From UHGV virus genome UHGV-0171999: a stretch of DNA of 64,000 nt; one strand, given 5' to 3'. A model generated the notes under the pieces. That model was not told where the DNA came from. It did not search any database and was given only the letters and a program-made list of their open reading frames with translations. Within the stretch, counting starts at the first letter, position 1. Each line of letters opens with the position of its first letter. Positions 1-64,000 of the stretch are shown piece by piece. The position numbers were made by a program, and so were the translations under genes. Source of the DNA: a virus.

Positions 1-2683
1 GGGTAATTGCTATAAATCCAAATCCTACTGGATGAACAAAACGAATAACGTCAGATTTCCAACGGGAAGAAGGCAAATTGGATTTAATTTTCATTACATA
101 ATATGATCGACTTCTATTAATATAGTCTATATTATTTTGAAGCAAATCCTTTCCTTTAACCCCACGAATAATTTCGCCTTCAAAACTAGGAAGTCTTTCT
201 GCTTTAACTTCTTGACCGGCAATTAATCTTCCCAAAAGATTATGAATAGTTACGGTCCATTGCAATTTACCATTAGAATAGCTTCTTTCTATATAAGTAA
301 CATTGCATCTTCCTGTAGCTGTATAAATCGTTTGTCCTACTAAGTCTTCAGTCAAAGAATCAGATTGAACGATTATATCATATTCAGTACCAGCCCCAGA
401 TTCGATTTCAATTTCAACTTCTTCATTATAAAGAACTTTAAAAAGAAATTTGTATGATGCTTCAATTCCTTTAGTAGAATAAAAATCATAGCTACGTGAT
501 TCGAAAAATCTTGCAACAGCATCGCGTTTGTCAGCATTTAAATAAATGTTTCTTTTATATATCTCTGACCACAAATATTCCCATGCATGCTCTTCTCGCG
601 GATATTTGTTACGAATTAAATTTCGTAAATTGTTATACTGAGTTCCATATCCATCAGAAAGATACTGAATATATGCTTCGCAAAATGCCTCAAAATTCGA
701 ATCCTGTAGCAAGTAAGAATCAGGCATCATTGTGCCAATCAATGGTCTTAAATCAGGGTCAGCTAATCCACGCTCTTCTTCAGGCGACCAAGGGGTTTCA
801 TGCTCTTGGTTTTGTAAAAATGCTTTTAAAAATACTTCAGTTGGCTTCCAAATAATTTCGACAGTGTCTCTAACACGATAATTAAAATCATAGTAAGAAA
901 TTATTTCACCGGAGGCTTTATAGAAAAGCATCCCAGATGCATATTTTTTAAATCCAGTGAATTTAACATTTGGCATTACTATAGTGCAATCGCCATCATC
1001 CCAGTATTCATGAACTAATCTATCTGGTGATGTTTCCGGAATATTTTCTATAACTTTAGTGTATTTTAAATCAGCATAAACTACTACAACCCTATCAGAG
1101 TTGTTTATCCAACAACGCGTGTTAGATTTTTTAGACCAGTTAAAGAATGGTTCAGCGTAGTATTTCATCGGCTGAGGAGTAAAAGTTTCCCAATCAGACT
1201 TTTCATCTGCTATAAATGCCATCATATGATAATGCTTATCAGCTAGCCATTCACGAGGAAATTCATATTTAACGGCACCGATTAACTGATATTTTGCCGC
1301 AGTTTCAGGGTCATCAACAACATTATCACTTAAAAATTTAAAATTACTCGATGATAGAGAAACTAATTTACCATCAGTTGACATATTCGCATACCCTGGT
1401 TGAATACGTCTTCTTTCTTCTTCAGTGTTGCCAAAAACTCTTTTCCATGTTTTTGTGTCATGATTTAAAACATATATTCCTTTATCAACAGAATCAATTA
1501 TTTTTGATGTTCTAGGATTAGCATTTAATGTTTCAACTTCACCAATAATAAGAGCAAAAACTTTATCACCGACAGAATCCATTTTATAGCATACTGCTTT
1601 AGGATTTCCGGTTATAGTCATTGTATCAGGTTCAAAAAGCCTTTCAGAATATGTTGGAGATAATGGGTCAGAATCTATAGGTGCATTACTCGTTTTTATG
1701 TATCTAACTTTGTCTCTGGCAACAACGTAAATGTAATCATCGGTGCAAGTAATAGCTTCTGCAATGCGATATACATTCGCTGGTAAAGTCGCGTAAGTGG
1801 CAAAAATTTCTACATCAAATCCTAAATGTAATTGGTCGCCAAGTTTAGCAAATGTTATATCCTGTGAACTGAATCTGACATCGTCAGCTGACCATCTAAC
1901 ATCAGTCGATTTGCGGCCATAGAAAATCTTGTCGTATCCTAGAACGTATGTTGTGTTCGCAGATTGGTAATATACTGTCTTAGATAAAGGATATCCTACG
2001 CGGTCATTGAAGAGCTTTACAGCTTTCCAGGTTTGTCCTTTATCATTAGATACTTTAACTACAGGTTGATAACGCTCAAAAAGATATAGAATCCCTTCTG
2101 ATTCCATCAAATAAACTCGGTTAATATCCTTACATACTTGTTGAATAGAACCTTGTATTTCATGATACTCATTTTCACCAATAATAAAATTACTTATTGA
2201 TGAAACATCAACATATGATGGACTGAATTGAAAAGATTCATTCATCAATGCAGCCATTATAGTGTCATTATTAAAATTGACATAATCAGAATTATTAAGA
2301 GTAAATTTTTCCTGAATGAATTTATTGGCTAATTGCATTTCAATCATGTTTTGAAATGTATAAGCATTTGTAGCAAAAGTTTCAAACTCTTCGGTATAAA
2401 TCCAATCAGACTGCTCAAAATCTTGCGCAGCTGTAGCTACTCTGATAATGTATGATGTCAATGGGTCAGCATCATCAAAAAAGAAGCTGTTATTTGCAGT
2501 ATATCCTAAGTTAATCCATCTGTATTGATTACTCGGGAGATTTTCCCCCGAGTTTGTTTTTGTCTCAGCGATTTCTACAAAATAGTAGAAATTAGCACCA
2601 ACGTCATCCCAGCGTACTTGCACCTGATTTGCGGATAACTTGGAAATTCTGAGACTAGTGACTGAAGGTGCTTTTACTGTCAT
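1..2683 (-). CDS. 7: baseplate wedge protein gp7, partial (start codon at 2683, 3' end beyond window start)
   Basis: Reverse-complement from 2683 reads MTVKAPSVTSLRISKLSANQVQVRWDDVGANFYYF; open to position 1; ATGA overlap with gene 6 stop; synteny 6-7. Confidence 0.85.
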   Translation of the reverse strand, partial: MTVKAPSVTSLRISKLSANQVQVRWDDVGANFYYFVEIAETKTNSGENLPSNQYRWINLGYTANNSFFFDDADPLTSYIIRVATAAQDFEQSDWIYTEEFETFATNAYTFQNMIEMQLANKFIQEKFTLNNSDYVNFNNDTIMAALMNESFQFSPSYVDVSSISNFIIGENEYHEIQGSIQQVCKDINRVYLMESEGILYLFERYQPVVKVSNDKGQTWKAVKLFNDRVGYPLSKTVYYQSANTTYVLGYDKIFYGRKSTDVRWSADDVRFSSQDITFAKLGDQLHLGFDVEIFATYATLPANVYRIAEAITCTDDYIYVVARDKVRYIKTSNAPIDSDPLSPTYSERLFEPDTMTITGNPKAVCYKMDSVGDKVFALIIGEVETLNANPRTSKIIDSVDKGIYVLNHDTKTWKRVFGNTEEERRRIQPGYANMSTDGKLVSLSSSNFKFLSDNVVDDPETAAKYQLIGAVKYEFPREWLADKHYHMMAFIADEKSDWETFTPQPMKYYAEPFFNWSKKSNTRCWINNSDRVVVVYADLKYTKVIENIPETSPDRLVHEYWDDGDCTIVMPNVKFTGFKKYASGMLFYKASGEIISYYDFNYRVRDTVEIIWKPTEVFLKAFLQNQEHETPWSPEEERGLADPDLRPLIGTMMPDSYLLQDSNFEAFCEAYIQYLSDGYGTQYNNLRNLIRNKYPREEHAWEYLWSEIYKRNIYLNADKRDAVARFFESRSYDFYSTKGIEASYKFLFKVLYNEEVEIEIESGAGTEYDIIVQSDSLTEDLVGQTIYTATGRCNVTYIERSYSNGKLQWTVTIHNLLGRLIAGQEVKAERLPSFEGEIIRGVKGKDLLQNNIDYINRSRSYYVMKIKSNLPSSRWKSDVIRFVHPVGFGFIAIT

Positions 2684-4662
2684 TGTGATATAGGCTCCAA
2701 ATCGATAGTTAAGTATTGTGGACGTAAGTCATTTTCAAATACAATCAGTGAACCGTCGCGAGTAAAGATAACATCATCGGTTGGGTCAGAATATAATTCA
2801 ATGGTCTGAACTTCAAATTTTTCAGATGTTAAATTAATTTTAGCGATATTCCAATAAATCACATCAGCTGGATAATTTATTTCACCGATAACATAGTATT
2901 TGTCACGTCCATCAGAATTTGCTAATTTGTTAAAATCGTTGCCTGTATACGGCTGAATGTTTTCATTTTCTGTAACATCACCAGAAGCAAATGGACCAAT
3001 AATAACTTTACCAATTCCTTTAGAATCTCGGTCTGTTGATACTATGCGAACGTCATATAATACATCTTCTTCTAAACCAGTATCAGGATTTACAACCTTT
3101 CGTCCAGAATTAAATGAAAATGTATTAGATTCCATAGAACGATCTTTTATTTGATTATTGTATTTAATACCTGCTTCAGGCGTTTTATAGAAGTTTTGTA
3201 CTTCACGAACAATTTGAATTGTCGCTGATGAACCAATGATAGAATGATCTACATCATCTACATATGTCAACATCTTAGATTTAGCGAAAGATGAGTTAAA
3301 AATTTCTACATCTTCGGTATAATAACGATCAATTTTATCAATTATTTGACCTTCGAGCCACTGTTCGGATTCTTGCAGCTTATTTAAAGCATATGTGACT
3401 TTTAAATTAGTCTTAATAAAAAGATAATTAGGAGAAATAATTGATGGCGTAATAGGAGCTAAATTATAGTCTTTGAGATAATTTTTAATATCTTCACGCT
3501 GTACGGTAGTTAAATACAGACCTGATTTAGGTTTAGCAGCAATAAATGCATAACCAGGTTTAGTAGAATCAGTGAACGTCTGAACTGCTTGAATAATAGA
3601 ACCAAATCTCTCTGAAACGAATGTATCATAGTCAGTCGCAGTTACGCAGCGTTGCTGAGTTTCGCGTTTAATAGTACCCAATTCGCGAATACGTTCAATA
3701 TCTTCTGGATCACCGCCGCCATCTGCCCCAACAAAATCTGGGTCATCGTTTGGATTTTCATTAATATTGATGACAGTTATATTTGTTAATGTATCTGCGT
3801 ATGAAAATCCGACTGCGCCATTCGCATCTGCACCGTTAGTACTGATGTACTCAATAACAATCGTAGAGTTCTGAGTAGGTTTAAGACCTCCAATGTAATT
3901 AGCGGTTAATGCTCCTTCTGCCGCATTAACGGAAATCTCACCTTCACCAAAATAGAATTCAGTGTTTCCATCAATAGTTTCACGCATATAATAAATCGTT
4001 GATGTTGAACCAGCATGAACCATTGACTTTCTCGTCCAGTTAATCCATTCCGCTCCATCAACATATAATTTAACCTGGTTTCTATCAATATTTTTATCAT
4101 AAATGATAATAGGTGTTAATTTATCATAAATGATTTCGGTTCTTACTATACGCCCTTGAGCAAGTTTTAAACGTGGAAAATATTGGTTATTTTTATCACG
4201 AATAGCAATAACGTCTTCAGTAGAAACGAAGTTATATGGATTAACAGAAGTATCTTTTGCGTATGCTAAAAAGCGAGTACCACGAGGAATAGTAATGTAA
4301 TTTCTATTCAATGCGTCTGTGCACGTTAACATAATTTCAGTCTGTGCAGCGGATTTTGAAGTAGGTAAATATCCGTTATCTTGCGCAGCTTGAACAACTG
4401 AACTTCGTAAGTTAGCAGTACGCATAAAGCTTTCATACACGGCAGCATTACCAAACTGCTGAATGTATAATGTATTATAAGCCAAAAGGTCGCACAGAAC
4501 GTTTAATCTTGAGCCTTCAAAATCATAATCCAAAAATTCATTTTGACCATTAAGCCATTCAATGAGGTTTTGTTTTATTTCAGCAAATGTACCCCCGACG
4601 AATATCTCGGGAATAGCATTTGCTGTTCTTGTTAATTGATAATTTACAGGGGTATTTGCCAT
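2680..4662 (-). CDS. 6: baseplate wedge protein gp6
   Basis: 660-aa ORF; synteny between 5.4 and 7; length as recalled for T4 gp6. Confidence 0.88.
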   Translation of the reverse strand: MANTPVNYQLTRTANAIPEIFVGGTFAEIKQNLIEWLNGQNEFLDYDFEGSRLNVLCDLLAYNTLYIQQFGNAAVYESFMRTANLRSSVVQAAQDNGYLPTSKSAAQTEIMLTCTDALNRNYITIPRGTRFLAYAKDTSVNPYNFVSTEDVIAIRDKNNQYFPRLKLAQGRIVRTEIIYDKLTPIIIYDKNIDRNQVKLYVDGAEWINWTRKSMVHAGSTSTIYYMRETIDGNTEFYFGEGEISVNAAEGALTANYIGGLKPTQNSTIVIEYISTNGADANGAVGFSYADTLTNITVININENPNDDPDFVGADGGGDPEDIERIRELGTIKRETQQRCVTATDYDTFVSERFGSIIQAVQTFTDSTKPGYAFIAAKPKSGLYLTTVQREDIKNYLKDYNLAPITPSIISPNYLFIKTNLKVTYALNKLQESEQWLEGQIIDKIDRYYTEDVEIFNSSFAKSKMLTYVDDVDHSIIGSSATIQIVREVQNFYKTPEAGIKYNNQIKDRSMESNTFSFNSGRKVVNPDTGLEEDVLYDVRIVSTDRDSKGIGKVIIGPFASGDVTENENIQPYTGNDFNKLANSDGRDKYYVIGEINYPADVIYWNIAKINLTSEKFEVQTIELYSDPTDDVIFTRDGSLIVFENDLRPQYLTIDLEPISQ

Positions 4663-4670
4663 TTTAAATC

Positions 4671-4964
4671 CTATTTAATGAATACTTTAGATGATGCCTG
4701 AGCCACAGTATCACCGCATGATATTGGATCAGCCATTTGAACAGCTTTCTTTCCAGTGACATATACCTTAGAAGTTCTAGGTTGTGTCACTCCGCCATGT
4801 GTTTCATATGGCTTTTTAATTTCTGTATGTTCTGTAATTGGATCACCTGCTACGAGAACAGCAATTCCTCCAGTGAATACTTTACTCTGTGTAGCATTCA
4901 CAACTGTTGGAGGCCATGCTTCATGGCCGGCAGTAACGCACTTATCATAACTTAATCCTGACAT
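4671..4964 (-). CDS. 5.4: baseplate spike tip PAAR-repeat protein gp5.4
   Basis: 97-aa ORF immediately downstream of gene 5 region; size and position as recalled for T4 gp5.4. Confidence 0.75.
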
Positions 4965-5522
4965 TTATGACCTCTCATACACGTAGCTTCTCAATTTATT
5001 AGCCCAACGACTCCAATTTCCAACTATAGTTTTTGTATAATTTTTAACAAGAGTTTTTCTTATTGGAGCTGGAGGATTCGTCGGTTCAGTAGTATCAGAA
5101 GATGACCTAGAATTACTGCCAGAACCTCCAGATTCACCTTGTTCTTGGTAGTCATATATTAATGTTACTTCGTAAGTGAATGTCTTCTGGAGGTTTTGAG
5201 GAGCTTTCCATAGATATAACTGAGTATTAGAATCAGTTGGAAGGTCTTCCCATGAAGCAGCAGTTTTAAATTCATTATCTAAACGATATTTCAACGCATC
5301 ATTTCCAAATCCAAATACAGATTCATACGTTCCATATAAACGATTTTCTTCTACTAAAACCCCAGGAGTTTCTTCGTAACTAGTTATATTTATAGATACT
5401 AACGTTTCACCTGTTTCTAATTGAGCGGTAAAGGTGACGTCGATAGAAGAACCTTCCATGGATTCTCCTAAATCAGCGCTCATTGGAAGTATATTAGCCA
5501 ATGTCAATCCTCGATCCATCAA
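4965..5522 (-). CDS. hypothetical protein (gp5.1 position); true start may be an internal Met because the ORF overlaps gene 5 by 29 nt
   Basis: 185-aa ORF between genes 5 and 5.4. Confidence 0.5.
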
Positions 5523-7221
5523 TTGTGTATTGACCAGATGAAATAGAACTCATAGATGCCATTTTTTCTGTCCAATCACCACCAACGTCCCAATCAACTG
5601 TCCCAGCAACTTTCCAAGAAAGATTTCCATTTACTGTATTAGTCTGATTTCCTTCAACTAAAGTGGTAGCATCTCCTTTAACTGTAATGTCAGCATTACC
5701 TTCAACTACAATAGTAACATTACCTTTAACTAGGATAGTTCCATTACCTTCAACTGTCTTAGTTTCATCGCCACGTACAAATATTGTATTACTTCCATCT
5801 ATCTGGTGAAGACGATTATCCATGTTGTAATAAATTTCTGAACCACCGACGTTAGTCTTTTTATCACCGGCTACCAAAAAATTACCATCAGCGTTGGTTA
5901 TATCATACAAATTATCAACAGTTTTTCTTGTTCTTCTTCCTGACGGTGATACTTCTTCATAAGTTCCAGTTGGATGAACTAATCTATATCGTTCTTGCCC
6001 AGGGGTATCATCAAATTCCTGAATATGACCACTTTCAGTTTCCATTGTGTGAACATACGGATATTCACCTTTATATGAAGAAACAGGTTCTTTGAATAAA
6101 ATTCTCGAATCATTCGGAATAGGAGGGTCAGCTGGATCAGAAGACTTCGCCACAGTAGCAGCCATTGCTGATAGAGACCTAGCTGGAGTTTTCACTTCAA
6201 TACCGTATGATTCCAAATTACCCGTAAGAATAATCATGGTAACACGGGATGCACGGCCTTTTGTTTGTTGATACCACAATGAATCACGACCAGCTTTATA
6301 TGCTTTTTCCCAATCTCCGGCTAACATAGCAGTTAACATTGTGTTAAATTTAGCTACACCGCCAACACCCATCTGAAATGCCATATTTTCTAATGCCATT
6401 TGACGAGAACGATTAACTGCTTGCCAAACTGGGCCAACTTTAGAATGTGATTTAATGTCACGTTGCATATCAGCCAAATCACGCTCAAATAAAGCTACCG
6501 CTTCTTCCATTGTAATAGAACCTGGATTTCCGGTAATTTCACGACCAACTTGTTTTGATAAAACTTTATTAATTTGGGTCATATCACGAACTGGCTGCTT
6601 CATGATAAGATGACCAATGCCAATTGTCGGATATCCTTCAGTATCCCAATAAACTTTTAGTCTTAATCCTTCATCACGGCGAAGCATTTCAGCCATTGAC
6701 ATATTTGGATTATCATCAGTTGGAATCTCTGATAACGGTCTATCATCGGGATTTATTGCAGTGTCTAGATTGCTATCTTGGATAATATTAGAAGACGAAT
6801 CATATCCTACTTCTCCGCCTTGGTTTAATACGTTAGTATCATTTCCTAGACGTCTAGGATACTGTCCAGTCGGGTCAGAAAATCCTTCAAGTCTATTAGG
6901 CTTTTCGCGAACTATTCCGCCATACGTGCCAAGGACAATTCCGTTAGTTTTCCATTTGTCTAAAAAATGACCATAAACTCTAGTTCCTTCTACCGGACCA
7001 GTAACGGAGCCTCCAATTCCAGACATTGCTGCAGAAGTTATAGGTTGAATAACTGACATCCATGGTAATTTATCAGTTGGAATACCCATTACGTCGCCTT
7101 GTGCTCTTTGAGGTGGATGCAGACCAACTACACGAACACGAACACGACCTAATTTTAATGGGTCCATTCTATCTTCAACAACACCAACAAACCAATTAAG
7201 GTTATTACTTATCATTTCCAT
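5494..7221 (-). CDS. 5: baseplate central hub and tail lysozyme gp5
   Basis: 575-aa ORF; internal lysozyme motif EMLRRDEGLRLKVYWDTEGYPTIGIGHL similar to gene e; C-terminal VxGxxxxx beta-helix repeats. Confidence 0.92.
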   Translation of the reverse strand: MEMISNNLNWFVGVVEDRMDPLKLGRVRVRVVGLHPPQRAQGDVMGIPTDKLPWMSVIQPITSAAMSGIGGSVTGPVEGTRVYGHFLDKWKTNGIVLGTYGGIVREKPNRLEGFSDPTGQYPRRLGNDTNVLNQGGEVGYDSSSNIIQDSNLDTAINPDDRPLSEIPTDDNPNMSMAEMLRRDEGLRLKVYWDTEGYPTIGIGHLIMKQPVRDMTQINKVLSKQVGREITGNPGSITMEEAVALFERDLADMQRDIKSHSKVGPVWQAVNRSRQMALENMAFQMGVGGVAKFNTMLTAMLAGDWEKAYKAGRDSLWYQQTKGRASRVTMIILTGNLESYGIEVKTPARSLSAMAATVAKSSDPADPPIPNDSRILFKEPVSSYKGEYPYVHTMETESGHIQEFDDTPGQERYRLVHPTGTYEEVSPSGRRTRKTVDNLYDITNADGNFLVAGDKKTNVGGSEIYYNMDNRLHQIDGSNTIFVRGDETKTVEGNGTILVKGNVTIVVEGNADITVKGDATTLVEGNQTNTVNGNLSWKVAGTVDWDVGGDWTEKMASMSSISSGQYTIDGSRIDIG

Positions 7222-7795
7222 AAGATTTCTCCATTATACGTATAAGGTCGTTCATAAATGAATTGATGTCTGATTTTGCTATTATTTTTATTTGACGAAG
7301 TTTTTCATTTTCAAGAACAGCAGCTTCATACGTATCGACTGCAGCAAGTGCTCCTTCATATTGAGGATATTTTCTAGCTTTATCGCCTTTGTCATACCAA
7401 ACATATGGATTATCATCATATGATACTAAATTATAAAATTTTTCACCGTTCTCGTTCACATGATATACTATTTGGTCTCCACCTACGTTTTTGTATTTTT
7501 GTATAGATGCTTGATAAGCAGCTTCTTGCGAAGTAATCCATCCATAATACGGATCATAATTATCATTACACATCAATAAAACCCAATACAACTGCGGATT
7601 TCCATATATAGCATTTGCTAATTCTTCCGGGCGTGGTGAACCTTTAATATAATAAGTACGTAAACGGTATCCCGCAAGAGCACGTTTGAAATAGTCTTTA
7701 TAGTTTCTAAAAATATCTGTCATAGGAATAGTCGGCGCGTTTTTATTCACCGTTTTGGCCGCATATTCAATCGGATCAAAAAATGTAAAGAGCAT
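7205..7795 (-). CDS. 53: baseplate wedge protein gp53
   Basis: 196-aa ORF upstream of gene 5, overlapping its start; synteny. Confidence 0.8.
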   Translation of the reverse strand: MLFTFFDPIEYAAKTVNKNAPTIPMTDIFRNYKDYFKRALAGYRLRTYYIKGSPRPEELANAIYGNPQLYWVLLMCNDNYDPYYGWITSQEAAYQASIQKYKNVGGDQIVYHVNENGEKFYNLVSYDDNPYVWYDKGDKARKYPQYEGALAAVDTYEAAVLENEKLRQIKIIAKSDINSFMNDLIRIMEKSYGNDK

Positions 7796-7808
7796 GGGCC
7801 CTCCTGTT

Positions 7809-7816
7809 TATAAATA
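7809..7816 (+). promoter_or_regulatory. late promoter TATAAATA upstream of gene 4
   Basis: TATAAATA about 27 nt upstream of ATG 7843; divergent from the gene 53 promoter. Confidence 0.55.
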
Positions 7817-7823
7817 TATTATC

Positions 7824-7831
7824 TATTTATA
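7824..7831 (-). promoter_or_regulatory. late promoter TATAAATA (minus strand) upstream of gene 53
   Basis: Plus strand reads ctatttata; about 28 nt upstream of the gene 53 ATG; approx coordinates. Confidence 0.55.
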
Positions 7832-7842
7832 AGGAGAATCCA

Positions 7843-8295
7843 ATGGCATATTCTGGAAAATGGGTTCCTAAAAATATATCAAAATATAGAGGTGACCCTA
7901 AAAAAATTACGTATAGATCAAATTGGGAAAAATTCTTTTTTGAATGGTTAGATAAAAATCCAGAAATTATTGCATGGGGTAGTGAAACAGCAGTAATTCC
8001 TTATTTTTGTAATGCAGAAGGGAAAAAACGTAGATACTTCATGGATATTTGGATGAAAGATTCTTCTGGGCAAGAATTTTTTATTGAAATAAAACCTAAA
8101 AAAGAAACACAACCACCAGTTAAACCAGCACATCTAACAACTGCAGCGAAGAAAAGATTTATGAATGAAATTTATACATATTCCGTTAATACTGACAAAT
8201 GGAAAGCAGCGCAAGCTTTAGCTGAAAAGCGCGGAATAAAATTTAGAATTCTAACAGAAGATGGATTACGAGCTCTTGGCTTTAAGGGGGCATAA
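7843..8295 (+). CDS. 4: head completion protein gp4
   Basis: 150-aa ORF; synteny 53/4/2/3; size as recalled for T4 gp4. Confidence 0.8.
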
Positions 8296-9119
8296 TGGCT
8301 ATTTTTCAAATAATTAATGAAAGCACTCCCCAAGTTCCAAAGGTTAAGCAATCATTAAACGAAAAGAAATGGATTCAGATAGGTCTTGAATACAAAAAGG
8401 CCAAAGCAAAAGGAATGACAGGAAAGCAATTTGCCGAAGAAAGAGGAATCAAATACTCTACGTTTACTTCAGCAATGTCAAAATATGCTTCAGGAATTAA
8501 AACGGCTGAAAAGATTCAAAAGCTTGAATCAAAACCAATGAATAAACTCAATAAGCAAGAAAGACAACTGCTTATGATAAATTCATTCAGGCAAACATTG
8601 CGTGATAAAATTCGTAATGAAGGCGCAGCAATTAATAATAAAACCAGAAAGTGGTTTGCTGAAACTATTAAGCAAGTAAAAGGACATAAAGTTGTTCGCC
8701 CGCAGCCGGGACGAATATATGCTTTTGCTTATGATGCTAAACACAAAGAAACTCTTCCTTACTGGGATAAATTTCCTTTGATAATTTATCTTGGTTTAGG
8801 TAAACATAATTTAATGTACGGATTGAACTTGCACTATATTCCACCTAAAGCTCGTCAGCAATTTTTAGAAGAGCTTTTAAAGCAATATTCAAATACACCT
8901 ACTATTACTAATAAAACGAAATTAAAAATTGATTGGAGTCAAGTGAAAGGATTTAGGGGTGCAGACCAAATGATTAAGGCATATATACCAGGTAATATTA
9001 TGGGTAGCCTTGTTGAAATCGCCCCGAAAGACTGGGCGAACGTTGTGTTAATGCCACTTCAGCAGTTCGTTTCAAAAGGAAAACGTTTCTCTGCAAACAA
9101 AGTCTGGTCAAATATCTAA
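8295..9119 (+). CDS. 2: DNA end protector protein gp2
   Basis: 274-aa basic protein; ATGG overlap with gene 4 stop; synteny. Confidence 0.8.
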
Positions 9120-9225
9120 TTCTATTATCTTCCATTCTTTTCTATTGTTTGTTCTAATTGGAATTGAATGGAAGGGACTTAGATCCATTATACCACCAAC
9201 ATTTATAAAGCATTATGAGGAATAT

Positions 9226-9756
9226 ATGTCGCAAGCACTACAACAAATTTTTAACCAAGCAAATACAACTAACTTTGTAGTATCAATACCACATAGTAAT
9301 ACTACATCTGCTTTTACTTTAAATGCTCAGTCAGTTCCTATTCCAGGAATTAGGATACCTGTTACTGATACCGTGACTGGGCCATTTGGACTGGGTCGAG
9401 CACAGCGTCCAGGAGTTACATTTGAGTACGATCCACTCATCGTGAGATTTATAGTTGATGAAGAGCTTAAGTCGTGGATAGGAATGTATGAATGGATGCT
9501 AGGAACTAGTAACTATCTTACAGGCGAAAATACTGCCCCAAAAACAGGTCCTGAATACATTACGCTTTACATTTTAGATAATAGTAAAACTGAAATCGTG
9601 ATGTCAATAAATTTTTATAAGCCTTGGGTTTCTGACCTGTCTGAAGTAGAATTTAGCTACACGGAAGATTCAGACCCGGCTTTAGTATGTACAGCAACGA
9701 TTCCTTATACGTATTTTCAAGTAGAAAAAGATGGTAAAATTATAGCAGAAGTTTAA
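9226..9756 (+). CDS. 3: tail completion and sheath stabilizer gp3
   Basis: ORF 9145-9756; probable start at internal Met (MSQALQQIF) giving 176 aa; synteny. Confidence 0.72.
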   Translation: MSQALQQIFNQANTTNFVVSIPHSNTTSAFTLNAQSVPIPGIRIPVTDTVTGPFGLGRAQRPGVTFEYDPLIVRFIVDEELKSWIGMYEWMLGTSNYLTGENTAPKTGPEYITLYILDNSKTEIVMSINFYKPWVSDLSEVEFSYTEDSDPALVCTATIPYTYFQVEKDGKIIAEV

Positions 9757-9780
9757 TGCTTCAGTTTCATGTGTTATAAT
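9757..9780 (+). promoter_or_regulatory. putative MotA-dependent middle promoter for gene 1
   Basis: MotA-box-like aaTGCTTCA about 11-12 bp upstream of TATAAT; approx coordinates. Confidence 0.4.
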
Positions 9781-9805
9781 CTTAACTAAATTTGAGGAGA
9801 AACAT

Positions 9806-10518
9806 ATGAAACTAATCTTTTTAAGCGGTGTAAAGCGTAGTGGAAAAGATACCACTGCTGATTTTATTATGAATAATTATTTTGCAGTTAAATATCAACT
9901 TGCTGGTCCGATTAAAGATGCACTAGCCTATGCGTGGGGTGTATTTGCATCAAACACCGTTCATCCTTGCTTAACTCGTAAAGAGTTTGAAGGAATTGAC
10001 TATGATCGTGAAACTAATTTAAATCTGACTAAATTAGAAGTAATTACGATTATGGAACAAGCATTTTGCTATCTTAATAATAAAAGCCCAATTAAAGGTG
10101 TGTTTGTTTTTGATGACGCAGTTAATTTCGTAGCATTTAACAAGATTGCTGACGTTATAAATAATATTGAAGATCAATGGTCAGTCCGTCGTCTGATGCA
10201 AGCCCTAGGTACGGATTTGATTGTTAATAACTTCGACCGCATGTATTGGGTAAAATTATTTGCTTTAGATTATCTTGATAAATTTAACTCAGGTTATGAT
10301 TATTATATCGTTCCTGATACTCGTCAAGATCATGAAATGGATGCGGCTAGGGCGATGGGTGCTACAGTAATTCATGTAGTTCGTCCTGGTCAAAAATCCA
10401 ATGATACTCATATTACAGAAGCTGGATTGCCAATTCGTGATGGCGATTTAGTAATTACAAACGATGGTTCTCTTGAAGAACTTTTTTCTAAAATTAAAAA
10501 TACACTAAAGGTACTATA

Positions 10519-10519
<1 letters not shown>
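9806..10519 (+). CDS. 1: deoxynucleoside monophosphate kinase gp1
   Basis: P-loop GVKRSGKDT; strong match to recalled T4 dNMP kinase. Confidence 0.9.
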
Positions 10520-11216
<697 letters not shown>

Positions 11217-11228
11217 TTTCACAAAGTT

Positions 11229-11258
11229 GTTTACACGTTGATGAGGTAGTGATACTAT
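11229..11258 (+). promoter_or_regulatory. early promoter (GTTTACA -35, extended -10 TGaTACTAT)
   Basis: sigma70-like elements with about 17-18 bp spacer, AT-rich upstream; precedes ipI. Confidence 0.6.
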
Positions 11259-11288
11259 TATCTCATCAAAATTAATTAGGAAAATAAA

Positions 11289-11575
11289 ATGAAAACTTTC
11301 AAAGAATTTACTTCTACAACTACCCCGGTTTCTACTATTACTGAAGCTACTCTTACTTCTGAAGTTATTAAAGCAAATAAAGGACGAGAAGGTAAACCAA
11401 TGATTAGTTTGGTTGATGGTGAAGAAATCAAAGGTACTGTTTACCTAGGCGATGGATGGTCTGCTAAAAGGATGGTGCTACAATCGTTATCTCTCCTGCT
11501 GAAGAAACTGCGTTGTTTAAAGCTAAACACATTTCTGCGGCACATCTCAAGATTATTGCTAAAAATCTTTTGTAA
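11289..11575 (+). pseudogene. ipI: internal protein I gene with apparent -1 frameshift in an A-run at about 11466-11469
   Basis: First 60 codons read MKTFKEF...GDGWSAK; after the A-run the zero frame reads RMVLQSLS... to 11603, while the +1 frame encodes DGATIVISPAEETALFKAKHISAAHLKIIAKNLL and stops near 11575, matching recalled T4 IPI. Confidence 0.6.
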
Positions 11576-11593
11576 TAAATATTTCACAAAGTT

Positions 11594-11623
11594 GTTTACA
11601 TAGGGTTTTAGTTGTGATACTAT
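11594..11623 (+). promoter_or_regulatory. early promoter
   Basis: GTTTACA, 17 bp, TGaTACTAT; overlapped by the frameshifted ipI read-through. Confidence 0.6.
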
Positions 11624-11651
11624 TACCCTATCAACTACCGAGGAGAATAAA

Positions 11652-11837
11652 ATGAAACGTTGTGAATTAATTCGAAATGTTGCTATTGCAATTTCTGCTT
11701 CTGCTTTTAGTTTTTCAATGTTTGTTGGATTTATATGCGGATTATTAACTACAGCAGAAAACGTTTTTTCACTTGTAGTAGCATTTTTAATTGGTTTAAT
11801 TGCTATCGTTATGGATAAAATTTCTAAAGGTGAATAG
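11652..11837 (+). CDS. small hydrophobic membrane protein
   Basis: 61-aa ORF with one long hydrophobic stretch; downstream of an early promoter. Confidence 0.45.
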   Translation: MKRCELIRNVAIAISASAFSFSMFVGFICGLLTTAENVFSLVVAFLIGLIAIVMDKISKGE

Positions 11838-11838
11838 A

Positions 11839-12219
11839 ATGTACAAAGTGTATGCGGATTATCAGGCTAATCCATCTGAAAAGCCAGGTTGTCAAATTGG
11901 ATGGGCTCATGATACTTTGCTTGAAGCAGTAGATGCTGCTCAAAAATTGGGATATAAATATGTAGAGATTGTTCAACCGTCAGGAAAAGTTATTACTCTT
12001 GAAGAGTTCAATAACATTAAACCAAACTTTTTACTTTTTGCAGGTGATAATTATTATCCTCGTGGTGGATATGCTGATTTAATAGCGAAAGCCGCTACCG
12101 AAGATGAACTCCGTGACATTATCAAAGAAAATGAAAACAAACCAGATTATGGTTCTAATCGCTTTGATTGGTGGCAAATTGTAAATGCCAATACGCACAC
12201 TATTGTTGATGAAGGTTGA
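11839..12219 (+). CDS. hypothetical protein
   Basis: ORF 11800-12219 with probable start at Met 11839 (MYKVYADYQ). Confidence 0.5.
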   Translation: MYKVYADYQANPSEKPGCQIGWAHDTLLEAVDAAQKLGYKYVEIVQPSGKVITLEEFNNIKPNFLLFAGDNYYPRGGYADLIAKAATEDELRDIIKENENKPDYGSNRFDWWQIVNANTHTIVDEG

Positions 12220-12509
12220 TAATGATTCTTTATGCGAAAGTATCGTCCGTTGAAAATGGATATAAATATGATCAAGAAGCAGCTAAAGCCTTGATTGATG
12301 ATTATGGCATTTTAACATATTTTGAAGTTGAAAAGGTTTACATTGACCGTTCATCTTCTCAAGTTAAATTAGTGAAGGAAGACCGTAAATTTAACACAGT
12401 AAATTTTGATTTCTTTATTGAAACAGAAAAAGGTCCTCTTGAATATGATATTTTCAAGAATCCTTTGGGTCTTGAATGCATCGTAAATATGTATTATCAT
12501 AAATGGTAA
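12216..12509 (+). CDS. hypothetical protein
   Basis: 97-aa ORF; ATGA overlap with upstream gene. Confidence 0.5.
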   Translation: MIMILYAKVSSVENGYKYDQEAAKALIDDYGILTYFEVEKVYIDRSSSQVKLVKEDRKFNTVNFDFFIETEKGPLEYDIFKNPLGLECIVNMYYHKW

Positions 12510-12606
12510 ATATGCTTTAAGAATTATTTGTTATTATTAACTCATATCGCACTGATTAATACCCTCTATCATCAAGGGTTCTTGCTTGAGAGCCTTTGTT
12601 AATAAT

Positions 12607-12679
12607 TGGGAATTAGCCAAGTTGGTAAGGCACTGGATTTTGATTCCAGGATGCAAAGGTTCGAGTCCTTTATTCCCAG
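12607..12679 (+). tRNA. tRNA-Gln (anticodon UUG)
   Basis: Cloverleaf by eye: acceptor tgggaat/attccca, anticodon loop ttTTGat, T-loop TTCGAGT. Confidence 0.8.
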
Positions 12680-12680
12680 C

Positions 12681-12767
12681 GCGAGAATGGTCAAATTGGT
12701 AAAGGCACAGCACTTAAAATGCTGCGGAATGATTTCCTTGTGGGTTCGAGTCCCACTTCTCGCACCA
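12681..12767 (+). tRNA. tRNA-Leu (anticodon UAA), long variable arm, CCA encoded
   Basis: Acceptor gcgagaa/ttctcgc, anticodon loop ctTAAaa, T-loop TTCGAGT, ends ACCA. Confidence 0.8.
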
Positions 12768-12772
12768 AATTT

Positions 12773-12846
<74 letters not shown>

Positions 12847-12856
12847 ATTTAATTTA

Positions 12857-12931
12857 CTCCGTGTAGCTCAATGGCAGAGCGATCGCCTGTTAAGCGATTG
12901 GTTATAGGTTCGAATCCTATCACGTCCGCCA
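12857..12931 (+). tRNA. tRNA-like element, anticodon GUU (Asn), three mismatches at the acceptor-stem end; possible pseudo-tRNA
   Basis: D-arm GCTC/GAGC, anticodon stem atcgc/gcgat with loop ctGTTaa, T-arm atagg-TTCGAAT-cctat, 3' GCCA; 5' ctccgtg pairs with 3' cacgtcc at only 4 of 7 positions. Confidence 0.4.
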
Positions 12932-12935
12932 AATC

Positions 12936-13011
12936 CGAGGCATAGCTCAGAAGGAAGAGCAAGGACCTTCTAAGTCCTAGGTCGTAGGTTCGATCCCTAC
13001 TGCCTCGACCA
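12936..13011 (+). tRNA. tRNA-Arg (anticodon UCU), CCA encoded
   Basis: Acceptor cgaggca/tgcctcg, anticodon loop ctTCTaa, T-loop TTCGATC, ends ACCA. Confidence 0.8.
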
Positions 13012-13027
13012 ATTAAGTGAGGAAAAT

Positions 13028-13378
13028 ATGAAAGGTAATGTTTATTTAGTAGTTCATGATTTAACGTTCTATTTTAATCACAATGACACTGTTATTTCTG
13101 AACGTGTAATTAATTTGCTTTATCAGCATGCAGATTATGTTTATGTCGAAAACGAATATGGTCATTGGCAATTTCTCAAAAATCGTTCATTTGGTTTAGA
13201 TGGTTACGAATACTTTGAACGTAAAGACCTTTTAGATAAAATTCCGTTATCTACACAATATCAAAATCATAAGTCTTTATATAAATGCCGTCCAATTCGA
13301 AATGCTGAATCCGCGTATGAAGCAATTGATTTATGGCGTAAACGCCGTGAACAGATTGATTCTTTAAAAGAATATTAA
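13028..13378 (+). CDS. hypothetical protein
   Basis: 116-aa ORF with SD gtgagga upstream, immediately after tRNA-Arg. Confidence 0.5.
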   Translation: MKGNVYLVVHDLTFYFNHNDTVISERVINLLYQHADYVYVENEYGHWQFLKNRSFGLDGYEYFERKDLLDKIPLSTQYQNHKSLYKCRPIRNAESAYEAIDLWRKRREQIDSLKEY

Positions 13379-13379
13379 G

Positions 13380-13718
13380 AAACCGGGTCGCTACCGGTAA
13401 GTCGTCGGACTGATGTTCCCTGCGTAAGGACTGGCATTAACAAATCTTTACGATCTGTTAATGTCCCCTTACATCACAGCAGAAACGGCGCACAGAATTA
13501 TCGATTCGAGGAAATATCTTTGCCGTAAGCCGAGTAGCGTTTTTGACGGAACGTTCGGATATGGTCGAGATATGGCCTTTTAAAAATATTGAGTAGCGTC
13601 AACTGCTTAATAACCGGGTTCGAATCCCGGCGTTTCGTACAAACACTTGCCTTAGCAGGTGGAACCCCGACAAGGTTGCCGCAAGGCTTAGCCCCGACCA
13701 AAAGGTTGGGGCTTTTTG
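13380..13718 (+). ncRNA. putative stable small RNA region (species 1/2, rnaC/rnaD-like), ends in an intrinsic terminator
   Basis: About 340 nt with no credible ORF; contains tRNA T-arm-like ccgggTTCGAATcccgg near 13613-13629 and terminator hairpin plus T-run near 13690-13718; T4 has stable RNAs next to its tRNA cluster. Confidence 0.35.
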
Positions 13719-13850
13719 GTATCTAGGCCTTTCTGGACCTCTCTAGGCATCATTTAGTTTCTACCCTTTATAATATATTATCCTATCCTTTAATTGCCCC
13801 TTTCATCCCTAGAATTCCCTAAAACTTTTTAAAAAATTTTTCACAAAACT

Positions 13851-13880
13851 GTTTACACCCCTGTTCTTCCATGGTACTAT
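13851..13880 (+). promoter_or_regulatory. early promoter
   Basis: GTTTACA, 17 bp, TGgTACTAT; AT-rich upstream. Confidence 0.6.
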
Positions 13881-13923
13881 ACAACTATCAACTACTGATA
13901 CAGAAAACAACTTGGAGAATGAA

Positions 13924-14187
13924 ATGGATAATTACGGCGAACTGTTCAACTTCTTTATGAAATGCGTTTCAGAAGATTTCGGTCGTACAGTGAATGATAT
14001 TAAAGTTATCGGTCCTGACCATCCGATGTTTGAAACTTACGCAGTAATGGGTAATGAAGATGGTCAGTGGTATACTGTAAAGGTTGTGATTAACATGTTC
14101 ACTGCTGAAGGTTATGTTAAACTGTCTTCTAAAGTTTACCATGATAACGACGAAATCGCAGAAGAATATTTCAATAATATGAAATAA
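13924..14187 (+). CDS. hypothetical protein
   Basis: ORF 13912-14187; probable start at Met 13924 after SD ggaga. Confidence 0.5.
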   Translation: MDNYGELFNFFMKCVSEDFGRTVNDIKVIGPDHPMFETYAVMGNEDGQWYTVKVVINMFTAEGYVKLSSKVYHDNDEIAEEYFNNMK

Positions 14188-14217
14188 GTTTACATAGGCT
14201 CATGATTGAGATATTAT
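14188..14217 (+). promoter_or_regulatory. early promoter
   Basis: GTTTACA, 17 bp, TATTAT. Confidence 0.5.
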
Positions 14218-14291
14218 GAGCCTATAACTTGATGATAGAGTATAATACTACTTTTACGGATTTTAAATCTTAATCAACCTAAGGAAATACT

Positions 14292-14885
14292 ATGAACACA
14301 CTGAAGAAAATTGTTGAGTTTATTCGCACTAAACTTGGTTCTGCTATGGCTAAAAATTTATCTGTTGAAGAACAGTATACTGCTGCAGCAGCAAAACTAC
14401 TTGATAAAATTAAAGACCTAAAAACTGCTTCTGTTAAATCTATTAATGAAGAAAAACGTATTCGTGAACTTATTGTCGAAAAGAATCGACAGGCCGAATC
14501 AAAAGAGCGTGAAATTCGCAAGCTTCTTTCCGAAGGTCAAGATGTAACAATGCATGCTAAACTCGGCTTGCTATATCGTCGAACAGCTGAGCAGTTGACT
14601 ACTAAAGCTGATGGTTATGCTGAAATGCGAATTGAAATCGCCAAGAAAGTAGTTGAATTGGATGATGCTCGCCAAGAACTTGCAGTTAAATTGGAATATA
14701 TCCGTGAAACTCGTGCAGCAAATGCCCTTGGAATTAGTACTGCTGATGATGTAGTTGAAATTGCAGCGCTGACTAAGGTTGATATTGAAGATACTCTTGC
14801 TCGAGTTGAAACCTTTAATGGCAATATTTCTGGGGTTGAAACTACCTCTGCCGATGTTCAGGAATATATTAATTCTTTGAAATAA
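14292..14885 (+). CDS. hypothetical coiled-coil protein
   Basis: 197-aa ORF, charged helical composition; SD aaggaaa upstream. Confidence 0.5.
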
Positions 14886-14889
14886 TGAT

Positions 14890-14910
14890 AAGGGGCTTCG
14901 GCCCCTATTA
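14890..14910 (+). terminator. UUCG-tetraloop hairpin (terminator or RNA-stability element)
   Basis: aggggc-ttcg-gcccct directly after the stop codon. Confidence 0.5.
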
Positions 14911-14926
14911 CTTGGAGTAAATAGGA

Positions 14927-15532
14927 ATGAAAATGCAAAGTGATTTTAATTCAATGTTTGAAGAGTTCCAAAGACAGGTTGATGTTCCAGACCAATTACT
15001 AAATGCTCTTAAACGCATGGCAGAAGGACGTAATTACTATTGGGGTTCTTCATATGAAACTGATGAAAGTCTTTCTGGAAGATTTTCTAGAGGTAAAAAG
15101 TCTTTAATACGTCCTGGAATACTTATTAACAGTATTGAATCAATTCATTTATTAACATGCGATTTTGATGTTGAATTTACTGATTTCATTTCTCCTGAAT
15201 GGACGGTCTGTTATTTAAATGACGATTATGATTATCTTGGCGTTTATAGTTTAAGTGACGCATGGTTTAAACGTAATTTACAAAAGTCAAATTTATTTTA
15301 TATTGATACTACAGTAAAATTTCAGGGAAAGAAATATTTCTTTACTCTTATAGTTGACTCTGAAACAAAATATGAAAATAAGCGTATTCTTAGTAAAAAG
15401 AATATCTTGACTATTGTTGATGATCTTTTTGATAAATTCGTAGAAAATCCTAATTTTGAAAGCGATTTATTAGAAAAATTTGTTAAGGAATGCAGAGAAT
15501 ATGTCAAAGCCATCACTATACCTTCCAAGTAA
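14927..15532 (+). CDS. hypothetical protein
   Basis: 201-aa ORF. Confidence 0.5.
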   Translation: MKMQSDFNSMFEEFQRQVDVPDQLLNALKRMAEGRNYYWGSSYETDESLSGRFSRGKKSLIRPGILINSIESIHLLTCDFDVEFTDFISPEWTVCYLNDDYDYLGVYSLSDAWFKRNLQKSNLFYIDTTVKFQGKKYFFTLIVDSETKYENKRILSKKNILTIVDDLFDKFVENPNFESDLLEKFVKECREYVKAITIPSK

Positions 15533-15893
15533 ACCTTTGAAGTATGAATTAAAGCGCCAGATAATTTCTACCGATGTATTAATGGGTCCTGTGGTAGCTG
15601 TATCATTTGTGATTCTGCTGATTGCTGGAATGGTTATAGACGTTATGACTGATATTGAATCTGGTGTAATATTTGGAGCAACGCTAATTCTTCCATTAAT
15701 AATTCCGCTTTTATTAGTACCTGTAAATTTGGTAGGATACTGGTATCAAGGAAGACATTATCGTAAACGCGTACGTGATTGGAAAGCACAGTGTAAAAAG
15801 ATTAAAAAGGAACACCAGCTTAAACTAGATATGTATGAATTTAATGAAATTATGAAATTTGTTAAGGAATCACGATGCAAAAGCCAAAACTAA
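15501..15893 (+). CDS. small membrane protein
   Basis: ORF 15480-15893, probable start at Met 15501; two hydrophobic segments. Confidence 0.45.
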   Translation: MSKPSLYLPSKPLKYELKRQIISTDVLMGPVVAVSFVILLIAGMVIDVMTDIESGVIFGATLILPLIIPLLLVPVNLVGYWYQGRHYRKRVRDWKAQCKKIKKEHQLKLDMYEFNEIMKFVKESRCKSQN

Positions 15894-16237
15894 ATAAAGT
15901 CAAATATTCGTTTCCTGAGGCACTATTAATTCTTGCTGTGTCAGTATTTGCAGCTCTTGCAGGTAGTTTTATTGGATTAATGATTGACTGTATTATTTTA
16001 AACATCGATGGTTCAGCGATTATAACAGAGGTTTGGAGTGAACTTCGTTTTACTATAGCGATTACATTATTTTCATTCTTTGGCACCATGTTATATTTTC
16101 ATTATGATAATTTTAAAATAAATTGGCAAAGAAAAAAGGATTACAAAATACAATTAAAAGAATATAATAGCTATATGTCTTATATTGAAAATGAATCAAT
16201 GAAAGAGTTTGTGAGTGATTGTAGGAAAATCGGATGA
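15875..16237 (+). CDS. small membrane protein
   Basis: 120-aa ORF with two or three hydrophobic segments. Confidence 0.5.
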   Translation: MQKPKLNKVKYSFPEALLILAVSVFAALAGSFIGLMIDCIILNIDGSAIITEVWSELRFTIAITLFSFFGTMLYFHYDNFKINWQRKKDYKIQLKEYNSYMSYIENESMKEFVSDCRKIG

Positions 16238-16722
16238 TTTTAAAAACTCGCTGGTATGATTTAGATGATGGGGATGATGGCATTCCAGTTGATAGAGTTG
16301 ACTGGAATGGCTGTTCCGAAGATATGAAAAATTTGTTGATTAGGGAGTTTAGAATGGGATATCAACCAGTTAAGCCATCTACTATAACAGATGATAAATT
16401 CGTGTGTATTCAAAATGGCCGCGCTAAGTTAACGAATGCTGATTGGTTTACAAATAAGATTATGATTCTGTGGTATATCATTAGTCTTCCTGTGACATCA
16501 TTTGTATTTTGCTTCTTTGGAGAAAGTCCAGTAGGCAGAATGGGAGATTGGATTCTTTTAATCATACTTGTTAATATTTTGACAGCAGCAATACTATCAG
16601 GAATATGGTGTGTGTTCATCGAAATGCCATGGCGGTTACGTAAGCAGCAAAAGATTTTTGATGAAAAGAAATATACTCAAAATTTAAATAACTTTATCAC
16701 TGAATGCAGGAAATTAAAATGA
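16234..16722 (+). CDS. membrane protein
   Basis: 162-aa ORF; hydrophobic central segments; ATGA overlap. Confidence 0.5.
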   Translation: MILKTRWYDLDDGDDGIPVDRVDWNGCSEDMKNLLIREFRMGYQPVKPSTITDDKFVCIQNGRAKLTNADWFTNKIMILWYIISLPVTSFVFCFFGESPVGRMGDWILLIILVNILTAAILSGIWCVFIEMPWRLRKQQKIFDEKKYTQNLNNFITECRKLK

Positions 16723-17159
16723 AAACACTATCAGCTGGTATTATCTTTATGACAGAAGATAAAGATTTATTTATGGGACGAGTTACTGGTTCTCGTAAAC
16801 ATGGAATGATGGCACATCGCTGGGATATTCCAAAGGGCCGCGTAGAAAATTCTGATTTAAACGCGCTAGATGCAGCACGAAGAGAATGCTTAGAAGAGAC
16901 CGGTTTTAGCAATTATAATCCAGACCTTCTAGAAGACCTAGGTGTATTTAAATATTCTAGTAATAAAGACTTACAGTTATTTTATTATACGATTCCAGTA
17001 GAGCATGAGATGTTTAGAAATTGCCATTGCGAGTCTTATTTTGAAAATAAAGATGGAGTTATGATTCCAGAGATGGATGCTTTTGCTCTTATTCCTCGTA
17101 CTCAGTGGCAATATGTGATGGGTCCTTCACTTTACCGAATAATGAACAGCCTCTTTTAA
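16719..17159 (+). CDS. nudE: Nudix hydrolase (e.1 position)
   Basis: Nudix box RVENSDLNALDAARRECLEETGF; immediately upstream of lysozyme e as in T4. Confidence 0.7.
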   Translation: MKTLSAGIIFMTEDKDLFMGRVTGSRKHGMMAHRWDIPKGRVENSDLNALDAARRECLEETGFSNYNPDLLEDLGVFKYSSNKDLQLFYYTIPVEHEMFRNCHCESYFENKDGVMIPEMDAFALIPRTQWQYVMGPSLYRIMNSLF

Positions 17160-17962
<803 letters not shown>

Positions 17963-17963
17963 T

Positions 17964-17993
17964 GTTTACTTCCTCCAAGGACTTTGATACTAT
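17964..17993 (+). promoter_or_regulatory. early promoter upstream of denV
   Basis: GTTTACT, 17 bp, TGaTACTAT. Confidence 0.55.
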
Positions 17994-18020
17994 ACATTCA
18001 TCAACTACTTGGAGGAAATT

Positions 18021-18434
18021 ATGACTCGTATCAATTTAACACTTGTTTCTGAATTGACCGACCAACATCTTATGGCTGAGTATCGTGAATTACCACGCGT
18101 ATTTGGTGTAGTTCGTAAACATGTTCAAAACGGTAAACGTGTAAAGGATTTTAAAATCTCTCCAACATTTATCTTAGGCACAGGTCACGTAACATTCTTT
18201 TACGACAAACTCGAATTTTTACGTTTACGTCAAATCGAGCTAATCACTGAATGCTTGAAACGTGGTTTCAAAATCAAGGACACGACTGTCCAGGATATTT
18301 CCGACATCCCTGCCGAATTTCGTAATAATTATGTCCCGTCCGAAGCGTCCATTGCGATAAGTCAAGCACGCTTAGATGAAAAAATTGCTCAACGTCCTAC
18401 TTGGTACAAATACTATGGTAAATCAATCTACTAA
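18021..18434 (+). CDS. denV: endonuclease V, pyrimidine-dimer DNA glycosylase
   Basis: [12 protein letters not shown]...PTWYKYYGK; strong match to recalled T4 endo V; 138 aa from Met 18021. Confidence 0.9.
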
Positions 18435-18440
18435 GGAAAA

Positions 18441-18701
18441 ATGAAAATGTATCAAGAATTTATCATTGAAGCAGATGCCAAAGGTCCTAAATTTAAAGTT
18501 AAAGCTTTCATTGGTGATGCGGAAGACTTTGGCTCATTAAAACGTAATGGGTATTTTTTCTTAGGTGGCGATGGTAAAGAAATCAACACCTATGCAAAAC
18601 GTAGTGAAATTGCTTATGTTGTAGCAAGCCCTAAAGTAGATGTTGACGATATTGGATATGATTTTAACAACTTCGGAATTATTTCTGGCGGTAAAGCTTA
18701 A
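18441..18701 (+). CDS. internal protein (IPII-like) with capsid targeting sequence
   Basis: N-terminus MKMYQEFIIEA; 86 aa. Confidence 0.55.
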   Translation: MKMYQEFIIEADAKGPKFKVKAFIGDAEDFGSLKRNGYFFLGGDGKEINTYAKRSEIAYVVASPKVDVDDIGYDFNNFGIISGGKA

Positions 18702-18704
18702 ATT

Positions 18705-18734
18705 GTTTACGCTTAAGTATTAATATGGTATAAT
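18705..18734 (+). promoter_or_regulatory. early promoter
   Basis: GTTTACG, 17 bp, TGgTATAAT. Confidence 0.6.
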
Positions 18735-18764
18735 TACTCTATCAAAACAAACAAGGAAACAAAA

Positions 18765-19343
18765 ATGAAAACGTATAAAGAATTTATCGCCGAGGCCTTT
18801 GCAGGAAAAGCTCAAGGTATTAATAAGGACGAGTGGACTTATCGTGGTGGAAACGGCTTTGACCCTAAAACTGCTCCACTTGAACGATATCTAGCCACAA
18901 AAGCTTCTGATTTTAAAGCCTTCGCTTGGGAAGGACTTCGCTGGCGTAACGATCTAAATATTGAAGTTGACGGACTTAAATTTGCTCATATTGAAGATGT
19001 TGTTGCTAGTAACTTAGACGCAGCTTTTGTTAAAGCCGACAGTGACCTTCGTCGCTGGAATTTAAAACTGTTCTCTAAACAAAAAGGCCCGAAGTTTGTG
19101 CCTAAAGCAGGTAAATGGGTTATTGATAATAAATTAGCTAAGGCTGTCAACTACGCCGGTCTTGAATTTGCCAAGCATAAATCATCATGGAAAGGTCTTG
19201 ATGCAATGGCTTTCCGTAAAGAATTTGCCGATGTTATGGCTAAAGGCGGCTTTAAGGCAGAAATAGATACCTCTAAAGGTACGTTTAAAGACGCTAATGT
19301 TCAGTACGCTTACGCCGTTGCTAATGCGGCCCGTGGTAATTAA
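18765..19343 (+). CDS. internal protein (IPIII-like) with capsid targeting sequence
   Basis: N-terminus MKTYKEFIAEA; 192 aa, lysine/alanine rich. Confidence 0.6.
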   Translation: MKTYKEFIAEAFAGKAQGINKDEWTYRGGNGFDPKTAPLERYLATKASDFKAFAWEGLRWRNDLNIEVDGLKFAHIEDVVASNLDAAFVKADSDLRRWNLKLFSKQKGPKFVPKAGKWVIDNKLAKAVNYAGLEFAKHKSSWKGLDAMAFRKEFADVMAKGGFKAEIDTSKGTFKDANVQYAYAVANAARGN

Positions 19344-19345
19344 TA

Positions 19346-19366
19346 AGGCCTATACTTAGGCCTATT
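19346..19366 (+). terminator. hairpin terminator after the IP gene
   Basis: aggccta-tact-taggcct followed by attt. Confidence 0.45.
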
Positions 19367-19520
19367 TACATTCAAATAACATGGGAACAAGCTGGACTTC
19401 ATGATTCTGTGAGGGATTCCCGCCAACCTATAATAAGGTCGAGCCCAAGTGCGGTAATGGGTAAATACAGAAATGGACAATTCATGCGCCATGGAATGGC
19501 CCAAATTTAGAGAGAATAAA

Positions 19521-20060
19521 ATGAGAACATTTTTAACTGGTCCTTATCTATCCCTGATGAATGCTTTTACACACCATTCTGATGCTAGAGTAGAAGAAAT
19601 TTGTAAAAACGATTATATCCCACCATTTGAAGACTTACTTAAGCAGTATTGCACACTTCGACTAGATGGTGGACGTCAATCTGGTAAATCAACTGCAGTA
19701 ACTAATTTTGCCGCTAATTGGTTGTATGACGGTGGAACAGTTATTGTTCTTTCTAATACTTCAGCTTACGCTAAAATTTCTGCGGGCCACATTAAAAAAG
19801 AATTTTCTCGTTATTCTAGCGATGATATTCGATTCCGTTTATTTACTGATTCTGTCCGTAGTTTTGTTGGTAATAGAGGTAGCAAGTTCAGAGGTTTATC
19901 GCTTTCTCGAATTTTGTATATAATCGATGAGCCTGTTAAAGCTCCTGATATGGATAAAATTTACGATATTCATATTGAAACTGTGCAACACTGTTGCAAT
20001 AGTAAATGCTGCATTGGTGGTATTACTCGTCCACAGTTTTTCGTAATTGGGATGCAATGA
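19521..20060 (+). CDS. hypothetical P-loop protein
   Basis: Walker A-like GGRQSGKST; ORF 19473-20060 with alternative Met at 19521. Confidence 0.45.
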   Translation: MRTFLTGPYLSLMNAFTHHSDARVEEICKNDYIPPFEDLLKQYCTLRLDGGRQSGKSTAVTNFAANWLYDGGTVIVLSNTSAYAKISAGHIKKEFSRYSSDDIRFRLFTDSVRSFVGNRGSKFRGLSLSRILYIIDEPVKAPDMDKIYDIHIETVQHCCNSKCCIGGITRPQFFVIGMQ

Positions 20061-20386
20061 TGACAGATACGCAACTTTTCGAATATCTTTATTTTTCGCC
20101 AAAAACTATTAAAAATAAATTGGTGAATCATTTTGAAATTTTGGCAAATAACAACGTCTTGAGCGAATTTTATCCTAAGCAATACAAATTACAAAAAGGT
20201 GTATTCAAAGGATGCAGAGTGTTGTGCACCGCTCCTAATGCAAAGTTAATGAATAAAATTCCATATTTTACCATGGAATTTATTGATGGGCCTTTTAAAG
20301 GACTAATTACCCAAAGTTTAATGGCATATGATTCTGAGCCATTTTTAATTAAAGAACAATCTTGGATAAATTTATTTTCTAATTGA
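20057..20386 (+). CDS. hypothetical protein
   Basis: ORF 20006-20386, start at Met-Met 20057; ATGA overlap. Confidence 0.4.
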
Positions 20387-20394
20387 GAGGTTAT

Positions 20395-20757
20395 ATGAAA
20401 GCATATCAAATTCTTGAAGGCACGCATAAAGGTACTATTTATTTTGAAGACGGTATTCAAGCACGAATTATTGTATCTAAAACCTTTAAAGAGGACTCTT
20501 TTGTAGACCCAGAAATTTTCTACGGTTTGCATGCCCGTGAAATTGAAATTGAAACACAACCTACAGTTAAAATTGAGGGTGGTCAACACCTGAACGTTAA
20601 CGTTCTGCGTCGCGAAACTCTGGAAGATGCAGTTAAGCATCCGGAAAAATATCCGCAGCTGACCATCCGTGTATCCGGTTATGCAGTTCGCTTTAACTCT
20701 CTGACTCCGGAACAGCAGCGCGACGTTATTGCTCGTACCTTTACCGAGAGTTTGTAA
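20395..20757 (+). CDS. autonomous glycyl radical cofactor (GrcA/YfiD-like)
   Basis: C-terminal [59 protein letters not shown] with glycyl-radical motif RVSGY, as recalled for E. coli GrcA. Confidence 0.8.
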
Positions 20758-20978
20758 TGGCAAAGATAATTATTGAAGGTTCTGAAGATGTGTTAAATGC
20801 TTTCGCCGAATGGTTTAGTAATTCAGGCGAACAACAATTTAACGAAGCGTGGAACATGGGTGATATTAATGGAATTTATCCTACGACAGAAATTTCTGTT
20901 CAAGGATATGGCATTCATGAGCCTATTCGTTTAGTTGAATATGATTTGGGAACAGGTGAGGAAGTAAAATATGATTGA
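20757..20978 (+). CDS. hypothetical protein
   Basis: 73-aa ORF, overlap-coupled. Confidence 0.4.
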   Translation: MAKIIIEGSEDVLNAFAEWFSNSGEQQFNEAWNMGDINGIYPTTEISVQGYGIHEPIRLVEYDLGTGEEVKYD

Positions 20979-21237
20979 AGATATTAAAGGCTATAAGCCA
21001 CATACTGACGATAAAATCAGTAAAGTGAATGCAATCAAAGACGCTGAAGTTCGTTTAGGACTTATCTTTGATGCTTTATATGATGAATTCTGGGAAGCGC
21101 TAGATAATTGTGAAGACTGTGAATTTGCGAAGAATTATGCTGAAAGTCTTGATCAGTTAACTATTGCTAAAACGAAACTCAAAGAAGCTAGTATGTGGGC
21201 TTGTCGCGCAGTGTTCCAACCAGAGGAAAAATATTAA
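20971..21237 (+). CDS. hypothetical protein
   Basis: 88-aa ORF. Confidence 0.4.
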
Positions 21238-21515
21238 TGGCTCAATTAAGCGCAGGGTTTGGTTATGAGTATTATACCGCCCCTCGTCGTGTATCTGTTG
21301 CTCCTAAGAAAATTCAAAGTCTTGATGACTTCCAGGAAGTAGTCCGTAAAGCTTTCCAGGACTATGCACGTTATCTTAAAGAAGATTCACAGGACTGTCT
21401 CGAAGAAGATGAAATTGCTTACTATGAGCAACGTCTTGAACAGCTCAAAAACCTACATGAGGTTCGTGCAGAAGTTACAAAGTCTATGAATAAATTGATT
21501 AGATTTAAAGAATAA
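21237..21515 (+). CDS. hypothetical protein
   Basis: ORF 21195-21515 with start at Met 21237 (taATGg overlap). Confidence 0.4.
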
Positions 21516-21517
21516 CT

Positions 21518-21547
21518 GTTTACTTTTCCTCTTGACTGTGGTATAAT
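21518..21547 (+). promoter_or_regulatory. early promoter upstream of regB
   Basis: GTTTACT, 17 bp, TGgTATAAT. Confidence 0.6.
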
Positions 21548-21574
21548 TTTTCTATCAGTTAAGAGGAGAATAAC

Positions 21575-22036
21575 ATGACTATCAACACAGAAGTTTTTAT
21601 CCGTCGAAATAAGCTCCGTCGTCACTTTGAGTCGGAGTTTCGTCAAATTAACAATGAGATTCGTGAGGCATCAAAAGCAGCAGGGGTCTCATCGTTTCAT
21701 CTAAAATATTCTCAACATCTTCTTGATCGTGCAATTCAACGGGAGATTGATGAGACATATGTTTTTGAATTATTCCATAAAATAAAAGACCATGTTTTAG
21801 AAGTTAATGAATTCCTGAGTATGCCTCCGCGTCCTGACATTGACGAGGATTTTATCGATGGGGTTGAATATCGTCCTGGGCGTTTAGAAATCACAGATGG
21901 AAATCTTTGGCTTGGATTTACAGTTTGTAAACCTAACGCGAAGTTCAAAGACCCGTCACTTCAATGTAGGATGGCCATTATCAACAGCCGTCGTTTACCA
22001 GGAAAGGCTTCTAAAGCAGTAATTAAAACTCAATGA
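21575..22036 (+). CDS. regB: site-specific endoribonuclease RegB
   Basis: 153-aa ORF MTINTEVFIRRNKLRRHFESEF...; matches recalled T4 RegB; synteny next to vs. Confidence 0.75.
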   Translation: MTINTEVFIRRNKLRRHFESEFRQINNEIREASKAAGVSSFHLKYSQHLLDRAIQREIDETYVFELFHKIKDHVLEVNEFLSMPPRPDIDEDFIDGVEYRPGRLEITDGNLWLGFTVCKPNAKFKDPSLQCRMAIINSRRLPGKASKAVIKTQ

Positions 22037-22043
22037 GGTAAGC

Positions 22044-22589
22044 ATGAGAAAAGCACTACTCGCTGGTCTATTGGCCATTTCAATGATGGCACATAGCTCC
22101 GAGCATACTTTCAGTAATGTCCAACTCGATAACATGCGTTACGCGTATCAATTCGGGGAACAATTTTCTAAGGATGGAAAATATAAAACACACAAAAATA
22201 TCCATAAAAGCGGATTAGGTCATATAATGGCTGCTATTTTATGGCAAGAAAGCTCTGCCGGAGTTAATTTAAAATCTAAACCGAAGCATCATGCCTACGG
22301 AATGTTCCAAAACTATTTGCCGACCATGCGTGCAAGAGTTAAGGAACTTGGTTATAATATGACCGATGCCGAAATAAAAAGAATGTTGAATAAACGGTCC
22401 AATTCAGCTTCCTGGGCGTACATTGAACTTTCTTATTGGTTAAATATACATAAGGGTGATATAAGAAAGGCAATATCCTCTTATAATTCGGGATGGAATG
22501 TTAAAGCAGGTTCTAAATATGCTTCTGAAGTCCTAGAAAAGGCTAACTACTTTAAAAATAATAAACTACTGGAAATAGTAAATGACTAA
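22044..22589 (+). CDS. secreted lytic-transglycosylase-like protein (vs.1 position)
   Basis: Signal peptide MRKALLAGLLAISMMAHS; SLT-like motifs WQESSAG and YGMFQ. Confidence 0.5.
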   Translation: MRKALLAGLLAISMMAHSSEHTFSNVQLDNMRYAYQFGEQFSKDGKYKTHKNIHKSGLGHIMAAILWQESSAGVNLKSKPKHHAYGMFQNYLPTMRARVKELGYNMTDAEIKRMLNKRSNSASWAYIELSYWLNIHKGDIRKAISSYNSGWNVKAGSKYASEVLEKANYFKNNKLLEIVND

Positions 22590-22929
22590 AATTTTGGTTT
22601 TATGTATAGGATTAATTTCATTTTCTGCTTATGCGTCAGCAGATATATCATATTCTGAAGTTAGAGAGTATGTAAACCGTACTGCCGCGGATTATTGTGG
22701 GAAAAATAAAGCATGCCAAGCTGAATTTGCACAGAAATTAATATATGCATATAAAGACGGAGAAAGAGATAAATCAAGCAGATACAAAAACGATACATTA
22801 TTAAAACGATATGCTAAAAAGTGGAATACCTTAGAATGTTCAGTTGCGGAGGAGAAAGATAAAGCCGCTTGTCATTCAATGGTTGACCGTTTGGTAGATT
22901 CTTATAATCGAGGATTGAGTACTAGATGA
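22582..22929 (+). CDS. vs: valyl-tRNA synthetase modifier (Vs)-like secreted protein
   Basis: 115-aa ORF with signal peptide; size and position as recalled for T4 vs. Confidence 0.55.
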   Translation: MTKILVLCIGLISFSAYASADISYSEVREYVNRTAADYCGKNKACQAEFAQKLIYAYKDGERDKSSRYKNDTLLKRYAKKWNTLECSVAEEKDKAACHSMVDRLVDSYNRGLSTR

Positions 22930-23405
22930 TTGTAAAATATATCAAGGGCGATATTGTCGCCCTATTTCTTCAAGGTAATATTATTGCGCACGGGTGCAAT
23001 TGCTTCCACACAATGGGCTCTGGTGTAGCTGGTCAATTAGCAAGAGCCTATCCCAAAATTTTAGAAATAGATAAGACCACAACTGAATATGGTTCGCGTG
23101 AAAAACTCGGTGATATGTCTATTGTTTTTAGACATAAACCTAATGGTTTTGGTATATGCTATAACCTGTATACACAATACGAACCAGGTCCTAATCTTGA
23201 TTATGGTGCTTTAGTAAACTGCATGATAGAATTAAATCTACAGGCAGAAACCCTTTTGTTTAAACCAGTAATTTACATTCCACGCATAGGTTGTGGTATT
23301 GCTGGCGGTGATTGGGATAAGGTTTCTAAATTAATCGACATGTTTACTCCTGATATTGATTTAATAGTGGTGGATTATGAAAGTACATTACCCACATCCG
23401 TTTGA
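22926..23405 (+). CDS. macro-domain (ADP-ribose binding/processing) protein
   Basis: Motifs KGDIVA...IIAHGCNC...GSGVAG...RIGCGIAGGDW resemble the macro-domain fold. Confidence 0.55.
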   Translation: MIVKYIKGDIVALFLQGNIIAHGCNCFHTMGSGVAGQLARAYPKILEIDKTTTEYGSREKLGDMSIVFRHKPNGFGICYNLYTQYEPGPNLDYGALVNCMIELNLQAETLLFKPVIYIPRIGCGIAGGDWDKVSKLIDMFTPDIDLIVVDYESTLPTSV

Positions 23406-23589
23406 TCCTAAAAACAAAGCAGAAATTATTCGTCAATGGGAACGCATTTGCCGTACTAAATGCCCAATTAATAGTCCTCATGATGTAGATAAAGACTATA
23501 TTGGAACATTCGTTGAATATACCTTCATTGATAGGAAAGGTCGTAAACAACATGTAGAAGAATATTGCTTAAAGGTTACATGGTTATGA
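23377..23589 (+). CDS. hypothetical small protein
   Basis: 70-aa ORF. Confidence 0.3.
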   Translation: MKVHYPHPFDPKNKAEIIRQWERICRTKCPINSPHDVDKDYIGTFVEYTFIDRKGRKQHVEEYCLKVTWL

Positions 23590-23792
23590 GCCAAACTAGT
23601 ATTCTTAAAAATGCCCATTGTGAAAAGTGTAAATGGCCTGTTGTTTTTGCTTTATGTAATGATGAAATGGCCTGTGATTTCGACTATTGGTGCTATTGTT
23701 CTAATAAAGGATGCATCAATCATAAAGGTGAAGGATTTTATTCAGGATTTTATCCTTATCCTGATTTCGTTAAAGAAGGTAAACCAAAATGA
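23565..23792 (+). CDS. hypothetical Cys-rich small protein
   Basis: 75-aa ORF with CEKCKW...CNDEMACDFDYWCYCSNKGC. Confidence 0.35.
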   Translation: MLKGYMVMSQTSILKNAHCEKCKWPVVFALCNDEMACDFDYWCYCSNKGCINHKGEGFYSGFYPYPDFVKEGKPK

Positions 23793-23958
23793 ATAATTTT
23801 GAGTTACAATATGAAGTGTTACGTGAGCTTGATAATTTAATTGAACTCGCTGTTAATAAAGGTTTTGCCATTGGAATCGGTCAAAAAGATACTGACCATT
23901 TAACTACGGAAATATTTAAGCAAAAGCGAATTATTTTAAAACTCCTGGAAATTAATAT

Positions 23959-24144
23959 ATGAGTCTAAGTAAAGAACAAAAAGATAAATTGTTTGAGCTT
24001 ATCCATGAACTTCTAGATGAGCATGCAGAAGCAAACACCTTTTATGATGAATACGGCCCGCTATCTCCCGAACAACAAGAAGAATTTGCTGACCGGTTTG
24101 ATAAGAAAGAAAACGAATTAATAGCTTATGTGAATACGCTTTAA
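23959..24144 (+). CDS. hypothetical small acidic protein
   Basis: 61-aa ORF. Confidence 0.4.
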   Translation: MSLSKEQKDKLFELIHELLDEHAEANTFYDEYGPLSPEQQEEFADRFDKKENELIAYVNTL

Positions 24145-24153
24145 GAAGGTGAT

Positions 24154-24735
24154 ATGGCGAGTTTAATTTTTACTTATGCAGCAATGAATGCTGGAAAATC
24201 TGCTTCTCTTTTGACTGCCGCACATAATTATAAAGAACGTGGGATGAGTGTATTAGTTCTTAAGCCTGCTATTGATACTCGCGATTCTGTCTGTGAAGTC
24301 GTTTCTCGCATTGGAATTAAGCAGGAAGCGAATATTATTACGGATGATATGGATATTTTTGAGTTCTATAAATGGGCTGAAGCACAAAAAGATATTCATT
24401 GCGTATTTGTAGATGAAGCTCAATTTTTAAAAACTGAACAGGTGCATCAATTAAGCCGAATTGTTGATACATATAATGTTCCTGTTATGGCTTATGGTCT
24501 AAGGACTGATTTCGCTGGAAAATTATTTGAAGGTTCTAAAGAACTTTTGGCGATTGCAGATAAACTTATTGAACTGAAGGCAGTTTGTCATTGCGGCAAA
24601 AAAGCGATTATGACAGCTCGATTAATGGAAGATGGAACACCAGTTAAAGAAGGTAATCAAATCTGTATTGGTGATGAAATTTATGTTTCTTTGTGTAGAA
24701 AACATTGGAACGAATTAACTAAAAAGCTCGGTTAG
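24154..24735 (+). CDS. tk: thymidine kinase
   Basis: 193-aa ORF with P-loop AAMNAGKSASLL and C-terminal zinc motif; matches recalled T4 Tk. Confidence 0.9.
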   Translation: MASLIFTYAAMNAGKSASLLTAAHNYKERGMSVLVLKPAIDTRDSVCEVVSRIGIKQEANIITDDMDIFEFYKWAEAQKDIHCVFVDEAQFLKTEQVHQLSRIVDTYNVPVMAYGLRTDFAGKLFEGSKELLAIADKLIELKAVCHCGKKAIMTARLMEDGTPVKEGNQICIGDEIYVSLCRKHWNELTKKLG

Positions 24736-24744
24736 TGCAAAAGT

Positions 24745-24752
24745 TATAAATA
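24745..24752 (+). promoter_or_regulatory. late promoter TATAAATA
   Basis: TATAAATA about 26 nt upstream of ATG 24778. Confidence 0.45.
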
Positions 24753-24777
24753 GGTTTATCTAACTAAAGGGGTATAT

Positions 24778-24990
24778 ATGCTACAATTAACTGAAAAGCA
24801 ACTTCGCAATCTTACTGTTCTTCAATTAGATGAAATTCGTAGGGAAGTTGGAAATATCATTTCAGCTTTGCGTCGAGAAGTATCACTCAACCAATCTCCA
24901 GCAGACTATACTAGATTGCGAAATTTTGAAAAATACCTTGATAAAGTTAAGGCCGTGCACCGGCACAAAGTAAATACAGGACAAAAATGA
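24778..24990 (+). CDS. hypothetical protein (rI.1 position)
   Basis: 70-aa ORF. Confidence 0.45.
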
Positions 24991-25002
24991 TAGGAGGCCT
25001 TT

Positions 25003-25296
25003 ATGGCCTTAAAAGCAGCGGCACTATTCGCCATGCTAGGATTAGCGTTTGTTTTATCTCCACCGATTGAAGCGAACGTCGATCCTCATTTTGATAAATT
25101 TATGGAATCTGGTATTAGACATGTTTATATGCTTTTTGAAAATAAAAGCGTAGAATCATCTGAACAGTTCTATAGTTTTATGCGAACGACTTATAAAAAT
25201 GACCCGTGCTCTTCCGATTTTGAATGTATAGAGCGAGGCGCGGAGATGGCACAATCATACGCTAGAATTATGAACATTAAATTGGAGACTGAATGA
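25003..25296 (+). CDS. rI: lysis inhibition regulator rI
   Basis: 97-aa ORF MALKAAALFAMLGLAFVLSPPIEANVDPHFDKF...; matches recalled T4 RI. Confidence 0.8.
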   Translation: MALKAAALFAMLGLAFVLSPPIEANVDPHFDKFMESGIRHVYMLFENKSVESSEQFYSFMRTTYKNDPCSSDFECIERGAEMAQSYARIMNIKLETE

Positions 25297-25679
25297 AATT
25301 CAGCGACTTTTCACAAAGTGGAAAACCTTCAAAGGCAGATGAATACTTAGGTTTATTAATGGCTGCACAAGCTTATTTTCATTCTGCGCATTTTGAAACT
25401 AAAAGTTATGCTAGACACAAAGCATACGATTTTATTTTCTCTGAGTTGCCAGATTTGATTGATAAATTTGGTGAGCAATATTTGGGGTATTCTGGTAGAA
25501 AATACACACCTTCAATTCCAGATGCCAGTAAACTTCCTACCGACACAATTAAAATGATTGATCGTATACTAGACCAATCTAACAGCATTTATAAAGAAAT
25601 GCCTCCAGCCATTCAAAGCACGATAGATGATATTACTGGAATGTTTTACCAGAGTAAGTATCTTCTTTCCCTCGAATAA
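25293..25679 (+). CDS. hypothetical protein
   Basis: 128-aa ORF, ATGA-coupled to rI. Confidence 0.5.
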
Positions 25680-25684
25680 CATTA

Positions 25685-25706
25685 GTCTCCTTCGGGAGAC
25701 TTTTTT
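25685..25706 (+). terminator. intrinsic terminator (UUCG hairpin plus T-run)
   Basis: gtctcc-ttcg-ggagac followed by tttttt. Confidence 0.6.
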
Positions 25707-25716
25707 CATTTTACCG

Positions 25717-25746
25717 GTTTACTTTCCATTTGAGCTGTGATACTAT
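25717..25746 (+). promoter_or_regulatory. early promoter
   Basis: GTTTACT, 17 bp, TGaTACTAT. Confidence 0.55.
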
Positions 25747-25774
25747 ACAACCATCGGATAAAGAGGAGAACATC

Positions 25775-25963
25775 ATGAAAATTGAAGCACTTAATCAAGA
25801 AGGAAATATCTACGTCATCATTAATGGTGATTTTTTCGTCGACATGGATGAAGTTACTAGTGAAGAACTTGTAGAACTTCTTAAGAAACGTTATGATATG
25901 TGTGATGAAGCTGCAACTCACATGGCGTGTGCAATATTCTCTCTTTCATATGTGGTGGAATAA
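25775..25963 (+). CDS. hypothetical small acidic protein
   Basis: ORF 25730-25963 with start at Met 25775 after SD agaggag. Confidence 0.4.
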
Positions 25964-26166
25964 TGATTAGTATCGAACAAGCAGATAAAATTAAAGAATT
26001 GGTAGCTTTAATTCGCAAAGCAGATGAGGAACTTAGTGACTTTGCTTGGTTTTCGGCAGGCATTGCAAATAAAGGCGCTGAAGAACTTGAAGCTAAAGTT
26101 GATAATGCTGTAGAAGCTTTAGATATGTTTCTTGATGAAATTATCGATCATAATACGAGAGTTTAA
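25963..26166 (+). CDS. hypothetical small acidic protein
   Basis: ORF 25927-26166, start at Met 25963 (taATGa overlap). Confidence 0.4.
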   Translation: MISIEQADKIKELVALIRKADEELSDFAWFSAGIANKGAEELEAKVDNAVEALDMFLDEIIDHNTRV

Positions 26167-26168
26167 GT

Positions 26169-26516
26169 ATGCTGACACGCGAACAGTTTGAAAAAATCAT
26201 TAAATTAGTACGTGATGTTGAAATAGATTCATATCAATTAGCAGTTGAGCATTGTGAAGGATACTCATACGATGGTATAGAAGCAGCTAAAAAGGATTTG
26301 GATAAATCCAAAGCTAAGTTAGTTCAATATCTTGAAATGATTAGGTGGACTGAAAAGCAGATGTTTTTAATGAAGCTAATTGAAGAATATGCTAATGCAG
26401 TTTCTGACTATGAGTATTCTGCTCGAGAAAGAGGTACAGCTTTCGCAAAGGAAGAAATGAAAATCATGGTTGATGCTCACACAAAGCTTCAGAATTTTAT
26501 TGAAAACGTCATTTAA
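26169..26516 (+). CDS. hypothetical protein
   Basis: 115-aa ORF. Confidence 0.45.
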   Translation: MLTREQFEKIIKLVRDVEIDSYQLAVEHCEGYSYDGIEAAKKDLDKSKAKLVQYLEMIRWTEKQMFLMKLIEEYANAVSDYEYSARERGTAFAKEEMKIMVDAHTKLQNFIENVI

Positions 26517-26518
26517 TG

Positions 26519-26548
26519 GTTTACAAGTTGGCAAGGTTATGGTATAGT
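26519..26548 (+). promoter_or_regulatory. early promoter
   Basis: GTTTACA, 17 bp, TGgTATAGT. Confidence 0.5.
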
Positions 26549-26729
26549 AATCTTGTCAACTGCCAAGGAGAAGAGAATGAAAGTTTTGTTTGTTGTGTAT
26601 GTGATGATTCAATATTATCACCCGATGTTTACTTATAATCTGGTGAACAACATTATTGATATTATTCAAAGGAGTATGTAATGACAAATGAACAAGCTTT
26701 TAAGTTAAGAGAATTAATTGAAACTTTAA

Positions 26730-27008
26730 TTGGTGAATAATGTGAGCTTTCCGAAATTAGAAGTAGGTGATTTAGTCTTAACAAAATTGTGGAATGATAC
26801 TCAATCAGTAGAAATCTGCCAATATCGTGGAGCAACAGGTAATTTGATGTACACGATTTATAATCCAGAAATTTTGTTAGAGTGTCATTTGGAACGCTTT
26901 ATAAAAGATACTGATAGTATGCCTTATAGTGTATCGATTGTACGTAAATCTAATACGAAGGAATACTCTAAAATTTTAGAACAAATTCATGCCAATAAAA
27001 AGGATTAA
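26730..27008 (+). CDS. hypothetical protein (non-ATG start)
   Basis: 92-aa ORF from the track, apparently TTG-initiated. Confidence 0.35.
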   Translation: MVNNVSFPKLEVGDLVLTKLWNDTQSVEICQYRGATGNLMYTIYNPEILLECHLERFIKDTDSMPYSVSIVRKSNTKEYSKILEQIHANKKD

Positions 27009-27009
27009 T

Positions 27010-27540
27010 ATGAAACGATTAGTATTAGAAGTTAGTCCGCTTTTTGGTGAATTGGCTATAGAAAAAGTAAATAACATGTATCGTTTGACGCAAGAAGACG
27101 ATATGCTATATTTTACGCCTAGTGAAATCATTCATTTAACCCAAATTGAATATCCTTATACCGATAAAATAGTAAGCATTAATGATGAGCATAAAATTCA
27201 TTTTTATTCTTCATGTCCAGGATTTAATATTAAAAGTGAGTCGATGTGTTTATCAGTTATCCATTGGGATAGTTTTATAGATAAGATTAAATATTTTTAT
27301 TATTCTAATGAAAGAAAACATAATTTAAAATGGTTTAAAAATTGCAATGCTATTATTACTAACGCTTGTAATCAAAATTATGAAACTGTTTTAGATGTAT
27401 CAAAATGCTATGAAGAGGGAGATGTCATAACTATTCGTCAATCGGTAAATGATGTTAATGTTGTTGTATTAAACAAAGAAGAAGCTGTTTTATTAAAGAC
27501 TTATCTTGATTCTGTCATTCCAACTATGGTTTCAAAGTGA
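27010..27540 (+). CDS. hypothetical protein, paralog A
   Basis: ORF 26989-27540, start at Met 27010; C-terminus AVLLKTYLDSVIPTMVSK. Confidence 0.5.
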   Translation: MKRLVLEVSPLFGELAIEKVNNMYRLTQEDDMLYFTPSEIIHLTQIEYPYTDKIVSINDEHKIHFYSSCPGFNIKSESMCLSVIHWDSFIDKIKYFYYSNERKHNLKWFKNCNAIITNACNQNYETVLDVSKCYEEGDVITIRQSVNDVNVVVLNKEEAVLLKTYLDSVIPTMVSK

Positions 27541-27546
27541 GGAAAT

Positions 27547-28068
27547 ATGTTTATTTCAAGTGGAAGCGGTTTAATTCGTGTTGAATTTAAAAATGACATC
27601 TTCCTTATTCAAGGAGATGATATTATTAAAATGAGCTATGATGAAATCAAGAAAATTTGTCATGCTCTTGAAAGTCATGGAAAGGAAAATGCTACTATCG
27701 ATATAGGTGATTTATGGGTGACACTCTATGAAGTATCCGAAGGATTTAACATTGAAGATGAAAACAACATCTTAGCTATTGATAAAAGAAGCGATTTGTT
27801 TGACGTGTTAAAAGTTTATGAACAGTCAAACGATGGAAGAAAAGCTGCATTGATTTATCAAAAACCACATTCATGTGGAACTGCTTCAATCATTTCAGAT
27901 ATTGAAGATGAAACTGATACTTATATGTGTGTTTTAAAAGCTGGTGGTGACCGTCATCCGGATTTTATTTCTATTCGTCAAAACAATGGAGAAATTTCAT
28001 TATCAAAATCAGAAGCTGAAGCTATGATTAAGTATTTAACAACTGTTACACCTTCAATGAAAGGATAA
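27547..28068 (+). CDS. hypothetical protein, paralog B
   Basis: 173-aa ORF; C-terminus AEAMIKYLTTVTPSMKG similar to the upstream ORF. Confidence 0.5.
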   Translation: MFISSGSGLIRVEFKNDIFLIQGDDIIKMSYDEIKKICHALESHGKENATIDIGDLWVTLYEVSEGFNIEDENNILAIDKRSDLFDVLKVYEQSNDGRKAALIYQKPHSCGTASIISDIEDETDTYMCVLKAGGDRHPDFISIRQNNGEISLSKSEAEAMIKYLTTVTPSMKG

Positions 28069-28070
28069 TT

Positions 28071-28532
28071 ATGATTATTAATGAAAGCTCTTGGCACTAT
28101 AAATTATTCAAAATGTTTAACGACGAATGGAAACGACCTAAGACACTGTGCGCGTATTTTTGGTCTATTGTTATCCCTACATTTTTCGTTTCTTTTTTCG
28201 GATGTACTATACTCGCAGGTCTAACTATCATCTGTGCAGAAATCATGCAGAAATGGCTTATTTTTGGTAGTTTATGGACTCTTATTCCAGCAGCATTTAT
28301 ACTTGCCATTTTGCTTGTTTTACTTATTATTGGTTCATTTGTTATTCCTGCACAACTACATGAAAAATATAAAGATTATAAATGGAAAAAGGATTATGCT
28401 TTACATGTAGAAAATATTGATAGGGCGTATAAAGGTTTACCTCCTATTCAACCCAAGAAATCTATTATCATCGAATTTTTAAAAGCGTGTAAAGCTAAAG
28501 TATGTCCTGTTATTGAATATAAGGCTGAATAA
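28071..28532 (+). CDS. membrane protein
   Basis: 153-aa ORF with two or three hydrophobic helices. Confidence 0.5.
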   Translation: MIINESSWHYKLFKMFNDEWKRPKTLCAYFWSIVIPTFFVSFFGCTILAGLTIICAEIMQKWLIFGSLWTLIPAAFILAILLVLLIIGSFVIPAQLHEKYKDYKWKKDYALHVENIDRAYKGLPPIQPKKSIIIEFLKACKAKVCPVIEYKAE

Positions 28533-29542
28533 TGAAAACAGTAATGAAAAGTTATTTTGGTAGTCATCTTTATGGAACTTCTACCCCAGAATCTGATGTA
28601 GATTTTAAAGAAATTTTTGTTCCTCCTGCTCGTGATATTCTTATCGGAAATGTTAAAGAGCATATGAGTAAAAACACTAACAACACATCATCTAAAAACA
28701 CTAAAGATGATATTGACCATGAACTATATAGTCTTAAGTATTTCTTTAAATTAGCAGCAGATGGTGAAACTGTAGCATTAGATATGCTCCACACTCCACC
28801 TGCACTAGTGGTTAAATCTGATTTGCCTGATGTGTGGAAGTTTATTCAAGACAACCGTTCTCGTTTTTATACAACTAACATGAAATCCTATTTAGGATAT
28901 GTCCGTAAGCAAGCTTCTAAATATGGCGTTAAGGGTTCTCGTTTGGCTGCATTACGTGATGTATTGAAAGTAGTTAATCAAATCCCTGAGCAATGGGTTG
29001 ATTACCAAGAAGATGGTTCTATTAAACAGCGTCGCACTAAAGTTGAAGATATTAAGCATCGTCTTCCAGAGAACGAGTTCTGCGAATGGGTGTTCCATAA
29101 TCATGAGAAAACAGGTCCGCAAACGTTCTATACAGTGTTGGGTCGTAAATATCAGACAACGCTTTCTCTTATTGAGCTTAAGCAGTCACTGAACAAATTA
29201 GATGCTGAATACGGCGAACGTGCTCGTAAGGCCGAAGCTAATGAAGGTATTGACTGGAAAGCTCTGAGCCATGCTTGCCGTGGTGGACTCCAACTATTGG
29301 AAATTTACAAAACTGGTGACTTGGTTTATCCACTCCAAGATGCTCCATTTATTCTCGATGTGAAGTTGGGTAAACACCCATTTAAAACGGTCCAAGAGTT
29401 TTTGGAAGATGTGGTCGATCAAGTAGAAGCAGCATCTACTGAAGCTTCTAAGAACGGTATGCAGCAAAAAGTGGACATGGGTTTCTGGGATGACTTCCTT
29501 GAGAGGGTGTATCTCGAAAACCATCGAAGTTATTATAAATGA
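28532..29542 (+). CDS. putative nucleotidyltransferase (Pol-beta-like NTase fold)
   Basis: N-terminal motif GSHLYGTSTPESDVD (GS-x9-DxD). Confidence 0.5.
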   Translation: MKTVMKSYFGSHLYGTSTPESDVDFKEIFVPPARDILIGNVKEHMSKNTNNTSSKNTKDDIDHELYSLKYFFKLAADGETVALDMLHTPPALVVKSDLPDVWKFIQDNRSRFYTTNMKSYLGYVRKQASKYGVKGSRLAALRDVLKVVNQIPEQWVDYQEDGSIKQRRTKVEDIKHRLPENEFCEWVFHNHEKTGPQTFYTVLGRKYQTTLSLIELKQSLNKLDAEYGERARKAEANEGIDWKALSHACRGGLQLLEIYKTGDLVYPLQDAPFILDVKLGKHPFKTVQEFLEDVVDQVEAASTEASKNGMQQKVDMGFWDDFLERVYLENHRSYYK

Positions 29543-29544
29543 TA

Positions 29545-29568
29545 GGGAGCCTTCGGGCTCCCTTTTTT
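29545..29568 (+). terminator. intrinsic terminator (UUCG hairpin plus T-run)
   Basis: gggagcc-ttcg-ggctccc followed by tttttt. Confidence 0.65.
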
Positions 29569-29593
29569 ATTTCAAAATTTTTTTCACAAAACA

Positions 29594-29623
29594 GTTTACA
29601 AGCATAAAGCTTTATGGTACTAT
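29594..29623 (+). promoter_or_regulatory. early promoter
   Basis: GTTTACA, 17 bp, TGgTACTAT followed by acaactatcaact. Confidence 0.6.
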
Positions 29624-29657
29624 ACAACTATCAACTGATACGGATTTGGAGAATAAA

Positions 29658-30626
29658 ATGAAAACTGTAACTATCAATAAGGGTATCTACTTCGGTAAAG
29701 AAATCTCTGGAACTTTTGAGCTCTTAGGCGAATGGTTCCCAGATAATGCTCCGGTAGATGCACAAGGAGATGGTAAAGTTTTTGTTGAAATTGACGGTAA
29801 ACGTCGCGGTGTTTGGGTTTACAAATCAGATATTTCATATGATGGTGTAAAAGTTGAAGAAGTTAAAGAATCATATGAAGATATGAAAACCCGCATTAAT
29901 AAAAGATTTAATGTTATGGGAATGATGACGAATGGTATTATTAACGGAAACATTCGTTCATTAATTATCTCTGGCGCAGCAGGTATTGGTAAAACGTATT
30001 CTTTAGATAAAGCTTTAAATAAAGCAAATGATATTGGATACATTGAATATAAAAGCATTAATGGTAAAATCTCTGGTATTGGTCTTTATGAGCAGCTTTG
30101 GAATAATCGTGAAGAGAATTCTGTCCTTTTGATTGATGATGTGGATGTTTTTTCTGATATGGACATTCTTAATCTTCTAAAAGCCGCTCTGGACACCGGA
30201 GAGACCCGTAAAGTATGCTGGAGCACTGCATCTTCCTACTTAGAAGAAAAAGGTATTGACCGTGAGTTTGAATTTAAAGGAACGATTGTTTTTATCACAA
30301 ACGTTGACATTGACCGCGAATTAGACCGTGGTACTAAACTTGCTCCACACTTACAAGCATTAGTGTCCCGCTCAGTTTATTTGGATTTGGGTGTTCATAC
30401 TAATGAAGAAATTATGGTCAGGGTTGAAGATGTTATTCTTTCAACTGACATGATGCAAAAGCGCGGTCTTTCTGATGAAGAAACTTATAAAGCATTATCA
30501 TGGATGAAAGTTAATGTAAACCGTTTACGCAATGTTTCACTGCGTACTGCTCTTTATCTTGCTGACTTTATTATGACCGACAAAAACGGTTGGGAAGAAA
30601 TTGCTGAGGTTACTCTTCTGAAATAA
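29658..30626 (+). CDS. putative P-loop ATPase
   Basis: ORF 29490-30626 with start at Met 29658; Walker A GAAGIGKT, Walker B-like VLLIDDVD. Confidence 0.55.
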   Translation: MKTVTINKGIYFGKEISGTFELLGEWFPDNAPVDAQGDGKVFVEIDGKRRGVWVYKSDISYDGVKVEEVKESYEDMKTRINKRFNVMGMMTNGIINGNIRSLIISGAAGIGKTYSLDKALNKANDIGYIEYKSINGKISGIGLYEQLWNNREENSVLLIDDVDVFSDMDILNLLKAALDTGETRKVCWSTASSYLEEKGIDREFEFKGTIVFITNVDIDRELDRGTKLAPHLQALVSRSVYLDLGVHTNEEIMVRVEDVILSTDMMQKRGLSDEETYKALSWMKVNVNRLRNVSLRTALYLADFIMTDKNGWEEIAEVTLLK

Positions 30627-30727
30627 TTCATAAGAGGACTTCTATGACAAAAAGGCAGTTCAGAAATAGATTATATGGACTGCCATTAAAAAGATGACTA
30701 GAATTAAACTGGTGAATGGAGGTAGTG

Positions 30728-31030
30728 ATGTTATACTCAAAGGCTCGTGAAATTTACGAAACTAAAATTAAAGAAGCAGTATTTCAGTTCGCAACGACAA
30801 TGCGATGGACAAATGATTGGGAGTATTCAAAAAATCATAAGAAGCCCATGGTGACAAGAAAGGCTCATATGTTAGTGTTAATAGACCGTGAGCAGATTAA
30901 AGCCCGAGAAGCCCTCCAGAATCATAAAAAGGCTGCCTTTGAATGGTTTATGGACCACACTGCTCCTGAGACTAAGAAAGCAGTGAGCGCCTGGTTCAGT
31001 GGAAAAAATTGTGAAAGAAGTTTCTTTTAG
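30728..31030 (+). CDS. hypothetical protein
   Basis: ORF 30716-31030 with Met at 30728. Confidence 0.4.
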   Translation: MLYSKAREIYETKIKEAVFQFATTMRWTNDWEYSKNHKKPMVTRKAHMLVLIDREQIKAREALQNHKKAAFEWFMDHTAPETKKAVSAWFSGKNCERSFF

Positions 31031-31032
31031 TG

Positions 31033-31062
31033 GTTTACAAGACTGTTCCTCTGTGGTACTAT
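31033..31062 (+). promoter_or_regulatory. early promoter
   Basis: GTTTACA, 17 bp, TGgTACTAT followed by acaactatcaactac. Confidence 0.6.
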
Positions 31063-31090
31063 ACAACTATCAACTACGGAGGAACAGAAA

Positions 31091-31618
31091 ATGAACGCTA
31101 AAGATATTTTCAACTTGGTAAATTACAACGATGGTAAATTTAAATCTGAAGCACAAAGCAAGTTCTTTAATGACATCTCAATCGGAGGTGAAATCACTGT
31201 TGATGGAGGACAAATTTACAAATCACGTTGGAATTGGATCGTTATTATCGATGAGATTGGTATTGTAGAAATTTACAAGAATACGAATAAAAATCGTACA
31301 TTACACTGGTCTCGTGATACTAACGAACAGTATAAAAAGGATAAAGCATCTAAATTATCTCGTGTAACTCAAGAAGATATTGAGTTCATCAAGAAAGATA
31401 TTTTAATGTATGATAACTTAATTGCTGAAGAGCAAGCTGTTATTGATAAATTTGATGAGATTAAAGCTTCTCGTGAAATTCCTGATTTTATGAAAGAATC
31501 AGTAAATGAACGATACACTCTCATTTCAGAGCGTATTGAAACTTACAAAAAGCAAAGAGCTGAACGCCAAAATACTCTTCGGAAGTTTGAAGAACGGTTA
31601 AAGACGGTACTCGCATAA
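31091..31618 (+). CDS. hypothetical protein
   Basis: 175-aa ORF. Confidence 0.5.
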   Translation: MNAKDIFNLVNYNDGKFKSEAQSKFFNDISIGGEITVDGGQIYKSRWNWIVIIDEIGIVEIYKNTNKNRTLHWSRDTNEQYKKDKASKLSRVTQEDIEFIKKDILMYDNLIAEEQAVIDKFDEIKASREIPDFMKESVNERYTLISERIETYKKQRAERQNTLRKFEERLKTVLA

Positions 31619-31673
31619 CCGCTTTATACCAAGGATGGTATAATGGTTCTAAGCCCTTTTAATTGAGATTATT

Positions 31674-32081
31674 ATGAAACAGTTGATAATTAAAAGATTG
31701 AATTTATTGATATGTTGTTTATGTGTAGTAGTTGCATATGGTTATTACGCAATTAATGATTATATGCACTATAAAGATTATGATGTTACTGTAGTTAATA
31801 CTATTACAGGAACACAAGGAAAGGGGTCTAGTTTATCGTTTATTGCCGTATATGAACTTAAAGACGATTATAGATTTAGTGAATATATTTCCCCAGAGAT
31901 GTATTCTTCAATAGAAAAAGGTGATAATATTACTGTAAGTTTACGTCCTTTCGACGTAAAACAGACACTGTTTGATAATATTGTTTGGTTCTTTGGAATG
32001 GTATTAGTTCAATCCGTATGTGGCGCTTATGTAGTCTGTTCCATCTTGTTCTGTATATTTAGTAAAATTGAAATTGAGTGA
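31674..32081 (+). CDS. membrane protein
   Basis: 135-aa ORF with N- and C-terminal hydrophobic helices. Confidence 0.45.
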   Translation: MKQLIIKRLNLLICCLCVVVAYGYYAINDYMHYKDYDVTVVNTITGTQGKGSSLSFIAVYELKDDYRFSEYISPEMYSSIEKGDNITVSLRPFDVKQTLFDNIVWFFGMVLVQSVCGAYVVCSILFCIFSKIEIE

Positions 32082-32144
32082 GGAAAATATGTCAGTAGTA
32101 ATTAATAATGTCAATGCAGTAATTAAATCTTTAGTTAATAAAAA

Positions 32145-32978
32145 ATGATGAATGAATGGACTGTATTTCGTCGTGGAGAGCCAGATAAATTTTTTCATAG
32201 ATTTAACTCAACTTTGGATTTGAATGTTATCGACAGAGATGTTCATGCAGAAATTTTAGATAAGTTTAAAGTTGATATTGGATTTGGATTAGAAAAACAT
32301 TTGCAGCGAACAAATGGGTCTGGAATGAGTTTATCTAATCGCATTATGAAAGCCCTTAATAAAATTGGAGCGTTGTCTCGTATTAACGCGAGTGAAATCC
32401 TTCGTAATTATAATAAAGGATATGACCTTTATGGTCGACTAATGCCGAAGTTATCATTTGACCAAATGATTGCAGATTTGTGGGAAAATCAACGACGATT
32501 ATTAGCATTAGGTGCTCGATTAGCTAAAGGTCTAGATAAACAAATGATTTTTAAGACCAATAATACAGAAGACCTTAAATGCTTTAAATTTAGTATTCGT
32601 GGCGATGATTATTACATCAGAGCTCGCTCTACAGATTATGTTAATATGGGTCATCATCTCTGTTTAGCCTTTGAAGTTTTAAAAGAAGCTGGAACACTAG
32701 AATATTCATCTGGTGCAAAATGCCCTATTGGCTCAAGTTGTATTTTAATTTATCGCCCGAATGAATCCAGTTCAACTACATTGCCTACGAAACCTGTACC
32801 AGTTCGTAGTAACGAAAAACATTCTGAACAAATTGATTATTTTAATAAGCAAATTGAAGAGCTGAATATTTCTATTCAACAATATGATGATGAAATTTTC
32901 AGACTATCTGGACTGAGTAGTAAAGCTAAATCTGAGCGTGAAAAGTTAATTAAAATTGTTGATTTACTTAAATCTTAA
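32145..32978 (+). CDS. hypothetical protein
   Basis: 277-aa ORF; C-terminal coiled coil. Confidence 0.5.
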   Translation: MMNEWTVFRRGEPDKFFHRFNSTLDLNVIDRDVHAEILDKFKVDIGFGLEKHLQRTNGSGMSLSNRIMKALNKIGALSRINASEILRNYNKGYDLYGRLMPKLSFDQMIADLWENQRRLLALGARLAKGLDKQMIFKTNNTEDLKCFKFSIRGDDYYIRARSTDYVNMGHHLCLAFEVLKEAGTLEYSSGAKCPIGSSCILIYRPNESSSTTLPTKPVPVRSNEKHSEQIDYFNKQIEELNISIQQYDDEIFRLSGLSSKAKSEREKLIKIVDLLKS

Positions 32979-32986
32979 GGAACACC

Positions 32987-33334
32987 ATGAAAACTCGTTC
33001 TCAAATTGAAGATATGGTTCGTAATGCCAGCTATACTCGTGATGTTATGACATTTTTGTGTCAAAATAATTTAGACCCTGATAAAGTTAATCGTGATATT
33101 CACTTTAAATATATGAATAGCAGTGAATGGTTACGTCATTTTAGTAAAGCGGGGTATATTACACAAATGACTGCTCGTGAGCAGCTCACCGATTTCTGTA
33201 AAACTATTGATTATAAAAATCCTCTATTTGTTCAGGCGTTGGTCAGAGTAAGGTTGATTTATCATCTGGATTTTTTAATCCAAATCATTATCGTATTGAA
33301 TGGAGATTTATTGCTCTATTCCGTAAACAATTAA
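32987..33334 (+). CDS. hypothetical protein
   Basis: 115-aa ORF. Confidence 0.4.
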   Translation: MKTRSQIEDMVRNASYTRDVMTFLCQNNLDPDKVNRDIHFKYMNSSEWLRHFSKAGYITQMTAREQLTDFCKTIDYKNPLFVQALVRVRLIYHLDFLIQIIIVLNGDLLLYSVNN

Positions 33335-33417
33335 AGCAAATTTTATCAACTGCGAGTCGATTAAAAGGTTCTGATATTAACTTAAAGAACCTGAAATTTG
33401 ATGGTTATACTCTTCAG

Positions 33418-34317
33418 ATGGAAGTAAGACCATTAAAAGAAAATAATAGAACTGCACGAATTAGCTTTAAACCTAATACAAAAAATTCTCTTTCAATTTG
33501 CGAATGCCTTAAATCGCAGTTGACAGAAGCATTTAAGTATATGGATGTTGTTGCCGCTGTTCAGTCTAAGATTTTACCTCGTTTTGAGCGATTTAAATTA
33601 GACACAACAACATATGAACTTGATATGATCGTTTCATTTAAATACGATTTTTTGAGAAAGGATGAAGTCCCGCAAGAGAAAAAGCAGGAAGTGCAAGATA
33701 ACTTAAATTTAAATTTATCTAATTACTCATCAAACGATCCTAAATTTTGGATGTATAGTTCAGGTAATGAGGATGCATGGAAATTCAATAAAGTGAATAT
33801 GCTTTTTAAGCATGCTCGCAAATTATTTACCGCGGGTGATGACCGTACAAATACAGTTCATGTTAAGGACTGGGTTATTGCTGATGAAGTAACACATAAG
33901 CCAGGTGGTTCATCAGTGTTAATTAATATCCAGGTTCCTTATTATTACTCACGTAATCTCGGCACCATGAACTCTAGAGAAATTAATAAGCACAACAAAA
34001 CTATTCGTTCGTTGTCTTATAAACTCCGCATGATGTTAAAAATCATGGACGTAGTGGAAATGTATGACGAAACCGAAGATAATGGTTCAATGTTATACAG
34101 CTCACGCATTCTAATTAAACTGAAGAACCCTAATACATACAAGCCAGTTGTAAAAGAACCTAAAGTAGAAAAGGTTGATAACCTGAGCGAAGAACGCGAA
34201 TATCTTAATGCTCGCTTAATTGAAGTTGAAAAACAGATTGAAGAGCATACTAAAGTTCTTAAAGATTTAACTGCCAAAGCAAATGGTTTACGTAATGCTA
34301 TTGAGGTATTAAAATGA
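33418..34317 (+). CDS. hypothetical protein
   Basis: 299-aa ORF; C-terminal coiled coil. Confidence 0.5.
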   Translation: MEVRPLKENNRTARISFKPNTKNSLSICECLKSQLTEAFKYMDVVAAVQSKILPRFERFKLDTTTYELDMIVSFKYDFLRKDEVPQEKKQEVQDNLNLNLSNYSSNDPKFWMYSSGNEDAWKFNKVNMLFKHARKLFTAGDDRTNTVHVKDWVIADEVTHKPGGSSVLINIQVPYYYSRNLGTMNSREINKHNKTIRSLSYKLRMMLKIMDVVEMYDETEDNGSMLYSSRILIKLKNPNTYKPVVKEPKVEKVDNLSEEREYLNARLIEVEKQIEEHTKVLKDLTAKANGLRNAIEVLK

Positions 34318-34631
34318 AAAAGCGTCTATTAGAAGATATTGCAGCTTCAAGTAATTCCAGTCTAATTAAAATTATTATGGCTGGTGAAGAAGACGATCTA
34401 GAAATGCGTGGAAAGATTCATGGTTGTGACGATCTAGACTTTAAACCTCCTGCTTGGGATGCCATTATGGTTATGGTTGAACGCCGCGAAAGGGCTTCTA
34501 AGAATGTTCCAAACTGTCCAAAGTGTGGTACTGAACAGGTACAATTAGTTCATTGGCAGACTAGTAATCTTCGTTATAAATGTCGTTATTGCAAACACCG
34601 ATTTAACCGAGAAGAAAATGACCAAGCGTAA
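34314..34631 (+). CDS. zinc-ribbon protein
   Basis: CPKCG-x17-CRYCKH motif; ATGA overlap. Confidence 0.45.
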
Positions 34632-34869
34632 AGAATATATGAAGACTGCTGAAATGGCAGTCCGCGAATTAGCAATAGCTTATTATTATGAACATGGTAA
34701 ATTTCCTGATAGATACAGCGTGCTTAAATCTGCTTTAACTCGTTCATATAAAAATATGCTATCAGAAGTAAGTGATATTATATACAAACATAAAGAACAA
34801 ACGGGCCAAAGTCTTGATTATGACGAGACTTTTAAACAAGTACTAGGAATTAAGGAATATTATGTTTAA
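34618..34869 (+). CDS. hypothetical protein
   Basis: 83-aa ORF. Confidence 0.45.
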
Positions 34870-35125
34870 GGTATATGGTTATGATAGCAGCATCCATAAA
34901 TGTGTGTATTGCGATAATGCAAAACGTCTTTTGACTGTAAAGAAACAGCCGTTTGAATTTATCAACATTATGCCGGAAAAAGGTGTTTTTGATGATGAGA
35001 AAATCGCTGAGCTTCTGACGAAACTAGGTCGTGATACTCAAATTGGTTTGACGATGCCACAAGTATTTGCTCCTGATGGAAGTCATATTGGTGGATTTGA
35101 CCAATTGCGGGAATACTTTAAATGA
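34862..35125 (+). CDS. nrdC: glutaredoxin (thioredoxin) NrdC
   Basis: [24 protein letters not shown]...; CxxC motif; matches recalled T4 NrdC, 87 aa. Confidence 0.9.
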
Positions 35126-35337
35126 TGCTCGAAGGAACTGATTATATCCATGACTACCGCGGAAGCGCGGTATATGTAGGTGATGAGGTTGCAGTTTATT
35201 ATGGATATGGAACTTTGATGACAGCAAAGGTTATTCAAATTAAAAATAATCGTGCTAAACTCGAAGTTTATTATTCTAACGGTGAAAAGTCTATTTCTAA
35301 ATGGAAATATGGCGATTGCATGGTCAAACTGGGGTAA
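35122..35337 (+). CDS. hypothetical protein
   Basis: 71-aa ORF. Confidence 0.45.
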   Translation: MMLEGTDYIHDYRGSAVYVGDEVAVYYGYGTLMTAKVIQIKNNRAKLEVYYSNGEKSISKWKYGDCMVKLG

Positions 35338-35339
35338 AT

Positions 35340-35510
35340 ATGATTTACGATATTAGTGCATCAAGAACTCCGTCAATGGTTACTATTCCTGCTGAAGAAT
35401 TAGATCGTCTTCAGAAAATTGAAGAACTTCTTTGGGAAATTGAATCTGATTTGCCATCAGGATTAGAATCCTGGATTGATTATGAAGAACTTAATAAATT
35501 GCGAAATTAA
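35340..35510 (+). CDS. hypothetical small protein
   Basis: ORF 35301-35510 with Met at 35340. Confidence 0.4.
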   Translation: MIYDISASRTPSMVTIPAEELDRLQKIEELLWEIESDLPSGLESWIDYEELNKLRN

Positions 35511-35520
35511 TTGGTGAAAA

Positions 35521-35841
35521 ATGAATATTGAAAATAAATTAGATATTGATGCAGTTCTGAGTGAAATCATCGAAGACCATGATGCATTTTCAGAAAATTA
35601 TGATTTCGATTTTTCGGATTATCTTAAACCTATCGAAATAGAAGACTGGGTACAAGATGGCAAATGCCAATATCGCCAGTGTGTTTATTTTAGTCCAAAA
35701 CACAATGTACATGTTTCCGTAAATGAATGCCGTTCAGGTTCTTACCATTCTGACTGGTATTATGCAGTTCCGACTGTTGAACTAGTCGAGCCCCGTGAAC
35801 GTGTAGTAACTCAGACAGTACGAGAATGGATTACGCTATAA
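35521..35841 (+). CDS. hypothetical protein
   Basis: 106-aa acidic ORF. Confidence 0.45.
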   Translation: MNIENKLDIDAVLSEIIEDHDAFSENYDFDFSDYLKPIEIEDWVQDGKCQYRQCVYFSPKHNVHVSVNECRSGSYHSDWYYAVPTVELVEPRERVVTQTVREWITL

Positions 35842-35964
35842 AACCTTGGTGGGCGGCTAGATGGGAAACAGTAGAGCCAGAGCCGGAAGAACCGGTTTAC
35901 ACTGATGAAGAAACAGTATATAATGAACCAACGATAAATGACTTAATTGATATGGAGATGGGAC

Positions 35965-36411
35965 ATGATTACAGTAGATAAGTGGTTTAGAATTAATCGT
36001 GCTGATACAGGGCTGTGTAATTACTGGCCGGAACTTAGTGCAGGTACTGTCTTTAAAGTTCGTGAACTTGTAAAAGAATGTGAAGATGATATAGAACCTG
36101 ATACTGGAATTATTGAAATTGAACTTTCTGATGGAAAGATTATTAACATCTACGATAAGCCAATTACGTATTGGTGCTTATGGAATACTGAATCAGTAGA
36201 AAATGGCGAAATTGAAGAAGTTGTAGAACGAACTAGTCAAGATGTTCAAATACCTAAAGCCGCTTTTCAAGGTGAACGTATTTCATATGCATTAGCTAAA
36301 GTGTCATTAAAAAAGGATATTGATGATTATGAAGGAAATTTAATGCAAGCCGCGGCAGAATATATTGAATGGCTTGAAACTCAAATTTCTTTTTCTGACC
36401 GAGCGTTTTAA
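35965..36411 (+). CDS. hypothetical protein
   Basis: ORF 35947-36411 (TTG in track), first ATG at 35965. Confidence 0.45.
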   Translation: MITVDKWFRINRADTGLCNYWPELSAGTVFKVRELVKECEDDIEPDTGIIEIELSDGKIINIYDKPITYWCLWNTESVENGEIEEVVERTSQDVQIPKAAFQGERISYALAKVSLKKDIDDYEGNLMQAAAEYIEWLETQISFSDRAF

Positions 36412-36425
36412 TACTTGAAATAATA

Positions 36426-36456
36426 AATACCCTTATCTATTCAAGGTAAGGGTTTT
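36426..36456 (+). promoter_or_regulatory. RNA hairpin immediately upstream of gene 49
   Basis: 9-bp stem acccttatc/ggtaagggt with 7-nt loop, followed by a U-rich tract and the gene 49 start. Confidence 0.4.
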
Positions 36457-36459
36457 ATT

Positions 36460-36933
36460 ATGTTATTGACTGGCAAATTATACAAAGAAGAAAAACAAAA
36501 ATTTTATGATGCACAAAACGGTAAATGCTTAATTTGCCAACGGGAACTAAATCCTGATGTTCAAGCTAATCACCTTGACCATGACCATGAATTAAATGGA
36601 CCGAAAGCTGGAAAGGTGCGTGGATTGCTTTGTAATCTGTGTAATGCTGCGGAAGGTCAAATGAAGCATAAATTTAATCGTTCTGGCTTAAAGGGACAAG
36701 GTGTTGATTATCTTGAATGGCTAGAAAATTTACTTGCTTATTTAAAATCCGATTACACCCAAAATAATATTCACCCTAACTTTGTTGGAGATAAATCAAA
36801 GGAATTTTCTCGTTTAGGAAAAGAGGAAATGATGGCTGAGATGCTTCAAAGAGGATTTGAATATAATGAATCTGACACTAAAACACAATTAATAGCTTCA
36901 TTTAAGAAGCAGCTTAGAAAGAGTTTAAAATGA
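36460..36933 (+). CDS. 49: endonuclease VII (Holliday junction resolvase)
   Basis: 157-aa ORF MLLTGKLYKEEKQKFYDAQNGKCLICQREL...; zinc motif; matches recalled T4 gp49. Confidence 0.9.
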   Translation: MLLTGKLYKEEKQKFYDAQNGKCLICQRELNPDVQANHLDHDHELNGPKAGKVRGLLCNLCNAAEGQMKHKFNRSGLKGQGVDYLEWLENLLAYLKSDYTQNNIHPNFVGDKSKEFSRLGKEEMMAEMLQRGFEYNESDTKTQLIASFKKQLRKSLK

Positions 36934-38747
36934 CAATTGAAAAAGAAATTGAAGGATTGATTCATAAAACTAATAAAGACCTTTTAAACGAGAATGCTAA
37001 TAAAGATTCTCGTGTTTTTCCAACTCAACGGGACCTTATGGCTGGTATTGTGTCTAAACACATTGCCAAAAATATGGTCCCGTCTTTTATTATGAAAGCG
37101 CATGAAAGCGGAATTATCCATTTCCATGATATTGATTATTCCCCTGCTCTTCCATTTACTAATTGCTGTTTAGTAGATTTAAAAGGAATGCTTGAGAACG
37201 GGTTTAAGCTCGGTAATGCACAGATTGAAACTCCTAAATCAATCGGCGTTGCTACTGCAATTATGGCACAAATTACTGCACAGGTTGCTTCCCATCAATA
37301 CGGTGGAACGACTTTTGCGAATGTAGATAAAGTACTTTCTCCTTATGTTAAACGCACCTATGCAAAACATATTGAGGATGCAGAAAAATGGCAAATCGCT
37401 GATGCGTTGAATTATGCCCAATCTAAAACAGAAAAAGACGTATACGATGCATTCCAAGCTTATGAATATGAAGTAAATACTCTCTTTAGTTCAAACGGAC
37501 AGACTCCTTTTGTAACAATTACATTTGGTACGGGAACTGACTGGACTGAACGAATGATTCAGAAAGCAATTCTGAAAAATCGCATTAAAGGTCTCGGTCG
37601 TGATGGGATAACTCCTATTTTTCCTAAGCTCGTTATGTTCGTTGAAGAAGGTGTTAATCTTTATAAAGACGATCCGAACTATGATATTAAGCAGCTTGCT
37701 CTAGAGTGTGCAAGCAAAAGAATGTATCCTGATATTATTTCAGCTAAGAACAATAAAGCTATCACCGGCTCATCTATTCCTGTTTCTCCAATGGGTTGTC
37801 GTAGTTTCTTGAGCGTATGGAAAGATTCGACTGGTAATGAAATTCTTGATGGACGTAATAATCTTGGTGTTGTAACACTGAATCTTCCTCGTATTGCGTT
37901 AGATTCTTATATTGGAACACAATTCAATGAACAGAAATTTGTTGAGCTATTTAATGAACGAATGGATCTGTGTTTTGAAGCATTGATGTGCAGAATTAGT
38001 TCCTTAAAAGGAGTTAAAGCGACTGTTGCTCCTATTCTTTACCAAGAAGGTGCATTCGGGGTTCGTCTTAAACCTGATGACGACATAATTGAGTTATTTA
38101 AAAACGGTAGAAGTTCAGTGTCCCTAGGATACATTGGTATTCACGAATTGAATATTCTTGTCGGTCGTGATATTGGACAGGAAATTTTAACTAAAATGAA
38201 TGCTCGTCTTAAGCAGTGGACTGAAAGAACCGGTTTTGCTTTTAGCTTGTATTCTACTCCTGCTGAAAACCTTTGTTATCGCTTCTGTAAACTTGATACT
38301 GAAAAATATGGAAGCGTAAAAGATGTTACTGATAAAGGTTGGTACACTAATAGTTTCCATGTTTCAGTAGAAGAAAATATTACTCCGTTTGAAAAGATTT
38401 CTCGCGAAGCCCCATATCATTTCATTGCAACAGGTGGTCACATTTCTTATGTTGAACTTCCTGATATGAAAAATAACTTAAAAGGTCTTGAGGCTGTATG
38501 GGATTATGCTGCACAACATTTAGATTATTTTGGCGTTAACATGCCAGTAGATAAATGTTTTACATGCGGAAGCACCCATGAAATGACTCCAACCGAGAAC
38601 GGATTTGTTTGTTCTATTTGTGGAGAAACTGATCCTAAAAAGATGAATACCATAAGAAGAACATGCGGATATCTTGGAACTCCTAGCGTTGTTCCATGGA
38701 ATTTAGGTAAAATGAAAGAAATGGTAAAACGAGTAAAACATGCATAG
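36930..38747 (+). CDS. nrdD: anaerobic ribonucleotide reductase large subunit NrdD
   Basis: 605-aa uninterrupted ORF; C-terminal glycyl-radical and zinc region CFTCGSTHE...RRTCGYLG. Confidence 0.92.
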   Translation: MTIEKEIEGLIHKTNKDLLNENANKDSRVFPTQRDLMAGIVSKHIAKNMVPSFIMKAHESGIIHFHDIDYSPALPFTNCCLVDLKGMLENGFKLGNAQIETPKSIGVATAIMAQITAQVASHQYGGTTFANVDKVLSPYVKRTYAKHIEDAEKWQIADALNYAQSKTEKDVYDAFQAYEYEVNTLFSSNGQTPFVTITFGTGTDWTERMIQKAILKNRIKGLGRDGITPIFPKLVMFVEEGVNLYKDDPNYDIKQLALECASKRMYPDIISAKNNKAITGSSIPVSPMGCRSFLSVWKDSTGNEILDGRNNLGVVTLNLPRIALDSYIGTQFNEQKFVELFNERMDLCFEALMCRISSLKGVKATVAPILYQEGAFGVRLKPDDDIIELFKNGRSSVSLGYIGIHELNILVGRDIGQEILTKMNARLKQWTERTGFAFSLYSTPAENLCYRFCKLDTEKYGSVKDVTDKGWYTNSFHVSVEENITPFEKISREAPYHFIATGGHISYVELPDMKNNLKGLEAVWDYAAQHLDYFGVNMPVDKCFTCGSTHEMTPTENGFVCSICGETDPKKMNTIRRTCGYLGTPSVVPWNLGKMKEMVKRVKHA

Positions 38748-39570
38748 GTATTATATAATTTATAAAATAACAAATATAATTAATTCAAAGGAATATATCG
38801 GTGCGCATAGCACCGATAACATAAATGATGGTTATATGGGGTCAGGAACATTGATTCGTGCCGCTTTATTAAAATATGGTAGAAAAAATTTTAATAAAGA
38901 AATTTTACATGTTTTTGATAATGAAAAACAAATGTATGATAAAGAAGCTGAACTTGTAACCGAAGAGTATTGTCTAAAAGAAAATACATATAATATTAAA
39001 CCCGGTGGAAAAGGTGGAACTGCGTATGAACAGACACTTGAACATCGCCGCAAAAATAGTTTAGCAAATAAAGGTAAAAAGAGAACAGAAGAAACTAAAA
39101 TAGCTATTTCACGTGCTTTAAAGAAATATAAACGTACGCCAGAGCATCAAGCAAATTTAAATAAAGCCGTAAGCATAGCTATGAAGCGAAAAGATGTTAG
39201 AAGTAAATTAGCTGGAGAGCGGTCTGAGAAAGATAAATTATCTATATCAAACGGTGTTAAAAAATATTACAATTCTTTGAGTGAAGAAGAACGCGAACTT
39301 CATCGCAAGCGAATTATTGAAGGTAAAAAGAATTCTCCCATGTCATTGGAATCTAGACAAAAGCTTTCAAAAGCTTTAAAAGGACTTCAAGTTGGTTCAA
39401 AAAATCCAATGTATGGAAAAATTTCTCCAACTAGCAAAACCGTTTCAGTTGACGGTATTAAATATGATTCAATTAAAAAGTGCTCAAATGCAATAAAAGT
39501 TTCTAGACATCTTATACTAAAACGCTGTAATTCTACTGATGAAGCTTGGAAAAATTGGATATTATTATGA
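38740..39570 (+). CDS. free-standing GIY-YIG homing endonuclease (Seg-like)
   Basis: N-terminal YIIYKITN...EYIGAHS GIY-YIG module; C-terminal basic repeats resembling NUMOD3-type DNA-binding motifs; overlaps nrdD stop and nrdG start. Confidence 0.8.
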   Translation: MHRYYIIYKITNIINSKEYIGAHSTDNINDGYMGSGTLIRAALLKYGRKNFNKEILHVFDNEKQMYDKEAELVTEEYCLKENTYNIKPGGKGGTAYEQTLEHRRKNSLANKGKKRTEETKIAISRALKKYKRTPEHQANLNKAVSIAMKRKDVRSKLAGERSEKDKLSISNGVKKYYNSLSEEERELHRKRIIEGKKNSPMSLESRQKLSKALKGLQVGSKNPMYGKISPTSKTVSVDGIKYDSIKKCSNAIKVSRHLILKRCNSTDEAWKNWILL

Positions 39571-40037
39571 ATTATGATAGATTTTATCCCTGCGATTTTG
39601 TGAATGGCCCTGGATGCAGGGTTGTTCTTTTCGTTACGGGGTGTTTGCATAAATGCGAAGGGTGTTATAATAAATCAACGTGGAATGCTAGAAATGGCGT
39701 TCCATTCACTGGTGAAACACTAGAACAATTAATTGAATGTTTGAATAATGATTATATAGAAGGATTAACTATAACCGGAGGTGACCCTCTTTATCCTGAT
39801 AACAGAGACGTGATTCACTCTGTGGTTCAAACTATTAAAAATCTTTATCCAAATAAAAGCATTTGGTTGTGGACAGGATATAAGTTTGAAGATATTAAAC
39901 AACTAGAAATGCTTAAATATGTTGATGTTATTATTGATGGGAAGTATGAGAAAAATCTTCCGACCAAAAAGCTGTGGCGAGGATCAGATAATCAGCGACT
40001 TTGGTCAAATACCGATGGGGTGTGGAAACATGATTAA
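39567..40037 (+). CDS. nrdG: anaerobic ribonucleotide reductase activating enzyme NrdG
   Basis: MNYDRFYPCDFVNGPGCRVVLFVTGCLHKCEGC radical-SAM cysteine motif; start at Met 39567 within ORF 39546-40037. Confidence 0.85.
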   Translation: MNYDRFYPCDFVNGPGCRVVLFVTGCLHKCEGCYNKSTWNARNGVPFTGETLEQLIECLNNDYIEGLTITGGDPLYPDNRDVIHSVVQTIKNLYPNKSIWLWTGYKFEDIKQLEMLKYVDVIIDGKYEKNLPTKKLWRGSDNQRLWSNTDGVWKHD

Positions 40038-40127
40038 ATTGAATTATATTATGGACACTATAAATGATATGATTTTTCATTTTGGTCCAGAATTTTATTC
40101 GCAATATAGTTTAGTGCTTATCAATGC

Positions 40128-40364
40128 TTGGTTAATCAATTAAGGGTAAATATGTATAAATTTCGTAAAGGTTTAGCTGATTTTCTTACAACCGTAACAT
40201 TCTTTTTGTTTATGGCAGTTGGAGCTATTTTCCTTATTCCTTTTATTGCTATATTTTTCGTGATTAGTTTGATTTCTCCAGAAAAAGGACTATCTTCTAG
40301 TGAGTTCAATGAGCGTCTGGATAAAATTACTAACAAGCTGAATGCTGCTCTTAGTAAGGAATAG
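40128..40364 (+). CDS. small membrane protein
   Basis: 78-aa ORF with a hydrophobic helix. Confidence 0.4.
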   Translation: MVNQLRVNMYKFRKGLADFLTTVTFFLFMAVGAIFLIPFIAIFFVISLISPEKGLSSSEFNERLDKITNKLNAALSKE

Positions 40365-40366
40365 TT

Positions 40367-40675
40367 GTGAAACAAAACAAGATTGAAGTCTATGGAATTC
40401 CAGATGAAGTAGGTCGTTGTCCTGGATGTCAATCAGTTACAAAACTTCTAAAGGAGCTCAATGCTCCTTTTACTTTCTATAAAGTTCTTACAAATAATGG
40501 TAAGATTGAGTATGATCGTCCACTGATTGTATCTCTTGCTAAACGAGCTGGATTCACATCTCTTAACATTCGTTATCCAGTCATTTTCATTAATGATTCT
40601 AGACAAAAGAACATTAAACACTTCAAAGAAACTCTCATTTCACTTGGATATGATAGAGATATCATAGAAGACTAA
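40367..40675 (+). CDS. nrdH: glutaredoxin-like protein NrdH (apparent GTG start)
   Basis: CPGC redox motif; position after nrdG. Confidence 0.65.
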   Translation: MKQNKIEVYGIPDEVGRCPGCQSVTKLLKELNAPFTFYKVLTNNGKIEYDRPLIVSLAKRAGFTSLNIRYPVIFINDSRQKNIKHFKETLISLGYDRDIIED

Positions 40676-40678
40676 GAC

Positions 40679-40700
40679 GGGCCCTCTGGGCCTTTCTTTC
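40679..40700 (+). terminator. GC-rich hairpin plus T-rich tract
   Basis: ggccc-tct-gggcc followed by tttcttt; approx coordinates. Confidence 0.45.
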
Positions 40701-40771
40701 TAACATTCTGTATATTACCATTCTAACTATCGTTCCCTTCTTATCATTCCCTAAAATAATTTCACAAAGTT

Positions 40772-40801
40772 GTTTACAAGAAGTTCAAACTGTGGTATTA
40801 T
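40772..40801 (+). promoter_or_regulatory. early promoter
   Basis: GTTTACA, 17 bp, TGgTATTAT. Confidence 0.55.
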
Positions 40802-41000
40802 TAACATATGAATTGCCTTTGAGGATTTGATATGGTTGATAAAGAGATTAAAAAGGATCAGTATTATCGTGTTAACGGACATATTGTTATTGTTACAACA
40901 GTAGATGATTTAGATGTTCATTATACTGTACTTAAATGGAATAAACATATGATTTGTGATCGTGCTGTATTTAGTTCAGTTGCTAAGGAAATTAAACTTC

Positions 41001-41294
41001 ATGGGTAAAACGTATCGTCGTAAAGACTTAAAAGTGCGTGATTATGACTATTTCGGAAAGCGTAAAGCTCCTGATGGTGTAAGTCATAAAGATATGGTTG
41101 AAAACATTTTTCGCTCTGATAAATGGCGTAGAATGAAAGGCATTGATTCAGAAGTTAAAGATGAGTTAAATCGTCAATTACGTGGTGAAGTAAGAAAGTT
41201 GAAAAAATCAGTTTACATTGACGATGATTTTGATTACAATACTTCTCAACGAGTTGCTAAGCGTAAATCAAACGAGTGCTATCGTTACAGCTGA
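41001..41294 (+). CDS. hypothetical basic protein
   Basis: ORF 40956-41294, probable start at Met 41001 (MGKTYRRKDLK). Confidence 0.4.
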   Translation: MGKTYRRKDLKVRDYDYFGKRKAPDGVSHKDMVENIFRSDKWRRMKGIDSEVKDELNRQLRGEVRKLKKSVYIDDDFDYNTSQRVAKRKSNECYRYS

Positions 41295-41433
41295 GGAAAA
41301 TATGAATATCAAACGCATGCTTTTTAAACAAGGATTATACACTTTAAATGTTGCTCCAAAGGGCGATACGACCAAGTGGTCAGTAAATGACTGGATTAAA
41401 TTTATTGATGAAAACGGTAACTGGAAAATTTAA

Positions 41434-41634
41434 ATGAATCCTGAATCTAAATTATCGCAACGAATTGCTGAAGCTCGTCGTCAGTTCTTTGAAAATATGA
41501 TAGCCCAAGGTATTGATGACGAAGTTTTTCTAAACTGGTTTTGGAATCACAAATATTCAAGTTGCTCAGGAGCAATATTAATATCAGCCGCAATGATGTA
41601 CGAAGGCTGGAAGGGTGCCAAACAGTTTAGCTAA
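41434..41634 (+). CDS. hypothetical small protein
   Basis: 66-aa ORF followed by a terminator. Confidence 0.4.
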   Translation: MNPESKLSQRIAEARRQFFENMIAQGIDDEVFLNWFWNHKYSSCSGAILISAAMMYEGWKGAKQFS

Positions 41635-41652
41635 GGGCTTCGGCCCTTTTTT
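41635..41652 (+). terminator. intrinsic terminator (UUCG hairpin plus T-run)
   Basis: gggc-ttcg-gccc followed by tttttt. Confidence 0.6.
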
Positions 41653-41687
41653 GGATAATAAAATTTTAATGCAATTGAGGATAATGT

Positions 41688-42014
41688 ATGACTATTCAAA
41701 TTAAAAACGCCATCAATTCTTACGCATATGATAAAGTAGTTTCTTTGCTAGAAAAAGGCGATATTGTAACTCCTCAAATTTTGGATAAATGGGAAAAAGA
41801 GCTTCATCAGACGATGAAACAGAATGATCAGAAAATTGGACGCAATACTGTCCGCGAATTGTTGGTTCAATATATCTTGTCAGAATTTGATGTTAAAGCT
41901 TTTGGTGTAGAATCTAAAGCTTATCAAAAGCATGAAATTTCCGATAAGACTATTCGTCGCATGAAAAATCAACGTAAGAAAAAATTTGCAGACCTGAAAA
42001 TTACTAAGGTATGA
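41688..42014 (+). CDS. hypothetical protein
   Basis: 108-aa ORF. Confidence 0.45.
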   Translation: MTIQIKNAINSYAYDKVVSLLEKGDIVTPQILDKWEKELHQTMKQNDQKIGRNTVRELLVQYILSEFDVKAFGVESKAYQKHEISDKTIRRMKNQRKKKFADLKITKV

Positions 42015-42232
42015 ATATGAACGAAGCTCTTATTAACGATTTGCGTCTTGCTGGATATGAAGTAAATACAAATGACATTGGTTTAACTCAAATTGAAGGA
42101 AACGGATTCATCCTTGAGTATGAATTTAGCCAATGGTGGTTATATGCCAATTACGGCGAATTGATTGAATACGTTGACCAATTTGATTCACTAGATGCAG
42201 CTCTTGGAGCGGCTAAGTTGATGAATGTATGA
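42011..42232 (+). CDS. hypothetical protein
   Basis: 73-aa ORF, ATGA-coupled. Confidence 0.45.
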   Translation: MNMNEALINDLRLAGYEVNTNDIGLTQIEGNGFILEYEFSQWWLYANYGELIEYVDQFDSLDAALGAAKLMNV

Positions 42233-42498
42233 AATTTATTAATATTTCTATTACTATTGAAAATTATGGAATTTTCTATGTTGACCAATATATGAAAATT
42301 TCATTTTTCCCAAATAAGACTGGTGTTGGATATTGGGAAAGCCATGTTTCTGAATTAAATGAAAGTGAATATGTTAGTACACATGAAAAGTTTTTAGACT
42401 TTTTATATCATGCTGATTTAACTAGTCATTACATAGATATTCATGAATTTAAAAAGATGATGGAGAAAGTGTTCCAAGCATACTGCTTACTTAGATAA
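42229..42498 (+). CDS. hypothetical protein
   Basis: 89-aa ORF, ATGA-coupled. Confidence 0.45.
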   Translation: MKFINISITIENYGIFYVDQYMKISFFPNKTGVGYWESHVSELNESEYVSTHEKFLDFLYHADLTSHYIDIHEFKKMMEKVFQAYCLLR

Positions 42499-42576
42499 CT
42501 GATATCCTCTATGCTTTAAGATAGATCTTCAAATATTATGATATAATAGATCTATGAATTGAGCTAAGAGGTGAAA

Positions 42577-43134
42577 ATGTCAGAAACTAAGCCTAAATAT
42601 AATTACGTAAACAATAAAGAGCTTTTACAAGCTATTATTGATTGGAAAACAGAATTAGCAAATAATAAAGACCCAAATAAAGTAGTTCGTCAGAATGATA
42701 CTATCGGATTAGCCATTATGCTTATTGCAGAAGGCTTATCTAAACGTTTCAACTTTTCAGGATACACCCAATCCTGGAAACAAGAAATGATTGCAGATGG
42801 CATAGAAGCTTCTATTAAGGGGCTTCATAATTTTGATGAAACGAAATATAAAAACCCACATGCATATATAACTCAAGCTTGTTTTAATGCATTCGTCCAA
42901 CGTATTAAAAAAGAACGTAAGGAAGTTGCAAAGAAATATAGTTACTTCGTTCACAATGTCTATGACAGTCGTGACGACGATATGGTTGCGTTAGTAGATG
43001 AAACTTTTATTCAAGACATTTACGATAAAATGACGCATTACGAAGAATCAACCTATAGAACACCAGGGGCTGAAAAGAAAAGTGTTGTAGACGATTCTCC
43101 TAGTTTGGATTTTTTATATGAGGCTAACGATTAA
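42577..43134 (+). CDS. 55: late-transcription sigma factor gp55
   Basis: [28 protein letters not shown]...; 185 aa from Met 42577; matches recalled T4 gp55. Confidence 0.88.
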
Positions 43135-43336
43135 CCTCTCCGGATTCTTGGAAGAAATACCTGAAGTTGAAGCTATTCCCTATTTACTTAAAATGTATCT
43201 CAGGGAAGTTTTAGCTCTTGACATTGATATTGATCCAGAAAATCCGTATGATACCGCTTTTAAATCTAATGGTGTAGAATTAAACTATCGGTATCATTTA
43301 ACAGATGATGATTTTTATTTTATATTAGAGAAATAA
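43118..43336 (+). CDS. hypothetical protein
   Basis: 72-aa ORF. Confidence 0.4.
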
Positions 43337-43337
43337 T

Positions 43338-43655
43338 ATGACTGATAAACCCGAAATTAATGATGAAGTGGAAAAGCTTATTTCTTCTATTGAAGAAAAG
43401 AACCGTCTTGAAGCAGAAAGAAAAGCAAATAAGTTATTGTCTAAAAATAAACGTGAACTGAACCGTCTTTATAAGCACGCTCAGATTGCAGCTGAAAACA
43501 ATAATTTTGCTCAATACGAATATGCTATCAAGAAAAGTCGGGATATTCTAAAACAGCCATATAACGATGAACTTATTAGTATTCTTTGGAAGACTACTAG
43601 ATCGCAGATTGAGGATATGATTGATGCTTACACACGTAAAATTCAAGCGTCTTAA
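43338..43655 (+). CDS. hypothetical protein
   Basis: 105-aa ORF. Confidence 0.4.
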   Translation: MTDKPEINDEVEKLISSIEEKNRLEAERKANKLLSKNKRELNRLYKHAQIAAENNNFAQYEYAIKKSRDILKQPYNDELISILWKTTRSQIEDMIDAYTRKIQAS

Positions 43656-43827
43656 AATTAATGCAGGATTTACTGAATCTTTGAATGGTCATCTTTGCGT
43701 GAAAATTTCTGAAAAAGAATACCATGATAGTTCAATCAAAGAAGTTAATCCTCCTATTGTAAGAGCAGACCCTAATATGAAAGTGTGGGTTGATTCTTAT
43801 CAAGTCAAAAAATGGTGGCAGTTATGA
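43621..43827 (+). CDS. hypothetical protein
   Basis: 68-aa ORF overlapping the previous ORF. Confidence 0.35.
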   Translation: MMLTHVKFKRLKINAGFTESLNGHLCVKISEKEYHDSSIKEVNPPIVRADPNMKVWVDSYQVKKWWQL

Positions 43828-44002
43828 AAGATGAACACCCAGACTTCTGAAATAGATTATAACAAAATTCGTTCCTCTAAAGTAGAAATGATGAGACGCT
43901 TTAAAGAGGCTCACGATAAAGCTAAAGCAGAAGGAACTATAACATATAAGCGTATAAAATTTAGAAGCTCTAATGAGCCTCTGTATGGTGTATTATGTGG
44001 AT

Positions 44003-44018
44003 AGGAGCTTCGGCTCCT
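44003..44018 (+). terminator. UUCG-tetraloop RNA hairpin (no T-run)
   Basis: aggagc-ttcg-gctcct upstream of a-gt. Confidence 0.35.
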
Positions 44019-44070
44019 ATATTGCTTTATAAATTTTTGGTAAAATAAACCAAAACAATGAGGATATTAA

Positions 44071-45285
44071 ATGAAAGTATGTATTTTTATGGCTCGAGGT
44101 CTTGAAGGTTGCGGTGTAACTAAATTTTCTCTTGAGCAGCGTGATTGGTTTATTAAAAATGGTCATGAAGTAACTTTGGTTTATGCTAAAGATAAATCAT
44201 TTACCCGTAATTGCGCGCATGATTATAAATCATTTTCAATTCCGGTTTTATTGGCAAAAGAATACGATAAAACGCTTAAGTTGGTAAATGATTGTGATAT
44301 TCTAATTATCAATTCAGTTCCTGCTACTTCAGTCGAAGAAGACACAATTAATAACTATAAAAAAATTATTGATAACATTAAACCTTCGGTTCGTGTTGTA
44401 GTTTATCAACATGACCATTCTTCTCTTTCTTTGCGCCGAAATTTGGGATTAGAAGAAACTGTTCGTCGAGCTGATGTTATTTTTAGTCATTCTGACAATG
44501 GTGACTTTAATAAAGTTTTAATGAAAGAATGGTATCCGGAAACTGTTTCTCTGTTTGATGATATTGAAGAAGCACCGACTGTATATAACTTCCAGCCTCC
44601 TATGGATATTGCGAAGGTTCGATCAACCTACTGGAAAGATGTTTCTGAAATTAACATGAATATCAACCGTTGGATTGGTCGTACGACTACATGGAAAGGT
44701 TTTTATCAGATGTTTGATTTTCACGAAAAACATCTTAAACCTGCAGGACTAAGTACTATTATGGAAGGTTTGGAACGTTCTCCAGCGTTCATTCCTATTA
44801 AAGAAAAAGGAATTCCAAAAGGAATTCCATACGAGTATTATCGTCTTCATCAAGTAGACCAAATTAAAATTGCTCCTAATTTGCCGACGCAAATTCTCGA
44901 CCGTTATGTAAATAGCGAAATGCTTGAACGCATGAGTAAATCCGGATTTGGTTATCAGCTGAGTAAGTTGGACAAAAAATATCTACAGCGTTCTTTAGAA
45001 TACACTCATCTCGAGCTTGGTGCATGCGGAACAATTCCAGTATTTTGGAAATCTACTGGTGAAAATTTAAAATTCCGTGTTGATAATACTCCATTAATTT
45101 CTCATGATAGCGGTATCGTTTGGTTTGATGAAAATGACATGGAATCAACATTTGAGCGTATTAAAGAACTGTCATCTGACCGAGCTCTTTATGACCGTGA
45201 ACGTGAAAAAGCTTATGAATTTTTGTATCAGCATCAAGATTCAAGCTTCTGTTTTAAAGAACAGTTTGACATTATTACAAAATAA
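44071..45285 (+). CDS. a-gt: DNA alpha-glucosyltransferase
   Basis: 404-aa ORF MKVCIFMARGLEGCGVTKFSLEQRDWFIKNGHEVTLVYAKDK...; strong match to recalled T4 alpha-gt. Confidence 0.9.
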   Translation: MKVCIFMARGLEGCGVTKFSLEQRDWFIKNGHEVTLVYAKDKSFTRNCAHDYKSFSIPVLLAKEYDKTLKLVNDCDILIINSVPATSVEEDTINNYKKIIDNIKPSVRVVVYQHDHSSLSLRRNLGLEETVRRADVIFSHSDNGDFNKVLMKEWYPETVSLFDDIEEAPTVYNFQPPMDIAKVRSTYWKDVSEINMNINRWIGRTTTWKGFYQMFDFHEKHLKPAGLSTIMEGLERSPAFIPIKEKGIPKGIPYEYYRLHQVDQIKIAPNLPTQILDRYVNSEMLERMSKSGFGYQLSKLDKKYLQRSLEYTHLELGACGTIPVFWKSTGENLKFRVDNTPLISHDSGIVWFDENDMESTFERIKELSSDRALYDREREKAYEFLYQHQDSSFCFKEQFDIITK

Positions 45286-45300
45286 AGGGCTTCGGCCCTT
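45285..45300 (+). terminator. UUCG-tetraloop hairpin after a-gt
   Basis: aagggc-ttcg-gccctt directly after the stop codon. Confidence 0.5.
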
Positions 45301-45461
45301 TAGCTTTATACGGAGTTTGATATAATGATATTTCTTGGATATGTGATACTTTTTCTGGCGTTTTATTTGTTCACCAGAGCATGTTGGATTGGGTTCTTTA
45401 GTACTCCAGATGGATTTATTTCAATAATTTTATTTTGCATTTCAATGACGGTTCTTGATAT

Positions 45462-46481
45462 ATGAAAATTTTAAATTTAGGTGATTGGCATTTAGGCGTT
45501 AAAGCCGATGATGAGTGGATTCGCGGTATTCAAATTGATGGAATTAAACAAGCAATAGAATATTCTAAGAAAAATGGAATTACTACCTGGATTCAATACG
45601 GTGATATTTTTGATGTGCGAAAAGCGATCACACATAAAACTATGGAGTTTGCCCGTGAAATAGTTCAAATGCTTGATGATGCTGGAATTACATTACACAC
45701 TATTGTAGGAAATCACGATCTCCACTATAAAAATGTAATGCATCCAAATGCCTCTACCGAGCTTTTGGCTAAATATCCTAATGTTAAAGTATATGATAAG
45801 CCTACTACAGTAGATTTTGACGGATGTTTGATTGATTTAATTCCTTGGATGTGTGAAGAAAATACTGGTGAAATTCTTGAACACATCAAAACTTCATCTG
45901 CTTCTTTTTGTGTTGGTCACTGGGAACTGAATGGATTTTATTTTTATAAAGGAATGAAATCTCACGGTCTTGAACCTGATTTCCTTAAGACTTATAAAGA
46001 GGTATGGTCTGGTCACTTCCATACTATCTCTGAGGCTGCTAACGTCAGATATATTGGGACACCATGGACACTAACTGCAGGTGACGAGAATGACCCTCGT
46101 GGGTTCTGGATGTTTGATACAGAAACAGAACGAATGGAATTTATTCCAAACAACACTACCTGGCATCGTCGAATTCAATATCCATTTAAGGGAAAAATTG
46201 ACTATAAAGATTTTACAAATCTATCAGTACGTGTTATAGTAACTGAGGTAGACAAAAATCTGACGAAGTTCGAATCTGAACTAGAAAAAGTTGTGCATTC
46301 ATTACGAGTTGTGTCAAAGATTGATAACTCTGTCGAGTCAGATGATAGTGAAGAAGTTGAAGTTCAATCTCTTCAGACGTTGATGGAAGAATACATTAAT
46401 GCAATTCCAGACATCACTGATTCTGACCGCGAAGCACTTATTCAATATGCAAATCAGTTATATGTAGAGGCAACACAATGA
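45462..46481 (+). CDS. 47: recombination exonuclease subunit gp47 (Mre11/SbcD-like)
   Basis: 339-aa ORF with phosphoesterase motifs GDWHLG, GNHD, GHFH; synteny with gene 46. Confidence 0.9.
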   Translation: MKILNLGDWHLGVKADDEWIRGIQIDGIKQAIEYSKKNGITTWIQYGDIFDVRKAITHKTMEFAREIVQMLDDAGITLHTIVGNHDLHYKNVMHPNASTELLAKYPNVKVYDKPTTVDFDGCLIDLIPWMCEENTGEILEHIKTSSASFCVGHWELNGFYFYKGMKSHGLEPDFLKTYKEVWSGHFHTISEAANVRYIGTPWTLTAGDENDPRGFWMFDTETERMEFIPNNTTWHRRIQYPFKGKIDYKDFTNLSVRVIVTEVDKNLTKFESELEKVVHSLRVVSKIDNSVESDDSEEVEVQSLQTLMEEYINAIPDITDSDREALIQYANQLYVEATQ

Positions 46482-46741
46482 CTTTTGATGAATTTAAAAA
46501 TGTTATGATGAGTCAGCATTTTGAATGCGAAGTAAAAGATGATATTGGGCATAAAGAAATTATTGAATATTGGTTTGAACCACTAGAGGTTGAAGATAAT
46601 TGTATTAAAAAGGTCACGGTCTGCACTGACTGGGCTGTATCTTTTAACTTCAACATTTTAGATAATGACACACCTAAATCATTACAAGATATGGCTGTAT
46701 CTTGTATTAAGGATGCATACTGTGAAGTTTTCGACATTTGA
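46478..46741 (+). CDS. hypothetical protein (46.2 position)
   Basis: 87-aa ORF, ATGA-coupled to gene 47. Confidence 0.45.
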   Translation: MTFDEFKNVMMSQHFECEVKDDIGHKEIIEYWFEPLEVEDNCIKKVTVCTDWAVSFNFNILDNDTPKSLQDMAVSCIKDAYCEVFDI

Positions 46742-46928
46742 CATTAATGATGAATTCATAGCAAACATTGATTATACCGAAGAAGATTCTAGATATGTTG
46801 GAATAATTTATATCACATCAAAAGCAGCGCAAGGTGTTGTTTGCATGGCTGAATTTGATGAATACTTTTTAGATTATGATGATATGATAGAATGGTCTAA
46901 AAGATACATTAAAAGGAATCTTTTGTGA
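46665..46928 (+). CDS. hypothetical protein (46.1 position); overlaps the upstream ORF in another frame
   Basis: 87-aa ORF; overlap of 29 to 77 nt depending on start. Confidence 0.4.
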   Translation: MTHLNHYKIWLYLVLRMHTVKFSTFDINDEFIANIDYTEEDSRYVGIIYITSKAAQGVVCMAEFDEYFLDYDDMIEWSKRYIKRNLL

Positions 46929-48613
46929 AGAATTTTAAACTTAATAGAGTAAAATATAAAAATATAATGTCAGTTGGTCAAAATGGGATTGACATTCAAT
47001 TAGATAAGGTTCAAAAAACTCTTATTACTGGACGAAATGGCGGTGGTAAGTCTACTATGTTAGAAGCCATCACATTCGGGCTTTTTGGCAAGCCATTCCG
47101 TGATGTAAAGAAAGGTCAATTAATAAACAGCACAAATAAGAAAGAACTTTTAGTTGAACTGTGGATGGAATATGATGAGAAAAAGTACTATATCAAAAGA
47201 GGACAAAAACCAAATGTTTTCGAAATCACCGTTAACGGTACACGTCTTAATGAATCTGCCAGCAGTAAAGATTTCCAAGCAGAATTTGAACAGCTTATCG
47301 GAATGTCATATGCCAGTTTCAAACAGATCGTCGTACTCGGCACGGCTGGATATACCCCTTTTATGGGCCTATCCACTCCTGCAAGAAGAAAGCTTGTCGA
47401 AGACCTGCTCGAGGTAGGAACATTAGCTGAAATGGATAAGCTTAATAAAGCACTAATACGTGAATTAAATTCACAGAACCAAGTGCTTGATGTTAAAAAA
47501 GATAGTATTATCCAACAAATTAAAATATATAATGATAACGTTGAACGCCAGAAAAAATTAACTGGTGATAACCTTACTCGTCTACAGAATATGTATGATG
47601 ATTTGGCAAAAGAAGCCAGAACGTTAAAATCGGAAATAGAAGAAGCTAATGAAAGATTAGTTAATATTGTTTTGGATGAAGACCCGACTGATGCATTTAA
47701 TAAAATCGGTCAAGAAGCATTTTTAATTAAATCAAAAATTGACTCGTATAATAAAGTCATTAATATGTATCACGAAGGTGGATTATGTCCAACCTGTTTG
47801 TCACAATTAAGTTCCGGCGATAAAGTTGTTTCTAAAATTAAAGATAAAGTTTCTGAATGCACGCATTCGTTTGAACAGCTTTCAACACATCGTGATAATT
47901 TAAAAGTTCTTGTTGATGAATACCGAGATAATATTAAAACCCAGCAGACGTTGGCGAATGATATTCGCAATAAAAAGCAATCTCTAATCACGACGGTAGA
48001 TAAAGCTAAAAAAGTTAAAGCAGCTATAGAAAAGGCATCATCTGAGTTTATTGACCATGCTGATGAAATAGCACTGCTTCAAGAAGAACTTGATAAAATT
48101 GTTAAGACAAAAACTAATTTAGTAATGGAAAAATACCACAGAGGAATTTTGACTGACATGCTCAAAGATTCTGGTATTAAAGGTGCTATTATTAAAAAGT
48201 ACATTCCATTATTTAATAAGCAGATTAACCATTATCTTAAAATAATGGAAGCGGATTATGTGTTTACATTAGATGAAGAATTTAATGAGACAATTAAATC
48301 CCGTGGTCGTGAAGATTTTAGTTATGCTTCATTTAGTCAAGGTGAAAAAGCACGAATTGATATTGCTCTTTTATTTACTTGGCGTGATATTGCTGAAAAA
48401 GTTTCAGGTGTTAAAATAAGTTGTTTATTTCTTGATGAAGTGTATGACGGTGCATTTGATGCTGAAGGTATTAAAAATGTGGCTAAAATTTTAGATGGTT
48501 TGAAGAATACCAACTTCTTCATAATTTCGCATAAAGACCATGACCCACAGGAATATGGTCAGCACATTCAAATGGAAAAAGTTGGTAGATTTAGTTTAGC
48601 TAAGATTAGTTAG
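46925..48613 (+). CDS. 46: recombination exonuclease subunit gp46 (Rad50/SbcC-like ATPase), apparent GTG start
   Basis: 562-aa ORF; Walker A GRNGGGKST, central coiled coil with CPTC zinc hook, C-terminal Walker B LFLDEVYDG. Confidence 0.92.
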   Translation: MKNFKLNRVKYKNIMSVGQNGIDIQLDKVQKTLITGRNGGGKSTMLEAITFGLFGKPFRDVKKGQLINSTNKKELLVELWMEYDEKKYYIKRGQKPNVFEITVNGTRLNESASSKDFQAEFEQLIGMSYASFKQIVVLGTAGYTPFMGLSTPARRKLVEDLLEVGTLAEMDKLNKALIRELNSQNQVLDVKKDSIIQQIKIYNDNVERQKKLTGDNLTRLQNMYDDLAKEARTLKSEIEEANERLVNIVLDEDPTDAFNKIGQEAFLIKSKIDSYNKVINMYHEGGLCPTCLSQLSSGDKVVSKIKDKVSECTHSFEQLSTHRDNLKVLVDEYRDNIKTQQTLANDIRNKKQSLITTVDKAKKVKAAIEKASSEFIDHADEIALLQEELDKIVKTKTNLVMEKYHRGILTDMLKDSGIKGAIIKKYIPLFNKQINHYLKIMEADYVFTLDEEFNETIKSRGREDFSYASFSQGEKARIDIALLFTWRDIAEKVSGVKISCLFLDEVYDGAFDAEGIKNVAKILDGLKNTNFFIISHKDHDPQEYGQHIQMEKVGRFSLAKIS

Positions 48614-49322
48614 GTTTATATTTACAATTATCATTATGCCATCTTGATAAATTTCCGAAAGTGGTAACTTTACCACAATGGACGCAAGTACCAGTCTTTT
48701 CAGTTTTCTTGCGTCCATTTGGATTTTTCTTGCAGAAATTTCTATGCGCTGCGATAACGCATTTCTTGCCTATCATTCCGCAGAATTCGCAGGATGTTTC
48801 TTCAAGAACGATTGCTTTAAGCCCGTTTGAGATATTATTTCTGTGTTCTTTAGACATTGGCGGTCTAACTTTAGGATTGGGGTGATTTGGGCAGTTATCA
48901 AAATGCCATCGATTCATATTCCCGCTTAATCCAGACTTACCGCAATGTGGACAAGTTAGTCTTGCTTTATTAGCTACTGCATCGGACATTTTCTTTCGTG
49001 TCTCTTGGGAGAACTCTTTATTCTTTTCTATTTCCCAGAGTTTACGACGAATCCAGCCGAAAGTTTTATTGTTGCGTTTAGCGTATTTCGTAGAAACTGT
49101 CATCATGTTAGCAGCATAGACTAATTTTGGTTCAGAAGGATAAATTTTTACTAAAAGTTGATGAGCTACATAGTGCTCTTCTGGTGTTAAATCTACTAAG
49201 TTTGAAGCATCATCGCTACCATTTAAACAGCGTGGTATAATGTGATGAGATTCAGTATAGCAATCAAGTTTTCGAGATTTAGCATTAGAGATTAACTTTT
49301 CGTAAATTAGTTTATAATTCAT
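48606..49322 (-). CDS. HNH homing endonuclease (Mob-like), antisense to neighbouring genes
   Basis: HNH motif ESHHIIPRCLNGSDDASNLVDLTPEEHYVAH; three C-terminal CxxCG...RWHxDNC zinc-finger-like repeats; overlaps gene 46 stop by 8 nt. Confidence 0.8.
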   Translation of the reverse strand: MNYKLIYEKLISNAKSRKLDCYTESHHIIPRCLNGSDDASNLVDLTPEEHYVAHQLLVKIYPSEPKLVYAANMMTVSTKYAKRNNKTFGWIRRKLWEIEKNKEFSQETRKKMSDAVANKARLTCPHCGKSGLSGNMNRWHFDNCPNHPNPKVRPPMSKEHRNNISNGLKAIVLEETSCEFCGMIGKKCVIAAHRNFCKKNPNGRKKTEKTGTCVHCGKVTTFGNLSRWHNDNCKYKPN

Positions 49323-49355
49323 AACATATCCTTTTGATACAGCGAGTGATAAACA

Positions 49356-49363
49356 TATTTATA
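49356..49363 (-). promoter_or_regulatory. late promoter TATAAATA (minus strand) upstream of the HNH gene
   Basis: Plus strand reads tatttata about 34 nt upstream of the HNH ATG at 49322. Confidence 0.45.
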
Positions 49364-49373
49364 CGGAGGAACT

Positions 49374-49565
49374 GTGGCAGAATATTCAACTGGACAGCAT
49401 CTATTAACTATTCCTGAAATAAAACGATATATTCTGAGAAATAATTTTTCTAATGAAGAGCATATAGTTACTGAATCTATGCTTAAGAATGCATTTAAAG
49501 CAGAATATACGAAAATAATGTCCAACAGAAATGAAGCTTGGACTGTTACTGATTATTATGACTAA
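49374..49565 (+). CDS. hypothetical small protein (apparent GTG start)
   Basis: 63-aa ORF after SD ggagga. Confidence 0.4.
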   Translation: MAEYSTGQHLLTIPEIKRYILRNNFSNEEHIVTESMLKNAFKAEYTKIMSNRNEAWTVTDYYD

Positions 49566-49574
49566 AGGTGTATT

Positions 49575-49964
49575 ATGACTAAAATTACCGTGAATTATAC
49601 TGTTGATGTAAAAGATATTCAGCCAAAACACGTGCGTTCTGAATCAAATCCGCAAAACCAAAATAAAATTCGTCGAGCATGGGTTTTGTCTCTTTCTGAT
49701 AACGCAATGGAAGTTATTCAGAATAAAATTAAATCTGCACCTGCTCGTCATGCGTATTATGAAGCTATCGATCGTGAAGTGAGTGATAAATGGATTGAAC
49801 TGATGCGCAAACATACGGCAGAATCTCTAAACGCTGGTGCCAAATTTATTATGACTTCATGTGGTGAACGCCTTGAAGATGATTATTGCGGTAATGCAGA
49901 TGAACGTCTAATTGTTGCTGCTCAAATTGTTGCTGAAACAATTGCTGCTGATTTTAATCGTTAA
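49575..49964 (+). CDS. rpbA: RNA polymerase binding protein RpbA-position protein
   Basis: 129-aa ORF immediately upstream of gene 45 as in T4. Confidence 0.5.
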
Positions 49965-49965
49965 T

Positions 49966-49990
49966 TGCTTTATTAAATTAGTTATAAAAT
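49966..49990 (+). promoter_or_regulatory. putative middle promoter for gene 45
   Basis: MotA-box-like aTTGCTTTA about 10-12 bp upstream of TATAAAAT; approx coordinates. Confidence 0.35.
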
Positions 49991-50019
49991 TAAATCTCAT
50001 TTGAATTGAAGGAAATTAC

Positions 50020-50706
50020 ATGAAACTGTCTAAAGATACTACTGCTCTGCTTAAAAATTTCGCTACTATTAACTCCGGTATTATGCTTAAATCTGGTCAA
50101 TTTATTATGACTCGCGCGGTTAATGGTACAACTTATGCGGAAGCAAATATTTCTGACACTATTGATTTTGATGTAGCGATTTACGATTTGAACGGTTTTC
50201 TCGGTATTCTGTCCCTAGTTAATGACGATGCAGAAATTTCCCAGTCAGAAGATGGAAATATTAAAATTGCTGATGCTCGTTCAACAATTTTTTGGCCAGC
50301 AGCCGATCCGAGTACAGTAGTTGCTCCTAATAAACCAATTCCATTCCCAGTAGCATCTGTTGTTACCGAAATTAAAGCTGAAGACCTTCAACAGCTGTTG
50401 CGTGTATCTCGTGGTCTGCAGATTGATACAATTGCTATCACAGTAAAAGAAGGTAAAATCGTAATTAACGGTTTTAATAAAGTAGAAGATTCTGCTTTGA
50501 CCCGTGTTAAATATTCTTTGACTCTTGGTGATTATGATGGTGAAAATACATTTAATTTCATTATCAATATGGCAAATATGAAAATGCAACCAGGAAATTA
50601 TAAACTTCTGCTCTGGGCAAAAGGTAAACAAGGCGCTGCTAAATTTGAAGGTGAACACGCGAATTATGTAGTAGCTCTTGAAGCTGATTCTACTCACGAT
50701 TTTTAA
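50020..50706 (+). CDS. 45: sliding clamp gp45
   Basis: 228-aa ORF MKLSKDTTALLKNFATINSGIMLKSGQFIMTRAVNGTTYAEANISD...; matches recalled T4 gp45. Confidence 0.95.
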   Translation: MKLSKDTTALLKNFATINSGIMLKSGQFIMTRAVNGTTYAEANISDTIDFDVAIYDLNGFLGILSLVNDDAEISQSEDGNIKIADARSTIFWPAADPSTVVAPNKPIPFPVASVVTEIKAEDLQQLLRVSRGLQIDTIAITVKEGKIVINGFNKVEDSALTRVKYSLTLGDYDGENTFNFIINMANMKMQPGNYKLLLWAKGKQGAAKFEGEHANYVVALEADSTHDF

Positions 50707-50708
50707 TA

Positions 50709-50724
50709 GAGGGCTTCGGCCCTT
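50709..50724 (+). terminator. UUCG-tetraloop hairpin after gene 45
   Basis: gagggc-ttcg-gccctt. Confidence 0.5.
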
Positions 50725-50757
50725 TATAATTTACACTAAAACTTGAATGAGGAAATT

Positions 50758-51717
50758 ATGATTACTGTAAATGAAAAAGAACACATTCTTGAACAGAAAT
50801 ATCGTCCATCTACTATCGATGAATGTATTCTTCCCGCCTTTGATAAAGAAACCTTTAAATCTATTACAAGTAAAGGTAAGATTCCGCATATTATTCTTCA
50901 TTCTCCTTCTCCAGGAACAGGTAAAACAACTGTAGCAAAAGCATTGTGTCATGATGTAAATGCTGATATGATGTTTGTGAATGGGTCAGATTGTAAAATT
51001 GATTTCGTTCGTGGTCCTTTGACTAATTTTGCTAGTGCAGCTTCATTTGATGGTCGTCAAAAAGTAATCGTTATTGATGAATTTGACCGCTCAGGGTTAG
51101 CAGAGTCTCAGCGACATCTTCGTTCCTTTATGGAAGCTTATAGTTCAAACTGTAGTATTATTATTACTGCTAACAATATTGATGGTATTATTAAACCACT
51201 TCAGTCACGCTGTCGCGTTATTACATTCGGTCAACCGACCGATGAAGATAAAATTGAAATGATGAAGCAGATGATTCGTCGATTGACTGAAATCTGTAAG
51301 CATGAAGGAATTGCTATAGCTGATATGAAAGTTGTAGCAGCTTTGGTTAAAAAGAATTTTCCTGATTTTCGTAAAACTATTGGTGAGCTCGATAGTTATT
51401 CATCTAAAGGTGTTTTGGATGCTGGTATTTTATCACTGGTTACTAACGATCGTGGTGCTATTGATGATGTTCTTGAATCTCTCAAAAATAAAGATGTTAA
51501 ACAGCTCAGAGCTTTAGCACCAAAATATGCGGCTGATTATTCGTGGTTCGTTGGTAAACTTGCCGAAGAAATCTATACACGCGTAACTCCGCAAAGTATT
51601 ATTCGTATGTATGAAATTGTTGGTGAAAATAACCAGTATCATGGAATTGCGGCTAATACGGAATTACATTTAGCATATCTTTTCATTCAATTAGCATGCG
51701 AAATGCAGTGGAAGTGA
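50758..51717 (+). CDS. 44: clamp loader large subunit gp44
   Basis: 319 aa from Met 50758; Walker [15 protein letters not shown] box, SRC motif. Confidence 0.92.
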
Positions 51718-51718
51718 T

Positions 51719-52282
51719 ATGAGCTTATTTGAAGATGATATTCAATTAAACGAGCATCAAGTTGCTTGGTATTCAAAAGATTGGACAGCTGTCCAATCTG
51801 CTGCTGATTCTTTTAAGGAAAAAGCTGAAAATGAATTTTTTGAAATAATTGGAGCTATTAATAATAAAACTAAATGCTCTATTGCTCAAAAAGATTATTC
51901 AAAATACATGGTTGAGAATGCATTATCACAATTTCCTGAATGCATGCCAGCTGTATATGCAATGAATTTAATCGGTTCTGGATTAAGTGATGAAGCCCAT
52001 TTTAATTATCTGATGGCTGCTGTTCCTCGTGGTAAAAGATATGGTAAATGGGCAAAATTGGTCGAAGATTCTACTGAAGTATTGATTATTAAGTTACTTG
52101 CTAAGCGGTATCAAGTTAATACAAATGATGCAATTAACTATAAATCAATTCTTACTAAAAATGGAAAACTTCCTTTAGTATTAAAAGAACTAAAAGGTTT
52201 AGTCACGGATGATTTTTTGAAAGAAGTGACTAAGAATGTAAAAGAACAGAAACAACTCAAAAAACTAGCATTGGAATGGTAA
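51719..52282 (+). CDS. 62: clamp loader small subunit gp62
   Basis: 187-aa ORF directly after gene 44; synteny. Confidence 0.88.
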
Positions 52283-52283
52283 A

Positions 52284-52652
52284 ATGATTGAAATTACTCT
52301 TAAAAAACCTGAAGATTTTCTGAAAGTAAAAGAAACTTTGACTCGTATGGGAATTGCTAATAATAAAGATAAAGTTCTGTATCAATCCTGTCATATTCTC
52401 CAGAAAAAAGGACTATACTATATCGTTCATTTTAAAGAAATGCTTCGTATGGATGGCCGTCAGGTTGAAATGACAGAAGAAGATGAAGTTCGTCGTGATT
52501 CGATTGCATGGCTGTTAGAAGATTGGGGACTGATTGAAATCGTTCCTGGTCAAAGAACTTTTATGAAAGATTTAACCAATAACTTCCGAGTTATTTCTTT
52601 TAAACAAAAACATGAATGGAAACTCGTTCCTAAATATACGATTGGTAATTAA
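52284..52652 (+). CDS. regA: translational repressor RegA
   Basis: 122-aa ORF MIEITLKKPEDFLKVKETLTRMGIANNKDKVLYQSCHILQKKG...; matches recalled T4 RegA. Confidence 0.9.
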   Translation: MIEITLKKPEDFLKVKETLTRMGIANNKDKVLYQSCHILQKKGLYYIVHFKEMLRMDGRQVEMTEEDEVRRDSIAWLLEDWGLIEIVPGQRTFMKDLTNNFRVISFKQKHEWKLVPKYTIGN

Positions 52653-52654
52653 GC

Positions 52655-52672
52655 AAGGGGCTTCGGCCCCTT
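52655..52672 (+). terminator. UUCG-tetraloop hairpin after regA
   Basis: aaggggc-ttcg-gcccctt. Confidence 0.5.
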
Positions 52673-52693
52673 ATTTGGAGTATAATATATCAA

Positions 52694-52713
52694 GAGCCTA
52701 ATAACTCGGGCTA
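52694..52713 (+). promoter_or_regulatory. gene 43 translational operator hairpin
   Basis: 5-bp stem agcc(u)/(g)ggcu with 8-nt loop just 5' of the gene 43 SD aagga; matches the recalled T4 gp43 autoregulatory operator. Confidence 0.5.
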
Positions 52714-52730
52714 TAAACTAAGGAATATCT

Positions 52731-55427
52731 ATGAAAGAATTTTATATCTCTATCGAAACAGTCGGAAATAATATTGTTGAGCGTTATATTGATGAAAACG
52801 GAAAGGAACGTACTCGTGAAGTAGAATATCTTCCGACTATGTTTAGGCACTGTAAGGAAGAGTCAAAATACAAAGACATTTATGGTAAAAATTGCGCTCC
52901 TCAAAAATTTCCATCTATGAAAGATGCACGAGACTGGATGAAACGAATGGAAGACATCGGTCTCGAAGCTCTCGGTATGAACGATTTTAAACTCGCTTAC
53001 ATCAGTGATACATATGGTTCAGAAATTGTTTATGACCGAAAATTTGTTCGTGTAGCTAACTGTGACATTGAGGTTACTGGTGATAAATTTCCTGACCCAA
53101 TGAAAGCAGAATATGAAATTGATGCTATCACTCATTATGATTCAATTGACGACCGTTTTTACGTCTTTGATTTGTTGAATTCAATGTACGGTTCAGTATC
53201 AAAATGGGATGCAAAGTTAGCTGCTAAGCTTGACTGTGAAGGTGGTGATGAAGTTCCTCAAGAAATTCTTGACCGAGTAATTTATATGCCATTCGATAAT
53301 GAGCGTGATATGCTCATGGAATATATTAATCTCTGGGAACAGAAACGACCTGCTATTTTTACCGGTTGGAATATTGAGGGATTTGACGTTCCGTATATCA
53401 TGAACCGTGTTAAAATGGTTCTCGGTGAACGCAGTATGAAACGCTTCTCTCCAATCGGTCGAGTAAAATCTAAACTAATTCAAAATATGTACGGTAGCAA
53501 AGAAATTTATTCTATTGATGGCGTATCTATTCTTGATTATTTAGATTTGTACAAGAAATTCGCATTTACTAATTTGCCGTCATTCTCTTTGGAATCAGTT
53601 GCTCAGCACGAAACCAAAAAAGGTAAATTACCATATGATGGTCCTATTAATAAACTTCGCGAGACTAATCATCAACGATACATTAGTTATAACATCATTG
53701 ACGTAGAATCAGTTCAAGCAATTGATAAAATTCGTGGGTTTATCGATCTAGTTTTAAGTATGTCTTATTACGCTAAAATGCCTTTTTCTGGTGTAATGAG
53801 TCCTATTAAAACTTGGGATGCTATTATTTTTAACTCACTGAAAGGTGAACATAAGGTTATTCCTCAACAAGGTTCGCACGTTAAACAGAGTTTTCCAGGT
53901 GCATTTGTGTTTGAACCTAAACCGATTGCTCGTCGATACATTATGAGTTTTGACTTGACGTCTCTGTATCCTAGCATTATTCGTCAGGTTAACATTAGTC
54001 CTGAGACTATTCGCGGGCAGTTTAAAGTTCATCCAATTCATGAATATATCGCAGGAACAGCTCCTAAGCCAAGTGATGAATATTCTTGCTCTCCGAATGG
54101 ATGGATGTATGATAAGCACCAAGAAGGTATCATTCCAAAGGAAATCGCTAAAGTATTTTTCCAGCGTAAAGACTGGAAAAAGAAAATGTTCGCTGAAGAA
54201 ATGAATGCCGAAGCTATTAAAAAGATTATTATGAAAGGTGCAGGGTCTTGTTCAACTAAACCAGAAGTTGAACGATATGTTAAGTTCAATGATGATTTCT
54301 TAAATGAACTATCGAATTACACCGAATCTATTCTCAATAGTCTGATTGAAGAATGTGAAAAAGCAGCTACACTTGCTAATACAAATCAGCTGAACCGTAA
54401 AATTCTTATTAACAGTCTTTATGGTGCTCTTGGTAATATTCATTTCCGCTACTATGATTTGCGAAATGCTACTGCTATCACAATTTTCGGTCAAGTTGGT
54501 ATTCAGTGGATTGCTCGCAAAATTAATGAATATCTGAATAAAGTATGTGGAACTAATGGTGAAGATTTCATCGCAGCAGGTGATACTGATTCTGTATATG
54601 TTTGTGTAGATAAAGTAATTGAAAAAGTAGGTCTTGACCGCTTTAAAGAACAAAATGATTTAGTTGAATTCATGAATCAGTTTGGTAAGAAAAAGATGGA
54701 ACCTATGATTGATGTTGCATATCGTGAGTTATGTGATTATATGAATAACCGCGAGCATCTGATGCATATGGACCGTGAAGCTATTTCTTGCCCTCCACTT
54801 GGTTCAAAGGGTGTTGGTGGATTTTGGAAAGCGAAAAAACGTTATGCTCTGAACGTTTATGATATGGAAGATAAGCGATTTGCTGAACCGCATCTAAAAA
54901 TCATGGGTATGGAAACTCAGCAGAGTTCAACACCAAAAGCAGTACAAGAAGCTCTCGAAGAAAGTATTCGTCGTATTCTTCAGGAAGGTGAAGAGTCTGT
55001 CCAAGAATACTACAAGAACTTTGAGAAAGAATATCGTCAACTTGACTATAAAGTTATTGCTGAAGTAAAAACTGCGAACGATATAGCGAAATATGATGAT
55101 AAAGGTTGGCCAGGATTTAAATGTCCGTTCCATATTCGTGGTGTGCTAACTTATCGTCGAGCTGTTAGTGGTTTAGGTGTAGCTCCAATTTTGGATGGAA
55201 ATAAGGTAATGGTTCTTCCATTACGTGAAGGAAATCCATTTGGTGACAAGTGCATTGCTTGGCCGTCGGGTACGGAACTTCCAAAAGAAATTCGTTCTGA
55301 CGTACTGTCTTGGATTGACTACTCAACTTTGTTCCAAAAATCGTTTGTTAAACCGCTTGCGGGCATGTGTGAATCGGCGGGTATGGACTATGAAGAAAAA
55401 GCTTCGTTAGACTTCCTGTTTGGCTGA
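52731..55427 (+). CDS. 43: DNA polymerase gp43 (family B, with 3'-5' exonuclease)
   Basis: 898-aa ORF; exo motif CDIEV, polymerase motifs SLYPS and YGDTDS. Confidence 0.95.
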   Translation: MKEFYISIETVGNNIVERYIDENGKERTREVEYLPTMFRHCKEESKYKDIYGKNCAPQKFPSMKDARDWMKRMEDIGLEALGMNDFKLAYISDTYGSEIVYDRKFVRVANCDIEVTGDKFPDPMKAEYEIDAITHYDSIDDRFYVFDLLNSMYGSVSKWDAKLAAKLDCEGGDEVPQEILDRVIYMPFDNERDMLMEYINLWEQKRPAIFTGWNIEGFDVPYIMNRVKMVLGERSMKRFSPIGRVKSKLIQNMYGSKEIYSIDGVSILDYLDLYKKFAFTNLPSFSLESVAQHETKKGKLPYDGPINKLRETNHQRYISYNIIDVESVQAIDKIRGFIDLVLSMSYYAKMPFSGVMSPIKTWDAIIFNSLKGEHKVIPQQGSHVKQSFPGAFVFEPKPIARRYIMSFDLTSLYPSIIRQVNISPETIRGQFKVHPIHEYIAGTAPKPSDEYSCSPNGWMYDKHQEGIIPKEIAKVFFQRKDWKKKMFAEEMNAEAIKKIIMKGAGSCSTKPEVERYVKFNDDFLNELSNYTESILNSLIEECEKAATLANTNQLNRKILINSLYGALGNIHFRYYDLRNATAITIFGQVGIQWIARKINEYLNKVCGTNGEDFIAAGDTDSVYVCVDKVIEKVGLDRFKEQNDLVEFMNQFGKKKMEPMIDVAYRELCDYMNNREHLMHMDREAISCPPLGSKGVGGFWKAKKRYALNVYDMEDKRFAEPHLKIMGMETQQSSTPKAVQEALEESIRRILQEGEESVQEYYKNFEKEYRQLDYKVIAEVKTANDIAKYDDKGWPGFKCPFHIRGVLTYRRAVSGLGVAPILDGNKVMVLPLREGNPFGDKCIAWPSGTELPKEIRSDVLSWIDYSTLFQKSFVKPLAGMCESAGMDYEEKASLDFLFG

Positions 55428-55440
55428 TAGAATAAATCTA

Positions 55441-55461
55441 GGGACCTCCGGGTCCCTTTTT
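55441..55461 (+). terminator. intrinsic terminator after gene 43
   Basis: gggacc-tccg-ggtccc followed by ttttt. Confidence 0.65.
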
Positions 55462-55544
55462 CATACAAGTAATATAAATCTATACTTAGGAAAAATAGAT
55501 GATTCTAGGTCCTGTAAATTCATTAAAATTTTTTTCACAAAACT

Positions 55545-55574
55545 GTTTACATCCCTGTTCTTCCATGGTACTAT
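55545..55574 (+). promoter_or_regulatory. early promoter
   Basis: GTTTACA, 17 bp, TGgTACTAT followed by acaactatcaactac; near-identical to the cassette at 13851. Confidence 0.6.
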
Positions 55575-55602
55575 ACAACTATCAACTACGGAGGAACACA
55601 AA

Positions 55603-55854
55603 ATGAAAAATATTCAAACTAATTTTATTCAAAATTTAAAAGTTGTTAATGCAGAAAAAGCTAATAAACTCTTTAAAGTTAAAGAATTCGAAAATGAAGG
55701 TAATACTTATGGTATTATAGAACAAAATGGAATGGTGACTGGATTAGAAATTTATATTGGCAAAGGAAAATTTCAGTCACAGCCAATTTCTGTTATGGGT
55801 GTAAGAAAAGGAATTAAAATTGAAGATGCTTTAAAATTATTTGCTAAGTTTTAA
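55603..55854 (+). CDS. hypothetical protein
   Basis: 83 aa from Met 55603; ORF 55420-55854 upstream part is promoter read-through. Confidence 0.5.
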   Translation: MKNIQTNFIQNLKVVNAEKANKLFKVKEFENEGNTYGIIEQNGMVTGLEIYIGKGKFQSQPISVMGVRKGIKIEDALKLFAKF

Positions 55855-55866
55855 GAGGAAATTGTT

Positions 55867-56247
55867 ATGAAAATCGCTATTTTGGTTATTGCATTAGGTC
55901 TTACTGGTTGTGTAGCTCAAGGACCGGTAGTGAATCAGTCTGATGTAGGAAAAATTGTAAACTGTTCAAGCAAATTTTATAATCCTAATGTCAAGTGTTA
56001 TAAAGAAGCTCCAAAGCAGACAGTAGAACAAATGCAGGCGAATTTTGACGAAGCTATTCGTCCAGATGAATCTGCTCAAGCATATCGTAATTCAGATGTG
56101 ATTACACGTGAAGAAAAAATTGAAAACTACTGCGCCGAACTTTGGGTTAATTGGGCTAATAATTACCAATGGCGTACTGGTAAAAATGCTCCAATGGAGT
56201 ATGTAGTGAATTCTTATAATTCATGCGTAAAAAATTTGACTAAGTGA
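55867..56247 (+). CDS. predicted lipoprotein
   Basis: Signal peptide with lipobox MKIAILVIALGLTGC. Confidence 0.5.
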   Translation: MKIAILVIALGLTGCVAQGPVVNQSDVGKIVNCSSKFYNPNVKCYKEAPKQTVEQMQANFDEAIRPDESAQAYRNSDVITREEKIENYCAELWVNWANNYQWRTGKNAPMEYVVNSYNSCVKNLTK

Positions 56248-56254
56248 GGAAAAA

Positions 56255-56506
56255 ATGGAAACTTTAGTAGCAGGTTCAATTTTTATGGTTTTAGTTTCAG
56301 GCGTGTTGGCTATTATTATATACATGCTTCCGTGGTTCATCGCCTTGATGCGTGGGTCAAAATCGACAGTAGGAATCTTTTTCACATCTTTACTGTTTAA
56401 CTGGTCAATTATTGGTTGGTTTATTACATTTATTTGGTCAATTGCGGGTGAAACTAAAAAATCTGTGCAGCAAAATCAAGTAATTATCATCAGAGAGAAG
56501 GAATGA
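56255..56506 (+). CDS. imm: superinfection immunity membrane protein Imm
   Basis: 83-aa ORF with two hydrophobic helices, located between 43 and 42 as in T4. Confidence 0.6.
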   Translation: METLVAGSIFMVLVSGVLAIIIYMLPWFIALMRGSKSTVGIFFTSLLFNWSIIGWFITFIWSIAGETKKSVQQNQVIIIREKE

Positions 56507-56659
56507 AAAGCAAATTTTTAGCAGTATTGCTTTTAATCTTGATGATTATAATAAGTATATACTATAGCGTAACGGTTCCTTGTATGATTCCGACACTTAT
56601 TATAGGTTGGGGTTTATTACTGTTACAAGTTAAATATGAATGTATCAATTGAGGTTTAA

Positions 56660-57400
56660 ATGATTAATGACTCTTTGACAGTTGAAGAAATCCGTCTTCA
56701 TTTGGGAATTGCGTTAAAGGAAAAAGATTTCGTAATTGATAAAACTGGCGTTAAAACTATTGAAATTATTGGTGCATCATTTGTAGCAGATGAACCTTTT
56801 ATTTTTGGCGCTCTTAATGATGAATACATTCAACGTGAACTTGAATGGTACAAGTCTCAAAGTCTGTTTGTTAAAGATATTCCAGGTGAAACACCAAAGA
56901 TTTGGCAACAGGTAGCATCTTCTAAAGGCGAAATTAACTCGAATTATGGTTGGGCCATCTGGTCAGAAGATAACTATGCCCAGTATGATATGTGTTTAGC
57001 TGAACTTGGTCAAAATCCTGATTCTCGACGTGGTATCATGATTTATACTCGTCCATCCATGCAGTTTGACTACAACAAAGATGGTATGTCAGATTTCATG
57101 TGTACTAATACAGTACAGTACCTGATTCGTGATAAGAAAGTCAATGCAGTAGTAAGCATGCGCTCAAATGACGTGGTCTTCGGATTCCGTAATGATTATG
57201 CATGGCAAAAATACGTATTAGATAAATTAGTATCTGATTTGAATGCAGGCGATTCAACTCGTCAGTATAAAGCAGGTTCTATTATATGGAATGTTGGAAG
57301 TCTTCATGTATATTCTCGTCATTTTTACTTGGTTGATCATTGGTGGAATACTGGCGAAACTCATATTGTGAAAAAAGACTATAAAGGTGAGTGGAAATGA
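56660..57400 (+). CDS. 42: dCMP hydroxymethylase gp42
   Basis: 246-aa ORF MINDSLTVEEIRLHLGIALKEKDF...; matches recalled T4 gp42. Confidence 0.92.
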   Translation: MINDSLTVEEIRLHLGIALKEKDFVIDKTGVKTIEIIGASFVADEPFIFGALNDEYIQRELEWYKSQSLFVKDIPGETPKIWQQVASSKGEINSNYGWAIWSEDNYAQYDMCLAELGQNPDSRRGIMIYTRPSMQFDYNKDGMSDFMCTNTVQYLIRDKKVNAVVSMRSNDVVFGFRNDYAWQKYVLDKLVSDLNAGDSTRQYKAGSIIWNVGSLHVYSRHFYLVDHWWNTGETHIVKKDYKGEWK

Positions 57401-58239
57401 TTCAATTCGTAATTCCAAGTTATCAGCGTGTCGGGGCAGTTTCTGCCCTTGATATGTTTCCGACTGATTATGAACCCCATATTGTAGTGCGTGAACATGA
57501 AGAAAAAGCTTATTATGACGCTTACGGGTCTAGAGCTAAAATTGTAGTTATTCCCGATGATGTAAATGGAATTGCTGGAACTCGTAAAGCAATTACTGAT
57601 ATGTATGCAGGCCAACGAATTTGGATGATTGATGATGATACTACTATTCGTATGAGTTCAATGCGAAAGAAAGATGATCGTCGCTGCGTAGATAAAATTA
57701 ATCAATTAACTCGTGAACAGTTCTATGAATTGATTCAATACGTGGAAGATGCAATGGATTGCGGGTATTATCATGGTCATGCTCGTCTACCTATTTTTAA
57801 AATTACTTCATCTTGGGGTAATTATCGTGAAAATTCATATGGATTCACGAATACCTGGTATGACCTCGGAAAACTTACAACAGAACAAATTGGGTATGGA
57901 AAAATTGATTTATGCGAAGATATGTATGCATTTCTCAATTTAATTAATCAAGGTTATCCGCATTTGGCCTTGTTCAAATATCTGGTTGTATCTGGAAAAG
58001 CACAGGCTCCTGGCGGATGTAGTTCAATTCGTAGTAATTCAAAACATAATAGAGCGCTCGAGCAAATCAATAGAGAATTTCCAGAGCAAGCTCGTTGGAA
58101 AACATCGAATATTGAAAATAGAAAATCGTTGGGTGAAGAAGACGAGCCATTAAAAGTTCTTCGCATGTGTGTTTCACGTAAAGAAAAATCAGAAGCATTT
58201 CATAAGTTTAATGCTATTCATCCAATAGCAGTTGATTAA
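57397..58239 (+). CDS. GT2-family (GT-A fold) glycosyltransferase at the beta-gt locus; not T4 beta-gt-like
   Basis: N-terminal FVIPSYQR (GT2-type IPxYN motif) and DxD motif WMIDDDT; ATGA overlap with gene 42; lies between 42 and uvsX. Confidence 0.6.
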   Translation: MIQFVIPSYQRVGAVSALDMFPTDYEPHIVVREHEEKAYYDAYGSRAKIVVIPDDVNGIAGTRKAITDMYAGQRIWMIDDDTTIRMSSMRKKDDRRCVDKINQLTREQFYELIQYVEDAMDCGYYHGHARLPIFKITSSWGNYRENSYGFTNTWYDLGKLTTEQIGYGKIDLCEDMYAFLNLINQGYPHLALFKYLVVSGKAQAPGGCSSIRSNSKHNRALEQINREFPEQARWKTSNIENRKSLGEEDEPLKVLRMCVSRKEKSEAFHKFNAIHPIAVD

Positions 58240-58316
58240 TGCCTAAATTTATTGTGTTATAATTACTCTATCTTTAACCAGTGAGGAAAATATAATGATG
58301 CCTATGGAAAAAATGA

Positions 58317-59498
58317 ATGTCTATTGCAGATTTAAAATCCCGTTTGATTAAAGCTTCCACTTCTAAAATGACTGCTGAACTGACTACATCTAAATTCTTT
58401 AATGAAAAGGATGTAATCCGTACAAAAATTCCAATGCTTAATATCGCTATTTCTGGTGCGATTGATGGCGGCATGCAGTCTGGTTTAACTATTTTCGCAG
58501 GGCCTTCTAAACACTTTAAATCAAATATGTCTTTGACTATGGTTGCGGCATATTTGAACAAATATCCTGACGCGGTTTGTCTATTCTATGATAGCGAATT
58601 TGGTATTACTCCAGCTTATTTGCGATCCATGGGAGTTGACCCGGAACGAGTAATTCATACGCCGATTCAGTCAGTTGAACAGCTGAAAATTGATATGGTG
58701 AATCAGCTTGAAGCTATTGAGCGCGGTGAAAAGGTTATTGTATTCATCGACTCAATCGGTAATATGGCTTCTAAGAAAGAAACGGAAGATGCCTTGAATG
58801 AAAAATCTGTGGCAGATATGACTCGTGCTAAATCACTGAAGTCATTATTCCGTATTGTTACTCCTTATTTTAGTATTAAAAACATTCCATGTGTTGCGGT
58901 TAACCATACAATTGAAACAATTGAAATGTTTAGTAAAACCGTGATGACAGGTGGTACAGGCGTAATGTATTCGGCTGATACTGTATTCATTATCGGTAAG
59001 CGCCAGATTAAAGATGGATCTGATCTTCAGGGGTATCAATTTGTTCTAAATGTAGAAAAATCTCGTACCGTCAAAGAAAAAAGTAAATTCTTTATTGATG
59101 TTAAATTTGACGGTGGTATCGATCCTTATTCTGGATTGTTAGATATGGCTCTTGAATTAGGATTTGTGGTAAAACCTAAAAATGGCTGGTATGCTCGTGA
59201 ATTTCTTGACGAAGAAACCGGCGAGATGATTCGCGAAGAAAAATCTTGGCGTGCAAAAGATACCAATTGCACTACATTCTGGGGTCCTTTATTTAAGCAT
59301 CAACCATTCCGAGATGCTATTAAACGTGCTTATCAGTTAGGTGCTATTGATAGTAATGAAATTGTTGAAGCTGAAGTTGATGAATTGATTAACTCAAAGG
59401 TTGAAAAATTTAAATCTCCAGAAAGTAAAAGTAAATCAGCAGCTGATTTAGAAACTGACCTAGATCAGTTAAGTGATATGGAAGAATTTAATGAATAA
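58317..59498 (+). CDS. uvsX: RecA-like recombinase UvsX
   Basis: 393-aa ORF; Walker A GPSKHFKS; strong match to recalled T4 UvsX. Confidence 0.95.
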   Translation: MSIADLKSRLIKASTSKMTAELTTSKFFNEKDVIRTKIPMLNIAISGAIDGGMQSGLTIFAGPSKHFKSNMSLTMVAAYLNKYPDAVCLFYDSEFGITPAYLRSMGVDPERVIHTPIQSVEQLKIDMVNQLEAIERGEKVIVFIDSIGNMASKKETEDALNEKSVADMTRAKSLKSLFRIVTPYFSIKNIPCVAVNHTIETIEMFSKTVMTGGTGVMYSADTVFIIGKRQIKDGSDLQGYQFVLNVEKSRTVKEKSKFFIDVKFDGGIDPYSGLLDMALELGFVVKPKNGWYAREFLDEETGEMIREEKSWRAKDTNCTTFWGPLFKHQPFRDAIKRAYQLGAIDSNEIVEAEVDELINSKVEKFKSPESKSKSAADLETDLDQLSDMEEFNE

Positions 59499-59841
59499 AG
59501 ATGATTTAGATTTAGATTTAGATCTAGAAATTATCGACGAATCCCCCTCTTCGGAGGGGGAAGAAGAAAGAAAAGAACGTCTTTTTAATGAATCTCTTAA
59601 GATAATTAAATCTGCCATGGAAAATGTTATCCAGGAGATTGTCATTAAACTAGAAGATGGTTCTACACACATTGTGTATGTGACAAAATTAGATTGGGTT
59701 GATGGAAAAGTCGTAATGGACTTTGCTGTTCTTGACCAAGAAAGAAAAGCTGAGTTAGCTCCTCATGTAGAAAAATGTATTACAATGCAACTACAAGATG
59801 CATTTAATAAAAGGTCAAAGAAAAAATTTAAATTCTTTTAA
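59491..59841 (+). CDS. 40: gp40-position protein (head vertex assembly chaperone in T4)
   Basis: ORF 59473-59841 with Met at 59491 (MNKDDLDLDLDLE); synteny uvsX-40-41. Confidence 0.55.
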   Translation: MNKDDLDLDLDLEIIDESPSSEGEEERKERLFNESLKIIKSAMENVIQEIVIKLEDGSTHIVYVTKLDWVDGKVVMDFAVLDQERKAELAPHVEKCITMQLQDAFNKRSKKKFKFF

Positions 59842-59850
59842 GGAGTAAGT

Positions 59851-61278
59851 GTGGTAGAAATTATTCTTTCTCATCTCATATTTGATCAAGCTTATTTTTC
59901 AAAAGTTTGGCCATATATGGATTCAGAATATTTTGAAAGTGGTCCAGCTAAAAATACATTCAAATTAATTAAATCTCATGTTAATGAGTACCATAGCGTT
60001 CCATCTATTAATGCGTTAAATGTTGCATTAGAAAATAGTTCATTTACTGAAACAGAATATTCTGGTGTAAAAACACTTATTTCGAAACTAACCGATTCTC
60101 CAGAAGACCACAGCTGGTTAGTAAAAGAAACAGAAAAATATGTTCAGCAAAGGGCGATGTTTAATGCTACGTCTAAAATAATTGAAATTCAAACTAATGC
60201 TGAGCTTCCTCCAGAAAAACGAAATAAGAAAATGCCAGATGTAGGTGCTATTCCTGACATCATGCGCCAAGCATTATCAATTTCATTTGATAGTTACGTT
60301 GGTCATGATTGGATGGATGACTACGAAGCACGTTGGCTATCTTATATGAATAAAGCTCGTAAGGTTCCATTTAAACTCAAAATTCTAAATAAAATTACTA
60401 AAGGCGGAGCTGAAACTGGAACACTGAACGTTTTAATGGCCGGTGTTAACGTTGGTAAGTCATTAGGTCTGTGTTCATTGGCAGCAGATTATTTACAGCT
60501 CGGTCATAATGTTCTTTACATTTCAATGGAAATGGCAGAAGAAGTCTGTGCTAAGCGTATTGACGCTAACATGCTCGATGTTTCTCTTGATGACATTGAT
60601 GATGGGCATATTTCTTACGCTGAATATAAAGGAAAAATGGAAAAATGGCGTGAGAAATCTACTCTCGGTCGTTTAATTGTTAAACAATATCCTACTGGTG
60701 GAGCAGACGCTAATACATTTAGATCGCTTTTAAACGAATTAAAACTCAAGAAGAATTTTGTTCCAACAATCATTATTGTTGACTATCTAGGTATTTGTAA
60801 ATCTTGTCGCATCAGAGTTTACTCAGAAAATAGTTACACAACTGTTAAAGCTATCGCAGAGGAATTGCGTGCTCTGGCTGTTGAAACCGAAACCGTTCTT
60901 TGGACTGCAGCACAGGTTGGTAAGCAAGCTTGGGATTCTTCTGATGTTAACATGAGCGATATTGCAGAATCTGCCGGTCTTCCAGCAACAGCCGATTTTA
61001 TGCTTGCGGTCATTGAAACCGAGGAGTTAGCAGCTGCTGAACAACAACTCATTAAGCAAATCAAATCACGATATGGTGATAAGAATAAATGGAATAAGTT
61101 TTTGATGGGTGTTCAAAAAGGAAATCAGAAATGGGTAGAAATTGAACAAGATTCTACTCCAACCGAAGTGAACGAAGTAGCAGGTTCGCAGCAGATTCAG
61201 GCTGAGCAGAATCGCTATCAAAGAAACGAATCCGCTCGAGCTCAGTTAGATGCTTTGGCAAATGAATTAAAATTTTAG
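59851..61278 (+). CDS. 41: replicative DNA helicase gp41 (DnaB-like), apparent GTG start
   Basis: 475-aa ORF; Walker A GVNVGKS; strong match to recalled T4 gp41. Confidence 0.95.
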   Translation: MVEIILSHLIFDQAYFSKVWPYMDSEYFESGPAKNTFKLIKSHVNEYHSVPSINALNVALENSSFTETEYSGVKTLISKLTDSPEDHSWLVKETEKYVQQRAMFNATSKIIEIQTNAELPPEKRNKKMPDVGAIPDIMRQALSISFDSYVGHDWMDDYEARWLSYMNKARKVPFKLKILNKITKGGAETGTLNVLMAGVNVGKSLGLCSLAADYLQLGHNVLYISMEMAEEVCAKRIDANMLDVSLDDIDDGHISYAEYKGKMEKWREKSTLGRLIVKQYPTGGADANTFRSLLNELKLKKNFVPTIIIVDYLGICKSCRIRVYSENSYTTVKAIAEELRALAVETETVLWTAAQVGKQAWDSSDVNMSDIAESAGLPATADFMLAVIETEELAAAEQQLIKQIKSRYGDKNKWNKFLMGVQKGNQKWVEIEQDSTPTEVNEVAGSQQIQAEQNRYQRNESARAQLDALANELKF

Positions 61279-61307
61279 TTTACAAGCCGACAAGACTATG
61301 GTAAGTA
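61278..61307 (+). promoter_or_regulatory. early promoter upstream of dmd
   Basis: GTTTACA, 17 bp, TGgTAAGTA. Confidence 0.5.
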
Positions 61308-61334
61308 GTCTTGTTGGTTAAATGAGGAGATGTT

Positions 61335-61517
61335 ATGGAATTAGTAAAGGTAGTTTTTATGGGGTGGTTTAAGAATGAAAGCATGTTTACTAAAGAAATC
61401 ACAATGATGAAAGATGACGTTCAATGGGCTACTACTCAATATGCTGAAGTTAATAAAGCGCTAGTTAAAGCTTTCATTGATGACAAGAAAGTATGCGAAG
61501 TTGATTGCCGAGGATAA
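61335..61517 (+). CDS. dmd: Dmd, antitoxin against host RnlA/LsoA RNases (gene 61.5)
   Basis: 60-aa ORF MELVKVVFMGWFKNESMFTKEITMMKDDVQW...; matches recalled T4 Dmd. Confidence 0.8.
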   Translation: MELVKVVFMGWFKNESMFTKEITMMKDDVQWATTQYAEVNKALVKAFIDDKKVCEVDCRG

Positions 61518-61518
61518 T

Positions 61519-61761
61519 ATGCATATTGTTTTATTTAAACCTACTCCGTATAACGTCAGGAAAAATACGCAATTCAAAGCACTTGTTGCAGATACGTGGG
61601 AATTGGTGTTAGATATTCCAGCAGAAGAAAGTCCTCCATTTGGTCGAGTGGAATTTATTAAGTTTGCTGTTCGCCCTACGAAGCGACAGATTCGTCAATG
61701 CAAAAGATACTTTCGTAAAATCGTCAAGTTAGAGAAACGGTTATTGATGCTAGTAAAATAG
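61519..61761 (+). CDS. hypothetical basic protein
   Basis: ORF 61477-61761 with probable start at Met 61519. Confidence 0.45.
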   Translation: MHIVLFKPTPYNVRKNTQFKALVADTWELVLDIPAEESPPFGRVEFIKFAVRPTKRQIRQCKRYFRKIVKLEKRLLMLVK

Positions 61762-61763
61762 TA

Positions 61764-61793
61764 GTTTACAAGCTGATAGAGTTGTGTTATAGT
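61764..61793 (+). promoter_or_regulatory. early promoter
   Basis: GTTTACA, 17 bp, TGtTATAGT. Confidence 0.55.
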
Positions 61794-61824
61794 AATTCTA
61801 TCAGCTAATCGCGGAGAAAAGAAA

Positions 61825-62079
61825 ATGATGCTAGTTAATAGAGAATATCAGTTTAAATCAGAAGAAGATTTGGAAAAATTCGCAAGTGGTTGTGAACTGA
61901 ATAGACGCACAGCTAAAGTCATAGGATTAAAACCCTTTACAGTTCTAGATTGTGAAGTTTCTAAATTCCGCAGAGGGTGTTCTATTAGCGGTCATGCTCT
62001 GGTTGATGGGAATACATTTTTCTTTGTTTTTAGCGTCAGAGAACTTTTATTGATTAACGAACTTGAGGAAATAAAATAG
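61825..62079 (+). CDS. hypothetical protein
   Basis: 84-aa ORF. Confidence 0.45.
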   Translation: MMLVNREYQFKSEEDLEKFASGCELNRRTAKVIGLKPFTVLDCEVSKFRRGCSISGHALVDGNTFFFVFSVRELLLINELEEIK

Positions 62080-62107
62080 TTTACTTTTGTTTTAAACATG
62101 TTATTAT
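62079..62107 (+). promoter_or_regulatory. early promoter
   Basis: GTTTACT, about 16-17 bp, TGtTATTAT. Confidence 0.5.
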
Positions 62108-62143
62108 AGACCTATCAAAACAAACGAGTAAATGGAGAACAAA

Positions 62144-62326
62144 ATGTCTAAAGTATCAGGTTATCAATTATTAACACAAGAACAACGTTCAGAGATGGAT
62201 TCTTTACAAGAACGGTGTCAGCATAGAAATAACGCACTTGATTCATTTTTATTAGTTGAATATGAAAACTTGTGCTCTAGACTTGAAAAAGAATATGTTC
62301 ATCAACATGAAGGAGGAGAAGAATGA
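62144..62326 (+). CDS. hypothetical small protein
   Basis: ORF 62132-62326 with Met at 62144. Confidence 0.4.
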   Translation: MSKVSGYQLLTQEQRSEMDSLQERCQHRNNALDSFLLVEYENLCSRLEKEYVHQHEGGEE

Positions 62327-62429
62327 AACTGAAATCACCAATTATTGCAATTTGTCTGTTTGCTTCTACTGGTGTTTACTTTTGTTGAAAATTGAGATAT
62401 TATAAACATAAACTACTGAGGAGATTATC

Positions 62430-62723
62430 ATGAAAAAATTTATCTTTGCTGCAATTTTTGCTTTATCTTCTTGCGCTGCCCAGCCTGCCATGGCAGGTTA
62501 TGACAAAGATTTATGTGAATGGTCTATGACTGCAGATCAGACTGAGGTTGAAACTCAAATTGAAGCAGATATTATGAATATCGTTGAGCGTGATCGCCCT
62601 GAAATGAAAGCTGAAGTGCAAAAACAGCTTAAATCTGGCGGGGTAATGCAGTATAATTACGTTCTGTATTGCGATAAAAACTTCAATAATAAAAATATCA
62701 TCGCTGAAGTGGTAGGTGAATAA
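62430..62723 (+). CDS. sp: Spackle-like periplasmic protein (superinfection exclusion, gene 61.3 position)
   Basis: 97-aa ORF with 22-aa signal peptide MKKFIFAAIFALSSCAAQPAMA; size and location as recalled for T4 Spackle. Confidence 0.6.
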   Translation: MKKFIFAAIFALSSCAAQPAMAGYDKDLCEWSMTADQTEVETQIEADIMNIVERDRPEMKAEVQKQLKSGGVMQYNYVLYCDKNFNNKNIIAEVVGE

Positions 62724-63349
62724 TGCTTTATCAAATGCACAAGTGCAAAGATACATACAAATATAAAGGTGCCCAGTGTTATATCATTAATCGTGAAAAC
62801 GCGGGTCCAGGTCATTCGCATCAATCACGGTTTGTATTCGTTAAAAACAATGAAATTATAGCAGTTGCTAATTACATGCTTGTGACTAATGATGTTAATC
62901 CGGTGCCTTTTACATATTATAATCTAATGGATTTGGCGTACGATTATAATTGGTTTAATCATGACACTTTGGCTCATATTGAAGGCGTAGGATTTGACAT
63001 CTCTTATTCTAGTTACTCGTTGTGTCCTATGAGCCGAGCTCATAGAGAGCCTGAATATTTTTCATTTCGTCGGCGTGTAGACTTTAAACGCAGTACAGAG
63101 TATGTCGGTGGAATCTTTGTTAAAGATAATCGAATTACTCGCATTATTTATCCTTTGGGTTGTGGTCAAAAAGATATTGATGTTGATTTAGACTTTACTG
63201 AAAACGTCATTAATCATATTGCTTCTGTGTATTTTGATATTGATCACAAAATTGTAATATGTGGATATGAATTACCATCAGAAAAACAGTCTAAAATAGA
63301 TGTTTCTATTGATGACCAAATTTTTAATGCTTTTATGAATAGAGGTTAA
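62723..63349 (+). CDS. hypothetical protein (61.1 position)
   Basis: 208-aa ORF, ATGC-coupled. Confidence 0.5.
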   Translation: MLYQMHKCKDTYKYKGAQCYIINRENAGPGHSHQSRFVFVKNNEIIAVANYMLVTNDVNPVPFTYYNLMDLAYDYNWFNHDTLAHIEGVGFDISYSSYSLCPMSRAHREPEYFSFRRRVDFKRSTEYVGGIFVKDNRITRIIYPLGCGQKDIDVDLDFTENVINHIASVYFDIDHKIVICGYELPSEKQSKIDVSIDDQIFNAFMNRG

Positions 63350-63350
63350 T

Positions 63351-63515
63351 ATGAAAACATATAAAGAATTTATTAAAGAAGATATGGTTGCTGGAGATTC
63401 AGGTGGTAATCCTGAAAATATCTCTACTGGAACAACATCAGGTGCTGTAGTAAATAAAGGTCCTGAACAGATTCCTAAAAAGAAAAAAGAGGAATCTAAA
63501 GAAAAAGAAGAGTAA
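63351..63515 (+). CDS. small lysine/glutamate-rich protein with IP-type capsid targeting sequence
   Basis: 54-aa ORF (below the 60-aa track cutoff) MKTYKEFIKEDMVAG...; SD aggaggt upstream; abuts gene 61. Confidence 0.45.
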   Translation: MKTYKEFIKEDMVAGDSGGNPENISTGTTSGAVVNKGPEQIPKKKKEESKEKEE

Positions 63516-63517
63516 AA

Positions 63518-64000
63518 ATGTCATCAATACCTTGGATTGATAATGAGTTTGCATACCGTGCATTAGCTCATTTACCTAAATTCGCACAAGTAAATAATAG
63601 TTCAACTTTTAAATTACGGTTTAGATGCCCTGTTTGTGGAGATTCAAAAACCGACCAAAATAAAGCCCGTGGATGGTATTATGGTGATAATAATGAAGGA
63701 AATATTCATTGTTATAACTGTAACTATCATGCACCAATCGAAATATATTTAAAGGAGTTTGAACCTGATTTATATCGTGAGTATATCTTTGAAATAAGAA
63801 AAGAAAAAGGTAAAAGTCGTCCAGTAGAAAAACCTAAAGAACTTCCTAAACAGCCTGAGAAGAAAATAATTAAATCTCTTCCGTCATGCGTTAGATTAGA
63901 TAAATTGGCGGAAGACCACCCAATTATAAAATATGTAAAAGCTCGTTGTATTCCAAAGGATAAATGGAAATATCTTTGGTTTACAACTGAATGGCCTAAA
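63518..64000 (+). CDS. 61: DNA primase gp61, partial (3' end beyond window end)
   Basis: MSSIPWIDNEFAYRALAHLPKF...CPVCGDS...CYNCNYH zinc-ribbon N-terminus; open to window end. Confidence 0.9.
   Translation, partial: MSSIPWIDNEFAYRALAHLPKFAQVNNSSTFKLRFRCPVCGDSKTDQNKARGWYYGDNNEGNIHCYNCNYHAPIEIYLKEFEPDLYREYIFEIRKEKGKSRPVEKPKELPKQPEKKIIKSLPSCVRLDKLAEDHPIIKYVKARCIPKDKWKYLWFTTEWPK

Follow-up and report, generated by a model that had tools for sequence, protein, structure and literature searches.

Tk.4 of a T4-like phage: a stand-alone macrodomain, predicted ADP-ribosyl hydrolase and probable counter-measure to DarTG2

The tk.4 locus and its expression signals

The window analysed is the whole 64,000-nucleotide stretch of viral genome UHGV-0171999, which comes from a T4-like Tequatrovirus. 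Its ORF listing includes an ATG open reading frame of 159 amino acids between vs and tk.3. The features around it are the following.

21519..21547, plus strand: sigma-70-like promoter sequence upstream of regB, TTTACT-17-TATAAT with TG (consensus scan only)
22582..22929, plus strand: vs (valyl-tRNA synthetase modifier), upstream neighbour, 97% identical to T4 Vs
22926..22929, plus strand: ATGA overlap, in which the vs stop codon shares bases with the tk.4 start codon
22926..23405, plus strand: tk.4 / adfM-type coding sequence, 159 aa, a single macrodomain of the ALC1-like/TARG1-like class (ORF, Pfam, PHROG, AlphaFold2, Foldseek and 57% identity to T4 Tk.4)
22945..22963, plus strand: 8-bp GC-rich hairpin, AGGGCGAT-ATT-GTCGCCCT, followed by a T-rich tail (terminator-like scan), lying in codons 7-13, on the left border of the divergent block
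~22960..23385, plus strand: divergent allele block, with nucleotide identity to T4 of 45-73% against about 90-100% on either side (60-nt sliding windows)
23377..23589, plus strand: tk.3 orthologue, downstream neighbour, 70 aa, 93% identical to T4 Tk.3

A preliminary description of this DNA had read the frame as a macro-domain protein gene between vs and tk, and this placement is borne out, with tk further downstream at 24154..24735. The tk.3 gene overlaps the 3' end of tk.4 by 29 nt, and the gene order and overlap pattern of vs, tk.4 and tk.3 are the same in the window, T4 and PP01. Because it is located between vs and tk.3, the window ORF is the positional orthologue of T4 tk.4. With these two genes as its neighbours, it has no darT adjoining it.

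How might tk.4 be expressed? The ATGA layout at the vs/tk.4 junction is typical of translational coupling, and such a function may be supposed from the sequence. A GAG is present about 7 nt upstream of the start codon. The tight overlaps of tk.4 with both vs and tk.3 suggest co-expression, and the compact gene string regB-vs.1-vs-tk.4-tk.3 has a candidate early promoter in the sequence at 21519..21547. Promoter-like sites found in the region by the sigma-70 scan show no excess over shuffled sequence (11 found, 16 expected), and a regular-expression search upstream of tk.4 for a MotA-box middle promoter gave no match. For these two reasons timing can be given only conditionally: a consensus promoter match and the gene packing are what point to early expression. 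Tk.4 protein of T2, which is identical to that of T4, has been detected during infection. The hairpin at 22945..22963 has exact copies in T4 and PP01; as an RNA fold in its 81-nt context it is not exceptional (z=-1.4).

Macrodomain class and active site

The window Tk.4 matches the Pfam Macro family (PF01661) far better than chance, with E=3.1e-8 and 34 bits where the gathering cut-off is 22, over profile positions 2-117 of 118, and it matches PHROG 335 at 2e-71. Homologues are found by tblastn in 2767 phage records. The motifs on which the preliminary description had relied are all in the translation, i.e. KGDIVA (7-12), IIAHGCNC (19-26), GSGVAG (31-36) and RIGCGIAGGDW (120-130), and the two computational checks it had proposed, an HMM search and a structure prediction, both came out in favour of a macrodomain. 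AlphaFold2 with an 80-sequence alignment, a run that replaced one on the single sequence (pLDDT 33.8), gave a three-layer alpha/beta macro fold with pLDDT 94.5 and pTM 0.89.

Foldseek matches this model with probability 1.00 to the macrodomains of TARG1, BT1257, Poa1p and DarG (TM 0.72-0.82); the TARG1, Poa1p and DarG matches are ADP-ribose-bound structures. At E<=0.001 the PDB yields 160 matches, of which the best 50 are all macrodomains or macrodomain-based designs. The order of relatives agrees with that given by a profile of 80 homologues searched against the PDB, where BT1257 (1e-19), TARG1 (8e-17), SCO6735 (1e-15) and Poa1p (7e-15) are followed by DarG (2e-11 to 3e-10), and SARS-CoV-2 Mac1 reaches only 4.5e-3. 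Window Tk.4 belongs to the ALC1-like/TARG1-like class and not to the MacroD, PARG or viral Mac1 classes. It is a stand-alone, single-domain macrodomain and, judged from sequence, a predicted ADP-ribosyl hydrolase. The NCBIfam equivalog for DarG (NF048014) scores 27.8 bits on window Tk.4 against a cut-off of 250, which is not reached, and the PADLOC DarG model 27.9 bits; the DarG HMMs match over their macrodomain part only (positions 2-144 of 329-338).

Could Tk.4 regulate or erase the ADP-ribosylation of host proteins by the phage's own Alt, ModA and ModB? The preliminary description had raised such a regulatory role, for which the cited literature offers no support, and it appears very improbable. 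To our knowledge, arginine-linked ADP-ribose is removed by ARH-type hydrolases and not by macrodomains of the TARG1/DarG class. An eraser encoded in the same genome is conceivable because T4-like phages encode three ADP-ribosyltransferases, which modify RNA polymerase, EF-Tu, S1 and MazF, but the Alt/Mod targets are arginine-linked, e.g. Arg265 of the RNA polymerase alpha subunit and Arg84 of MazF (PMC8120803). Moreover, tk.4 adjoins vs and tk.3, not alt, modA or modB.

The residues that would form the ligand pocket and active site are encoded as follows.

22989..23000, plus strand: codons H22-G23-C24-N25 (MAFFT), invariant in 80 homologues; N25 corresponds to SCO6735 Asn27 and DarG N22, and H22 to SCO6735 His24
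23013..23033, plus strand: loop 1, M30-G-S-G-V-A-G36, a GxG ADP-ribose-binding loop that aligns with MG(A/K)G(I/V)A of TARG1 and DarG
23175..23177, plus strand: codon Q84 (CAA), in the catalytic Lys column (TARG1 K84, TaqDarG K80, PhiKZ AdfM K78), where SCO6735 has Gln85
23289..23315, plus strand: phosphate-binding loop, G122-C-G-I-A-G-G-D-W130, with A126 at the TARG1 Asp125 position

Judged by sequence and alignment, the putative ADP-ribose-binding loops, MGSGVAG (30-36) and GCGIAGG (122-128), are both present and conserved. In loop 1, G33 and A35 are invariant in the 80 homologues and M30 is nearly so, and G31 is 90% conserved in distant homologues. H22, N25, Q84, G122, G124 and W130 are invariant in the same set. 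The column of Q84 was fixed by HMMER profile alignment to TARG1 and by MAFFT.

A glutamine in this position has a precedent. SCO6735 cleaves ADP-ribose off thymidines in ssDNA and confers protection from DarT; its Q85A mutant is inactive, N27S retains hardly any activity, and its Gln positions the substrate, with a water molecule proposed to start catalysis (PMC9411070). The window's PRIGCGIAGG aligns with PRIGCGLAGG of SCO6735, the loop that holds Gly128 being compared as a whole. The Lys34 column of SCO6735 is S32 in window Tk.4, and the loop after Q84 is six residues shorter than the mobile SCO6735 loop that carries Lys89, and has no Lys. Since Lys34 and Lys89 are not conserved, DNA binding by Tk.4 must differ from that of SCO6735.

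Proposed role, alternatives and two alleles

The gene identity and likely role of tk.4 are already in the literature. T4 tk.4 (NP_049723.1, 155 aa) carries the note 'contains A1pp phosphatase motif', and the A1pp/macro annotation dates from 2006. Database names such as 'phosphatase', 'Poa1p-like' and 'RNase III regulator' match ADP-ribose-1''-phosphate or O-acetyl-ADP-ribose substrates. DarTG systems stop phages by ADP-ribosylating phage DNA. T4 without adfA and adfN remains DarTG2-resistant, and a further anti-DarTG2 factor was therefore predicted (PMC11825919). In a T4 transposon library under DarTG2, tk.4 was the single significant hit, and a clean knockout makes T4 DarTG2-sensitive; the gene was renamed adfM (anti-DarT factor Macrodomain), and for T4 the case is a genetic one, with the hydrolase mechanism inferred (bioRxiv 10.1101/2025.11.20.689424). 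The preliminary description, which had left it undecided if T4 has an annotated orthologue, had suggested an anti-defence role against DarT-type toxins and a knockout on DarTG hosts. The orthologue exists, that knockout has already been done for T4, and the role is reported there and would extend to the window by orthology at 57% identity. A paper on mRNA ADP-ribosylation by CmdTAC, checked for a link to a T4 macrodomain, has macrodomains in its reference list only. The fold, family class, orthologous position and active-site residues come from the present analysis; the allele divergence (57% identity) and the invariant Gln at the catalytic Lys position are absent from the cited papers.

Taken together, window Tk.4 is probably made early and works as a hydrolase on the thymidines of single-stranded phage DNA, stripping them of DarT2-type ADP-ribose; it would be an orphan antitoxin against DarTG2 with a Gln-type active site. 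The gene would be transcribed early in infection, probably as part of the regB-vs.1-vs-tk.4 string. A host DarT2-type toxin would ADP-ribosylate thymidines in single-stranded phage DNA. The Tk.4 pocket, most likely made of loop 1 (MGSGVAG), the phosphate-binding loop (GCGIAGGDW) and N25, would bind the ADP-ribose, and cleavage of the ribose-thymine bond would restore replicable DNA, whereby Tk.4 would act as an orphan antitoxin. The active site would be of the glutamine type, with Q84 held by N25 and no Lys/Asp dyad, like SCO6735 and unlike DarG, TARG1 and PhiKZ AdfM. The window allele would have the same activity as that of T4, would protect by hydrolysis rather than by toxin binding and would be timed early. 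Speaking against a shared activity, AdfA and AdfB, other anti-DarT factors, occur naturally as active and as inactive alleles, and the window protein differs from the T4 one at 43% of residues. Hydrolysis of dT-ADPr is established for SCO6735, DarG and PhiKZ AdfM; for proteins of the Tk.4 type, a search of the accessible literature turned up no hydrolase assay.

Might the substrate of the window allele be another ADP-ribose conjugate? RNA ends or bases modified by other toxin ADP-ribosyltransferases, Glu/Asp-linked protein, ADP-ribose-1''-phosphate or O-acetyl-ADP-ribose would be candidates, and a reading along these lines seems improbable. The N-terminal half of window Tk.4 is closest to yeast Poa1p, an ADP-ribose-1''-phosphate phosphatase (phmmer E=1.6e-9, with residues 3-79 as the only significant stretch), and many records name tk.4 a phosphatase or O-acetyl-ADP-ribose deacetylase. 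But the 'phosphatase' label stems from a domain-name match of 2006 (A1pp) with no assay behind it, and the NCBIfam equivalog for YmdB/MacroD-type deacetylases (NF001661) scores 16.3 bits on window Tk.4, against a cut-off of 291 that is not reached. The ALC1-like class is promiscuous: TARG1 cleaves phosphate-linked ADP-ribose on RNA and DNA, and SCO6735 de-modifies PARP1. Macro domains also occur in about 41% of myoviruses, which is wider than one defence system predicts (PMC9503650). Against this, SCO6735 is inactive on 5'-phosphate-linked and 2'-OH-linked RNA ADP-ribose according to the results of one study, the discussion of which is worded differently (PMC11833690), and DarTG2 sensitivity is the sole phenotype found for the tk.4 knockout.

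The window and T4 proteins are 57% identical over 155 aa without gaps (E=2e-69), so that 43% of residues differ, whereas the flanking proteins are 93-100% identical. The first 14 residues are the same in both. Common to the two are the locus, vs, tk.4, tk.3, and the invariant motifs H-G-C-N-C, MGSGVAG, LYTQ and PRIG.G...W. The phosphate-binding loop differs: that of the window, GCGIAGGDW, resembles the family consensus, from which GAGIGKGNW of T4 AdfM diverges. Scored with an HMM built on distant members of the family, the window allele fits better than the T4 allele (183 and 168 bits), and the window allele keeps the consensus at three conserved columns where T4 deviates. Phage records with at least 90% identity number 319 for the window type and 224 for the T4 type. 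The DarTG2 phenotype on record is that of the T4 allele only.

Tk.4 might protect mainly by binding and blocking DarT2, with hydrolysis secondary or dispensable and allele divergence tracking DarT2 variants, which is judged unlikely. The allele block is sharply bounded, and identity between the two alleles is 33/36 at family-conserved columns and 55/119 elsewhere, a pattern that selection acting on a protein-protein surface could produce; the dead mutants SCO6735 Q85A, DarG K80A and TARG1 K84A still inhibit DarT in vitro, SCO6735 the most (PMC9411070), and the phage anti-DarT factors AdfA and AdfB work by binding the toxin. Yet N25, Q84 and both glycine loops are invariant across 80 distant homologues, and because this catalytic set is kept, it can be argued that ligand chemistry is the selected trait. 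Tk.4 also has no counterpart of the DarG C-terminal DarT-binding domain, and catalysis is how the related orphan enzymes AdfN and PhiKZ AdfM work.

With hydrolysis of thymidine adducts as the preferred reading, a further and more tentative proposal can be put forward: that Tk.4-type AdfM of T-even phages is a phage branch of stand-alone Gln-type macrodomains (SCO6735/BT1257-like), lysine-independent and water-initiated, and not a captured DarG, and that the swapped block could mark two functionally distinct alleles. If there were two functional alleles, each might suit its own DarT2 variants, or else other toxins that ADP-ribosylate nucleic acids; alternatively, a host factor might recognise one allele, the other having escaped it.

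The allele and active-site points leave the overall picture unchanged. Counter-measures of T-even phages are layered: they include AdfA, AdfN, which deals with guanine adducts, and AdfM/Tk.4, which probably deals with thymine adducts, and the window carries the slightly more frequent AdfM allele. Whether this allele behaves like that of T4 bears on which DarTG2-carrying E. coli and Shigella a T4-like therapeutic phage would be predicted to infect.

Comparison with known systems

Among anti-DarT factors, T4 AdfN (gp30.3) is likewise an orphan antitoxin-like hydrolase, but it has the unrelated NADAR fold and is specific to the guanine adducts of DarT1. AdfA and AdfB share the anti-DarT role of Tk.4 but are toxin binders without enzymatic domains. 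ICP1 AdfB was considered as a macrodomain precedent and rejected, being a mimic of the region of DarG that binds the toxin.

PhiKZ gp104, the chimallivirus AdfM, is a phage orphan macrodomain against DarTG2 and has its name in common with T4 AdfM; it de-ADP-ribosylates T-ADPr oligonucleotides biochemically, is expressed late and is imported into the phage nucleus (PMC13309987). It is DarG-like (133-138 bits on DarG HMMs, Lys78, PPLGCANGGL), whereas Tk.4 has 28 bits and Gln84, and BLASTP between window Tk.4 and gp104 gives E=0.001 over 33 residues only. The PhiKZ-type and Tk.4-type AdfM proteins belong to different subfamilies and are probably independent acquisitions.

DarG itself (Thermus aquaticus 5M31/5M3E, M. 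tuberculosis 5M3I) has the same fold and class as Tk.4 (Foldseek TM 0.72-0.76). Its N22 aligns with N25, the glycine loops are kept, and dT-ADPr on ssDNA is the presumed common substrate. The differences are Lys80 in place of Gln84, and the lack in Tk.4 of a C-terminal DarT-binding domain and of an adjacent darT. Human TARG1/OARD1 (4J5R) is the best structural match to Tk.4 (E=1e-9, TM 0.72-0.82), and both carry the KGD, PRIGCG and W motifs, but the TARG1 catalytic dyad Lys84/Asp125 is Gln84/Ala126 in Tk.4.

Closest in active-site type are the stand-alone Gln-type ALC1-like macrodomains SCO6735 of Streptomyces coelicolor (PDB 5E3B) and BT1257 of Bacteroides (2FG1/2AFC). They and Tk.4 have in common the Gln at the catalytic position, the locking Asn, the histidine that is His24 in SCO6735 and the PRIGCG.AGG.W loop, and in both PDB sequence searches with Tk.4, BT1257 is at the top and SCO6735 ranks above DarG. 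SCO6735 differs in having Val25 where Tk.4 has Gly23, and in being the product of a cellular, DNA-damage-induced gene rather than a phage gene. It protects against DarT though it is not a toxin-antitoxin partner. The Gln-type site of Tk.4 would be a natural second example, after SCO6735, of base-ribose cleavage without a catalytic lysine.

The tk.4 gene and its locus

The open reading frame that the preliminary description placed between vs and tk does lie there; its coordinates are exact and every motif quoted from it occurs in the translation.

Features of the tk.4 interval
22582..22929, + strand: vs, upstream neighbour of tk.4
22926..23405, + strand: tk.4/adfM-type open reading frame, ATG start, 159 aa
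24154..24735: tk, downstream boundary of the interval

A 3-kb query around it matched 758 phage records, about 400 of them 95-99% identical; those listed belong to the genus Tequatrovirus, T4-like phages that infect Escherichia and Shigella (such as LYE-01, Phaginator, PP01 and HY01). PP01 has the same frame annotated as tk.4, flanked by vs and tk.3, and the same position in T4 holds tk.4 (NP_049723.1, 155 aa), with product name 'phosphatase' and the note 'contains A1pp phosphatase motif'. The A1pp (macro) match of tk.4 orthologues was tabulated already in 2006 (PMC1524935). The frame has thus been described before, as tk.4/adfM.

Some observations concern the records and the neighbours. Orthologues of tk.4 are variously named phosphatase, RNase III inhibitor or Poa1p-like. 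The T4 RefSeq names of mobD.4 ('molybdopterin-guanine dinucleotide biosynthesis protein MobD') and rI.-1 ('starvation-inducible transcriptional regulator') also look doubtful, and are probably name-driven errors. The 96.9% identity of this coliphage region to the record 'Pseudomonas phage vB_PSGBLB0006' suggests that the record is contaminated or assigned to the wrong host. The tRNA cluster at 12607..13011 has four genes (Gln-UUG, Leu-UAA, Gly-UCC, Arg-UCU), a set that appears reduced relative to the eight of T4. Vs.1 (22044..22589, 181 aa) has a hydrophobic, signal-peptide-like N-terminus and resembles lytic tail proteins weakly in PHROG, in keeping with the SLT transglycosylase-like domain ascribed to it in 2006; for T4 its function is still entered as hypothetical.

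The macro-domain assignment stands. Pfam Macro gives 34 bits (gathering cut-off 22) over almost the entire profile, and PHROG 335 matches at 2e-71. AlphaFold2 reached pLDDT 34 on the single sequence and, with an alignment of 80 homologues, a confident model (pLDDT 94.5, pTM 0.89). The Foldseek matches listed from the PDB are macrodomains only: TARG1 is best (E=1e-9, TM 0.72-0.82), and behind it come BT1257, Poa1p and DarG macrodomains from T. aquaticus and M. tuberculosis. The 80-homologue profile ranks PDB sequences as BT1257 (1e-19), TARG1 (8e-17), SCO6735 (1e-15), Poa1p (7e-15) and DarG (2e-11 to 3e-10), with coronavirus Mac1 at just ~5e-3. This ranking and the Foldseek matches place the protein in the ALC1-like/TARG1-like class. 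Its homologues number 2767 phage records from many host genera, a spread that fits a survey in which a macro domain was present in ~41% of myoviruses (PMC9503650).

Active site and probable anti-DarT function

Sequences of SCO6735, BT1257, TARG1 and two DarG macrodomains, taken from PDB alignments, were aligned with the window protein, T4 Tk.4, a Streptomyces phage homologue and PhiKZ gp104. The catalytic-lysine column (TARG1 K84, TaqDarG K80, PhiKZ AdfM K78) holds Gln84 in the window protein, and glutamine also in T4 Tk.4, SCO6735 (Gln85) and BT1257; the HMMER profile alignment to TARG1 places Q84 at the same column. Q84 is invariant in 80/80 homologues, as are H22, G23, N25, C26, G33, A35, G122, G124 and W130. 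A126 occupies the column of Asp125, the second catalytic residue of TARG1. How might such a site work? SCO6735 cleaves off ADP-ribose that is linked to thymidine in ssDNA, and gives protection against DarT; Q85A abolishes its activity and N27S nearly does so, and in the proposed mechanism the glutamine positions the distal ribose while a backbone-held water is the proton donor (PMC9411070). The glutamine at the lysine column, taken with these mutants, gives the Tk.4 family an SCO6735-type, lysine-free centre. The DNA-positioning lysines of SCO6735 are not common to the family: K34 is S32 in the window protein, and the mobile loop bearing K89 is 6 residues shorter.

The preliminary description saw a possible anti-DarT factor or regulator of ADP-ribosylation, and proposed a knockout that has already been done for T4. 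In a T4 transposon library under DarTG2, tk.4 was the single significant hit, and T4 with a clean tk.4 knockout was sensitised to DarTG2; the authors pointed out a structural resemblance to M. tuberculosis DarG, renamed the gene adfM and inferred enzymatic removal of ADP-ribose from DNA (10.1101/2025.11.20.689424). This fills a gap, as T4 without adfA and adfN (gp30.3, a NADAR specific for guanine adducts) stays DarTG2-resistant (PMC11825919). The chimallivirus macrodomain PhiKZ gp104, independently named AdfM, strips thymidine-linked ADP-ribose from oligonucleotides in biochemical assays and is required on DarTG2 hosts (PMC13309987). These T4 and PhiKZ results support the anti-DarT hypothesis, which would extend to the window allele through orthology.

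Window Tk.4 is thus likely to be an orphan, antitoxin-like ADP-ribosyl hydrolase. DarT2-type thymidine adducts on phage ssDNA would be its substrate, and a Gln/Asn-based centre would take the ADP-ribose off thymidine. Could it instead erase the phage's own Alt/Mod marks? This is highly improbable: the marks are arginine-linked, and cleavage of that linkage is not known for macrodomains of this class. Action of the window allele on other ADP-ribose, on RNA, protein or a metabolite, is a reading with which the names 'phosphatase' and 'Poa1p-like' belong. It seems rather improbable, as DarTG2 sensitivity is the sole tk.4 knockout phenotype found, the window protein stays below the cut-off of the YmdB model, and the results of PMC11833690 describe SCO6735 as inactive towards RNA ADP-ribose that is phosphate-linked or 2'-OH-linked, although its discussion is worded differently.

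Allele exchange and expression

Window and T4 Tk.4 are just 57% identical (gapless, E=2e-69), against 99% for RegB and Vs.1, 97% for Vs, 93% for Tk.3, 99.5% for Tk and 100% for RI.1. In a sliding comparison, the nucleotides agree with T4 at 90-100% as far as 22959, at 45-73% from 22960 to ~23379 and at 82-95% from 23380 on. This drop and recovery show that the enzyme body was exchanged as a sharply bounded, cassette-like block, the first 14 codons being kept. Both alleles are common among sequenced phages: the window type is found at 90% identity or more in 319 records and the T4 type, which T2 also has, in 224, with 159 further at 80-90%.

An HMM of 52 distant homologues scores the window allele at 183 bits and the T4 allele at 168. 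The window allele has the family consensus at A126, G127 and I137, three conserved columns where T4 deviates; the phosphate-binding loops read GCGIAGGDW and GAGIGKGNW, respectively. The alleles agree at 33/36 conserved columns and just 55/119 others. Divergence outside the conserved columns would suit protection mainly through binding of DarT2, as would the retention of DarT inhibition by catalytically dead SCO6735, DarG and TARG1; we consider this unlikely as the main mode, and hydrolysis of the thymidine adduct stays the preferred reading.

A GC-rich hairpin with a perfect 8-bp stem and a T-rich tail (22945..22963, tk.4 codons 7-13) lies exactly at the drop of identity. It is kept in the T4 stretch (L002 4853-4871) and the PP01 stretch (L001 2440-2458), one GenBank record has a 'terminator' under the tk.4 match, and the hairpin's fold in context has a z-score of just -1.4. 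It may mark a recombination boundary, act in RNA stability or attenuation, or have arisen by chance. A second block variable relative to T4, at 23565..24144 between tk.3 and tk, contains no counterpart of T4 tk.1.

Small open reading frames of the second variable block, and a promoter-like site
23565..23792: 75 aa, cysteine-rich CxxC...CxC...C pattern, PHROG 2306
23789..23962: 57 aa, PHROG 3452
23959..24144: tk.2 orthologue, just 54% identical to the T4 tk.2 product
21519-21547: sigma-70-like site TTTACT-17-TATAAT with TG, upstream of regB, good consensus match

From regB through vs.1, vs, tk.4 and tk.3 to the small frames that follow, the genes lie on one strand, abutting or overlapping; the final 29 nt of tk.4 are shared with tk.3. 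A sigma-70 scan of the region as a whole gave no excess over the shuffled expectation and a pattern search upstream of tk.4 found no MotA-box match, so that early co-transcription of regB-vs.1-vs-tk.4-tk.3 is something we infer. Upstream, vs adjoins tk.4, its stop codon overlapping the tk.4 start (ATGA). T4 vs was the most strongly depleted gene in minimal medium (HIDEN-SEQ preprint, 10.1101/2025.11.20.689424), and these two conditionally important genes are possibly arranged for translational coupling. The T2 protein, identical to T4 Tk.4, is seen in infected-cell proteomes. The host sRNA ArcZ contacts the T2 tk.4 transcript in RIL-seq, with no change in protein level seen, in a 2026 preprint that mislabels tk.4 as 'putative thymidine kinase' (10.64898/2026.06.19.733364).

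Comparison with DarG and PhiKZ AdfM

Is the window protein a DarG proper? It scores 27.8 bits on the NCBIfam DarG equivalog, far below the cut-off of 250, and 27.9 bits on PADLOC DarG; both matches span just the macrodomain third of the profile, and no darT gene adjoins tk.4. On these grounds DarG proper is ruled out. DarG has a C-terminal toxin-binding domain, which the window protein lacks. With these models PhiKZ AdfM reaches 133-138 bits, and BLASTP links it to the window protein just marginally (E=0.001 over 33 residues). These differences place the T4-type and PhiKZ AdfM in different subfamilies, and the two proteins that share the name are probably independent recruitments.

Follow-up and report, generated by a model that had tools for sequence, protein, structure and literature searches.

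The stretch of DNA analysed here (the window, 64,000 nucleotides of the virus genome UHGV-0171999) contains a block of 9,577 bp that extends from the start of rI.-1 at 25293 to the end of nrdC.1 at 34869 and is flanked by rI (25003–25296) and nrdC (34862–35125). The dense run of small ORFs reported between these two genes in an earlier note is real, and its boundaries match the ends of rI.-1 and nrdC.1, but we found 18 genes in 19 ORFs of 34–336 aa as opposed to the approximately 25 ORFs claimed there. All genes of the block are on the plus strand, with a coding density of 93%. From rI.1 through the ORF that follows nrdC, 12 of 21 gene junctions overlap or are no more than 8 nt apart. A 378-aa ORF starting at 29490 was rejected as an over-extended call of nrdC.10, whose true start is at 29658. 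The pN/pS values across the block (0.10–0.16) indicate that its ORFs are real genes. Every ORF could be placed in an existing PHROG or Pfam phage family, 11 of the 19 score above the cut-off of a Pfam family, in most cases a DUF, and T4 phenotypes have been published for three, so the view that almost none of these genes has a recognisable function is outdated.

The first gene, rI.-1 (25293–25679, 128 aa), overlaps the stop codon of rI with its start (ATGA), belongs to Pfam DUF5856 (E = 5e-33) and encodes a protein with 100% amino acid identity to T4 rI.-1, a gene tied by T4 genetics to the regulation of lysis inhibition (PMC2962797). It is followed by mobD.5 (25775–25963, 62 aa, 97% identical to the T4 protein), a member of phrog_3024, whose function is unknown, and by mobD.4 (25963–26166, 67 aa), a DUF7438 protein with 78% identity to its counterpart in T4 and 100% to that in phage KIT06. 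Next, mobD.3 and mobD.2a are fused in frame into a 115-aa ORF (26169–26516) by a private 10-bp deletion near 26348, which, in alignments with T4, KIT06 and pSs-1, corresponds to the absence of AATAATGAAA. The fusion protein contains two DUF7438 stretches recognized by Pfam, shares 64% amino acid identity with T4, and was found in its exact form in only three contigs of the ENA and Logan assemblies. The short mobD.2 (26577–26681, 34 aa, phrog_3515), 85% identical to T4, precedes an 88-aa ORF (26742–27008) with a phage Tudor domain (Phage_tudor, PF24144; E = 1.6e-40) and a GTG start codon identical to the one used in the annotation of pSs-1; in the presence/absence matrix, this ORF is seen in T6, KIT06 and pSs-1 but not in T4 or T2. 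The product of mobD.1 (26989–27540, 183 aa, 81% identical to T4) consists of the Pfam domains T4_y05I_N and T4_y05I_C, as does that of the next ORF (27547–28068, 173 aa), a paralogue of mobD.1 with 23% identity to it (E = 5e-8) that has no match in T4 but is 94–97% identical to genes of T6, KIT06 and pSs-1. Together with a 153-aa ORF (28071–28532) assigned to phrog_944 ("membrane protein"), which has approximately three hydrophobic segments by hydropathy and whose cluster at 90% identity includes 543 members, this paralogue occupies the position of the T4 gene mobD.

The central part of the block encodes the nucleotidyltransferase and ATPase pair recognized in the earlier note. NrdC.11 (28532–29542, 336 aa, 98.5% identical to T4) is a Pol-beta-type nucleotidyltransferase of the RlaP family, an assignment that is based on its N-terminal 130 residues (44.3 bits against a Pfam cut-off of 23); the protein carries the GS...DVD motif, and the gene has a pN/pS of 0.02–0.04. 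T4 NrdC.11 has been included in this family (bioRxiv 10.64898/2025.12.29.696909). By analogy with bacterial RlaP enzymes, NrdC.11 may add nucleotides to RNA 3' ends; no RNA ligase gene is found beside nrdC.11 here. NrdC.10 (29658–30626, 322 aa, 99% identical to T4 and 55–79% identical across Straboviridae) combines a beta-rich N-terminal domain with Walker A (GAAGIGKT) and Walker B (LLIDDVD) motifs, and its AF2 model (pLDDT 89) has an AAA+ fold with Foldseek matches to ORC/Cdc6, NSF/Sec18, RFC, Hda and RuvB. These motifs and the model point to an AAA+ ATPase.

Downstream of nrdC.10, nrdC.9 (30728–31030, 100 aa, DUF7203, 98% identical to T4) has a GGAGG Shine-Dalgarno sequence upstream of its ATG at 30728, and nrdC.8 (31091–31618, 175 aa, phrog_2274) is 99% identical to T4 with a pN/pS of 0–0.06. 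The product of nrdC.7 (31674–32081, 135 aa, 89% identical to T4 and 99% to KIT06) has two hydrophobic segments by hydropathy and, with the 153-aa ORF at 28071, bears out the claim that the block includes membrane proteins. In nrdC.6 (32145–32978, 277 aa), the first 19 codons (32089–32145) have been severed by a 1-bp deletion in a run of A, which in the alignment is one A shorter than in T4, KIT06, EC121 and pSs-1; the frame change was seen by tblastn, and the match to phrog_2257 begins at profile position 20. Beyond the remnants of nrdC.5 and nrdC.3, which are discussed below, nrdC.2 (34314–34631, 105 aa, 87% identical to T4 and 98% to KIT06) encodes the previously noted zinc-ribbon protein, as judged from its four cysteines (CPKC...CRYC), with only weak matches to zinc-ribbon families in Pfam. 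The last gene, nrdC.1 (34618–34869, 83 aa), encodes a protein 96% identical over 80 aa to T4 NrdC.1 and is the orthologue of the T4 gene that inhibits Septu (bioRxiv 10.1101/2025.11.20.689424).

Terminator-plus-early-promoter cassettes, another feature of the earlier description, are present twice. Intrinsic terminators on the plus strand follow rI.-1 (25684–25701; a 7-bp stem with 4 GC pairs, then TTTTTCATTT) and nrdC.11 (29544–29563; an 8-bp stem with 6 GC pairs, then TTTTTATTTC), and both of these strong terminators have a T4 early-promoter motif 16–31 nt downstream. We identified four such motifs on the plus strand of the block, upstream of mobD.5 (25717–25746, GTTTAC-N15-TGATACTAT), mobD.2 (26519–26548, GTTTAC-N15-TGGTATAGT), nrdC.10 (29594–29623) and nrdC.8 (31033–31062), the latter two both reading GTTTAC-N15-TGGTACTAT. 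The pattern GTTTAC-N15-TGRTAYWRT occurs at 15 sites in the window, all on the plus strand, against 0.14 expected by chance; as it was built from the four sites of the block, independent support comes from the other 11 sites. A scan for the generic sigma-70 consensus showed no enrichment (53 sites against 49 in shuffled sequences). The intergenic spacer upstream of nrdC.7 contains GCTTTA and TATAAT separated by 12 nt (31621–31644, plus strand), which we take to resemble the T4 MotA-box consensus and to be a candidate middle promoter. If timing and promoter use are as in T4, the host sigma-70 RNA polymerase would read the block from left to right in the first minutes of infection, starting from the four strong early promoters and possibly from one MotA-type middle promoter. 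The two terminators would divide the block into approximately five transcription units, and within each unit, overlaps or direct contacts between stop and start codons are likely to couple the translation of the small genes. The nrdC.1–6 and nrdC.11–mobD.3 fragments can be removed from T4 (PMC9825161), so the products of the block are probably dispensable in the laboratory; they may serve as accessory, host-range and counter-defence factors.

The flanks, strand, gene order and layout of promoters and terminators are all shared with T4 (AF158101/NC_000866, 48393–59205, rI.-1 to nrdC.1). Collinearity with near-identity to T4 extends to most but not all of the block (8,182 of 9,577 bp, or 85%, at approximately 94% identity), and 14 genes keep 78–100% amino acid identity. 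Compared to T4, the block lacks the HNH homing endonuclease gene mobD and nrdC.4, has gained the Tudor-domain ORF, and shows nrdC.5 frameshifted and fused to nrdC.3, mobD.3 fused to mobD.2a, and nrdC.6 without its first 19 codons; orthologues of mobD.3/2a and nrdC.5 exist in T4, and both have been reshaped here by private lesions. We are therefore highly confident that the interval is the known mobD.x/nrdC.x accessory early-gene block of a T4-like phage (Tequatrovirus), inherited with minor changes only. This agrees, in position as well as in sequence, with the proposed correspondence to the nrdC.x region of T4.

The closest sequenced relatives for the block, Escherichia phage KIT06 (OQ349392) and Shigella phage pSs-1 (NC_025829), cover 100% of it at approximately 96% identity, including the membrane protein, the Tudor ORF and the y05I paralogue, but keep nrdC.5, nrdC.4 and nrdC.3 intact, which amounts to approximately 1.7 kb more than in the block; in KIT06, nrdC.11 and nrdC.10 are additionally separated by 460 bp that contain two small ORFs. 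Variability among T4-type genomes was correctly predicted: T2 has a 570-bp insertion between nrdC.11 and nrdC.10, an ORF of 720 bp separates nrdC.10 from nrdC.9 in T6, phage SP18 lacks nrdC.10 and nrdC.7, and mobD was found only in T4 among the genomes compared. In Escherichia phage EC121, nrdC.3 directly follows nrdC.5, so the absence of nrdC.4 is shared with the block, and the nrdC.3 alleles of EC121 and the window are similar (92% nucleotide identity); however, both genes are intact in EC121, whereas in the window they have been joined by the in-frame loss of a further 645 bp. Such variation probably arises through insertion of homing endonucleases, insertions in terminator/promoter spacers, recombination between alleles, and changes in the membership of small paralogue families, namely DUF7438 with three copies, y05I with two, and NrdC.3/4/5.

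These differences among T2, T4, T6, KIT06 and EC121, together with approximately 1.4 kb that has no DNA match in T4 (26685–27011, 27566–28527 and 33878–33983), could be taken to mark the block as a strain-specific hot spot with genes and functions undescribed in other T4-type phages, as the earlier note proposed. That interpretation is largely refuted and retains hardly any probability. The whole-region alignment recommended for finding ORFs unique to this phage yielded none, as KIT06 and pSs-1 cover every base. The ORFs without T4 counterparts (Tudor, y05I paralogue and membrane protein) match their counterparts in KIT06 and pSs-1 at 94–98% identity and those in T6 at 88–96%, and the arrangement without mobD is that of the majority, with 360 records covering 26400–28600 and MobD (at least 95% identity) present in only 47. 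In 451 phage records, a single place accounts for 80% or more of the block. Likewise, the expectation that undescribed functions are likely to be found here conflicts with the assignment of all ORFs to existing families. Replacement of mobD, gain of the Tudor ORF and absence of nrdC.4 are common polymorphisms, and the block is ordinary among T4-like phages apart from a few private lesions.

Four small lesions are private to this phage: the 10-bp deletion, the frameshifts in nrdC.6 and nrdC.5, and the nrdC.5/nrdC.3 junction. The combined damage to nrdC.5 is the most important of these. As judged from tblastn frames, frameshift alignment and the junction sequence, the region 32987–34317 (plus strand) is a probable pseudogene, in which NrdC.5 residues 1–272 are joined at 33774–33804 to NrdC.3 residues ~134–308, with no nrdC.4 left in the block. 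A 1-bp deletion at ~33234 (nrdC.5 codon 83) splits the first 82 codons from the remainder, leaving ORFs of 115 aa (32987–33334) and 299 aa (33418–34317). The hybrid matches positions 1–80 and 124–246 of the 307 in Pfam DUF7235, a single ORF matches both PHROG 2351 and PHROG 1435, and the part derived from nrdC.3 has 59% amino acid identity to T4. NrdC.3 and NrdC.4 align by hhalign with a probability of 90.5%, and their merged profile aligns with NrdC.5 in register (probability 80%, E = 1.3e-5), which identifies the three proteins, at the level of sequence profiles, as paralogues. Out-of-register fusion of nrdC.5 to nrdC.3 would also have deleted nrdC.4.

Since the source of the window is a metagenome scaffold (ERZ28629209 PASO19-1), these lesions might be artefacts of sequencing or of assembly from a mixed metagenome, the real genes being intact. 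The 1-bp lesions could represent sequencing errors or minority variants, one lesion lies within a run of seven A, no phage record contains the hybrid junction in one piece, and the private lesions were not found in 50,697 phage records, IMG/VR or JGI metagenomes. We nevertheless consider this explanation unlikely. The ENA scaffold and a Logan contig (SRR7658682), produced by different pipelines, both match the window exactly across the lesions, including the stretch 31918–35817 with both 1-bp deletions and the junction; the nrdC.5 frameshift falls in an AA dinucleotide and not in a long homopolymer; the junction preserves the reading frame and coincides with a short region of sequence similarity, like a real deletion; and SP18 also has a naturally split nrdC.5-like gene.

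If the lesions are genuine, the NrdC.5–NrdC.3 chimera and the fused two-repeat DUF7438 protein might still be functional arms-race variants, the former perhaps a retargeted defence inhibitor. Both fusions are in frame, the 10-bp deletion joining the two DUF7438 repeats exactly; the 299-aa ORF retains the C-terminal coiled coil of NrdC.3, and the N-terminal part of nrdC.5 has the highest pN/pS of the block (0.23–0.69). This seems very improbable, because the frameshift isolates the first 82 codons, no Shine-Dalgarno sequence precedes the first possible start of the downstream ORF, at 33418, and both ORF products are singletons, each in its own cluster, among 15 billion proteins. Moreover, relative to the homology between NrdC.3/4 and NrdC.5, the junction is out of register by ~140 residues, so the product would contain part of the fold twice and would be missing the last 68 residues of NrdC.5.

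In the reading that we favour, the frameshift and the out-of-register fusion to nrdC.3 probably inactivate nrdC.5. DSR1 is a sirtuin defence. It is counteracted by nrdC.5 in T4 (PMC9391042), and with this gene probably dead the phage is predicted to be DSR1-sensitive.

The proposal that anti-defence genes accumulate in this region stands to the extent that two are known in T4, nrdC.5 against Dsr1 and nrdC.1 against Septu; a counter-defence role of the block is shown for these two genes in T4 only. The neighbouring 49.2 acts against OLD. The general idea of the earlier note is sound, but nothing in the block is new to the window. The block resembles phage counter-defence gene clusters such as the T4 "anti-TA island" dmd-tifA-adfA (PMC9391042) in being a series of small early genes that can be dispensed with, several of which counter particular host defences. 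In contrast to that island, the inhibitors known in the block target unrelated systems and are interspersed with the strongly conserved nrdC.10, nrdC.11 and nrdC.8 (pN/pS ≤0.05), which resemble housekeeping accessories more closely than they do arms-race genes.

The block at 25293-34869 (+ strand, 9,577 bp) is the mobD.x/nrdC.x early accessory region of Tequatrovirus (T4-like) phages, a region that is already known. A tblastn search with 25 T4 proteins recovered the order tk, rI.1, rI, rI.-1, mobD.5, mobD.4, mobD.3, mobD.2a, mobD.2, mobD.1, nrdC.11 through nrdC.1, and nrdC. The T4 gene order and single coding strand are kept between rI (25003) and nrdC (34862), with the + strand of the window corresponding to the T4 minus strand, and the block begins exactly where rI.-1 starts and ends where nrdC.1 stops. 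Gene order and DNA identity to T4, Escherichia phage KIT06 and Shigella phage pSs-1 bear out the earlier note, which had placed the block at the T4 nrdC.x region. Among 50,697 phage records searched by megablast, 840 match the block and 451 of these cover at least 80% of it in one place; nearly all of the latter are Tequatrovirus, with Escherichia, Shigella, Yersinia and Salmonella as hosts. T4 is collinear over 8,182 of the 9,577 bp (85%) at ~94% identity, and KIT06 and pSs-1 cover 100% of the block at ~96% identity, differing from the window by insertions only. Because these two phages cover every base, no block sequence is unique to this phage, and the phage-specific content that had been expected did not materialize. 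Three structural differences separate the block from T4, namely a Tudor ORF, the replacement of mobD, and the loss of nrdC.4 with the joining of nrdC.5 to nrdC.3. This is a textbook T4 accessory region, nearly unchanged in hundreds of sequenced phages, which gives it little weight as a discovery and modest worth as natural-history data.

After trimming of over-long ORF calls, the block holds 18 genes in 19 ORFs (34-336 aa) rather than the approximately 25 ORFs claimed at first; apart from this inflated count, the earlier observation was largely right in substance. The genes are as tightly packed as described, with 12 of the 21 junctions from rI.1 to the ORF after nrdC overlapping or separated by 8 nt or less. 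All genes are on the + strand, coding density is 93%, spacers of 55-115 nt hold regulatory signals, and G+C content is 33.9% vs 35.0% for the window. A 378-aa ORF at 29490 and a 40-aa ORF at 26516 were rejected as longest-ORF artefacts. The pN/pS ratio of the block against five relatives is 0.10-0.16, falling to 0.05 or less in rI.-1, nrdC.11, nrdC.10 and nrdC and to 0.06 or less in nrdC.8; such low values indicate that the small ORFs are genuine genes under purifying selection. The membrane proteins picked out from the sequence are a 153-aa ORF and NrdC.7, and the zinc ribbon is a four-cysteine one in NrdC.2. An NCBIfam search with ten block proteins returned no matches.

Two of the proposed terminator-plus-early-promoter cassettes were located, with strong + strand terminators at 25684-25701 and 29544-29563, and a T4 early-promoter motif downstream of each; the motif recurs at 26519 and 31033 (+). 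This motif, of sequence GTTTAC-N15-TGRTAYWRT, has 15 copies in the window (11229-62403), always on the + strand, where 0.14 occurrences are expected. As it was built from the four block sites, the other 11 provide independent support, and these four T4-type early promoters are predicted to drive the block. The 15 one-strand sites also mark much of the window as predicted to be transcribed early in one direction. A generic sigma-70 promoter scan showed no enrichment (53 sites vs 49 in shuffled sequences), so only the T4-specific motif is informative. An Rfam search of 24700-35400 at permissive thresholds yielded just two sub-gathering matches, to the L20 leader (27.7 bits vs a gathering score of 58.7) and snR40, both far below gathering, which we attribute to chance. 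Early sigma-70 transcription units would span the block as they do in T4 early accessory regions, the small genes within each unit would be translationally coupled, and their products would provide dispensable host-takeover and counter-defence functions. In T4, the nrdC.1-6 and nrdC.11-mobD.3 segments can be removed (PMC9825161), and RegB targets the nrdC.8 Shine-Dalgarno sequence GGAG to a moderate degree, in keeping with its being an early gene (PMC1702504).

What is specific to the window comes down to the probable loss of an anti-DSR1 gene and three further small, apparent lesions. Four changes were found solely in the assemblies of this phage. A 10-bp deletion at ~26348 removes the stop of mobD.3 and the start of mobD.2a, creating an in-frame 115-aa fusion with two DUF7438 repeats; this domain is carried by mobD.4, mobD.3 and mobD.2a. 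An A run at ~32139 is one A short, so that nrdC.6 loses its first 19 codons, with a possible restart at 32145. The remaining two changes affect nrdC.5, whose frame is shifted after codon 82 by a 1-bp deletion at ~33234 and which is joined to nrdC.3 by a deletion junction at 33774-33804, where residue 272 of NrdC.5 continues in frame into residue ~134 of NrdC.3. The junction deletion amounts to 645 bp relative to the arrangement in Escherichia phage EC121 and ~1.7 kb relative to pSs-1, and nrdC.4 is missing from the block. Exact-protein look-ups link the window to a 167,058-bp metagenome scaffold (ENA ERZ28629209, PASO19-1, SAMN09781698), and an independently assembled Logan contig (SRR7658682) carries it too; over 31918-35817 neither differs from the window.

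In NrdC.5, DUF7235 is recognized on two ORF pieces, covering profile positions 1-80 (E 1e-25) and 124-246 (E 1e-38), while positions 247-307 have been swapped for NrdC.3 sequence; no uninterrupted ORF of ~340 aa spanning the whole profile is present in the window. The distal piece is a 299-aa hybrid ORF that matches both PHROG 2351 (NrdC.5) and PHROG 1435 (NrdC.3/4) and whose start is an internal ATG lacking a Shine-Dalgarno sequence. Both this ORF and the 115-aa N-terminal nrdC.5 fragment form singleton clusters among ~15 billion proteins, and the junction was not found in one piece in the phage collection, nor at all in IMG/VR or JGI metagenomes. Among phage records, 531 contain full-length NrdC.5. 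The frameshift, the fusion, the singleton products and the missing Shine-Dalgarno sequence lead us to read nrdC.5 as a pseudogene, so that the anti-DSR1 gene has probably been inactivated and lost here. An in-register unequal crossing-over between paralogues was also considered as the origin of the junction, at which there is indeed a short imperfect repeat (AATTCAATA..AAGTGAAT). The shared DNA amounts to no more than a short imperfect patch, and residues 272 and ~134 are the ones joined, which led us to reject that origin. Relative to the homology between NrdC.3/4 and NrdC.5, the fusion is out of register by ~140 residues, so an inactivating deletion fits better than a tidy domain swap. In Shigella phage SP18, an nrdC.5-like gene (4956-5860) is also split, into ORFs of 170 and 125 aa, a second natural case which indicates that decay of nrdC.5 recurs in nature. 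With nrdC.4 lost and nrdC.5 probably inactivated, a wild T4-like phage appears to be shedding a gene that T4 needs on DSR1 hosts, consistent with counter-defence genes being expendable and dropped when the matching defence is not met.

Profile comparisons with hhalign link NrdC.3 to NrdC.4 (probability 90.5%), and a merged profile of the two aligns in register with NrdC.5 (probability 80%, E 1.3e-5). The NrdC.3-derived hybrid ORF is a member of PF26897 (Phage_T4_Y04OP) in precomputed Pfam assignments, Y04O and Y04P being, as we assume, the UniProt names of NrdC.3 and NrdC.4. A C-terminal coiled coil of ~45 residues is common to NrdC.3, NrdC.4, NrdC.5 and NrdC.6. Membership of NrdC.6 in the same family was not supported by hhalign (probability below 1%), only the C-terminal coiled-coil architecture being shared. 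We take this pattern to suggest distant tandem paralogy among nrdC.3, nrdC.4 and nrdC.5, whose products end in a shared coiled coil; on that basis nrdC.3 and nrdC.4 can reasonably be proposed as inhibitors of other defences.

The nucleotidyltransferase and ATPase genes noticed at first reading are both real, as NrdC.11 (RlaP) and NrdC.10 (AAA+). NrdC.11 matches Pfam RlaP (PF10127) over residues 6-134 with 44.3 bits against a cut-off of 23 and contains the GS...DxD catalytic motif of the Pol-beta superfamily (FGSHLYGTSTPESDVDF), which identifies it at the sequence level as a predicted Pol-beta-type nucleotidyltransferase of the RlaP family. No gene for an RNA ligase, either RtcB or a 5'-phosphate ligase, was found as a neighbour in or beside the block; the T4 RNA ligases are encoded elsewhere. 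T4 NrdC.11 has been put in the RlaP family with its function listed as unknown, and members of this family from Pseudomonas, the enzymes for which the activity is established, add one or two NMPs to damaged RNA 3'-OH ends (bioRxiv 10.64898/2025.12.29.696909). In NrdC.10, the Walker A (G106-K112-T113) and Walker B (D160-D161) residues show little or no variation among 38 homologues, and the AF2 model (pLDDT 89), with an AAA+ alpha/beta core and lid, has 169 PDB matches with E of 0.001 or less, all of them AAA+ proteins, so that sequence and model agree in assigning it as an AAA+ ATPase. Its Pfam matches are all below cut-offs, and the top structural matches (ORC/Cdc6, NSF, RFC, Hda, RuvB and sigma-54 activators) have TM scores of 0.45 or less. 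PDB sequence searches with NrdC.11 and NrdC.10 returned no matches.

These two genes are adjacent in the block with a terminator and promoter in between, and are often read as a pair. An RlaP gene is also close to the NrdC.10 homologue in Acinetobacter phage Acj9; none was found within 4 kb of the homologue in Aeromonas phage 31 or in a 179-kb ENA contig. NrdC.10 is kept at 55-79% identity across Straboviridae, including phages of Acinetobacter, Aeromonas and Vibrio. Insertions into the spacer (T2, KIT06), the NrdC.10 homologues with no RlaP gene within 4 kb, and the presence of nrdC.11 without nrdC.10 in SP18 led us to reject a conserved module, and the two genes are not an obligatory unit.

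Plasticity, which the earlier note ascribed to the region, is evident across phages from insertions and losses among T2, T6, KIT06, EC121 and SP18. About 327 bp at 26685-27011, encoding an 88-aa member of Pfam 'Phage tudor', are missing from T4 and T2; the ORF is also present in T6, KIT06 and pSs-1. In T4, a known free-standing HNH endonuclease gene, mobD, is inserted between nrdC.11 and mobD.1 (PMC2988022). By tblastn, the block contains no MobD match and no HNH ORF between mobD.1 and nrdC.11, the position being filled by a 173-aa mobD.1 paralogue (23% identity, both with y05I-like N- and C-terminal domains) and the 153-aa membrane protein. The mobD-less arrangement is the majority form, with 360 records covering 26400-28600 as against only 47, mostly T4 itself, that have MobD at 95% identity or more. 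The sole MobD match in the window, at 49113-49322 (-), has 53% amino acid identity to the first 75 residues of T4 MobD and probably represents a further free-standing homing endonuclease, either whole or as a fragment.

The nrdC.11/nrdC.10 spacer (29543-29657) has insertions of 570 bp in T2 and 460 bp in KIT06, and the nrdC.10/nrdC.9 spacer (30627-30727) has a 720-bp ORF in T6, making both spacers insertion hot spots in relatives; the latter contains a GGCAGT...ACTGCC hairpin and a 17-codon mini-ORF. EC121 is without nrdC.4, and the Gaprivervirus SP18 keeps synteny while lacking nrdC.10 and nrdC.7. Allele identities vary gene by gene, with mobD.4 at 100% to KIT06 and 78% to T4 and nrdC.2 at 98% to KIT06 and 64% to T6, a spread that points to recombinational mosaicism. 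In the T2 record AP018813, several block genes look fragmented (mobD.1, nrdC.4, nrdC.6 and nrdC.7 regions), with mobD.1 matched in three frames, and the product names in the T2 and T6 records, such as 'tail sheath protein' and 'integrase', are plainly wrong for these genes. In the T4 record AF158101, nrdC.6 has lost 1 bp close to its 3' end (window 32864-32866), a deletion private to that record when set against the window, KIT06, EC121 and pSs-1, because of which the annotated 275-aa T4 NrdC.6 is without the C-terminal coiled coil. Versions of 295-296 aa, including the 296-aa protein of strain T4T, retain it.

The kind of genes said to accumulate here, host-takeover and anti-defence genes, was judged rightly. 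T4 nrdC.5 restores infection of cells with the sirtuin defence Dsr1 (PMC9391042), a plating rescue established for the T4 gene only, and T4 nrdC.1 has been reported as a Septu inhibitor (bioRxiv 10.1101/2025.11.20.689424). NrdC.1 of the window is a full-length orthologue, with 96% identity over all 80 T4 residues. In T4, rI.-1 plays a part in lysis-inhibition regulation (PMC2962797), and the 11.3-kb delta-tk2 deletion from tk to nrdC.2 abolishes phage-induced destabilization of host mRNA, an effect for which no gene had been pinned down as of a 2010 review (PMC3014915). The equivalent segment of the window is 24154-34631, and NrdC.11, as a predicted RlaP-type RNA 3'-end nucleotidyltransferase, is a candidate for this effect.

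We put at roughly even the chances that the region includes one or more conserved genes with an undescribed takeover or counter-defence role, along with a tandem nrdC.3/4/5 inhibitor family that recombines in the wild. Candidates for such roles are nrdC.6, nrdC.8, nrdC.9, the y05I pair, the Tudor ORF, the DUF7438 trio, and NrdC.11 with or without NrdC.10, and one such activity could be the host-mRNA destabilization mapped genetically to T4 tk-nrdC.2. The nrdC.3/4/5 genes could be a family of defence inhibitors that are gained, lost and recombined, with this phage caught mid-change. A function of this kind would be a property of T4-like phages at large rather than of the window.

Just outside the block, 35521-35841 encodes a homologue of gp49.2 (96% amino acid identity to T4 49.2). 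The T6 counterpart is an inhibitor of the OLD defence (PMC13096335), which carries the counter-defence neighbourhood beyond nrdC. Two small ORFs, of 71 aa (DUF7205 in precomputed Pfam assignments) and 69 aa, occupy the interval from nrdC to 49.2 (35122-35510), whereas T4 has gene 49.3 in this position and its DNA does not align over window 35127-35513.

Follow-up and report, generated by a model that had tools for sequence, protein, structure and literature searches.

Organisation of the locus

The window analysed here, 64,000 nucleotides of the virus genome UHGV-0171999, bears an open reading frame (ORF) of 276 codons lodged between nrdD and nrdG. The genes at the locus, and the motif close to the nrdD terminus to which we return below, are as follows:

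36930..38747, + strand: nrdD, anaerobic ribonucleotide reductase large subunit, 605 codons, intronless (ORF list)
38655..38678, + strand: codons of nrdD for the glycyl-radical motif RRTCGYLG (codon-by-codon comparison with T2; tails of other T4-like phages)
38740..39570, + strand: segH, free-standing GIY-YIG homing endonuclease gene, 276 aa, ATG start (ORF list)
39567..40037, + strand: nrdG, activase, 156 aa, ATG start at 39567

The original prediction, made from the letters alone, had this 276-codon frame at 38740-39570 begin 8 nt ahead of the nrdD stop and end in an ATGA shared with nrdG, and both the ORF list and the raw sequence bear it out. At the nrdD/segH junction, which reads AAACATGCATAGG, the segH ATG (38740) stands 5 nt ahead of the nrdD TAG (38745-38747), an overlap of 8 nt including the stop; at the segH/nrdG junction, which reads TTATGAATT, the segH TGA (39568-39570) is interlocked with the nrdG ATG (39567). 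The flanking genes were identified through Pfam matches to NRDD (7.5e-172) and Gly_radical (7e-25) for nrdD, and to Fer4_12 (4.5e-49) for nrdG. The inserted gene is a promoterless cassette overlapping both of its neighbours: searches near segH for a dedicated promoter, a T4 late promoter, a promoter-like site and TATAAATA found none of these, and no operator-like feature was found at the gene.

The gene so placed is segH, known from T4-like phages as a selfish, free-standing GIY-YIG homing endonuclease gene. Its product is identical at 276 of 276 residues to SegH of phage RB3 (ABI48949.1, GenBank AY262138) and at 271 of 276 (98%) to SegH of T6; since the protein is 100% identical to one already named and deposited, the frame is not a chance ORF. 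The GenBank entries AY262137 (T6), AY262138 (RB3) and AY262139 (LZ2) annotate segH between nrdD and nrdG. The gene was named by Sandegren, Nord & Sjöberg (2005, Nucleic Acids Res 33:6203), and passages of a review and of a preprint citing that work place segH at nrdD/nrdG in place of mobC. The gene has borne its name and been on deposit since the mid-2000s, and dozens of genomes carry the annotation; it is therefore already known and not new, and the window is of little weight as a discovery. It serves instead as a positive control, in which both the nature of the gene, a free-standing GIY-YIG homing endonuclease, and its biology were correctly inferred from raw sequence, although the name segH, the existence of at least four states of the junction, and the irrelevance of segH to the absence of an nrdD intron were all missed.

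Domain architecture of SegH

Three regions were assigned to the protein:

38740..39018, + strand: GIY-YIG catalytic domain, aa 1-93 (IIY8, Y19-I-G21, E69, N85)
39031..39435, + strand: helical linker with NUMOD3-type repeats, aa ~98-232 (Pfam NUMOD3; helices in the model)
39415..39558, + strand: C-terminal I-TevI-like DNA-binding (helix-turn-helix) domain, aa 226-273 (Pfam, Foldseek)

The GIY-YIG module had been read from the letters YIIYKITN...EYIGAHS, and these are indeed present. In the AlphaFold model residues 1-90 have pLDDT values of 95-98, and ranks 1-3 of the Foldseek search went to 1MK0 and 1LN0, the I-TevI catalytic domain, with probability 1.00 and TM scores (target) of 0.60-0.64. 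The motif pair consists of I-I-Y8 and Y19-I-G21, in which Y8, Y19 and G21 are invariant across 39 homologues, as are E69 and N85. Profile alignment to 1MK0 places N85 on N90 of I-TevI, and E69 no more than one residue from E75. There is no invariant arginine matching R27 of I-TevI, the R27 region falling in an unaligned insertion; position 40 is R in SegH and K or R in 28 of the 39 sequences, and K45 is present in 36 of them. When the SegH sequence was searched singly against PDB sequences only noise was returned, while with the family profile 1MK0 and 1LN0 were the only matches.

The C-terminal NUMOD3-type repeats claimed in the original prediction are likewise upheld by profile searches: Pfam NUMOD3 matches aa 200-228 with 33.8 bits against a cut-off of 20.4 (3.1e-8). 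The repeats read TLEHRRKNSLANKGKK and SLESRQKLSKALKG. The Pfam I-TevI_DNA-bd model gives 21.1 bits (3e-4), below its cut-off of 27, and Foldseek pairs the C-terminus with the DNA-bound structure of the I-TevI DNA-binding domain, 1I3J (probability 0.87). PHROG 314 ('homing endonuclease') matches SegH at 2.4e-60. The general GIY-YIG model PF01541 gave no match to SegH and SegE_GIY-YIG scored 18.6 bits, below its cut-off of 25; PF01541 or PF19835 is found on many homologues.

The description of the protein as seg-like also stood up in comparison with the T4 paralogues. By BLAST, SegH is 32% identical to SegD over the full length (1e-34), 45% to SegE and 46% to SegA in the catalytic domain, and 30% to SegF. 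On the basis of predicted fold, conserved residues and these paralogue comparisons, SegH belongs to the Seg/I-TevI GIY-YIG family.

The nrdD intron site

The T4 nrdD gene carries an intron of 1033 nt, and the original prediction had set against it an uninterrupted nrdD of 605 codons in the window. The ORF list agrees with this, and so does alignment to the spliced T4 nrdD, with which the window gene is colinear. The corresponding site is:

37428..37507, + strand: empty equivalent of the T4 nrdD intron site, with the point of insertion at 37467/37468 (aligned against T4T, T2 and T6)

The empty site matches phage T2 at every one of the 74 nt 37428-37501, with two differing positions beyond (to 37507); from the T4 exon junction it differs at eight positions, one upstream of the insertion point and seven within 20 nt downstream of it. 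An Rfam search for group I introns over 36400..40400 at E<=1 returned no match, while the T4 nrdD intron, as a positive control in the same search, scored 105 bits. There is accordingly no intron RNA around segH, and the claim that the endonuclease is free-standing holds. Phages fPS-2, RPN226 and EC128 carry the nrdD intron and segH together, so the two elements are independent of one another, and the missing intron in the window is unrelated to segH.

Alternative states of the nrdD/nrdG junction

The IMG/VR viral contigs contained no close segH copy (the best was 54% identical, in the catalytic domain only), and the junction was for this reason surveyed in the GenBank phage collection, in which about 725 junctions were compared. 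The nrdD/nrdG junction has at least four states: it is empty in some 590 cases, and holds segH in 71, mobC in 32, and a third, KK4-type endonuclease gene in a further 32. The original prediction had reasoned that the same ORF at the T4 junction would mark it as an ordinary conserved gene; T4 in fact holds mobC there, an unrelated HNH gene, and Pfam finds no HNH domain in the segH ORF. Across most of the phage records that carry it, segH is 98.6-99.5% identical, whereas the surrounding 2.1 kb reaches at best 97.4%. That copies of the gene are more alike than their flanks indicates that segH has spread recently. The nearest relatives of SegH (47-48% identity) likewise come immediately after nrdD, on large phage contigs that are unrelated.

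Recoded tracts flanking segH

Next to segH the end of nrdD is itself unusual:

38676..38747, + strand: recoded nrdD 3' end, last 23 codons, GTPSVVPWNLGKMKEMVKRVKHA* (comparison with T2)

This tail differs from T2 at 29 of 72 nt, with 11 codons nonsynonymous, against 4.0% divergence elsewhere in nrdD. On its left the divergent tract linked to segH has a sharp edge, which coincides with the 3' end of the glycyl-radical motif codons. The recoded tail was found in 81 phage records, all of them either segH carriers or members of one lineage of mobC hybrids, and was absent from the 23 T4-like loci in IMG/VR with a readable NrdD tail. The combination of the segH-type tail with mobC is recurrent.

On the nrdG side the tract linked to segH varies in length. 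The first ~45 nt of nrdG in the window have the T2-like, unrecoded form, MNYDRFYPCDFVNG, while RB3, T6, KIT06 and most other segH phages have the variant MNYDRIYPCCFVNG; the right junction of the window is common to only about ten records (the Pu-Krd-SF series, moha, C2-3 and TH58).

Two further ideas on origins were rejected. Derivation of the recoded nrdD tail from the L056 and L059 lineages, which hold the nearest SegH relatives, fails on the tails found there, which differ (GAVDRPMNAGKQKEIIHRVKHN). The word ATGCATAGG, common to the start of SegH and the end of T2/T4 nrdD, was considered as a vestige of insertion, but a shared word of at least 9 arises in 12.7% of shuffles. The same word is the joint used by the mobC hybrid.

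A tentative reading, which we regard as a minority prospect, is that nrdD/nrdG is a contested site at which segH, mobC and KK4-type genes replace one another, each accompanied by a recoded flank that it or a rival targets. The 23-codon NrdD tail might then be a protective patch borne by segH and immediately following the glycyl-radical motif; the nrdG 5' variant of RB3/T6 type might be the footprint of a KK4-type cassette; and the window might be a minority recombinant with the segH patch and an unprotected nrdG 5' end. The primary SegH paper may already describe part of this. Examples of how a conserved operon is moulded by selfish endonuclease genes are the recoded tail of nrdD, the junction in its four states, the mobC hybrid and a deleted segH remnant (see below).

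Proposed mechanism and alternative explanations

Alongside the observed gene identity, domain architecture, free-standing state, patchy distribution and linked short flanking tracts, segH is almost certainly a free-standing homing endonuclease gene of T-even-type phages (Tequatrovirus), and is proposed to operate in the following way. The gene lacks a promoter and starts within the final codons of nrdD; SegH would therefore be made, probably at a low level, by translational coupling to nrdD. In a cell co-infected by a relative that lacks segH, the NUMOD3/helix-turn-helix C-terminus would bind near the nrdD-nrdG junction and the N-terminal GIY-YIG domain would introduce a double-strand break there. 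On the empty allele this break is expected to fall in the final ~75 nt of nrdD or among the opening ~45 nt of nrdG. The phage recombination machinery would then mend the break using the segH-carrying genome as source, so that the recipient would acquire copies of segH and of short flanking DNA, a process of intronless homing or localised marker exclusion, as the original prediction had anticipated. Mobility is suggested by the presence of segH at 71 of about 725 junctions, by its conservation relative to the flanks, by the sharp divergent tract at the nrdD 3' end and the variable length of the tract on the nrdG side, by the deleted remnant in PD112, and by the position of the nearest relatives behind nrdD. 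The SegH paper is said to report that the enzyme cleaves site-specifically near its own gene and homes in mixed infections. The recoded nrdD tail may lower cleavage of the carrier genome; a role for it as a patch conferring full immunity would be weakened, as SegH reportedly also cuts the DNA of phages that carry segH.

Homing endonuclease genes are expected to decay after fixation, and segH might on this account be an inactive or decaying relic, merely carried and no longer homing. Decayed copies do occur: that of phage PD112 is a remnant with a 588-bp internal deletion, and that of phage sutha measures 835 nt against 831, with two endonuclease genes annotated in it. In the window, however, the ORF is intact and its protein identical to RB3 SegH, all hallmark catalytic residues are retained, and the greater likeness of the copies than of their flanks across most carriers is a sign of recent spread, all of which makes a relic very improbable here. 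An origin inside a terminal group I intron of nrdD is less credible still, to the point of being negligible. The best NCBIfam match to SegH is TIGR01453, 'group I intron endonuclease', although at 3.3e-13 and 50.2 bits it falls below the cut-off of 56.05, and the same label is used in some database records (KAW3E185); but complete nrdD and nrdG ORFs abut segH, and the Rfam search, with its T4 control, refutes such an origin.

Somewhat less remote, though still improbable, is the idea that SegH has been co-opted mainly for the benefit of the phage, by excluding rival nrdD/nrdG alleles, regulating nrdG, or promoting recombination or amplification, with selfish spread a by-product. It is in keeping with this that the ATGA overlap now couples nrdG translation to segH rather than to nrdD. 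A 2026 paper reports that SegB favours the amplification of anti-defence loci in T6, and I-TevI acts also as a transcriptional autorepressor. Yet the roughly 590 related phage records with an empty junction mean that segH is not needed for nrdD/nrdG function, and the searches near segH yielded neither promoter nor operator-like feature. Selfish homing is the reading that we retain.

Comparison with known systems

Intronless homing has reportedly been described for SegF by Belle et al. in 2002 and for SegG by Liu et al. in 2003. The T4 enzymes SegA-SegG share family and architecture with SegH but differ in insertion sites and targets, and T4 is without SegH; the T4 seg genes are likewise promoterless or overlapping cassettes between conserved genes, according to a review. 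I-TevI, the td intron endonuclease, has the same two-part plan as SegH, a GIY-YIG catalytic domain joined by a linker to a C-terminal DNA-binding domain, but it is intron-encoded and only ~23-26% identical; unlike I-TevI, SegH has NUMOD3 repeats in a longer helical linker, with no zinc finger detected and no invariant equivalent of R27. I-TevII, from the group I intron of T4 nrdD, is a GIY-YIG enzyme like SegH and targets nrdD, though the similarity is weak (30% identity, E 3e-5); it is intron-encoded, its insertion point lies 1.27 kb upstream of the segH site, and it is absent from the window. MobC of T4, which has an HNH domain, is unrelated to SegH (BLAST E 4.3). Both MobC and the KK4-type endonuclease nevertheless share the nrdD/nrdG junction with SegH, each also accompanied by altered ends of the flanking genes; their genes sit inside the first nrdG codons, duplicating the nrdG N-terminus, whereas segH sits at the nrdD end. 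Closest of all are the SegH loci of RB3, T6 and LZ2: gene, junction, overlaps with nrdD and nrdG, and recoded nrdD tail are all the same as in the window, from which RB3 and T6 differ in the first ~45 nt of nrdG.

The nrdD–nrdG junction

The gene studied here, segH, occupies the junction between two genes of anaerobic ribonucleotide reduction, as follows.

Upstream of nrdD, segH and nrdG: endonuclease VII (gene 49), by Pfam
36930..38747, + strand: nrdD, 605 codons; Pfam NRDD (7.5e-172) and Gly_radical
38740..39570, + strand: segH, 276 codons with an ATG start (ORF list)
ATG at 39567: nrdG; Pfam Fer4_12 and Radical_SAM

The ORF list and the raw sequence both bear out the original prediction of a reading frame at this place. 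Its ATG lies within the final codons of nrdD, giving an overlap of 8 nt that includes the TAG stop, and its TGA overlaps the nrdG start at 39567 as ATGA; both overlaps had been predicted and are confirmed in the raw sequence. nrdD is intronless, as was also claimed: its alignment to the T4 gene after splicing is colinear, the 1033-nt T4 intron would fall between 37467 and 37468, and an Rfam search that returns Intron_gpI at 105 bits for the T4 locus finds no group I intron in 36400..40400. The same search rules out a group I intron around segH, which is thus free-standing.

The empty intron site in nrdD (37428..37507, + strand) matches T2 exactly over 37428-37501, and in the 20 nt that follow the insertion point seven positions depart from the T4 exon junction. 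Crossed with T4, this phage is thus a predicted recipient of the I-TevII intron. Within the 5' part of nrdG there is a terminator-like hairpin and T-run (39602..39637, + strand), at a place where the fPS-2 record annotates a terminator; T2 has the identical sequence, so the hairpin is unrelated to segH.

Identity, domains and fold

The window derives from a T4-like coliphage (Tequatrovirus), with KIT06, sutha and phage 132 as its best overall relatives (~96-97% identity) and no identical phage record among the relatives matched. The segH ORF alone matched 73 phage records, with nucleotide identities of 97-99.5% in almost every case. Three of them are short GenBank entries, AY262137 (T6), AY262138 (RB3) and AY262139 (LZ2), whose annotation of the gene between nrdD and nrdG reads 'segH: SegH, homing endonuclease'. 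The protein is identical to RB3 SegH (276/276 residues) and nearly so to that of T6 (271/276). The ORF is therefore the already known SegH, and as an element it is not novel.

Curated profiles were only partly convincing. Pfam placed NUMOD3 above cut-off, in agreement with the C-terminal motifs originally described, with I-TevI_DNA-bd and SegE_GIY-YIG both below cut-off and no match to the general GIY-YIG model; TIGR01453 fell slightly under its cut-off, and PHROG 314 'homing endonuclease' matched at 2.4e-60. Homologues were therefore gathered (602 at E<=1e-3, many with PF01541 or PF19835) and 39 of them aligned. Residues Y8, Y19, G21, E69 and N85 are invariant across the alignment; the counterpart of I-TevI R27 is not. 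Searched against PDB sequences, the family profile matched the I-TevI catalytic domain and nothing else, and the AlphaFold model (pLDDT 95-98 over residues 1-90) retrieved the same domain at Foldseek ranks 1-3 (prob 1.00, TM 0.60-0.64), followed at rank 4 by the I-TevI DNA-binding domain. The predicted fold, the invariant residues and the comparison with T4 paralogues put the protein in the Seg/I-TevI GIY-YIG family. The original observation and its interpretation were both correct.

Occupants of the junction and recoded flanks

Phage records fall into the following junction states.

Empty: about 590 records
segH: 71 records, plus phage vB_vPM_PD112 with an internally deleted remnant
mobC: 32 records
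KK4-type gene: 32 records (KK4 and 31 others)

In T2, whose junction is empty, the nrdG start overlaps the nrdD stop as ATGA. In segH phages the change from such a junction goes beyond a plain insertion, since the final 23 nrdD codons are recoded (reading GTPSVVPWNLGKMKEMVKRVKHA up to the stop, versus the usual GNPNERGFNLGKNKEIMHRVKHQ). Here 29 of 72 nt are changed, 11 codons nonsynonymously, against 4.0% divergence in the remaining 1746 nt of nrdD, and the divergence begins immediately 3' of the glycyl-radical motif RRTCGYLG. The usual tail is kept in all 23 IMG/VR T4-like loci with a readable tail, from several genera; the recoded one occurs in 81 records, comprising the segH carriers and one hybrid mobC lineage. 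RB3, T6, KIT06 and most segH phages also have a variant nrdG 5' end (MNYDRIYPCCFVNG); that of the window is T2-like, an arrangement common to only ~10 records.

In the hybrid lineage (215Ecol030PP, SHFML-11, BCPEco_001 and BEU50; loci L054, L061, L062 and L063) the segH-type nrdD tail leads into 12 nt left over from a T4-type nrdD end, and mobC comes next. The joint at ATGCATAGG is the same in all four, as if mobC had replaced segH once and the allele had then spread. In vB_vPM_PD112 (L055 1201..1443) the segH remnant has a 588-bp internal deletion flanked by short AT-rich repeats (TTAAAATATG and TTAAATATG). Both altered flanks, the recoded tail of nrdD and the variant 5' end of nrdG, are retained, so this is a decaying copy.

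The third endonuclease gene at this junction (L004 719..1558 in phage KK4) encodes 279 aa, belongs to PHROG 655 and has a NUMOD-like C-terminus. Its 5' end duplicates the T2-like nrdG N-terminus, and T4 mobC likewise opens MNYDRIY. The nrdG variant 3' of it is that of RB3/T6-type segH phages, and most carriers have a second matching place elsewhere in the genome.

Elsewhere in the window, a MobC-like HNH endonuclease ORF of 238 aa (48606..49322, - strand; phmmer against T4 MobC, 7e-20) is flanked by gene 46 and 45.2/rpbA, both encoded on the other strand. T4 lacks this ORF; of the 504 phage records that matched, 60 carry it (N2 and PhiZZ30, for instance) and annotate it as an HNH or homing endonuclease. 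Just four genes, for tRNAs Gln, Leu, Gly and Arg, make up the tRNA cluster (12607..13011, + strand); T4 has eight tRNAs, with segB among them. A second SegH-like GIY-YIG ORF was looked for across the window, and none was detected.

Mobility and proposed mechanism

Identity among segH copies reaches 99.5%, compared with no more than 97.4% for the 2.1 kb around the gene, as would be expected if segH had recently spread laterally. The nrdD intron occurs in 25 records, and three of these phages (fPS-2, RPN226 and EC128) carry segH too, so the two elements are independent. In unrelated large phage contigs, the nearest non-identical SegH relatives (47-48% identity) directly follow a 705-aa nrdD; this endonuclease lineage thus keeps consistently to the 3' end of nrdD. 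In two such contigs (L056 3949..4000 and L059 364..416) the spacer between nrdD and the endonuclease gene has a GC-rich hairpin (GCGCC...GGCGC) over a GAGG ribosome-binding site, possibly a translational control element.

Classical intronless homing is the best-supported account of segH. SegH would be expressed at a low level through coupling to nrdD: the review of T4 mobile elements describes overlapping starts as typical of free-standing T4 endonucleases, and neither a promoter-like site nor a late promoter was found around the gene. The C-terminal module would bind close to the junction of a segH-less genome, the GIY-YIG domain would introduce a double-strand break, and recombinational repair would copy segH and short flanks into the recipient. 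Because the tract common to all carriers extends only ~72 nt to the left and 0-45 nt to the right, we infer that the empty allele is cut either in the final ~75 nt of nrdD or in the first ~45 nt of nrdG. The recoded nrdD tail may lower cleavage of the carrier genome. The primary SegH paper reportedly describes cutting near the enzyme's own locus and homing in mixed infections, and is also said to describe cleavage of DNA from segH-carrying phages, which sits uneasily with a protective tail.

Comparison with T4 endonucleases

What is known of SegH is modestly extended by the recoded tail, the junction states and the alleles of hybrid and remnant type, some of which may already be in print. The review of T4 mobile elements places mobC (HNH) at the nrdG/nrdD site of T4, and a later preprint states that some T4 relatives have the GIY-YIG gene segH in its place. 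The T4 record T4T has mobC there and the I-TevII intron in nrdD; as predicted, the ORF is not found at the T4 junction. Among T4 proteins, SegH shares 32% identity with SegD over its full length, 45-46% with SegA and SegE in the catalytic domain, and ~30% with SegF and I-TevII, whereas MobC is unrelated.

Follow-up and report, generated by a model that had tools for sequence, protein, structure and literature searches.

The window (the whole stretch of 64,000 nt that was analysed, from a T4-like coliphage) carries an open reading frame of 238 codons on the minus strand, in the gap between genes 46 and 45.2, both of which are read from the plus strand. Its product is a predicted homing endonuclease of the Mob type, and this identification is already known, as the gene bears a mob-like homing endonuclease label in the GenBank entries of RB32, RB51 and dozens of other records, and RB32ORF054w was annotated in 2006. 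The genes of the locus are the following:

46925..48613, plus strand: recombination gene 46
48606..49322, minus strand: predicted Mob-type HNH homing endonuclease CDS, ATG start, 238 aa, orthologue of RB32ORF054w, matching PHROG 655 and MobE
49374..49565, plus strand: gene 45.2, with a GTG start derived from the cassette described below and one extra Ala codon

The endonuclease gene and gene 46 converge and their stop codons share 8 nt (48606-48613), as the earlier note had described, while the right-hand neighbour, given there as rpbA, is actually gene 45.2. An AAGGA Shine-Dalgarno sequence (graded good) is located 6 nt before the ATG of the endonuclease gene. The ORF had also been called the only minus-strand gene within a plus-strand block, which is true for roughly 7.8-64 kb: it is the sole credible minus-strand gene 3' of the baseplate genes, and the others on this strand, at 2680-7795, belong to the late baseplate group. 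The annotated, near-identical genome JE01 gives the same strand picture, except for one 66-aa hypothetical gene downstream of gene 61. A 197-aa minus-strand ORF (20170-20763) was checked as a second antisense gene and judged spurious. No intrinsic terminator was found 3' of the endonuclease gene or gene 46, and no Mob paralogue was found elsewhere in the 64,000-nt window.

Domain layout of the predicted endonuclease

The family assignment was examined by sequence, profile and structure comparisons. In BLASTP the protein is 36% identical to T6 MobE across its whole length (238 aa, E=2e-35), it matches PHROG 655 'homing endonuclease' (9e-69), the mobE and mobD loci of T4 and T6 were matched by tblastn, and the protein database holds 2299 homologues. 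Together with the HNH matches of the family profile, these results bear out the proposal of a Mob-type enzyme, and the protein is best described as a predicted free-standing homing endonuclease of the T4 Mob (HNH) family. The AlphaFold model of the 238-aa protein has a pLDDT of 91, and the predicted layout is that of the Mob design, a catalytic HNH head followed by a modular DNA-binding tail:

49161..49253, minus strand: predicted HNH (beta-beta-alpha-metal) catalytic core ESHHIIPRCLNGSDDASNLVDLTPEEHYVAH, residues 24-54
48972..49013, minus strand: NUMOD3-like helix FSQETRKKMSDAVA, residues 104-117, modelled as helical
48891..48953, minus strand: zinc finger 1 CPHCGKSGLSGNMNRWHFDNC, residues 124-144, C-X2-C-X12-H-X3-C
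48816-48857, minus strand: second NUMOD3-like segment MSKEHRNNISNGLK
48732..48791, minus strand: zinc finger 2 CEFCGMIGKKCVIAAHRNFC, residues 178-197, C-X2-C-X11-H-X3-C
48624..48686, minus strand: zinc finger 3 CVHCGKVTTFGNLSRWHNDNC, residues 213-233, C-X2-C-X12-H-X3-C

The N-terminal HNH head (residues 1-100) is covered by the alignment with T6 MobE, and residues E24, H26, H27, N41, H50 and H54 are invariant in an alignment of 40 diverse homologues. When the family profile was compared with solved structures, the HNH cores of McrA (6ghc, E=0.0014), IscB, Cas8f-HNH and a group II maturase were matched, and the NCBIfam IscB HNH region was found at 3.7e-5. The expectation that a profile search would detect HNH was thus borne out by solved HNH cores through the family profile, but formally it stays borderline with Pfam HNH (PF01844), where the protein scores 16.9 bits (E=0.0072), under the 21.4-bit gathering cut-off; T6 MobE reaches 24.4 bits with the same model, above the cut-off. 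Because of this sub-cut-off score, Mob/HNH membership rests on the homology to MobE and on the family-profile search. Similarly, Pfam NUMOD3 (PF07460) is matched at residues 103-115 with 12.6 bits (E=0.14), under its 20.4-bit gathering cut-off; this segment is aligned to the NUMOD3 segment of T6 MobE, whose score of 35.3 bits lies above the cut-off.

The tail had been described as three tandem CxxCG...RWHxDNC repeats; this description fits fingers 1 and 3, but not finger 2 (CEFCG...AAHRNFC, without the RWHxDNC signature), and the motif shared by all three is C-X2-C-X11/12-H-X3-C. Finger 1 is kept in all homologues at the gene 46 locus and is modelled as a beta-hairpin plus helix with pLDDT above 90. 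Finger 3 is common to the whole Mob-like family including MobE, with whose C-terminus it aligns, and its predicted ligands C213, C216, H229 and C233 are invariant in the 40 diverse homologues. In the model the CxxC of each finger lies in a hairpin and its HxxxC in a helix, and the spacing fits a classical beta-beta-alpha C2H2-like finger. The best Foldseek matches were CTCF finger arrays (E 0.007 or worse); a CTCF finger was also the match of the profile in the PDB (E=0.27), and Pfam zf-C2H2 was reached only at E=0.006, on a homologue.

Differences between copies of the gene amount to 10-17 synonymous vs. 0-2 nonsynonymous changes (dN/dS 0.01-0.04), hence the endonuclease gene is under strong purifying selection. 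As this low ratio extends over the whole ORF and the catalytic and zinc ligands are intact, selection probably acts on the protein itself and not on embedded DNA signals alone.

The cassette, its promoter motifs and the linked end of gene 46

The surroundings of the gene were compared with T4 and with other T4-like phages, and four features were delimited:

48594..49379, no strand: cassette, 786 bp relative to T4, with sharp ends in pairwise alignments with T4
49356..49363, minus strand: putative T4-type late promoter motif TATAAATA, with 33 nt between the motif and the ATG at 49322
48812..48838, plus strand: MotA-type middle-promoter-like site ATTGCTTTA-N12-TATTAT, inside the endonuclease ORF, in sense orientation for 45.2, rpbA and 45
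48395..48593, plus strand: diverged 199-bp 3' end of gene 46, which travels with the endonuclease gene

The cassette takes the place of 72 bp of T4, i.e., the final 5 codons of gene 46, the 55 bp between the genes and the start codon (ATG) of 45.2, and it supplies a new gp46 C-terminus (SLAKIS) and a new 45.2 start (GTG-GCA); in Mosigvirus the right end follows the same logic (xTG-GCn-GAr). A copy at least 95% identical occupies the same place in 60 phage records, and in Mosigvirus, Dhakavirus, Slopekvirus, and Pseudotevenvirus this gap contains homologues with 42-64% identity, likewise in antisense orientation. Carriers make up about 60 of the 504 records of Tequatrovirus, 14 of the 155 of Mosigvirus, 9 of the roughly 59 of Dhakavirus, and 71 of the 114 of Slopekvirus. 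This 786-for-72-bp swap relative to T4 and the presence/absence polymorphism that five genera of T4-like phages show at the exact 46/45.2 junction agree with the suggested insertion of a mobile gene into a conserved locus. Some Slopekviruses have a different HNH gene in the same gap, and the junction appears as a hotspot at which different HNH genes are found in different genera. IMG/VR was also scanned with RpbA (9 loci) and with an alignment of the gp46 C-terminus (80 loci), and none of the 86 loci with gene 46 or rpbA carries the endonuclease gene; since, in addition, most come from distant marine T4-like phages, these loci were of no use for mapping the linked tract.

A T4 late promoter, which depends on gp55, gp33 and gp45, consists of TATAAATA at about -10 with a short leader, and a -35 element is unnecessary. 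The late-promoter motif reported about 34 nt upstream of the gene was recovered as an exact TATAAATA 33 nt from the ATG, and its conservation in three genera strengthens the claim: exact copies lie 33, 36, and 45 nt before the ATG in Tequatrovirus, Dhakavirus, and Mosigvirus, respectively, even though the proteins are only 57-64% identical and the spacers have otherwise diverged. It was found in G28, JE01, and RB32, and its plus-strand side adjoins the Shine-Dalgarno sequence of gene 45.2. We infer from the sequence that the gene may be transcribed late, in antisense, from this motif. A chance match, with the gene silent or reached by rare read-through only, as proposed for the antisense, promoterless segD of T4 (PMC2988022), is a highly improbable alternative. 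It draws on the number of TATAAATA copies in the window, which equals chance and shows no enrichment (10 vs. 10.4 expected), and on the Slopekvirus and Pseudotevenvirus homologues, in which only cCTAAATA or cTTAAATA stands at the motif position. Against it, a copy on the right strand and no more than 60 nt upstream would arise by chance with a probability of about 0.005, the minus strand holds a single copy between 7832 and 64000 (~56 kb, vs. about 4.6 expected), the exact motif persists 33-45 nt upstream amid diverged spacers, and strong purifying selection implies that the gene is expressed. A literature search on the endonuclease gene retrieved no paper, and no activity, target site or transcript turned up in the literature that was covered.

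The T4 MotA-type middle promoter upstream of 45.2 is removed by the cassette. A pattern scan of the window for strict MotA-type sites gave 10 on the plus strand vs. 2 on the minus strand, and the one at 48812, which is kept in JE01 and RB32, might stand in for the deleted promoter.

The last 199 bp of gene 46 before the cassette are 75-81% identical to gene-less alleles, while the flanks reach 95.6-97.3%. With at least 90% identity this patch occurs in 60 records, which equals the number of gene carriers; all six patch records checked carry the gene, none of nine gene-less Tequatrovirus loci has the patch, and all 60 Tequatrovirus carriers share it in full. In Mosigvirus the linked tract varies in length, and linkage to the gene is confined to the final 19 nt of gene 46. 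The patch is no closer to the Mosigvirus and Dhakavirus alleles (67-71% identity), so these do not point to a donor. The patch and the variable Mosigvirus tract could be what co-conversion would leave, and common descent with blocked recombination in diverged DNA would fit as well. The Leu codon CTT of 'GQHLQM' in gp46 was considered as an immunity polymorphism of the target site, being ATT, TTG or TTA in every carrier of Tequatrovirus, in Mosigvirus 348Ecol098PP and in Dhakavirus, and CTT in every gene-less genome; it was rejected with Mosigvirus FL31, which carries the gene and keeps CTT.

Homing and alternative readings

We consider it very likely that the locus holds a free-standing Mob HNH homing endonuclease on a 786-bp cassette between genes 46 and 45.2 of a Tequatrovirus, antisense to early/middle genes, which is expressed late and spreads by homing. 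Late in infection, gp55-RNA polymerase would start at TATAAATA and transcribe the gene in the direction of the T4 late genes. During mixed infection, the enzyme would nick or cut the region of the gene 46/45.2 junction in a cassette-free co-infecting relative, and recombinational repair would copy the cassette into that genome along with the diverged 199-bp stretch of gene 46 next to it. The carrier would be immune, as its own junction region is replaced or diverged.

A bolder version, which we regard as unlikely, takes the three C2HC fingers for a classical-type DNA-reading array, i.e., a natural 'zinc-finger nuclease' whose target would be set by the number and sequence of its fingers (one in MobE, three here), and adds that a terminator-less antisense late transcript running into gene 46 might lower the gp46/47 nuclease late in infection. 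If this were true, the cassette would rewire the expression of its host locus and would be more than a passenger.

The endonuclease might instead be retained but no longer mobile, its loss being blocked by what the cassette supplies, namely the end of the essential gene 46, the start of 45.2 and perhaps a promoter for 45.2, rpbA and 45. The junction itself offers grounds for this, as the T4 MotA-type promoter is deleted and a MotA-type site lies within the ORF; retention via embedded promoters has been described by Edgell et al. (PMC2988022), and the identical patch in all 60 carriers would also fit. The dN/dS values with intact catalytic and zinc ligands speak against an immobile gene, however, and the sporadic presence in five genera argues for continuing gain and loss; we rate this reading as very unlikely. 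Least probable of all is that the gene is no purely selfish element but serves mainly as a weapon or benefit for the phage, by excluding competing T-even markers or stimulating recombination at the replication-gene cluster: the strong purifying selection, the high carriage in Slopekvirus and the adaptive role credited to the T-even homing endonuclease SegB in a recent report (PMC13096335) would agree with it, but carriage is only ~10% in three genera, and the idea overlaps mechanistically with homing because cleavage of a rival's DNA and gene conversion are one and the same process.

The gene offers a case for a question from the T4 mobile-DNA literature, how an invading endonuclease gene copes with a displaced host promoter (MotA-type, 45.2), and the sharply bounded, endonuclease-linked 3' allele of gene 46 gives a concrete example of nuclease genes marking the boundaries of genetic exchange.

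Comparison with known systems

RB32ORF054w and RB51ORF057 are the same gene in the same place (about 97% DNA identity) and show no substantive difference. Their description as 'putative site-specific intron-like DNA endonuclease, similar to mobB' is a database label only, and the gene of RB32 and RB51 was counted among the 'mob-like HNH' genes in the review of Petrov et al. 2010 (Table 5, PMC2993671). The closest characterised relative is MobE of T4/T6, with which the protein shares the N-terminal HNH head, the NUMOD3 segment and the C-terminal CxxC...RWHxDxC finger; both genes lie in a gap between conserved genes and occur sporadically. MobE nicks nrdB of T2 at a mapped site and is inherited with flanking markers (PMC2790892). 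It differs in its location (nrdA/nrdB vs. 46/45.2) and in having one finger instead of three, and mobE is co-oriented with its neighbours, promoterless and co-transcribed with nrdA (PMC2790892), whereas the gene in the window runs antisense and is preceded by a late-promoter motif of its own.

The two-part design of an HNH nuclease head and an extended modular DNA-binding tail is also that of I-HmuI and I-TevIII, which are, however, intron-encoded. In I-TevI the linker contains a single zinc finger with the role of a distance ruler, while the tail of the protein studied here consists largely of three fingers; none of these three enzymes gave a significant sequence or fold match to the 238-aa protein. 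Expression of the T4 intron endonucleases is driven by late or middle promoters (PMC2988022). The orientation against the neighbours is shared with segD, the sole antisense homing endonuclease gene of T4 (PMC2988022). SegD, though, is a GIY-YIG enzyme encoded among late genes, with no identifiable promoter (PMC2988022) and thought to be nearly silent, while the gene in the window encodes a predicted HNH enzyme, lies among early/middle genes and has a conserved late-promoter motif, and it would provide a case of antisense placement with its own late promoter, for which T4 itself offers only the promoterless segD.

The antisense gene and its product

The window belongs to a Tequatrovirus (T4-like coliphage) genome and carries genes 47, 46.2, 46.1, 46, 45.2, rpbA, 45, 44 and 62, in this order, on the plus strand, the direction of T4 early and middle genes. 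The features considered here are the following:

2680-7795, minus strand: late baseplate genes
46925..48613, plus strand: gene 46
48395-48593: diverged gene 46 end, the last 199 bp of the gene aligning with T4 (75-81% identity)
48606..49322, minus strand: endonuclease ORF (ATG start, 238 aa)
48812-48838, plus strand: putative strict MotA-type site inside the endonuclease ORF
49363..49356, minus strand: late-promoter motif TATAAATA, 33 nt before the endonuclease ATG
49374..49565: gene 45.2, immediate right-hand neighbour of the endonuclease gene

The endonuclease ATG is preceded at 6 nt by an AAGGA Shine-Dalgarno sequence. As the earlier note had claimed, the stop codon of the ORF overlaps the gene 46 stop by 8 nt; the right-hand neighbour, taken there to be rpbA, is gene 45.2 instead. 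The gene had been described as the sole minus-strand gene of its block, and it is the only credible one window-wide outside the late baseplate genes. A 197-aa minus-strand ORF (20170-20763) was rejected as a second antisense gene, being spurious: it matched no PHROG or family, and two real plus-strand ORFs overlap it, one with an NrdD-type glycyl-radical C-terminus.

The proposed identity as a Mob-type HNH endonuclease is supported by matches to T6 MobE (BLASTP, E=2e-35, 36% identity over the whole length) and to PHROG 655 'homing endonuclease' (9e-69), although the profile check was borderline for Pfam itself, where HNH scored 16.9 bits (E=0.007), under the 21.4-bit cut-off, and NUMOD3 also stayed under its cut-off; MobE clears both. 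Database proteins matching the endonuclease numbered 2299 (E<=1e-5). When 40 diverse members were aligned, residues E24, H26, H27, P30, G35, N41, H50 and H54 of the HNH core and C213, C216, H229 and C233 of the last finger were invariant, and the profile built from this alignment matched the HNH core of McrA (6ghc, E=0.0014), as well as those of IscB, Cas8f-HNH, a group II intron maturase and pyocin AP41. The AlphaFold model obtained from the alignment was confident (pLDDT 91.4), with a compact N-terminal domain followed by helices and three hairpin-plus-helix units. The putative zinc fingers, whose spacing is the classical one with a terminal Cys, are:

residues 124-144: putative zinc finger 1, C-X2-C-X12-H-X3-C
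residues 178-197: putative zinc finger 2, C-X2-C-X11-H-X3-C
residues 213-233: putative zinc finger 3, C-X2-C-X12-H-X3-C

Three RWHxDNC repeats had been reported; there are indeed three fingers, but the signature occurs only in fingers 1 and 3. With this point and the neighbouring gene corrected, both minor, the earlier observation is confirmed and its interpretation supported overall.

Cassette, distribution and the gene 46 end

Compared with T4, homology is near-perfect up to position 48394, absent over 48594-49379 and ~99% again from the second codon of 45.2. This 786-bp cassette takes the place of 72 bp in T4 (the final five gene 46 codons, the 55-bp spacer and the 45.2 ATG), so both the gp46 C-terminus (SLAKIS) and the 45.2 start (GTG-GCA) are newly provided by it; the Mosigvirus cassette has the same kind of end (ATG-GCG before GAG TAT). 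Among the records of the phage collection, carriers made up about 60 of the about 504 Tequatrovirus records compared, 14/155 in Mosigvirus, 9 of about 59 in Dhakavirus and 71/114 in Slopekvirus, while none of 86 IMG/VR loci had the gene. Its presence is thus polymorphic in relatives, which, together with the sharp replacement, supports the suggested mobile insertion into a conserved locus. In every carrier checked the gene was antisense and convergent with gene 46, overlapping its stop in most. Tequatrovirus copies differ by 10-17 synonymous and 0-2 nonsynonymous changes (dN/dS 0.01-0.04), so the protein is under selection and no decaying relic. In some Slopekviruses the 46|45.2 gap is occupied by another HNH ORF, which runs in the sense direction, and this makes the junction a hotspot.

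Other inserts were seen in this region. The sense-oriented HNH endonuclease of the Slopekvirus gap, as in Klebsiella phage Lychee_ER51 (locus positions 1601-2155), is 185 aa long, and in the corresponding stretch of phage KLB27 an ORF is annotated as an ERF-type transcription factor. Phage G28 has a second homing endonuclease gene between 46.1 and 46 (1526-2380 of its locus, plus strand, 855 nt), absent from the window and, judged by hit geometry, present in SYGD1, Aplg8 and LF73P1. Mosigvirus FL31 has an additional 891-nt ORF between rpbA and gene 45 (2918-3808 of its locus) that the other Mosigviruses compared lack and that may be a further mobile insert. A 97.5%-identical copy of the region, endonuclease gene included, is found in PV654520.1 ('Pseudomonas phage vB_PSGBLB0006'), whose assignment to the host P. 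aeruginosa looks doubtful.

The diverged gene 46 end is linked to the gene: at >=90% identity it occurs in 60 records, the number carrying the gene; all six patch-bearing records checked (the window, G28, JE01, RB32, RB51 and F13076) have the endonuclease, and nine Tequatrovirus loci without the endonuclease all lack the patch. Across the compared Tequatrovirus loci (L003, which is T4, L005-L010, L108-L110 and the window), the final 200 bp of gene 46 fall into at least three sharply bounded allele classes: the type found in carriers, that of T4, and a third, in L005 and L010, whose first 25 nt are those of the carrier type. Judged from sequence, these classes form a local mosaic hotspot adjoining the insertion site.

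A Leu codon (CTT) in the 'GQHLQM' stretch of gene 46, changed in carriers of three genera and retained by all non-carriers, was considered as an immunity polymorphism, a reading refuted because Mosigvirus FL31 carries the gene yet keeps CTT. Linkage to the gene in Mosigvirus is confined to the final 19 nt of gene 46 and the replaced spacer, and the linked tract reaches further in one of the two carriers than in the other, a pattern expected of co-conversion starting from a break close to the junction. The Tequatrovirus edge at 48395 may simply be where homology resumes, since recombination inside 20%-diverged DNA is disfavoured. Our best guess is that the endonuclease target would be the gene 46 stop and the spacer or lie close to them. 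Directly upstream of the endonuclease gene of Dhakavirus Bp7 (locus positions 1-1406), the annotation splits gene 46 into 1-1144 and 1224-1406, for which a frameshift, faulty sequencing or genuine damage could account.

Promoter motifs of the gene and of its locus

The minus-strand late-promoter motif noted earlier is present upstream of the ATG, at a spacing of 33 nt. Since the window contains no excess of TATAAATA (10 copies vs 10.4 expected), the case for a late promoter rests on position and conservation. Three copies lie on the minus strand, two within the late baseplate cluster, and the third is the only such copy from 7.8 to 64 kb (~4.6 expected); the chance of its being placed directly before the only minus-strand gene of that interval is ~0.005. 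Exact copies precede the ATG by 36 nt in the Dhakavirus 04086 orthologue (64% protein identity) and by 45 nt in that of Mosigvirus 348Ecol098PP (57%), within otherwise diverged spacers, and at this position the homologues of Slopekvirus and Pseudotevenvirus (42-44% identity) show just cTTAAATA or cCTAAATA. No terminator-like site was found 3' of the gene. We infer, with good support, that the gene would be transcribed late. Over the 56 kb of early/middle genes (7832-64000), the single minus-strand copy against ~4.6 expected (P ~0.06) is a hint that stray antisense late promoters are selected against.

The T4 46|45.2 spacer (reverse complement of the T4 locus, 33247-33301) contains a perfect, textbook MotA-type middle promoter, ATGCTTTA-N12-TATAAT, which the cassette removes. 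Of the strict MotA-type sites in the window (10 on the plus and 2 on the minus strand), the one inside the endonuclease ORF is conserved in JE01 and RB32 and may replace the lost promoter for 45.2, rpbA and 45.

Comparison with known endonuclease genes

The gene corresponds to RB32ORF054w / RB51ORF057, annotated as 'putative site-specific intron-like DNA endonuclease, similar to mobB'. Petrov et al. 2010 (PMC2993671, Table 5) include it in their count of mob-like HNH genes for RB32 and RB51. Many later records call it 'homing endonuclease', and in Cronobacter phage records the homologue is named 'Mob-like HNH homing endonuclease'. Our literature search found no experimental work on it. By its sequence it belongs to a well-known class, of which it is an ordinary and previously catalogued example. 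The embedded MotA-type site follows a pattern described for other seg and mob genes, in which promoters of downstream genes lie within the endonuclease ORF (Edgell, Gibb and Belfort, PMC2988022, section 9). T4 homing endonuclease genes are all co-oriented with their neighbours except segD, and seven free-standing endonuclease genes, mobE included, are without their own promoter (PMC2988022). MobE, the closest characterised relative, is thus co-oriented and promoterless and has one RWHxDNC-type finger, at its C-terminus, whereas the gene described here is antisense, has its own late-promoter motif and encodes three putative fingers, two of them with the signature.
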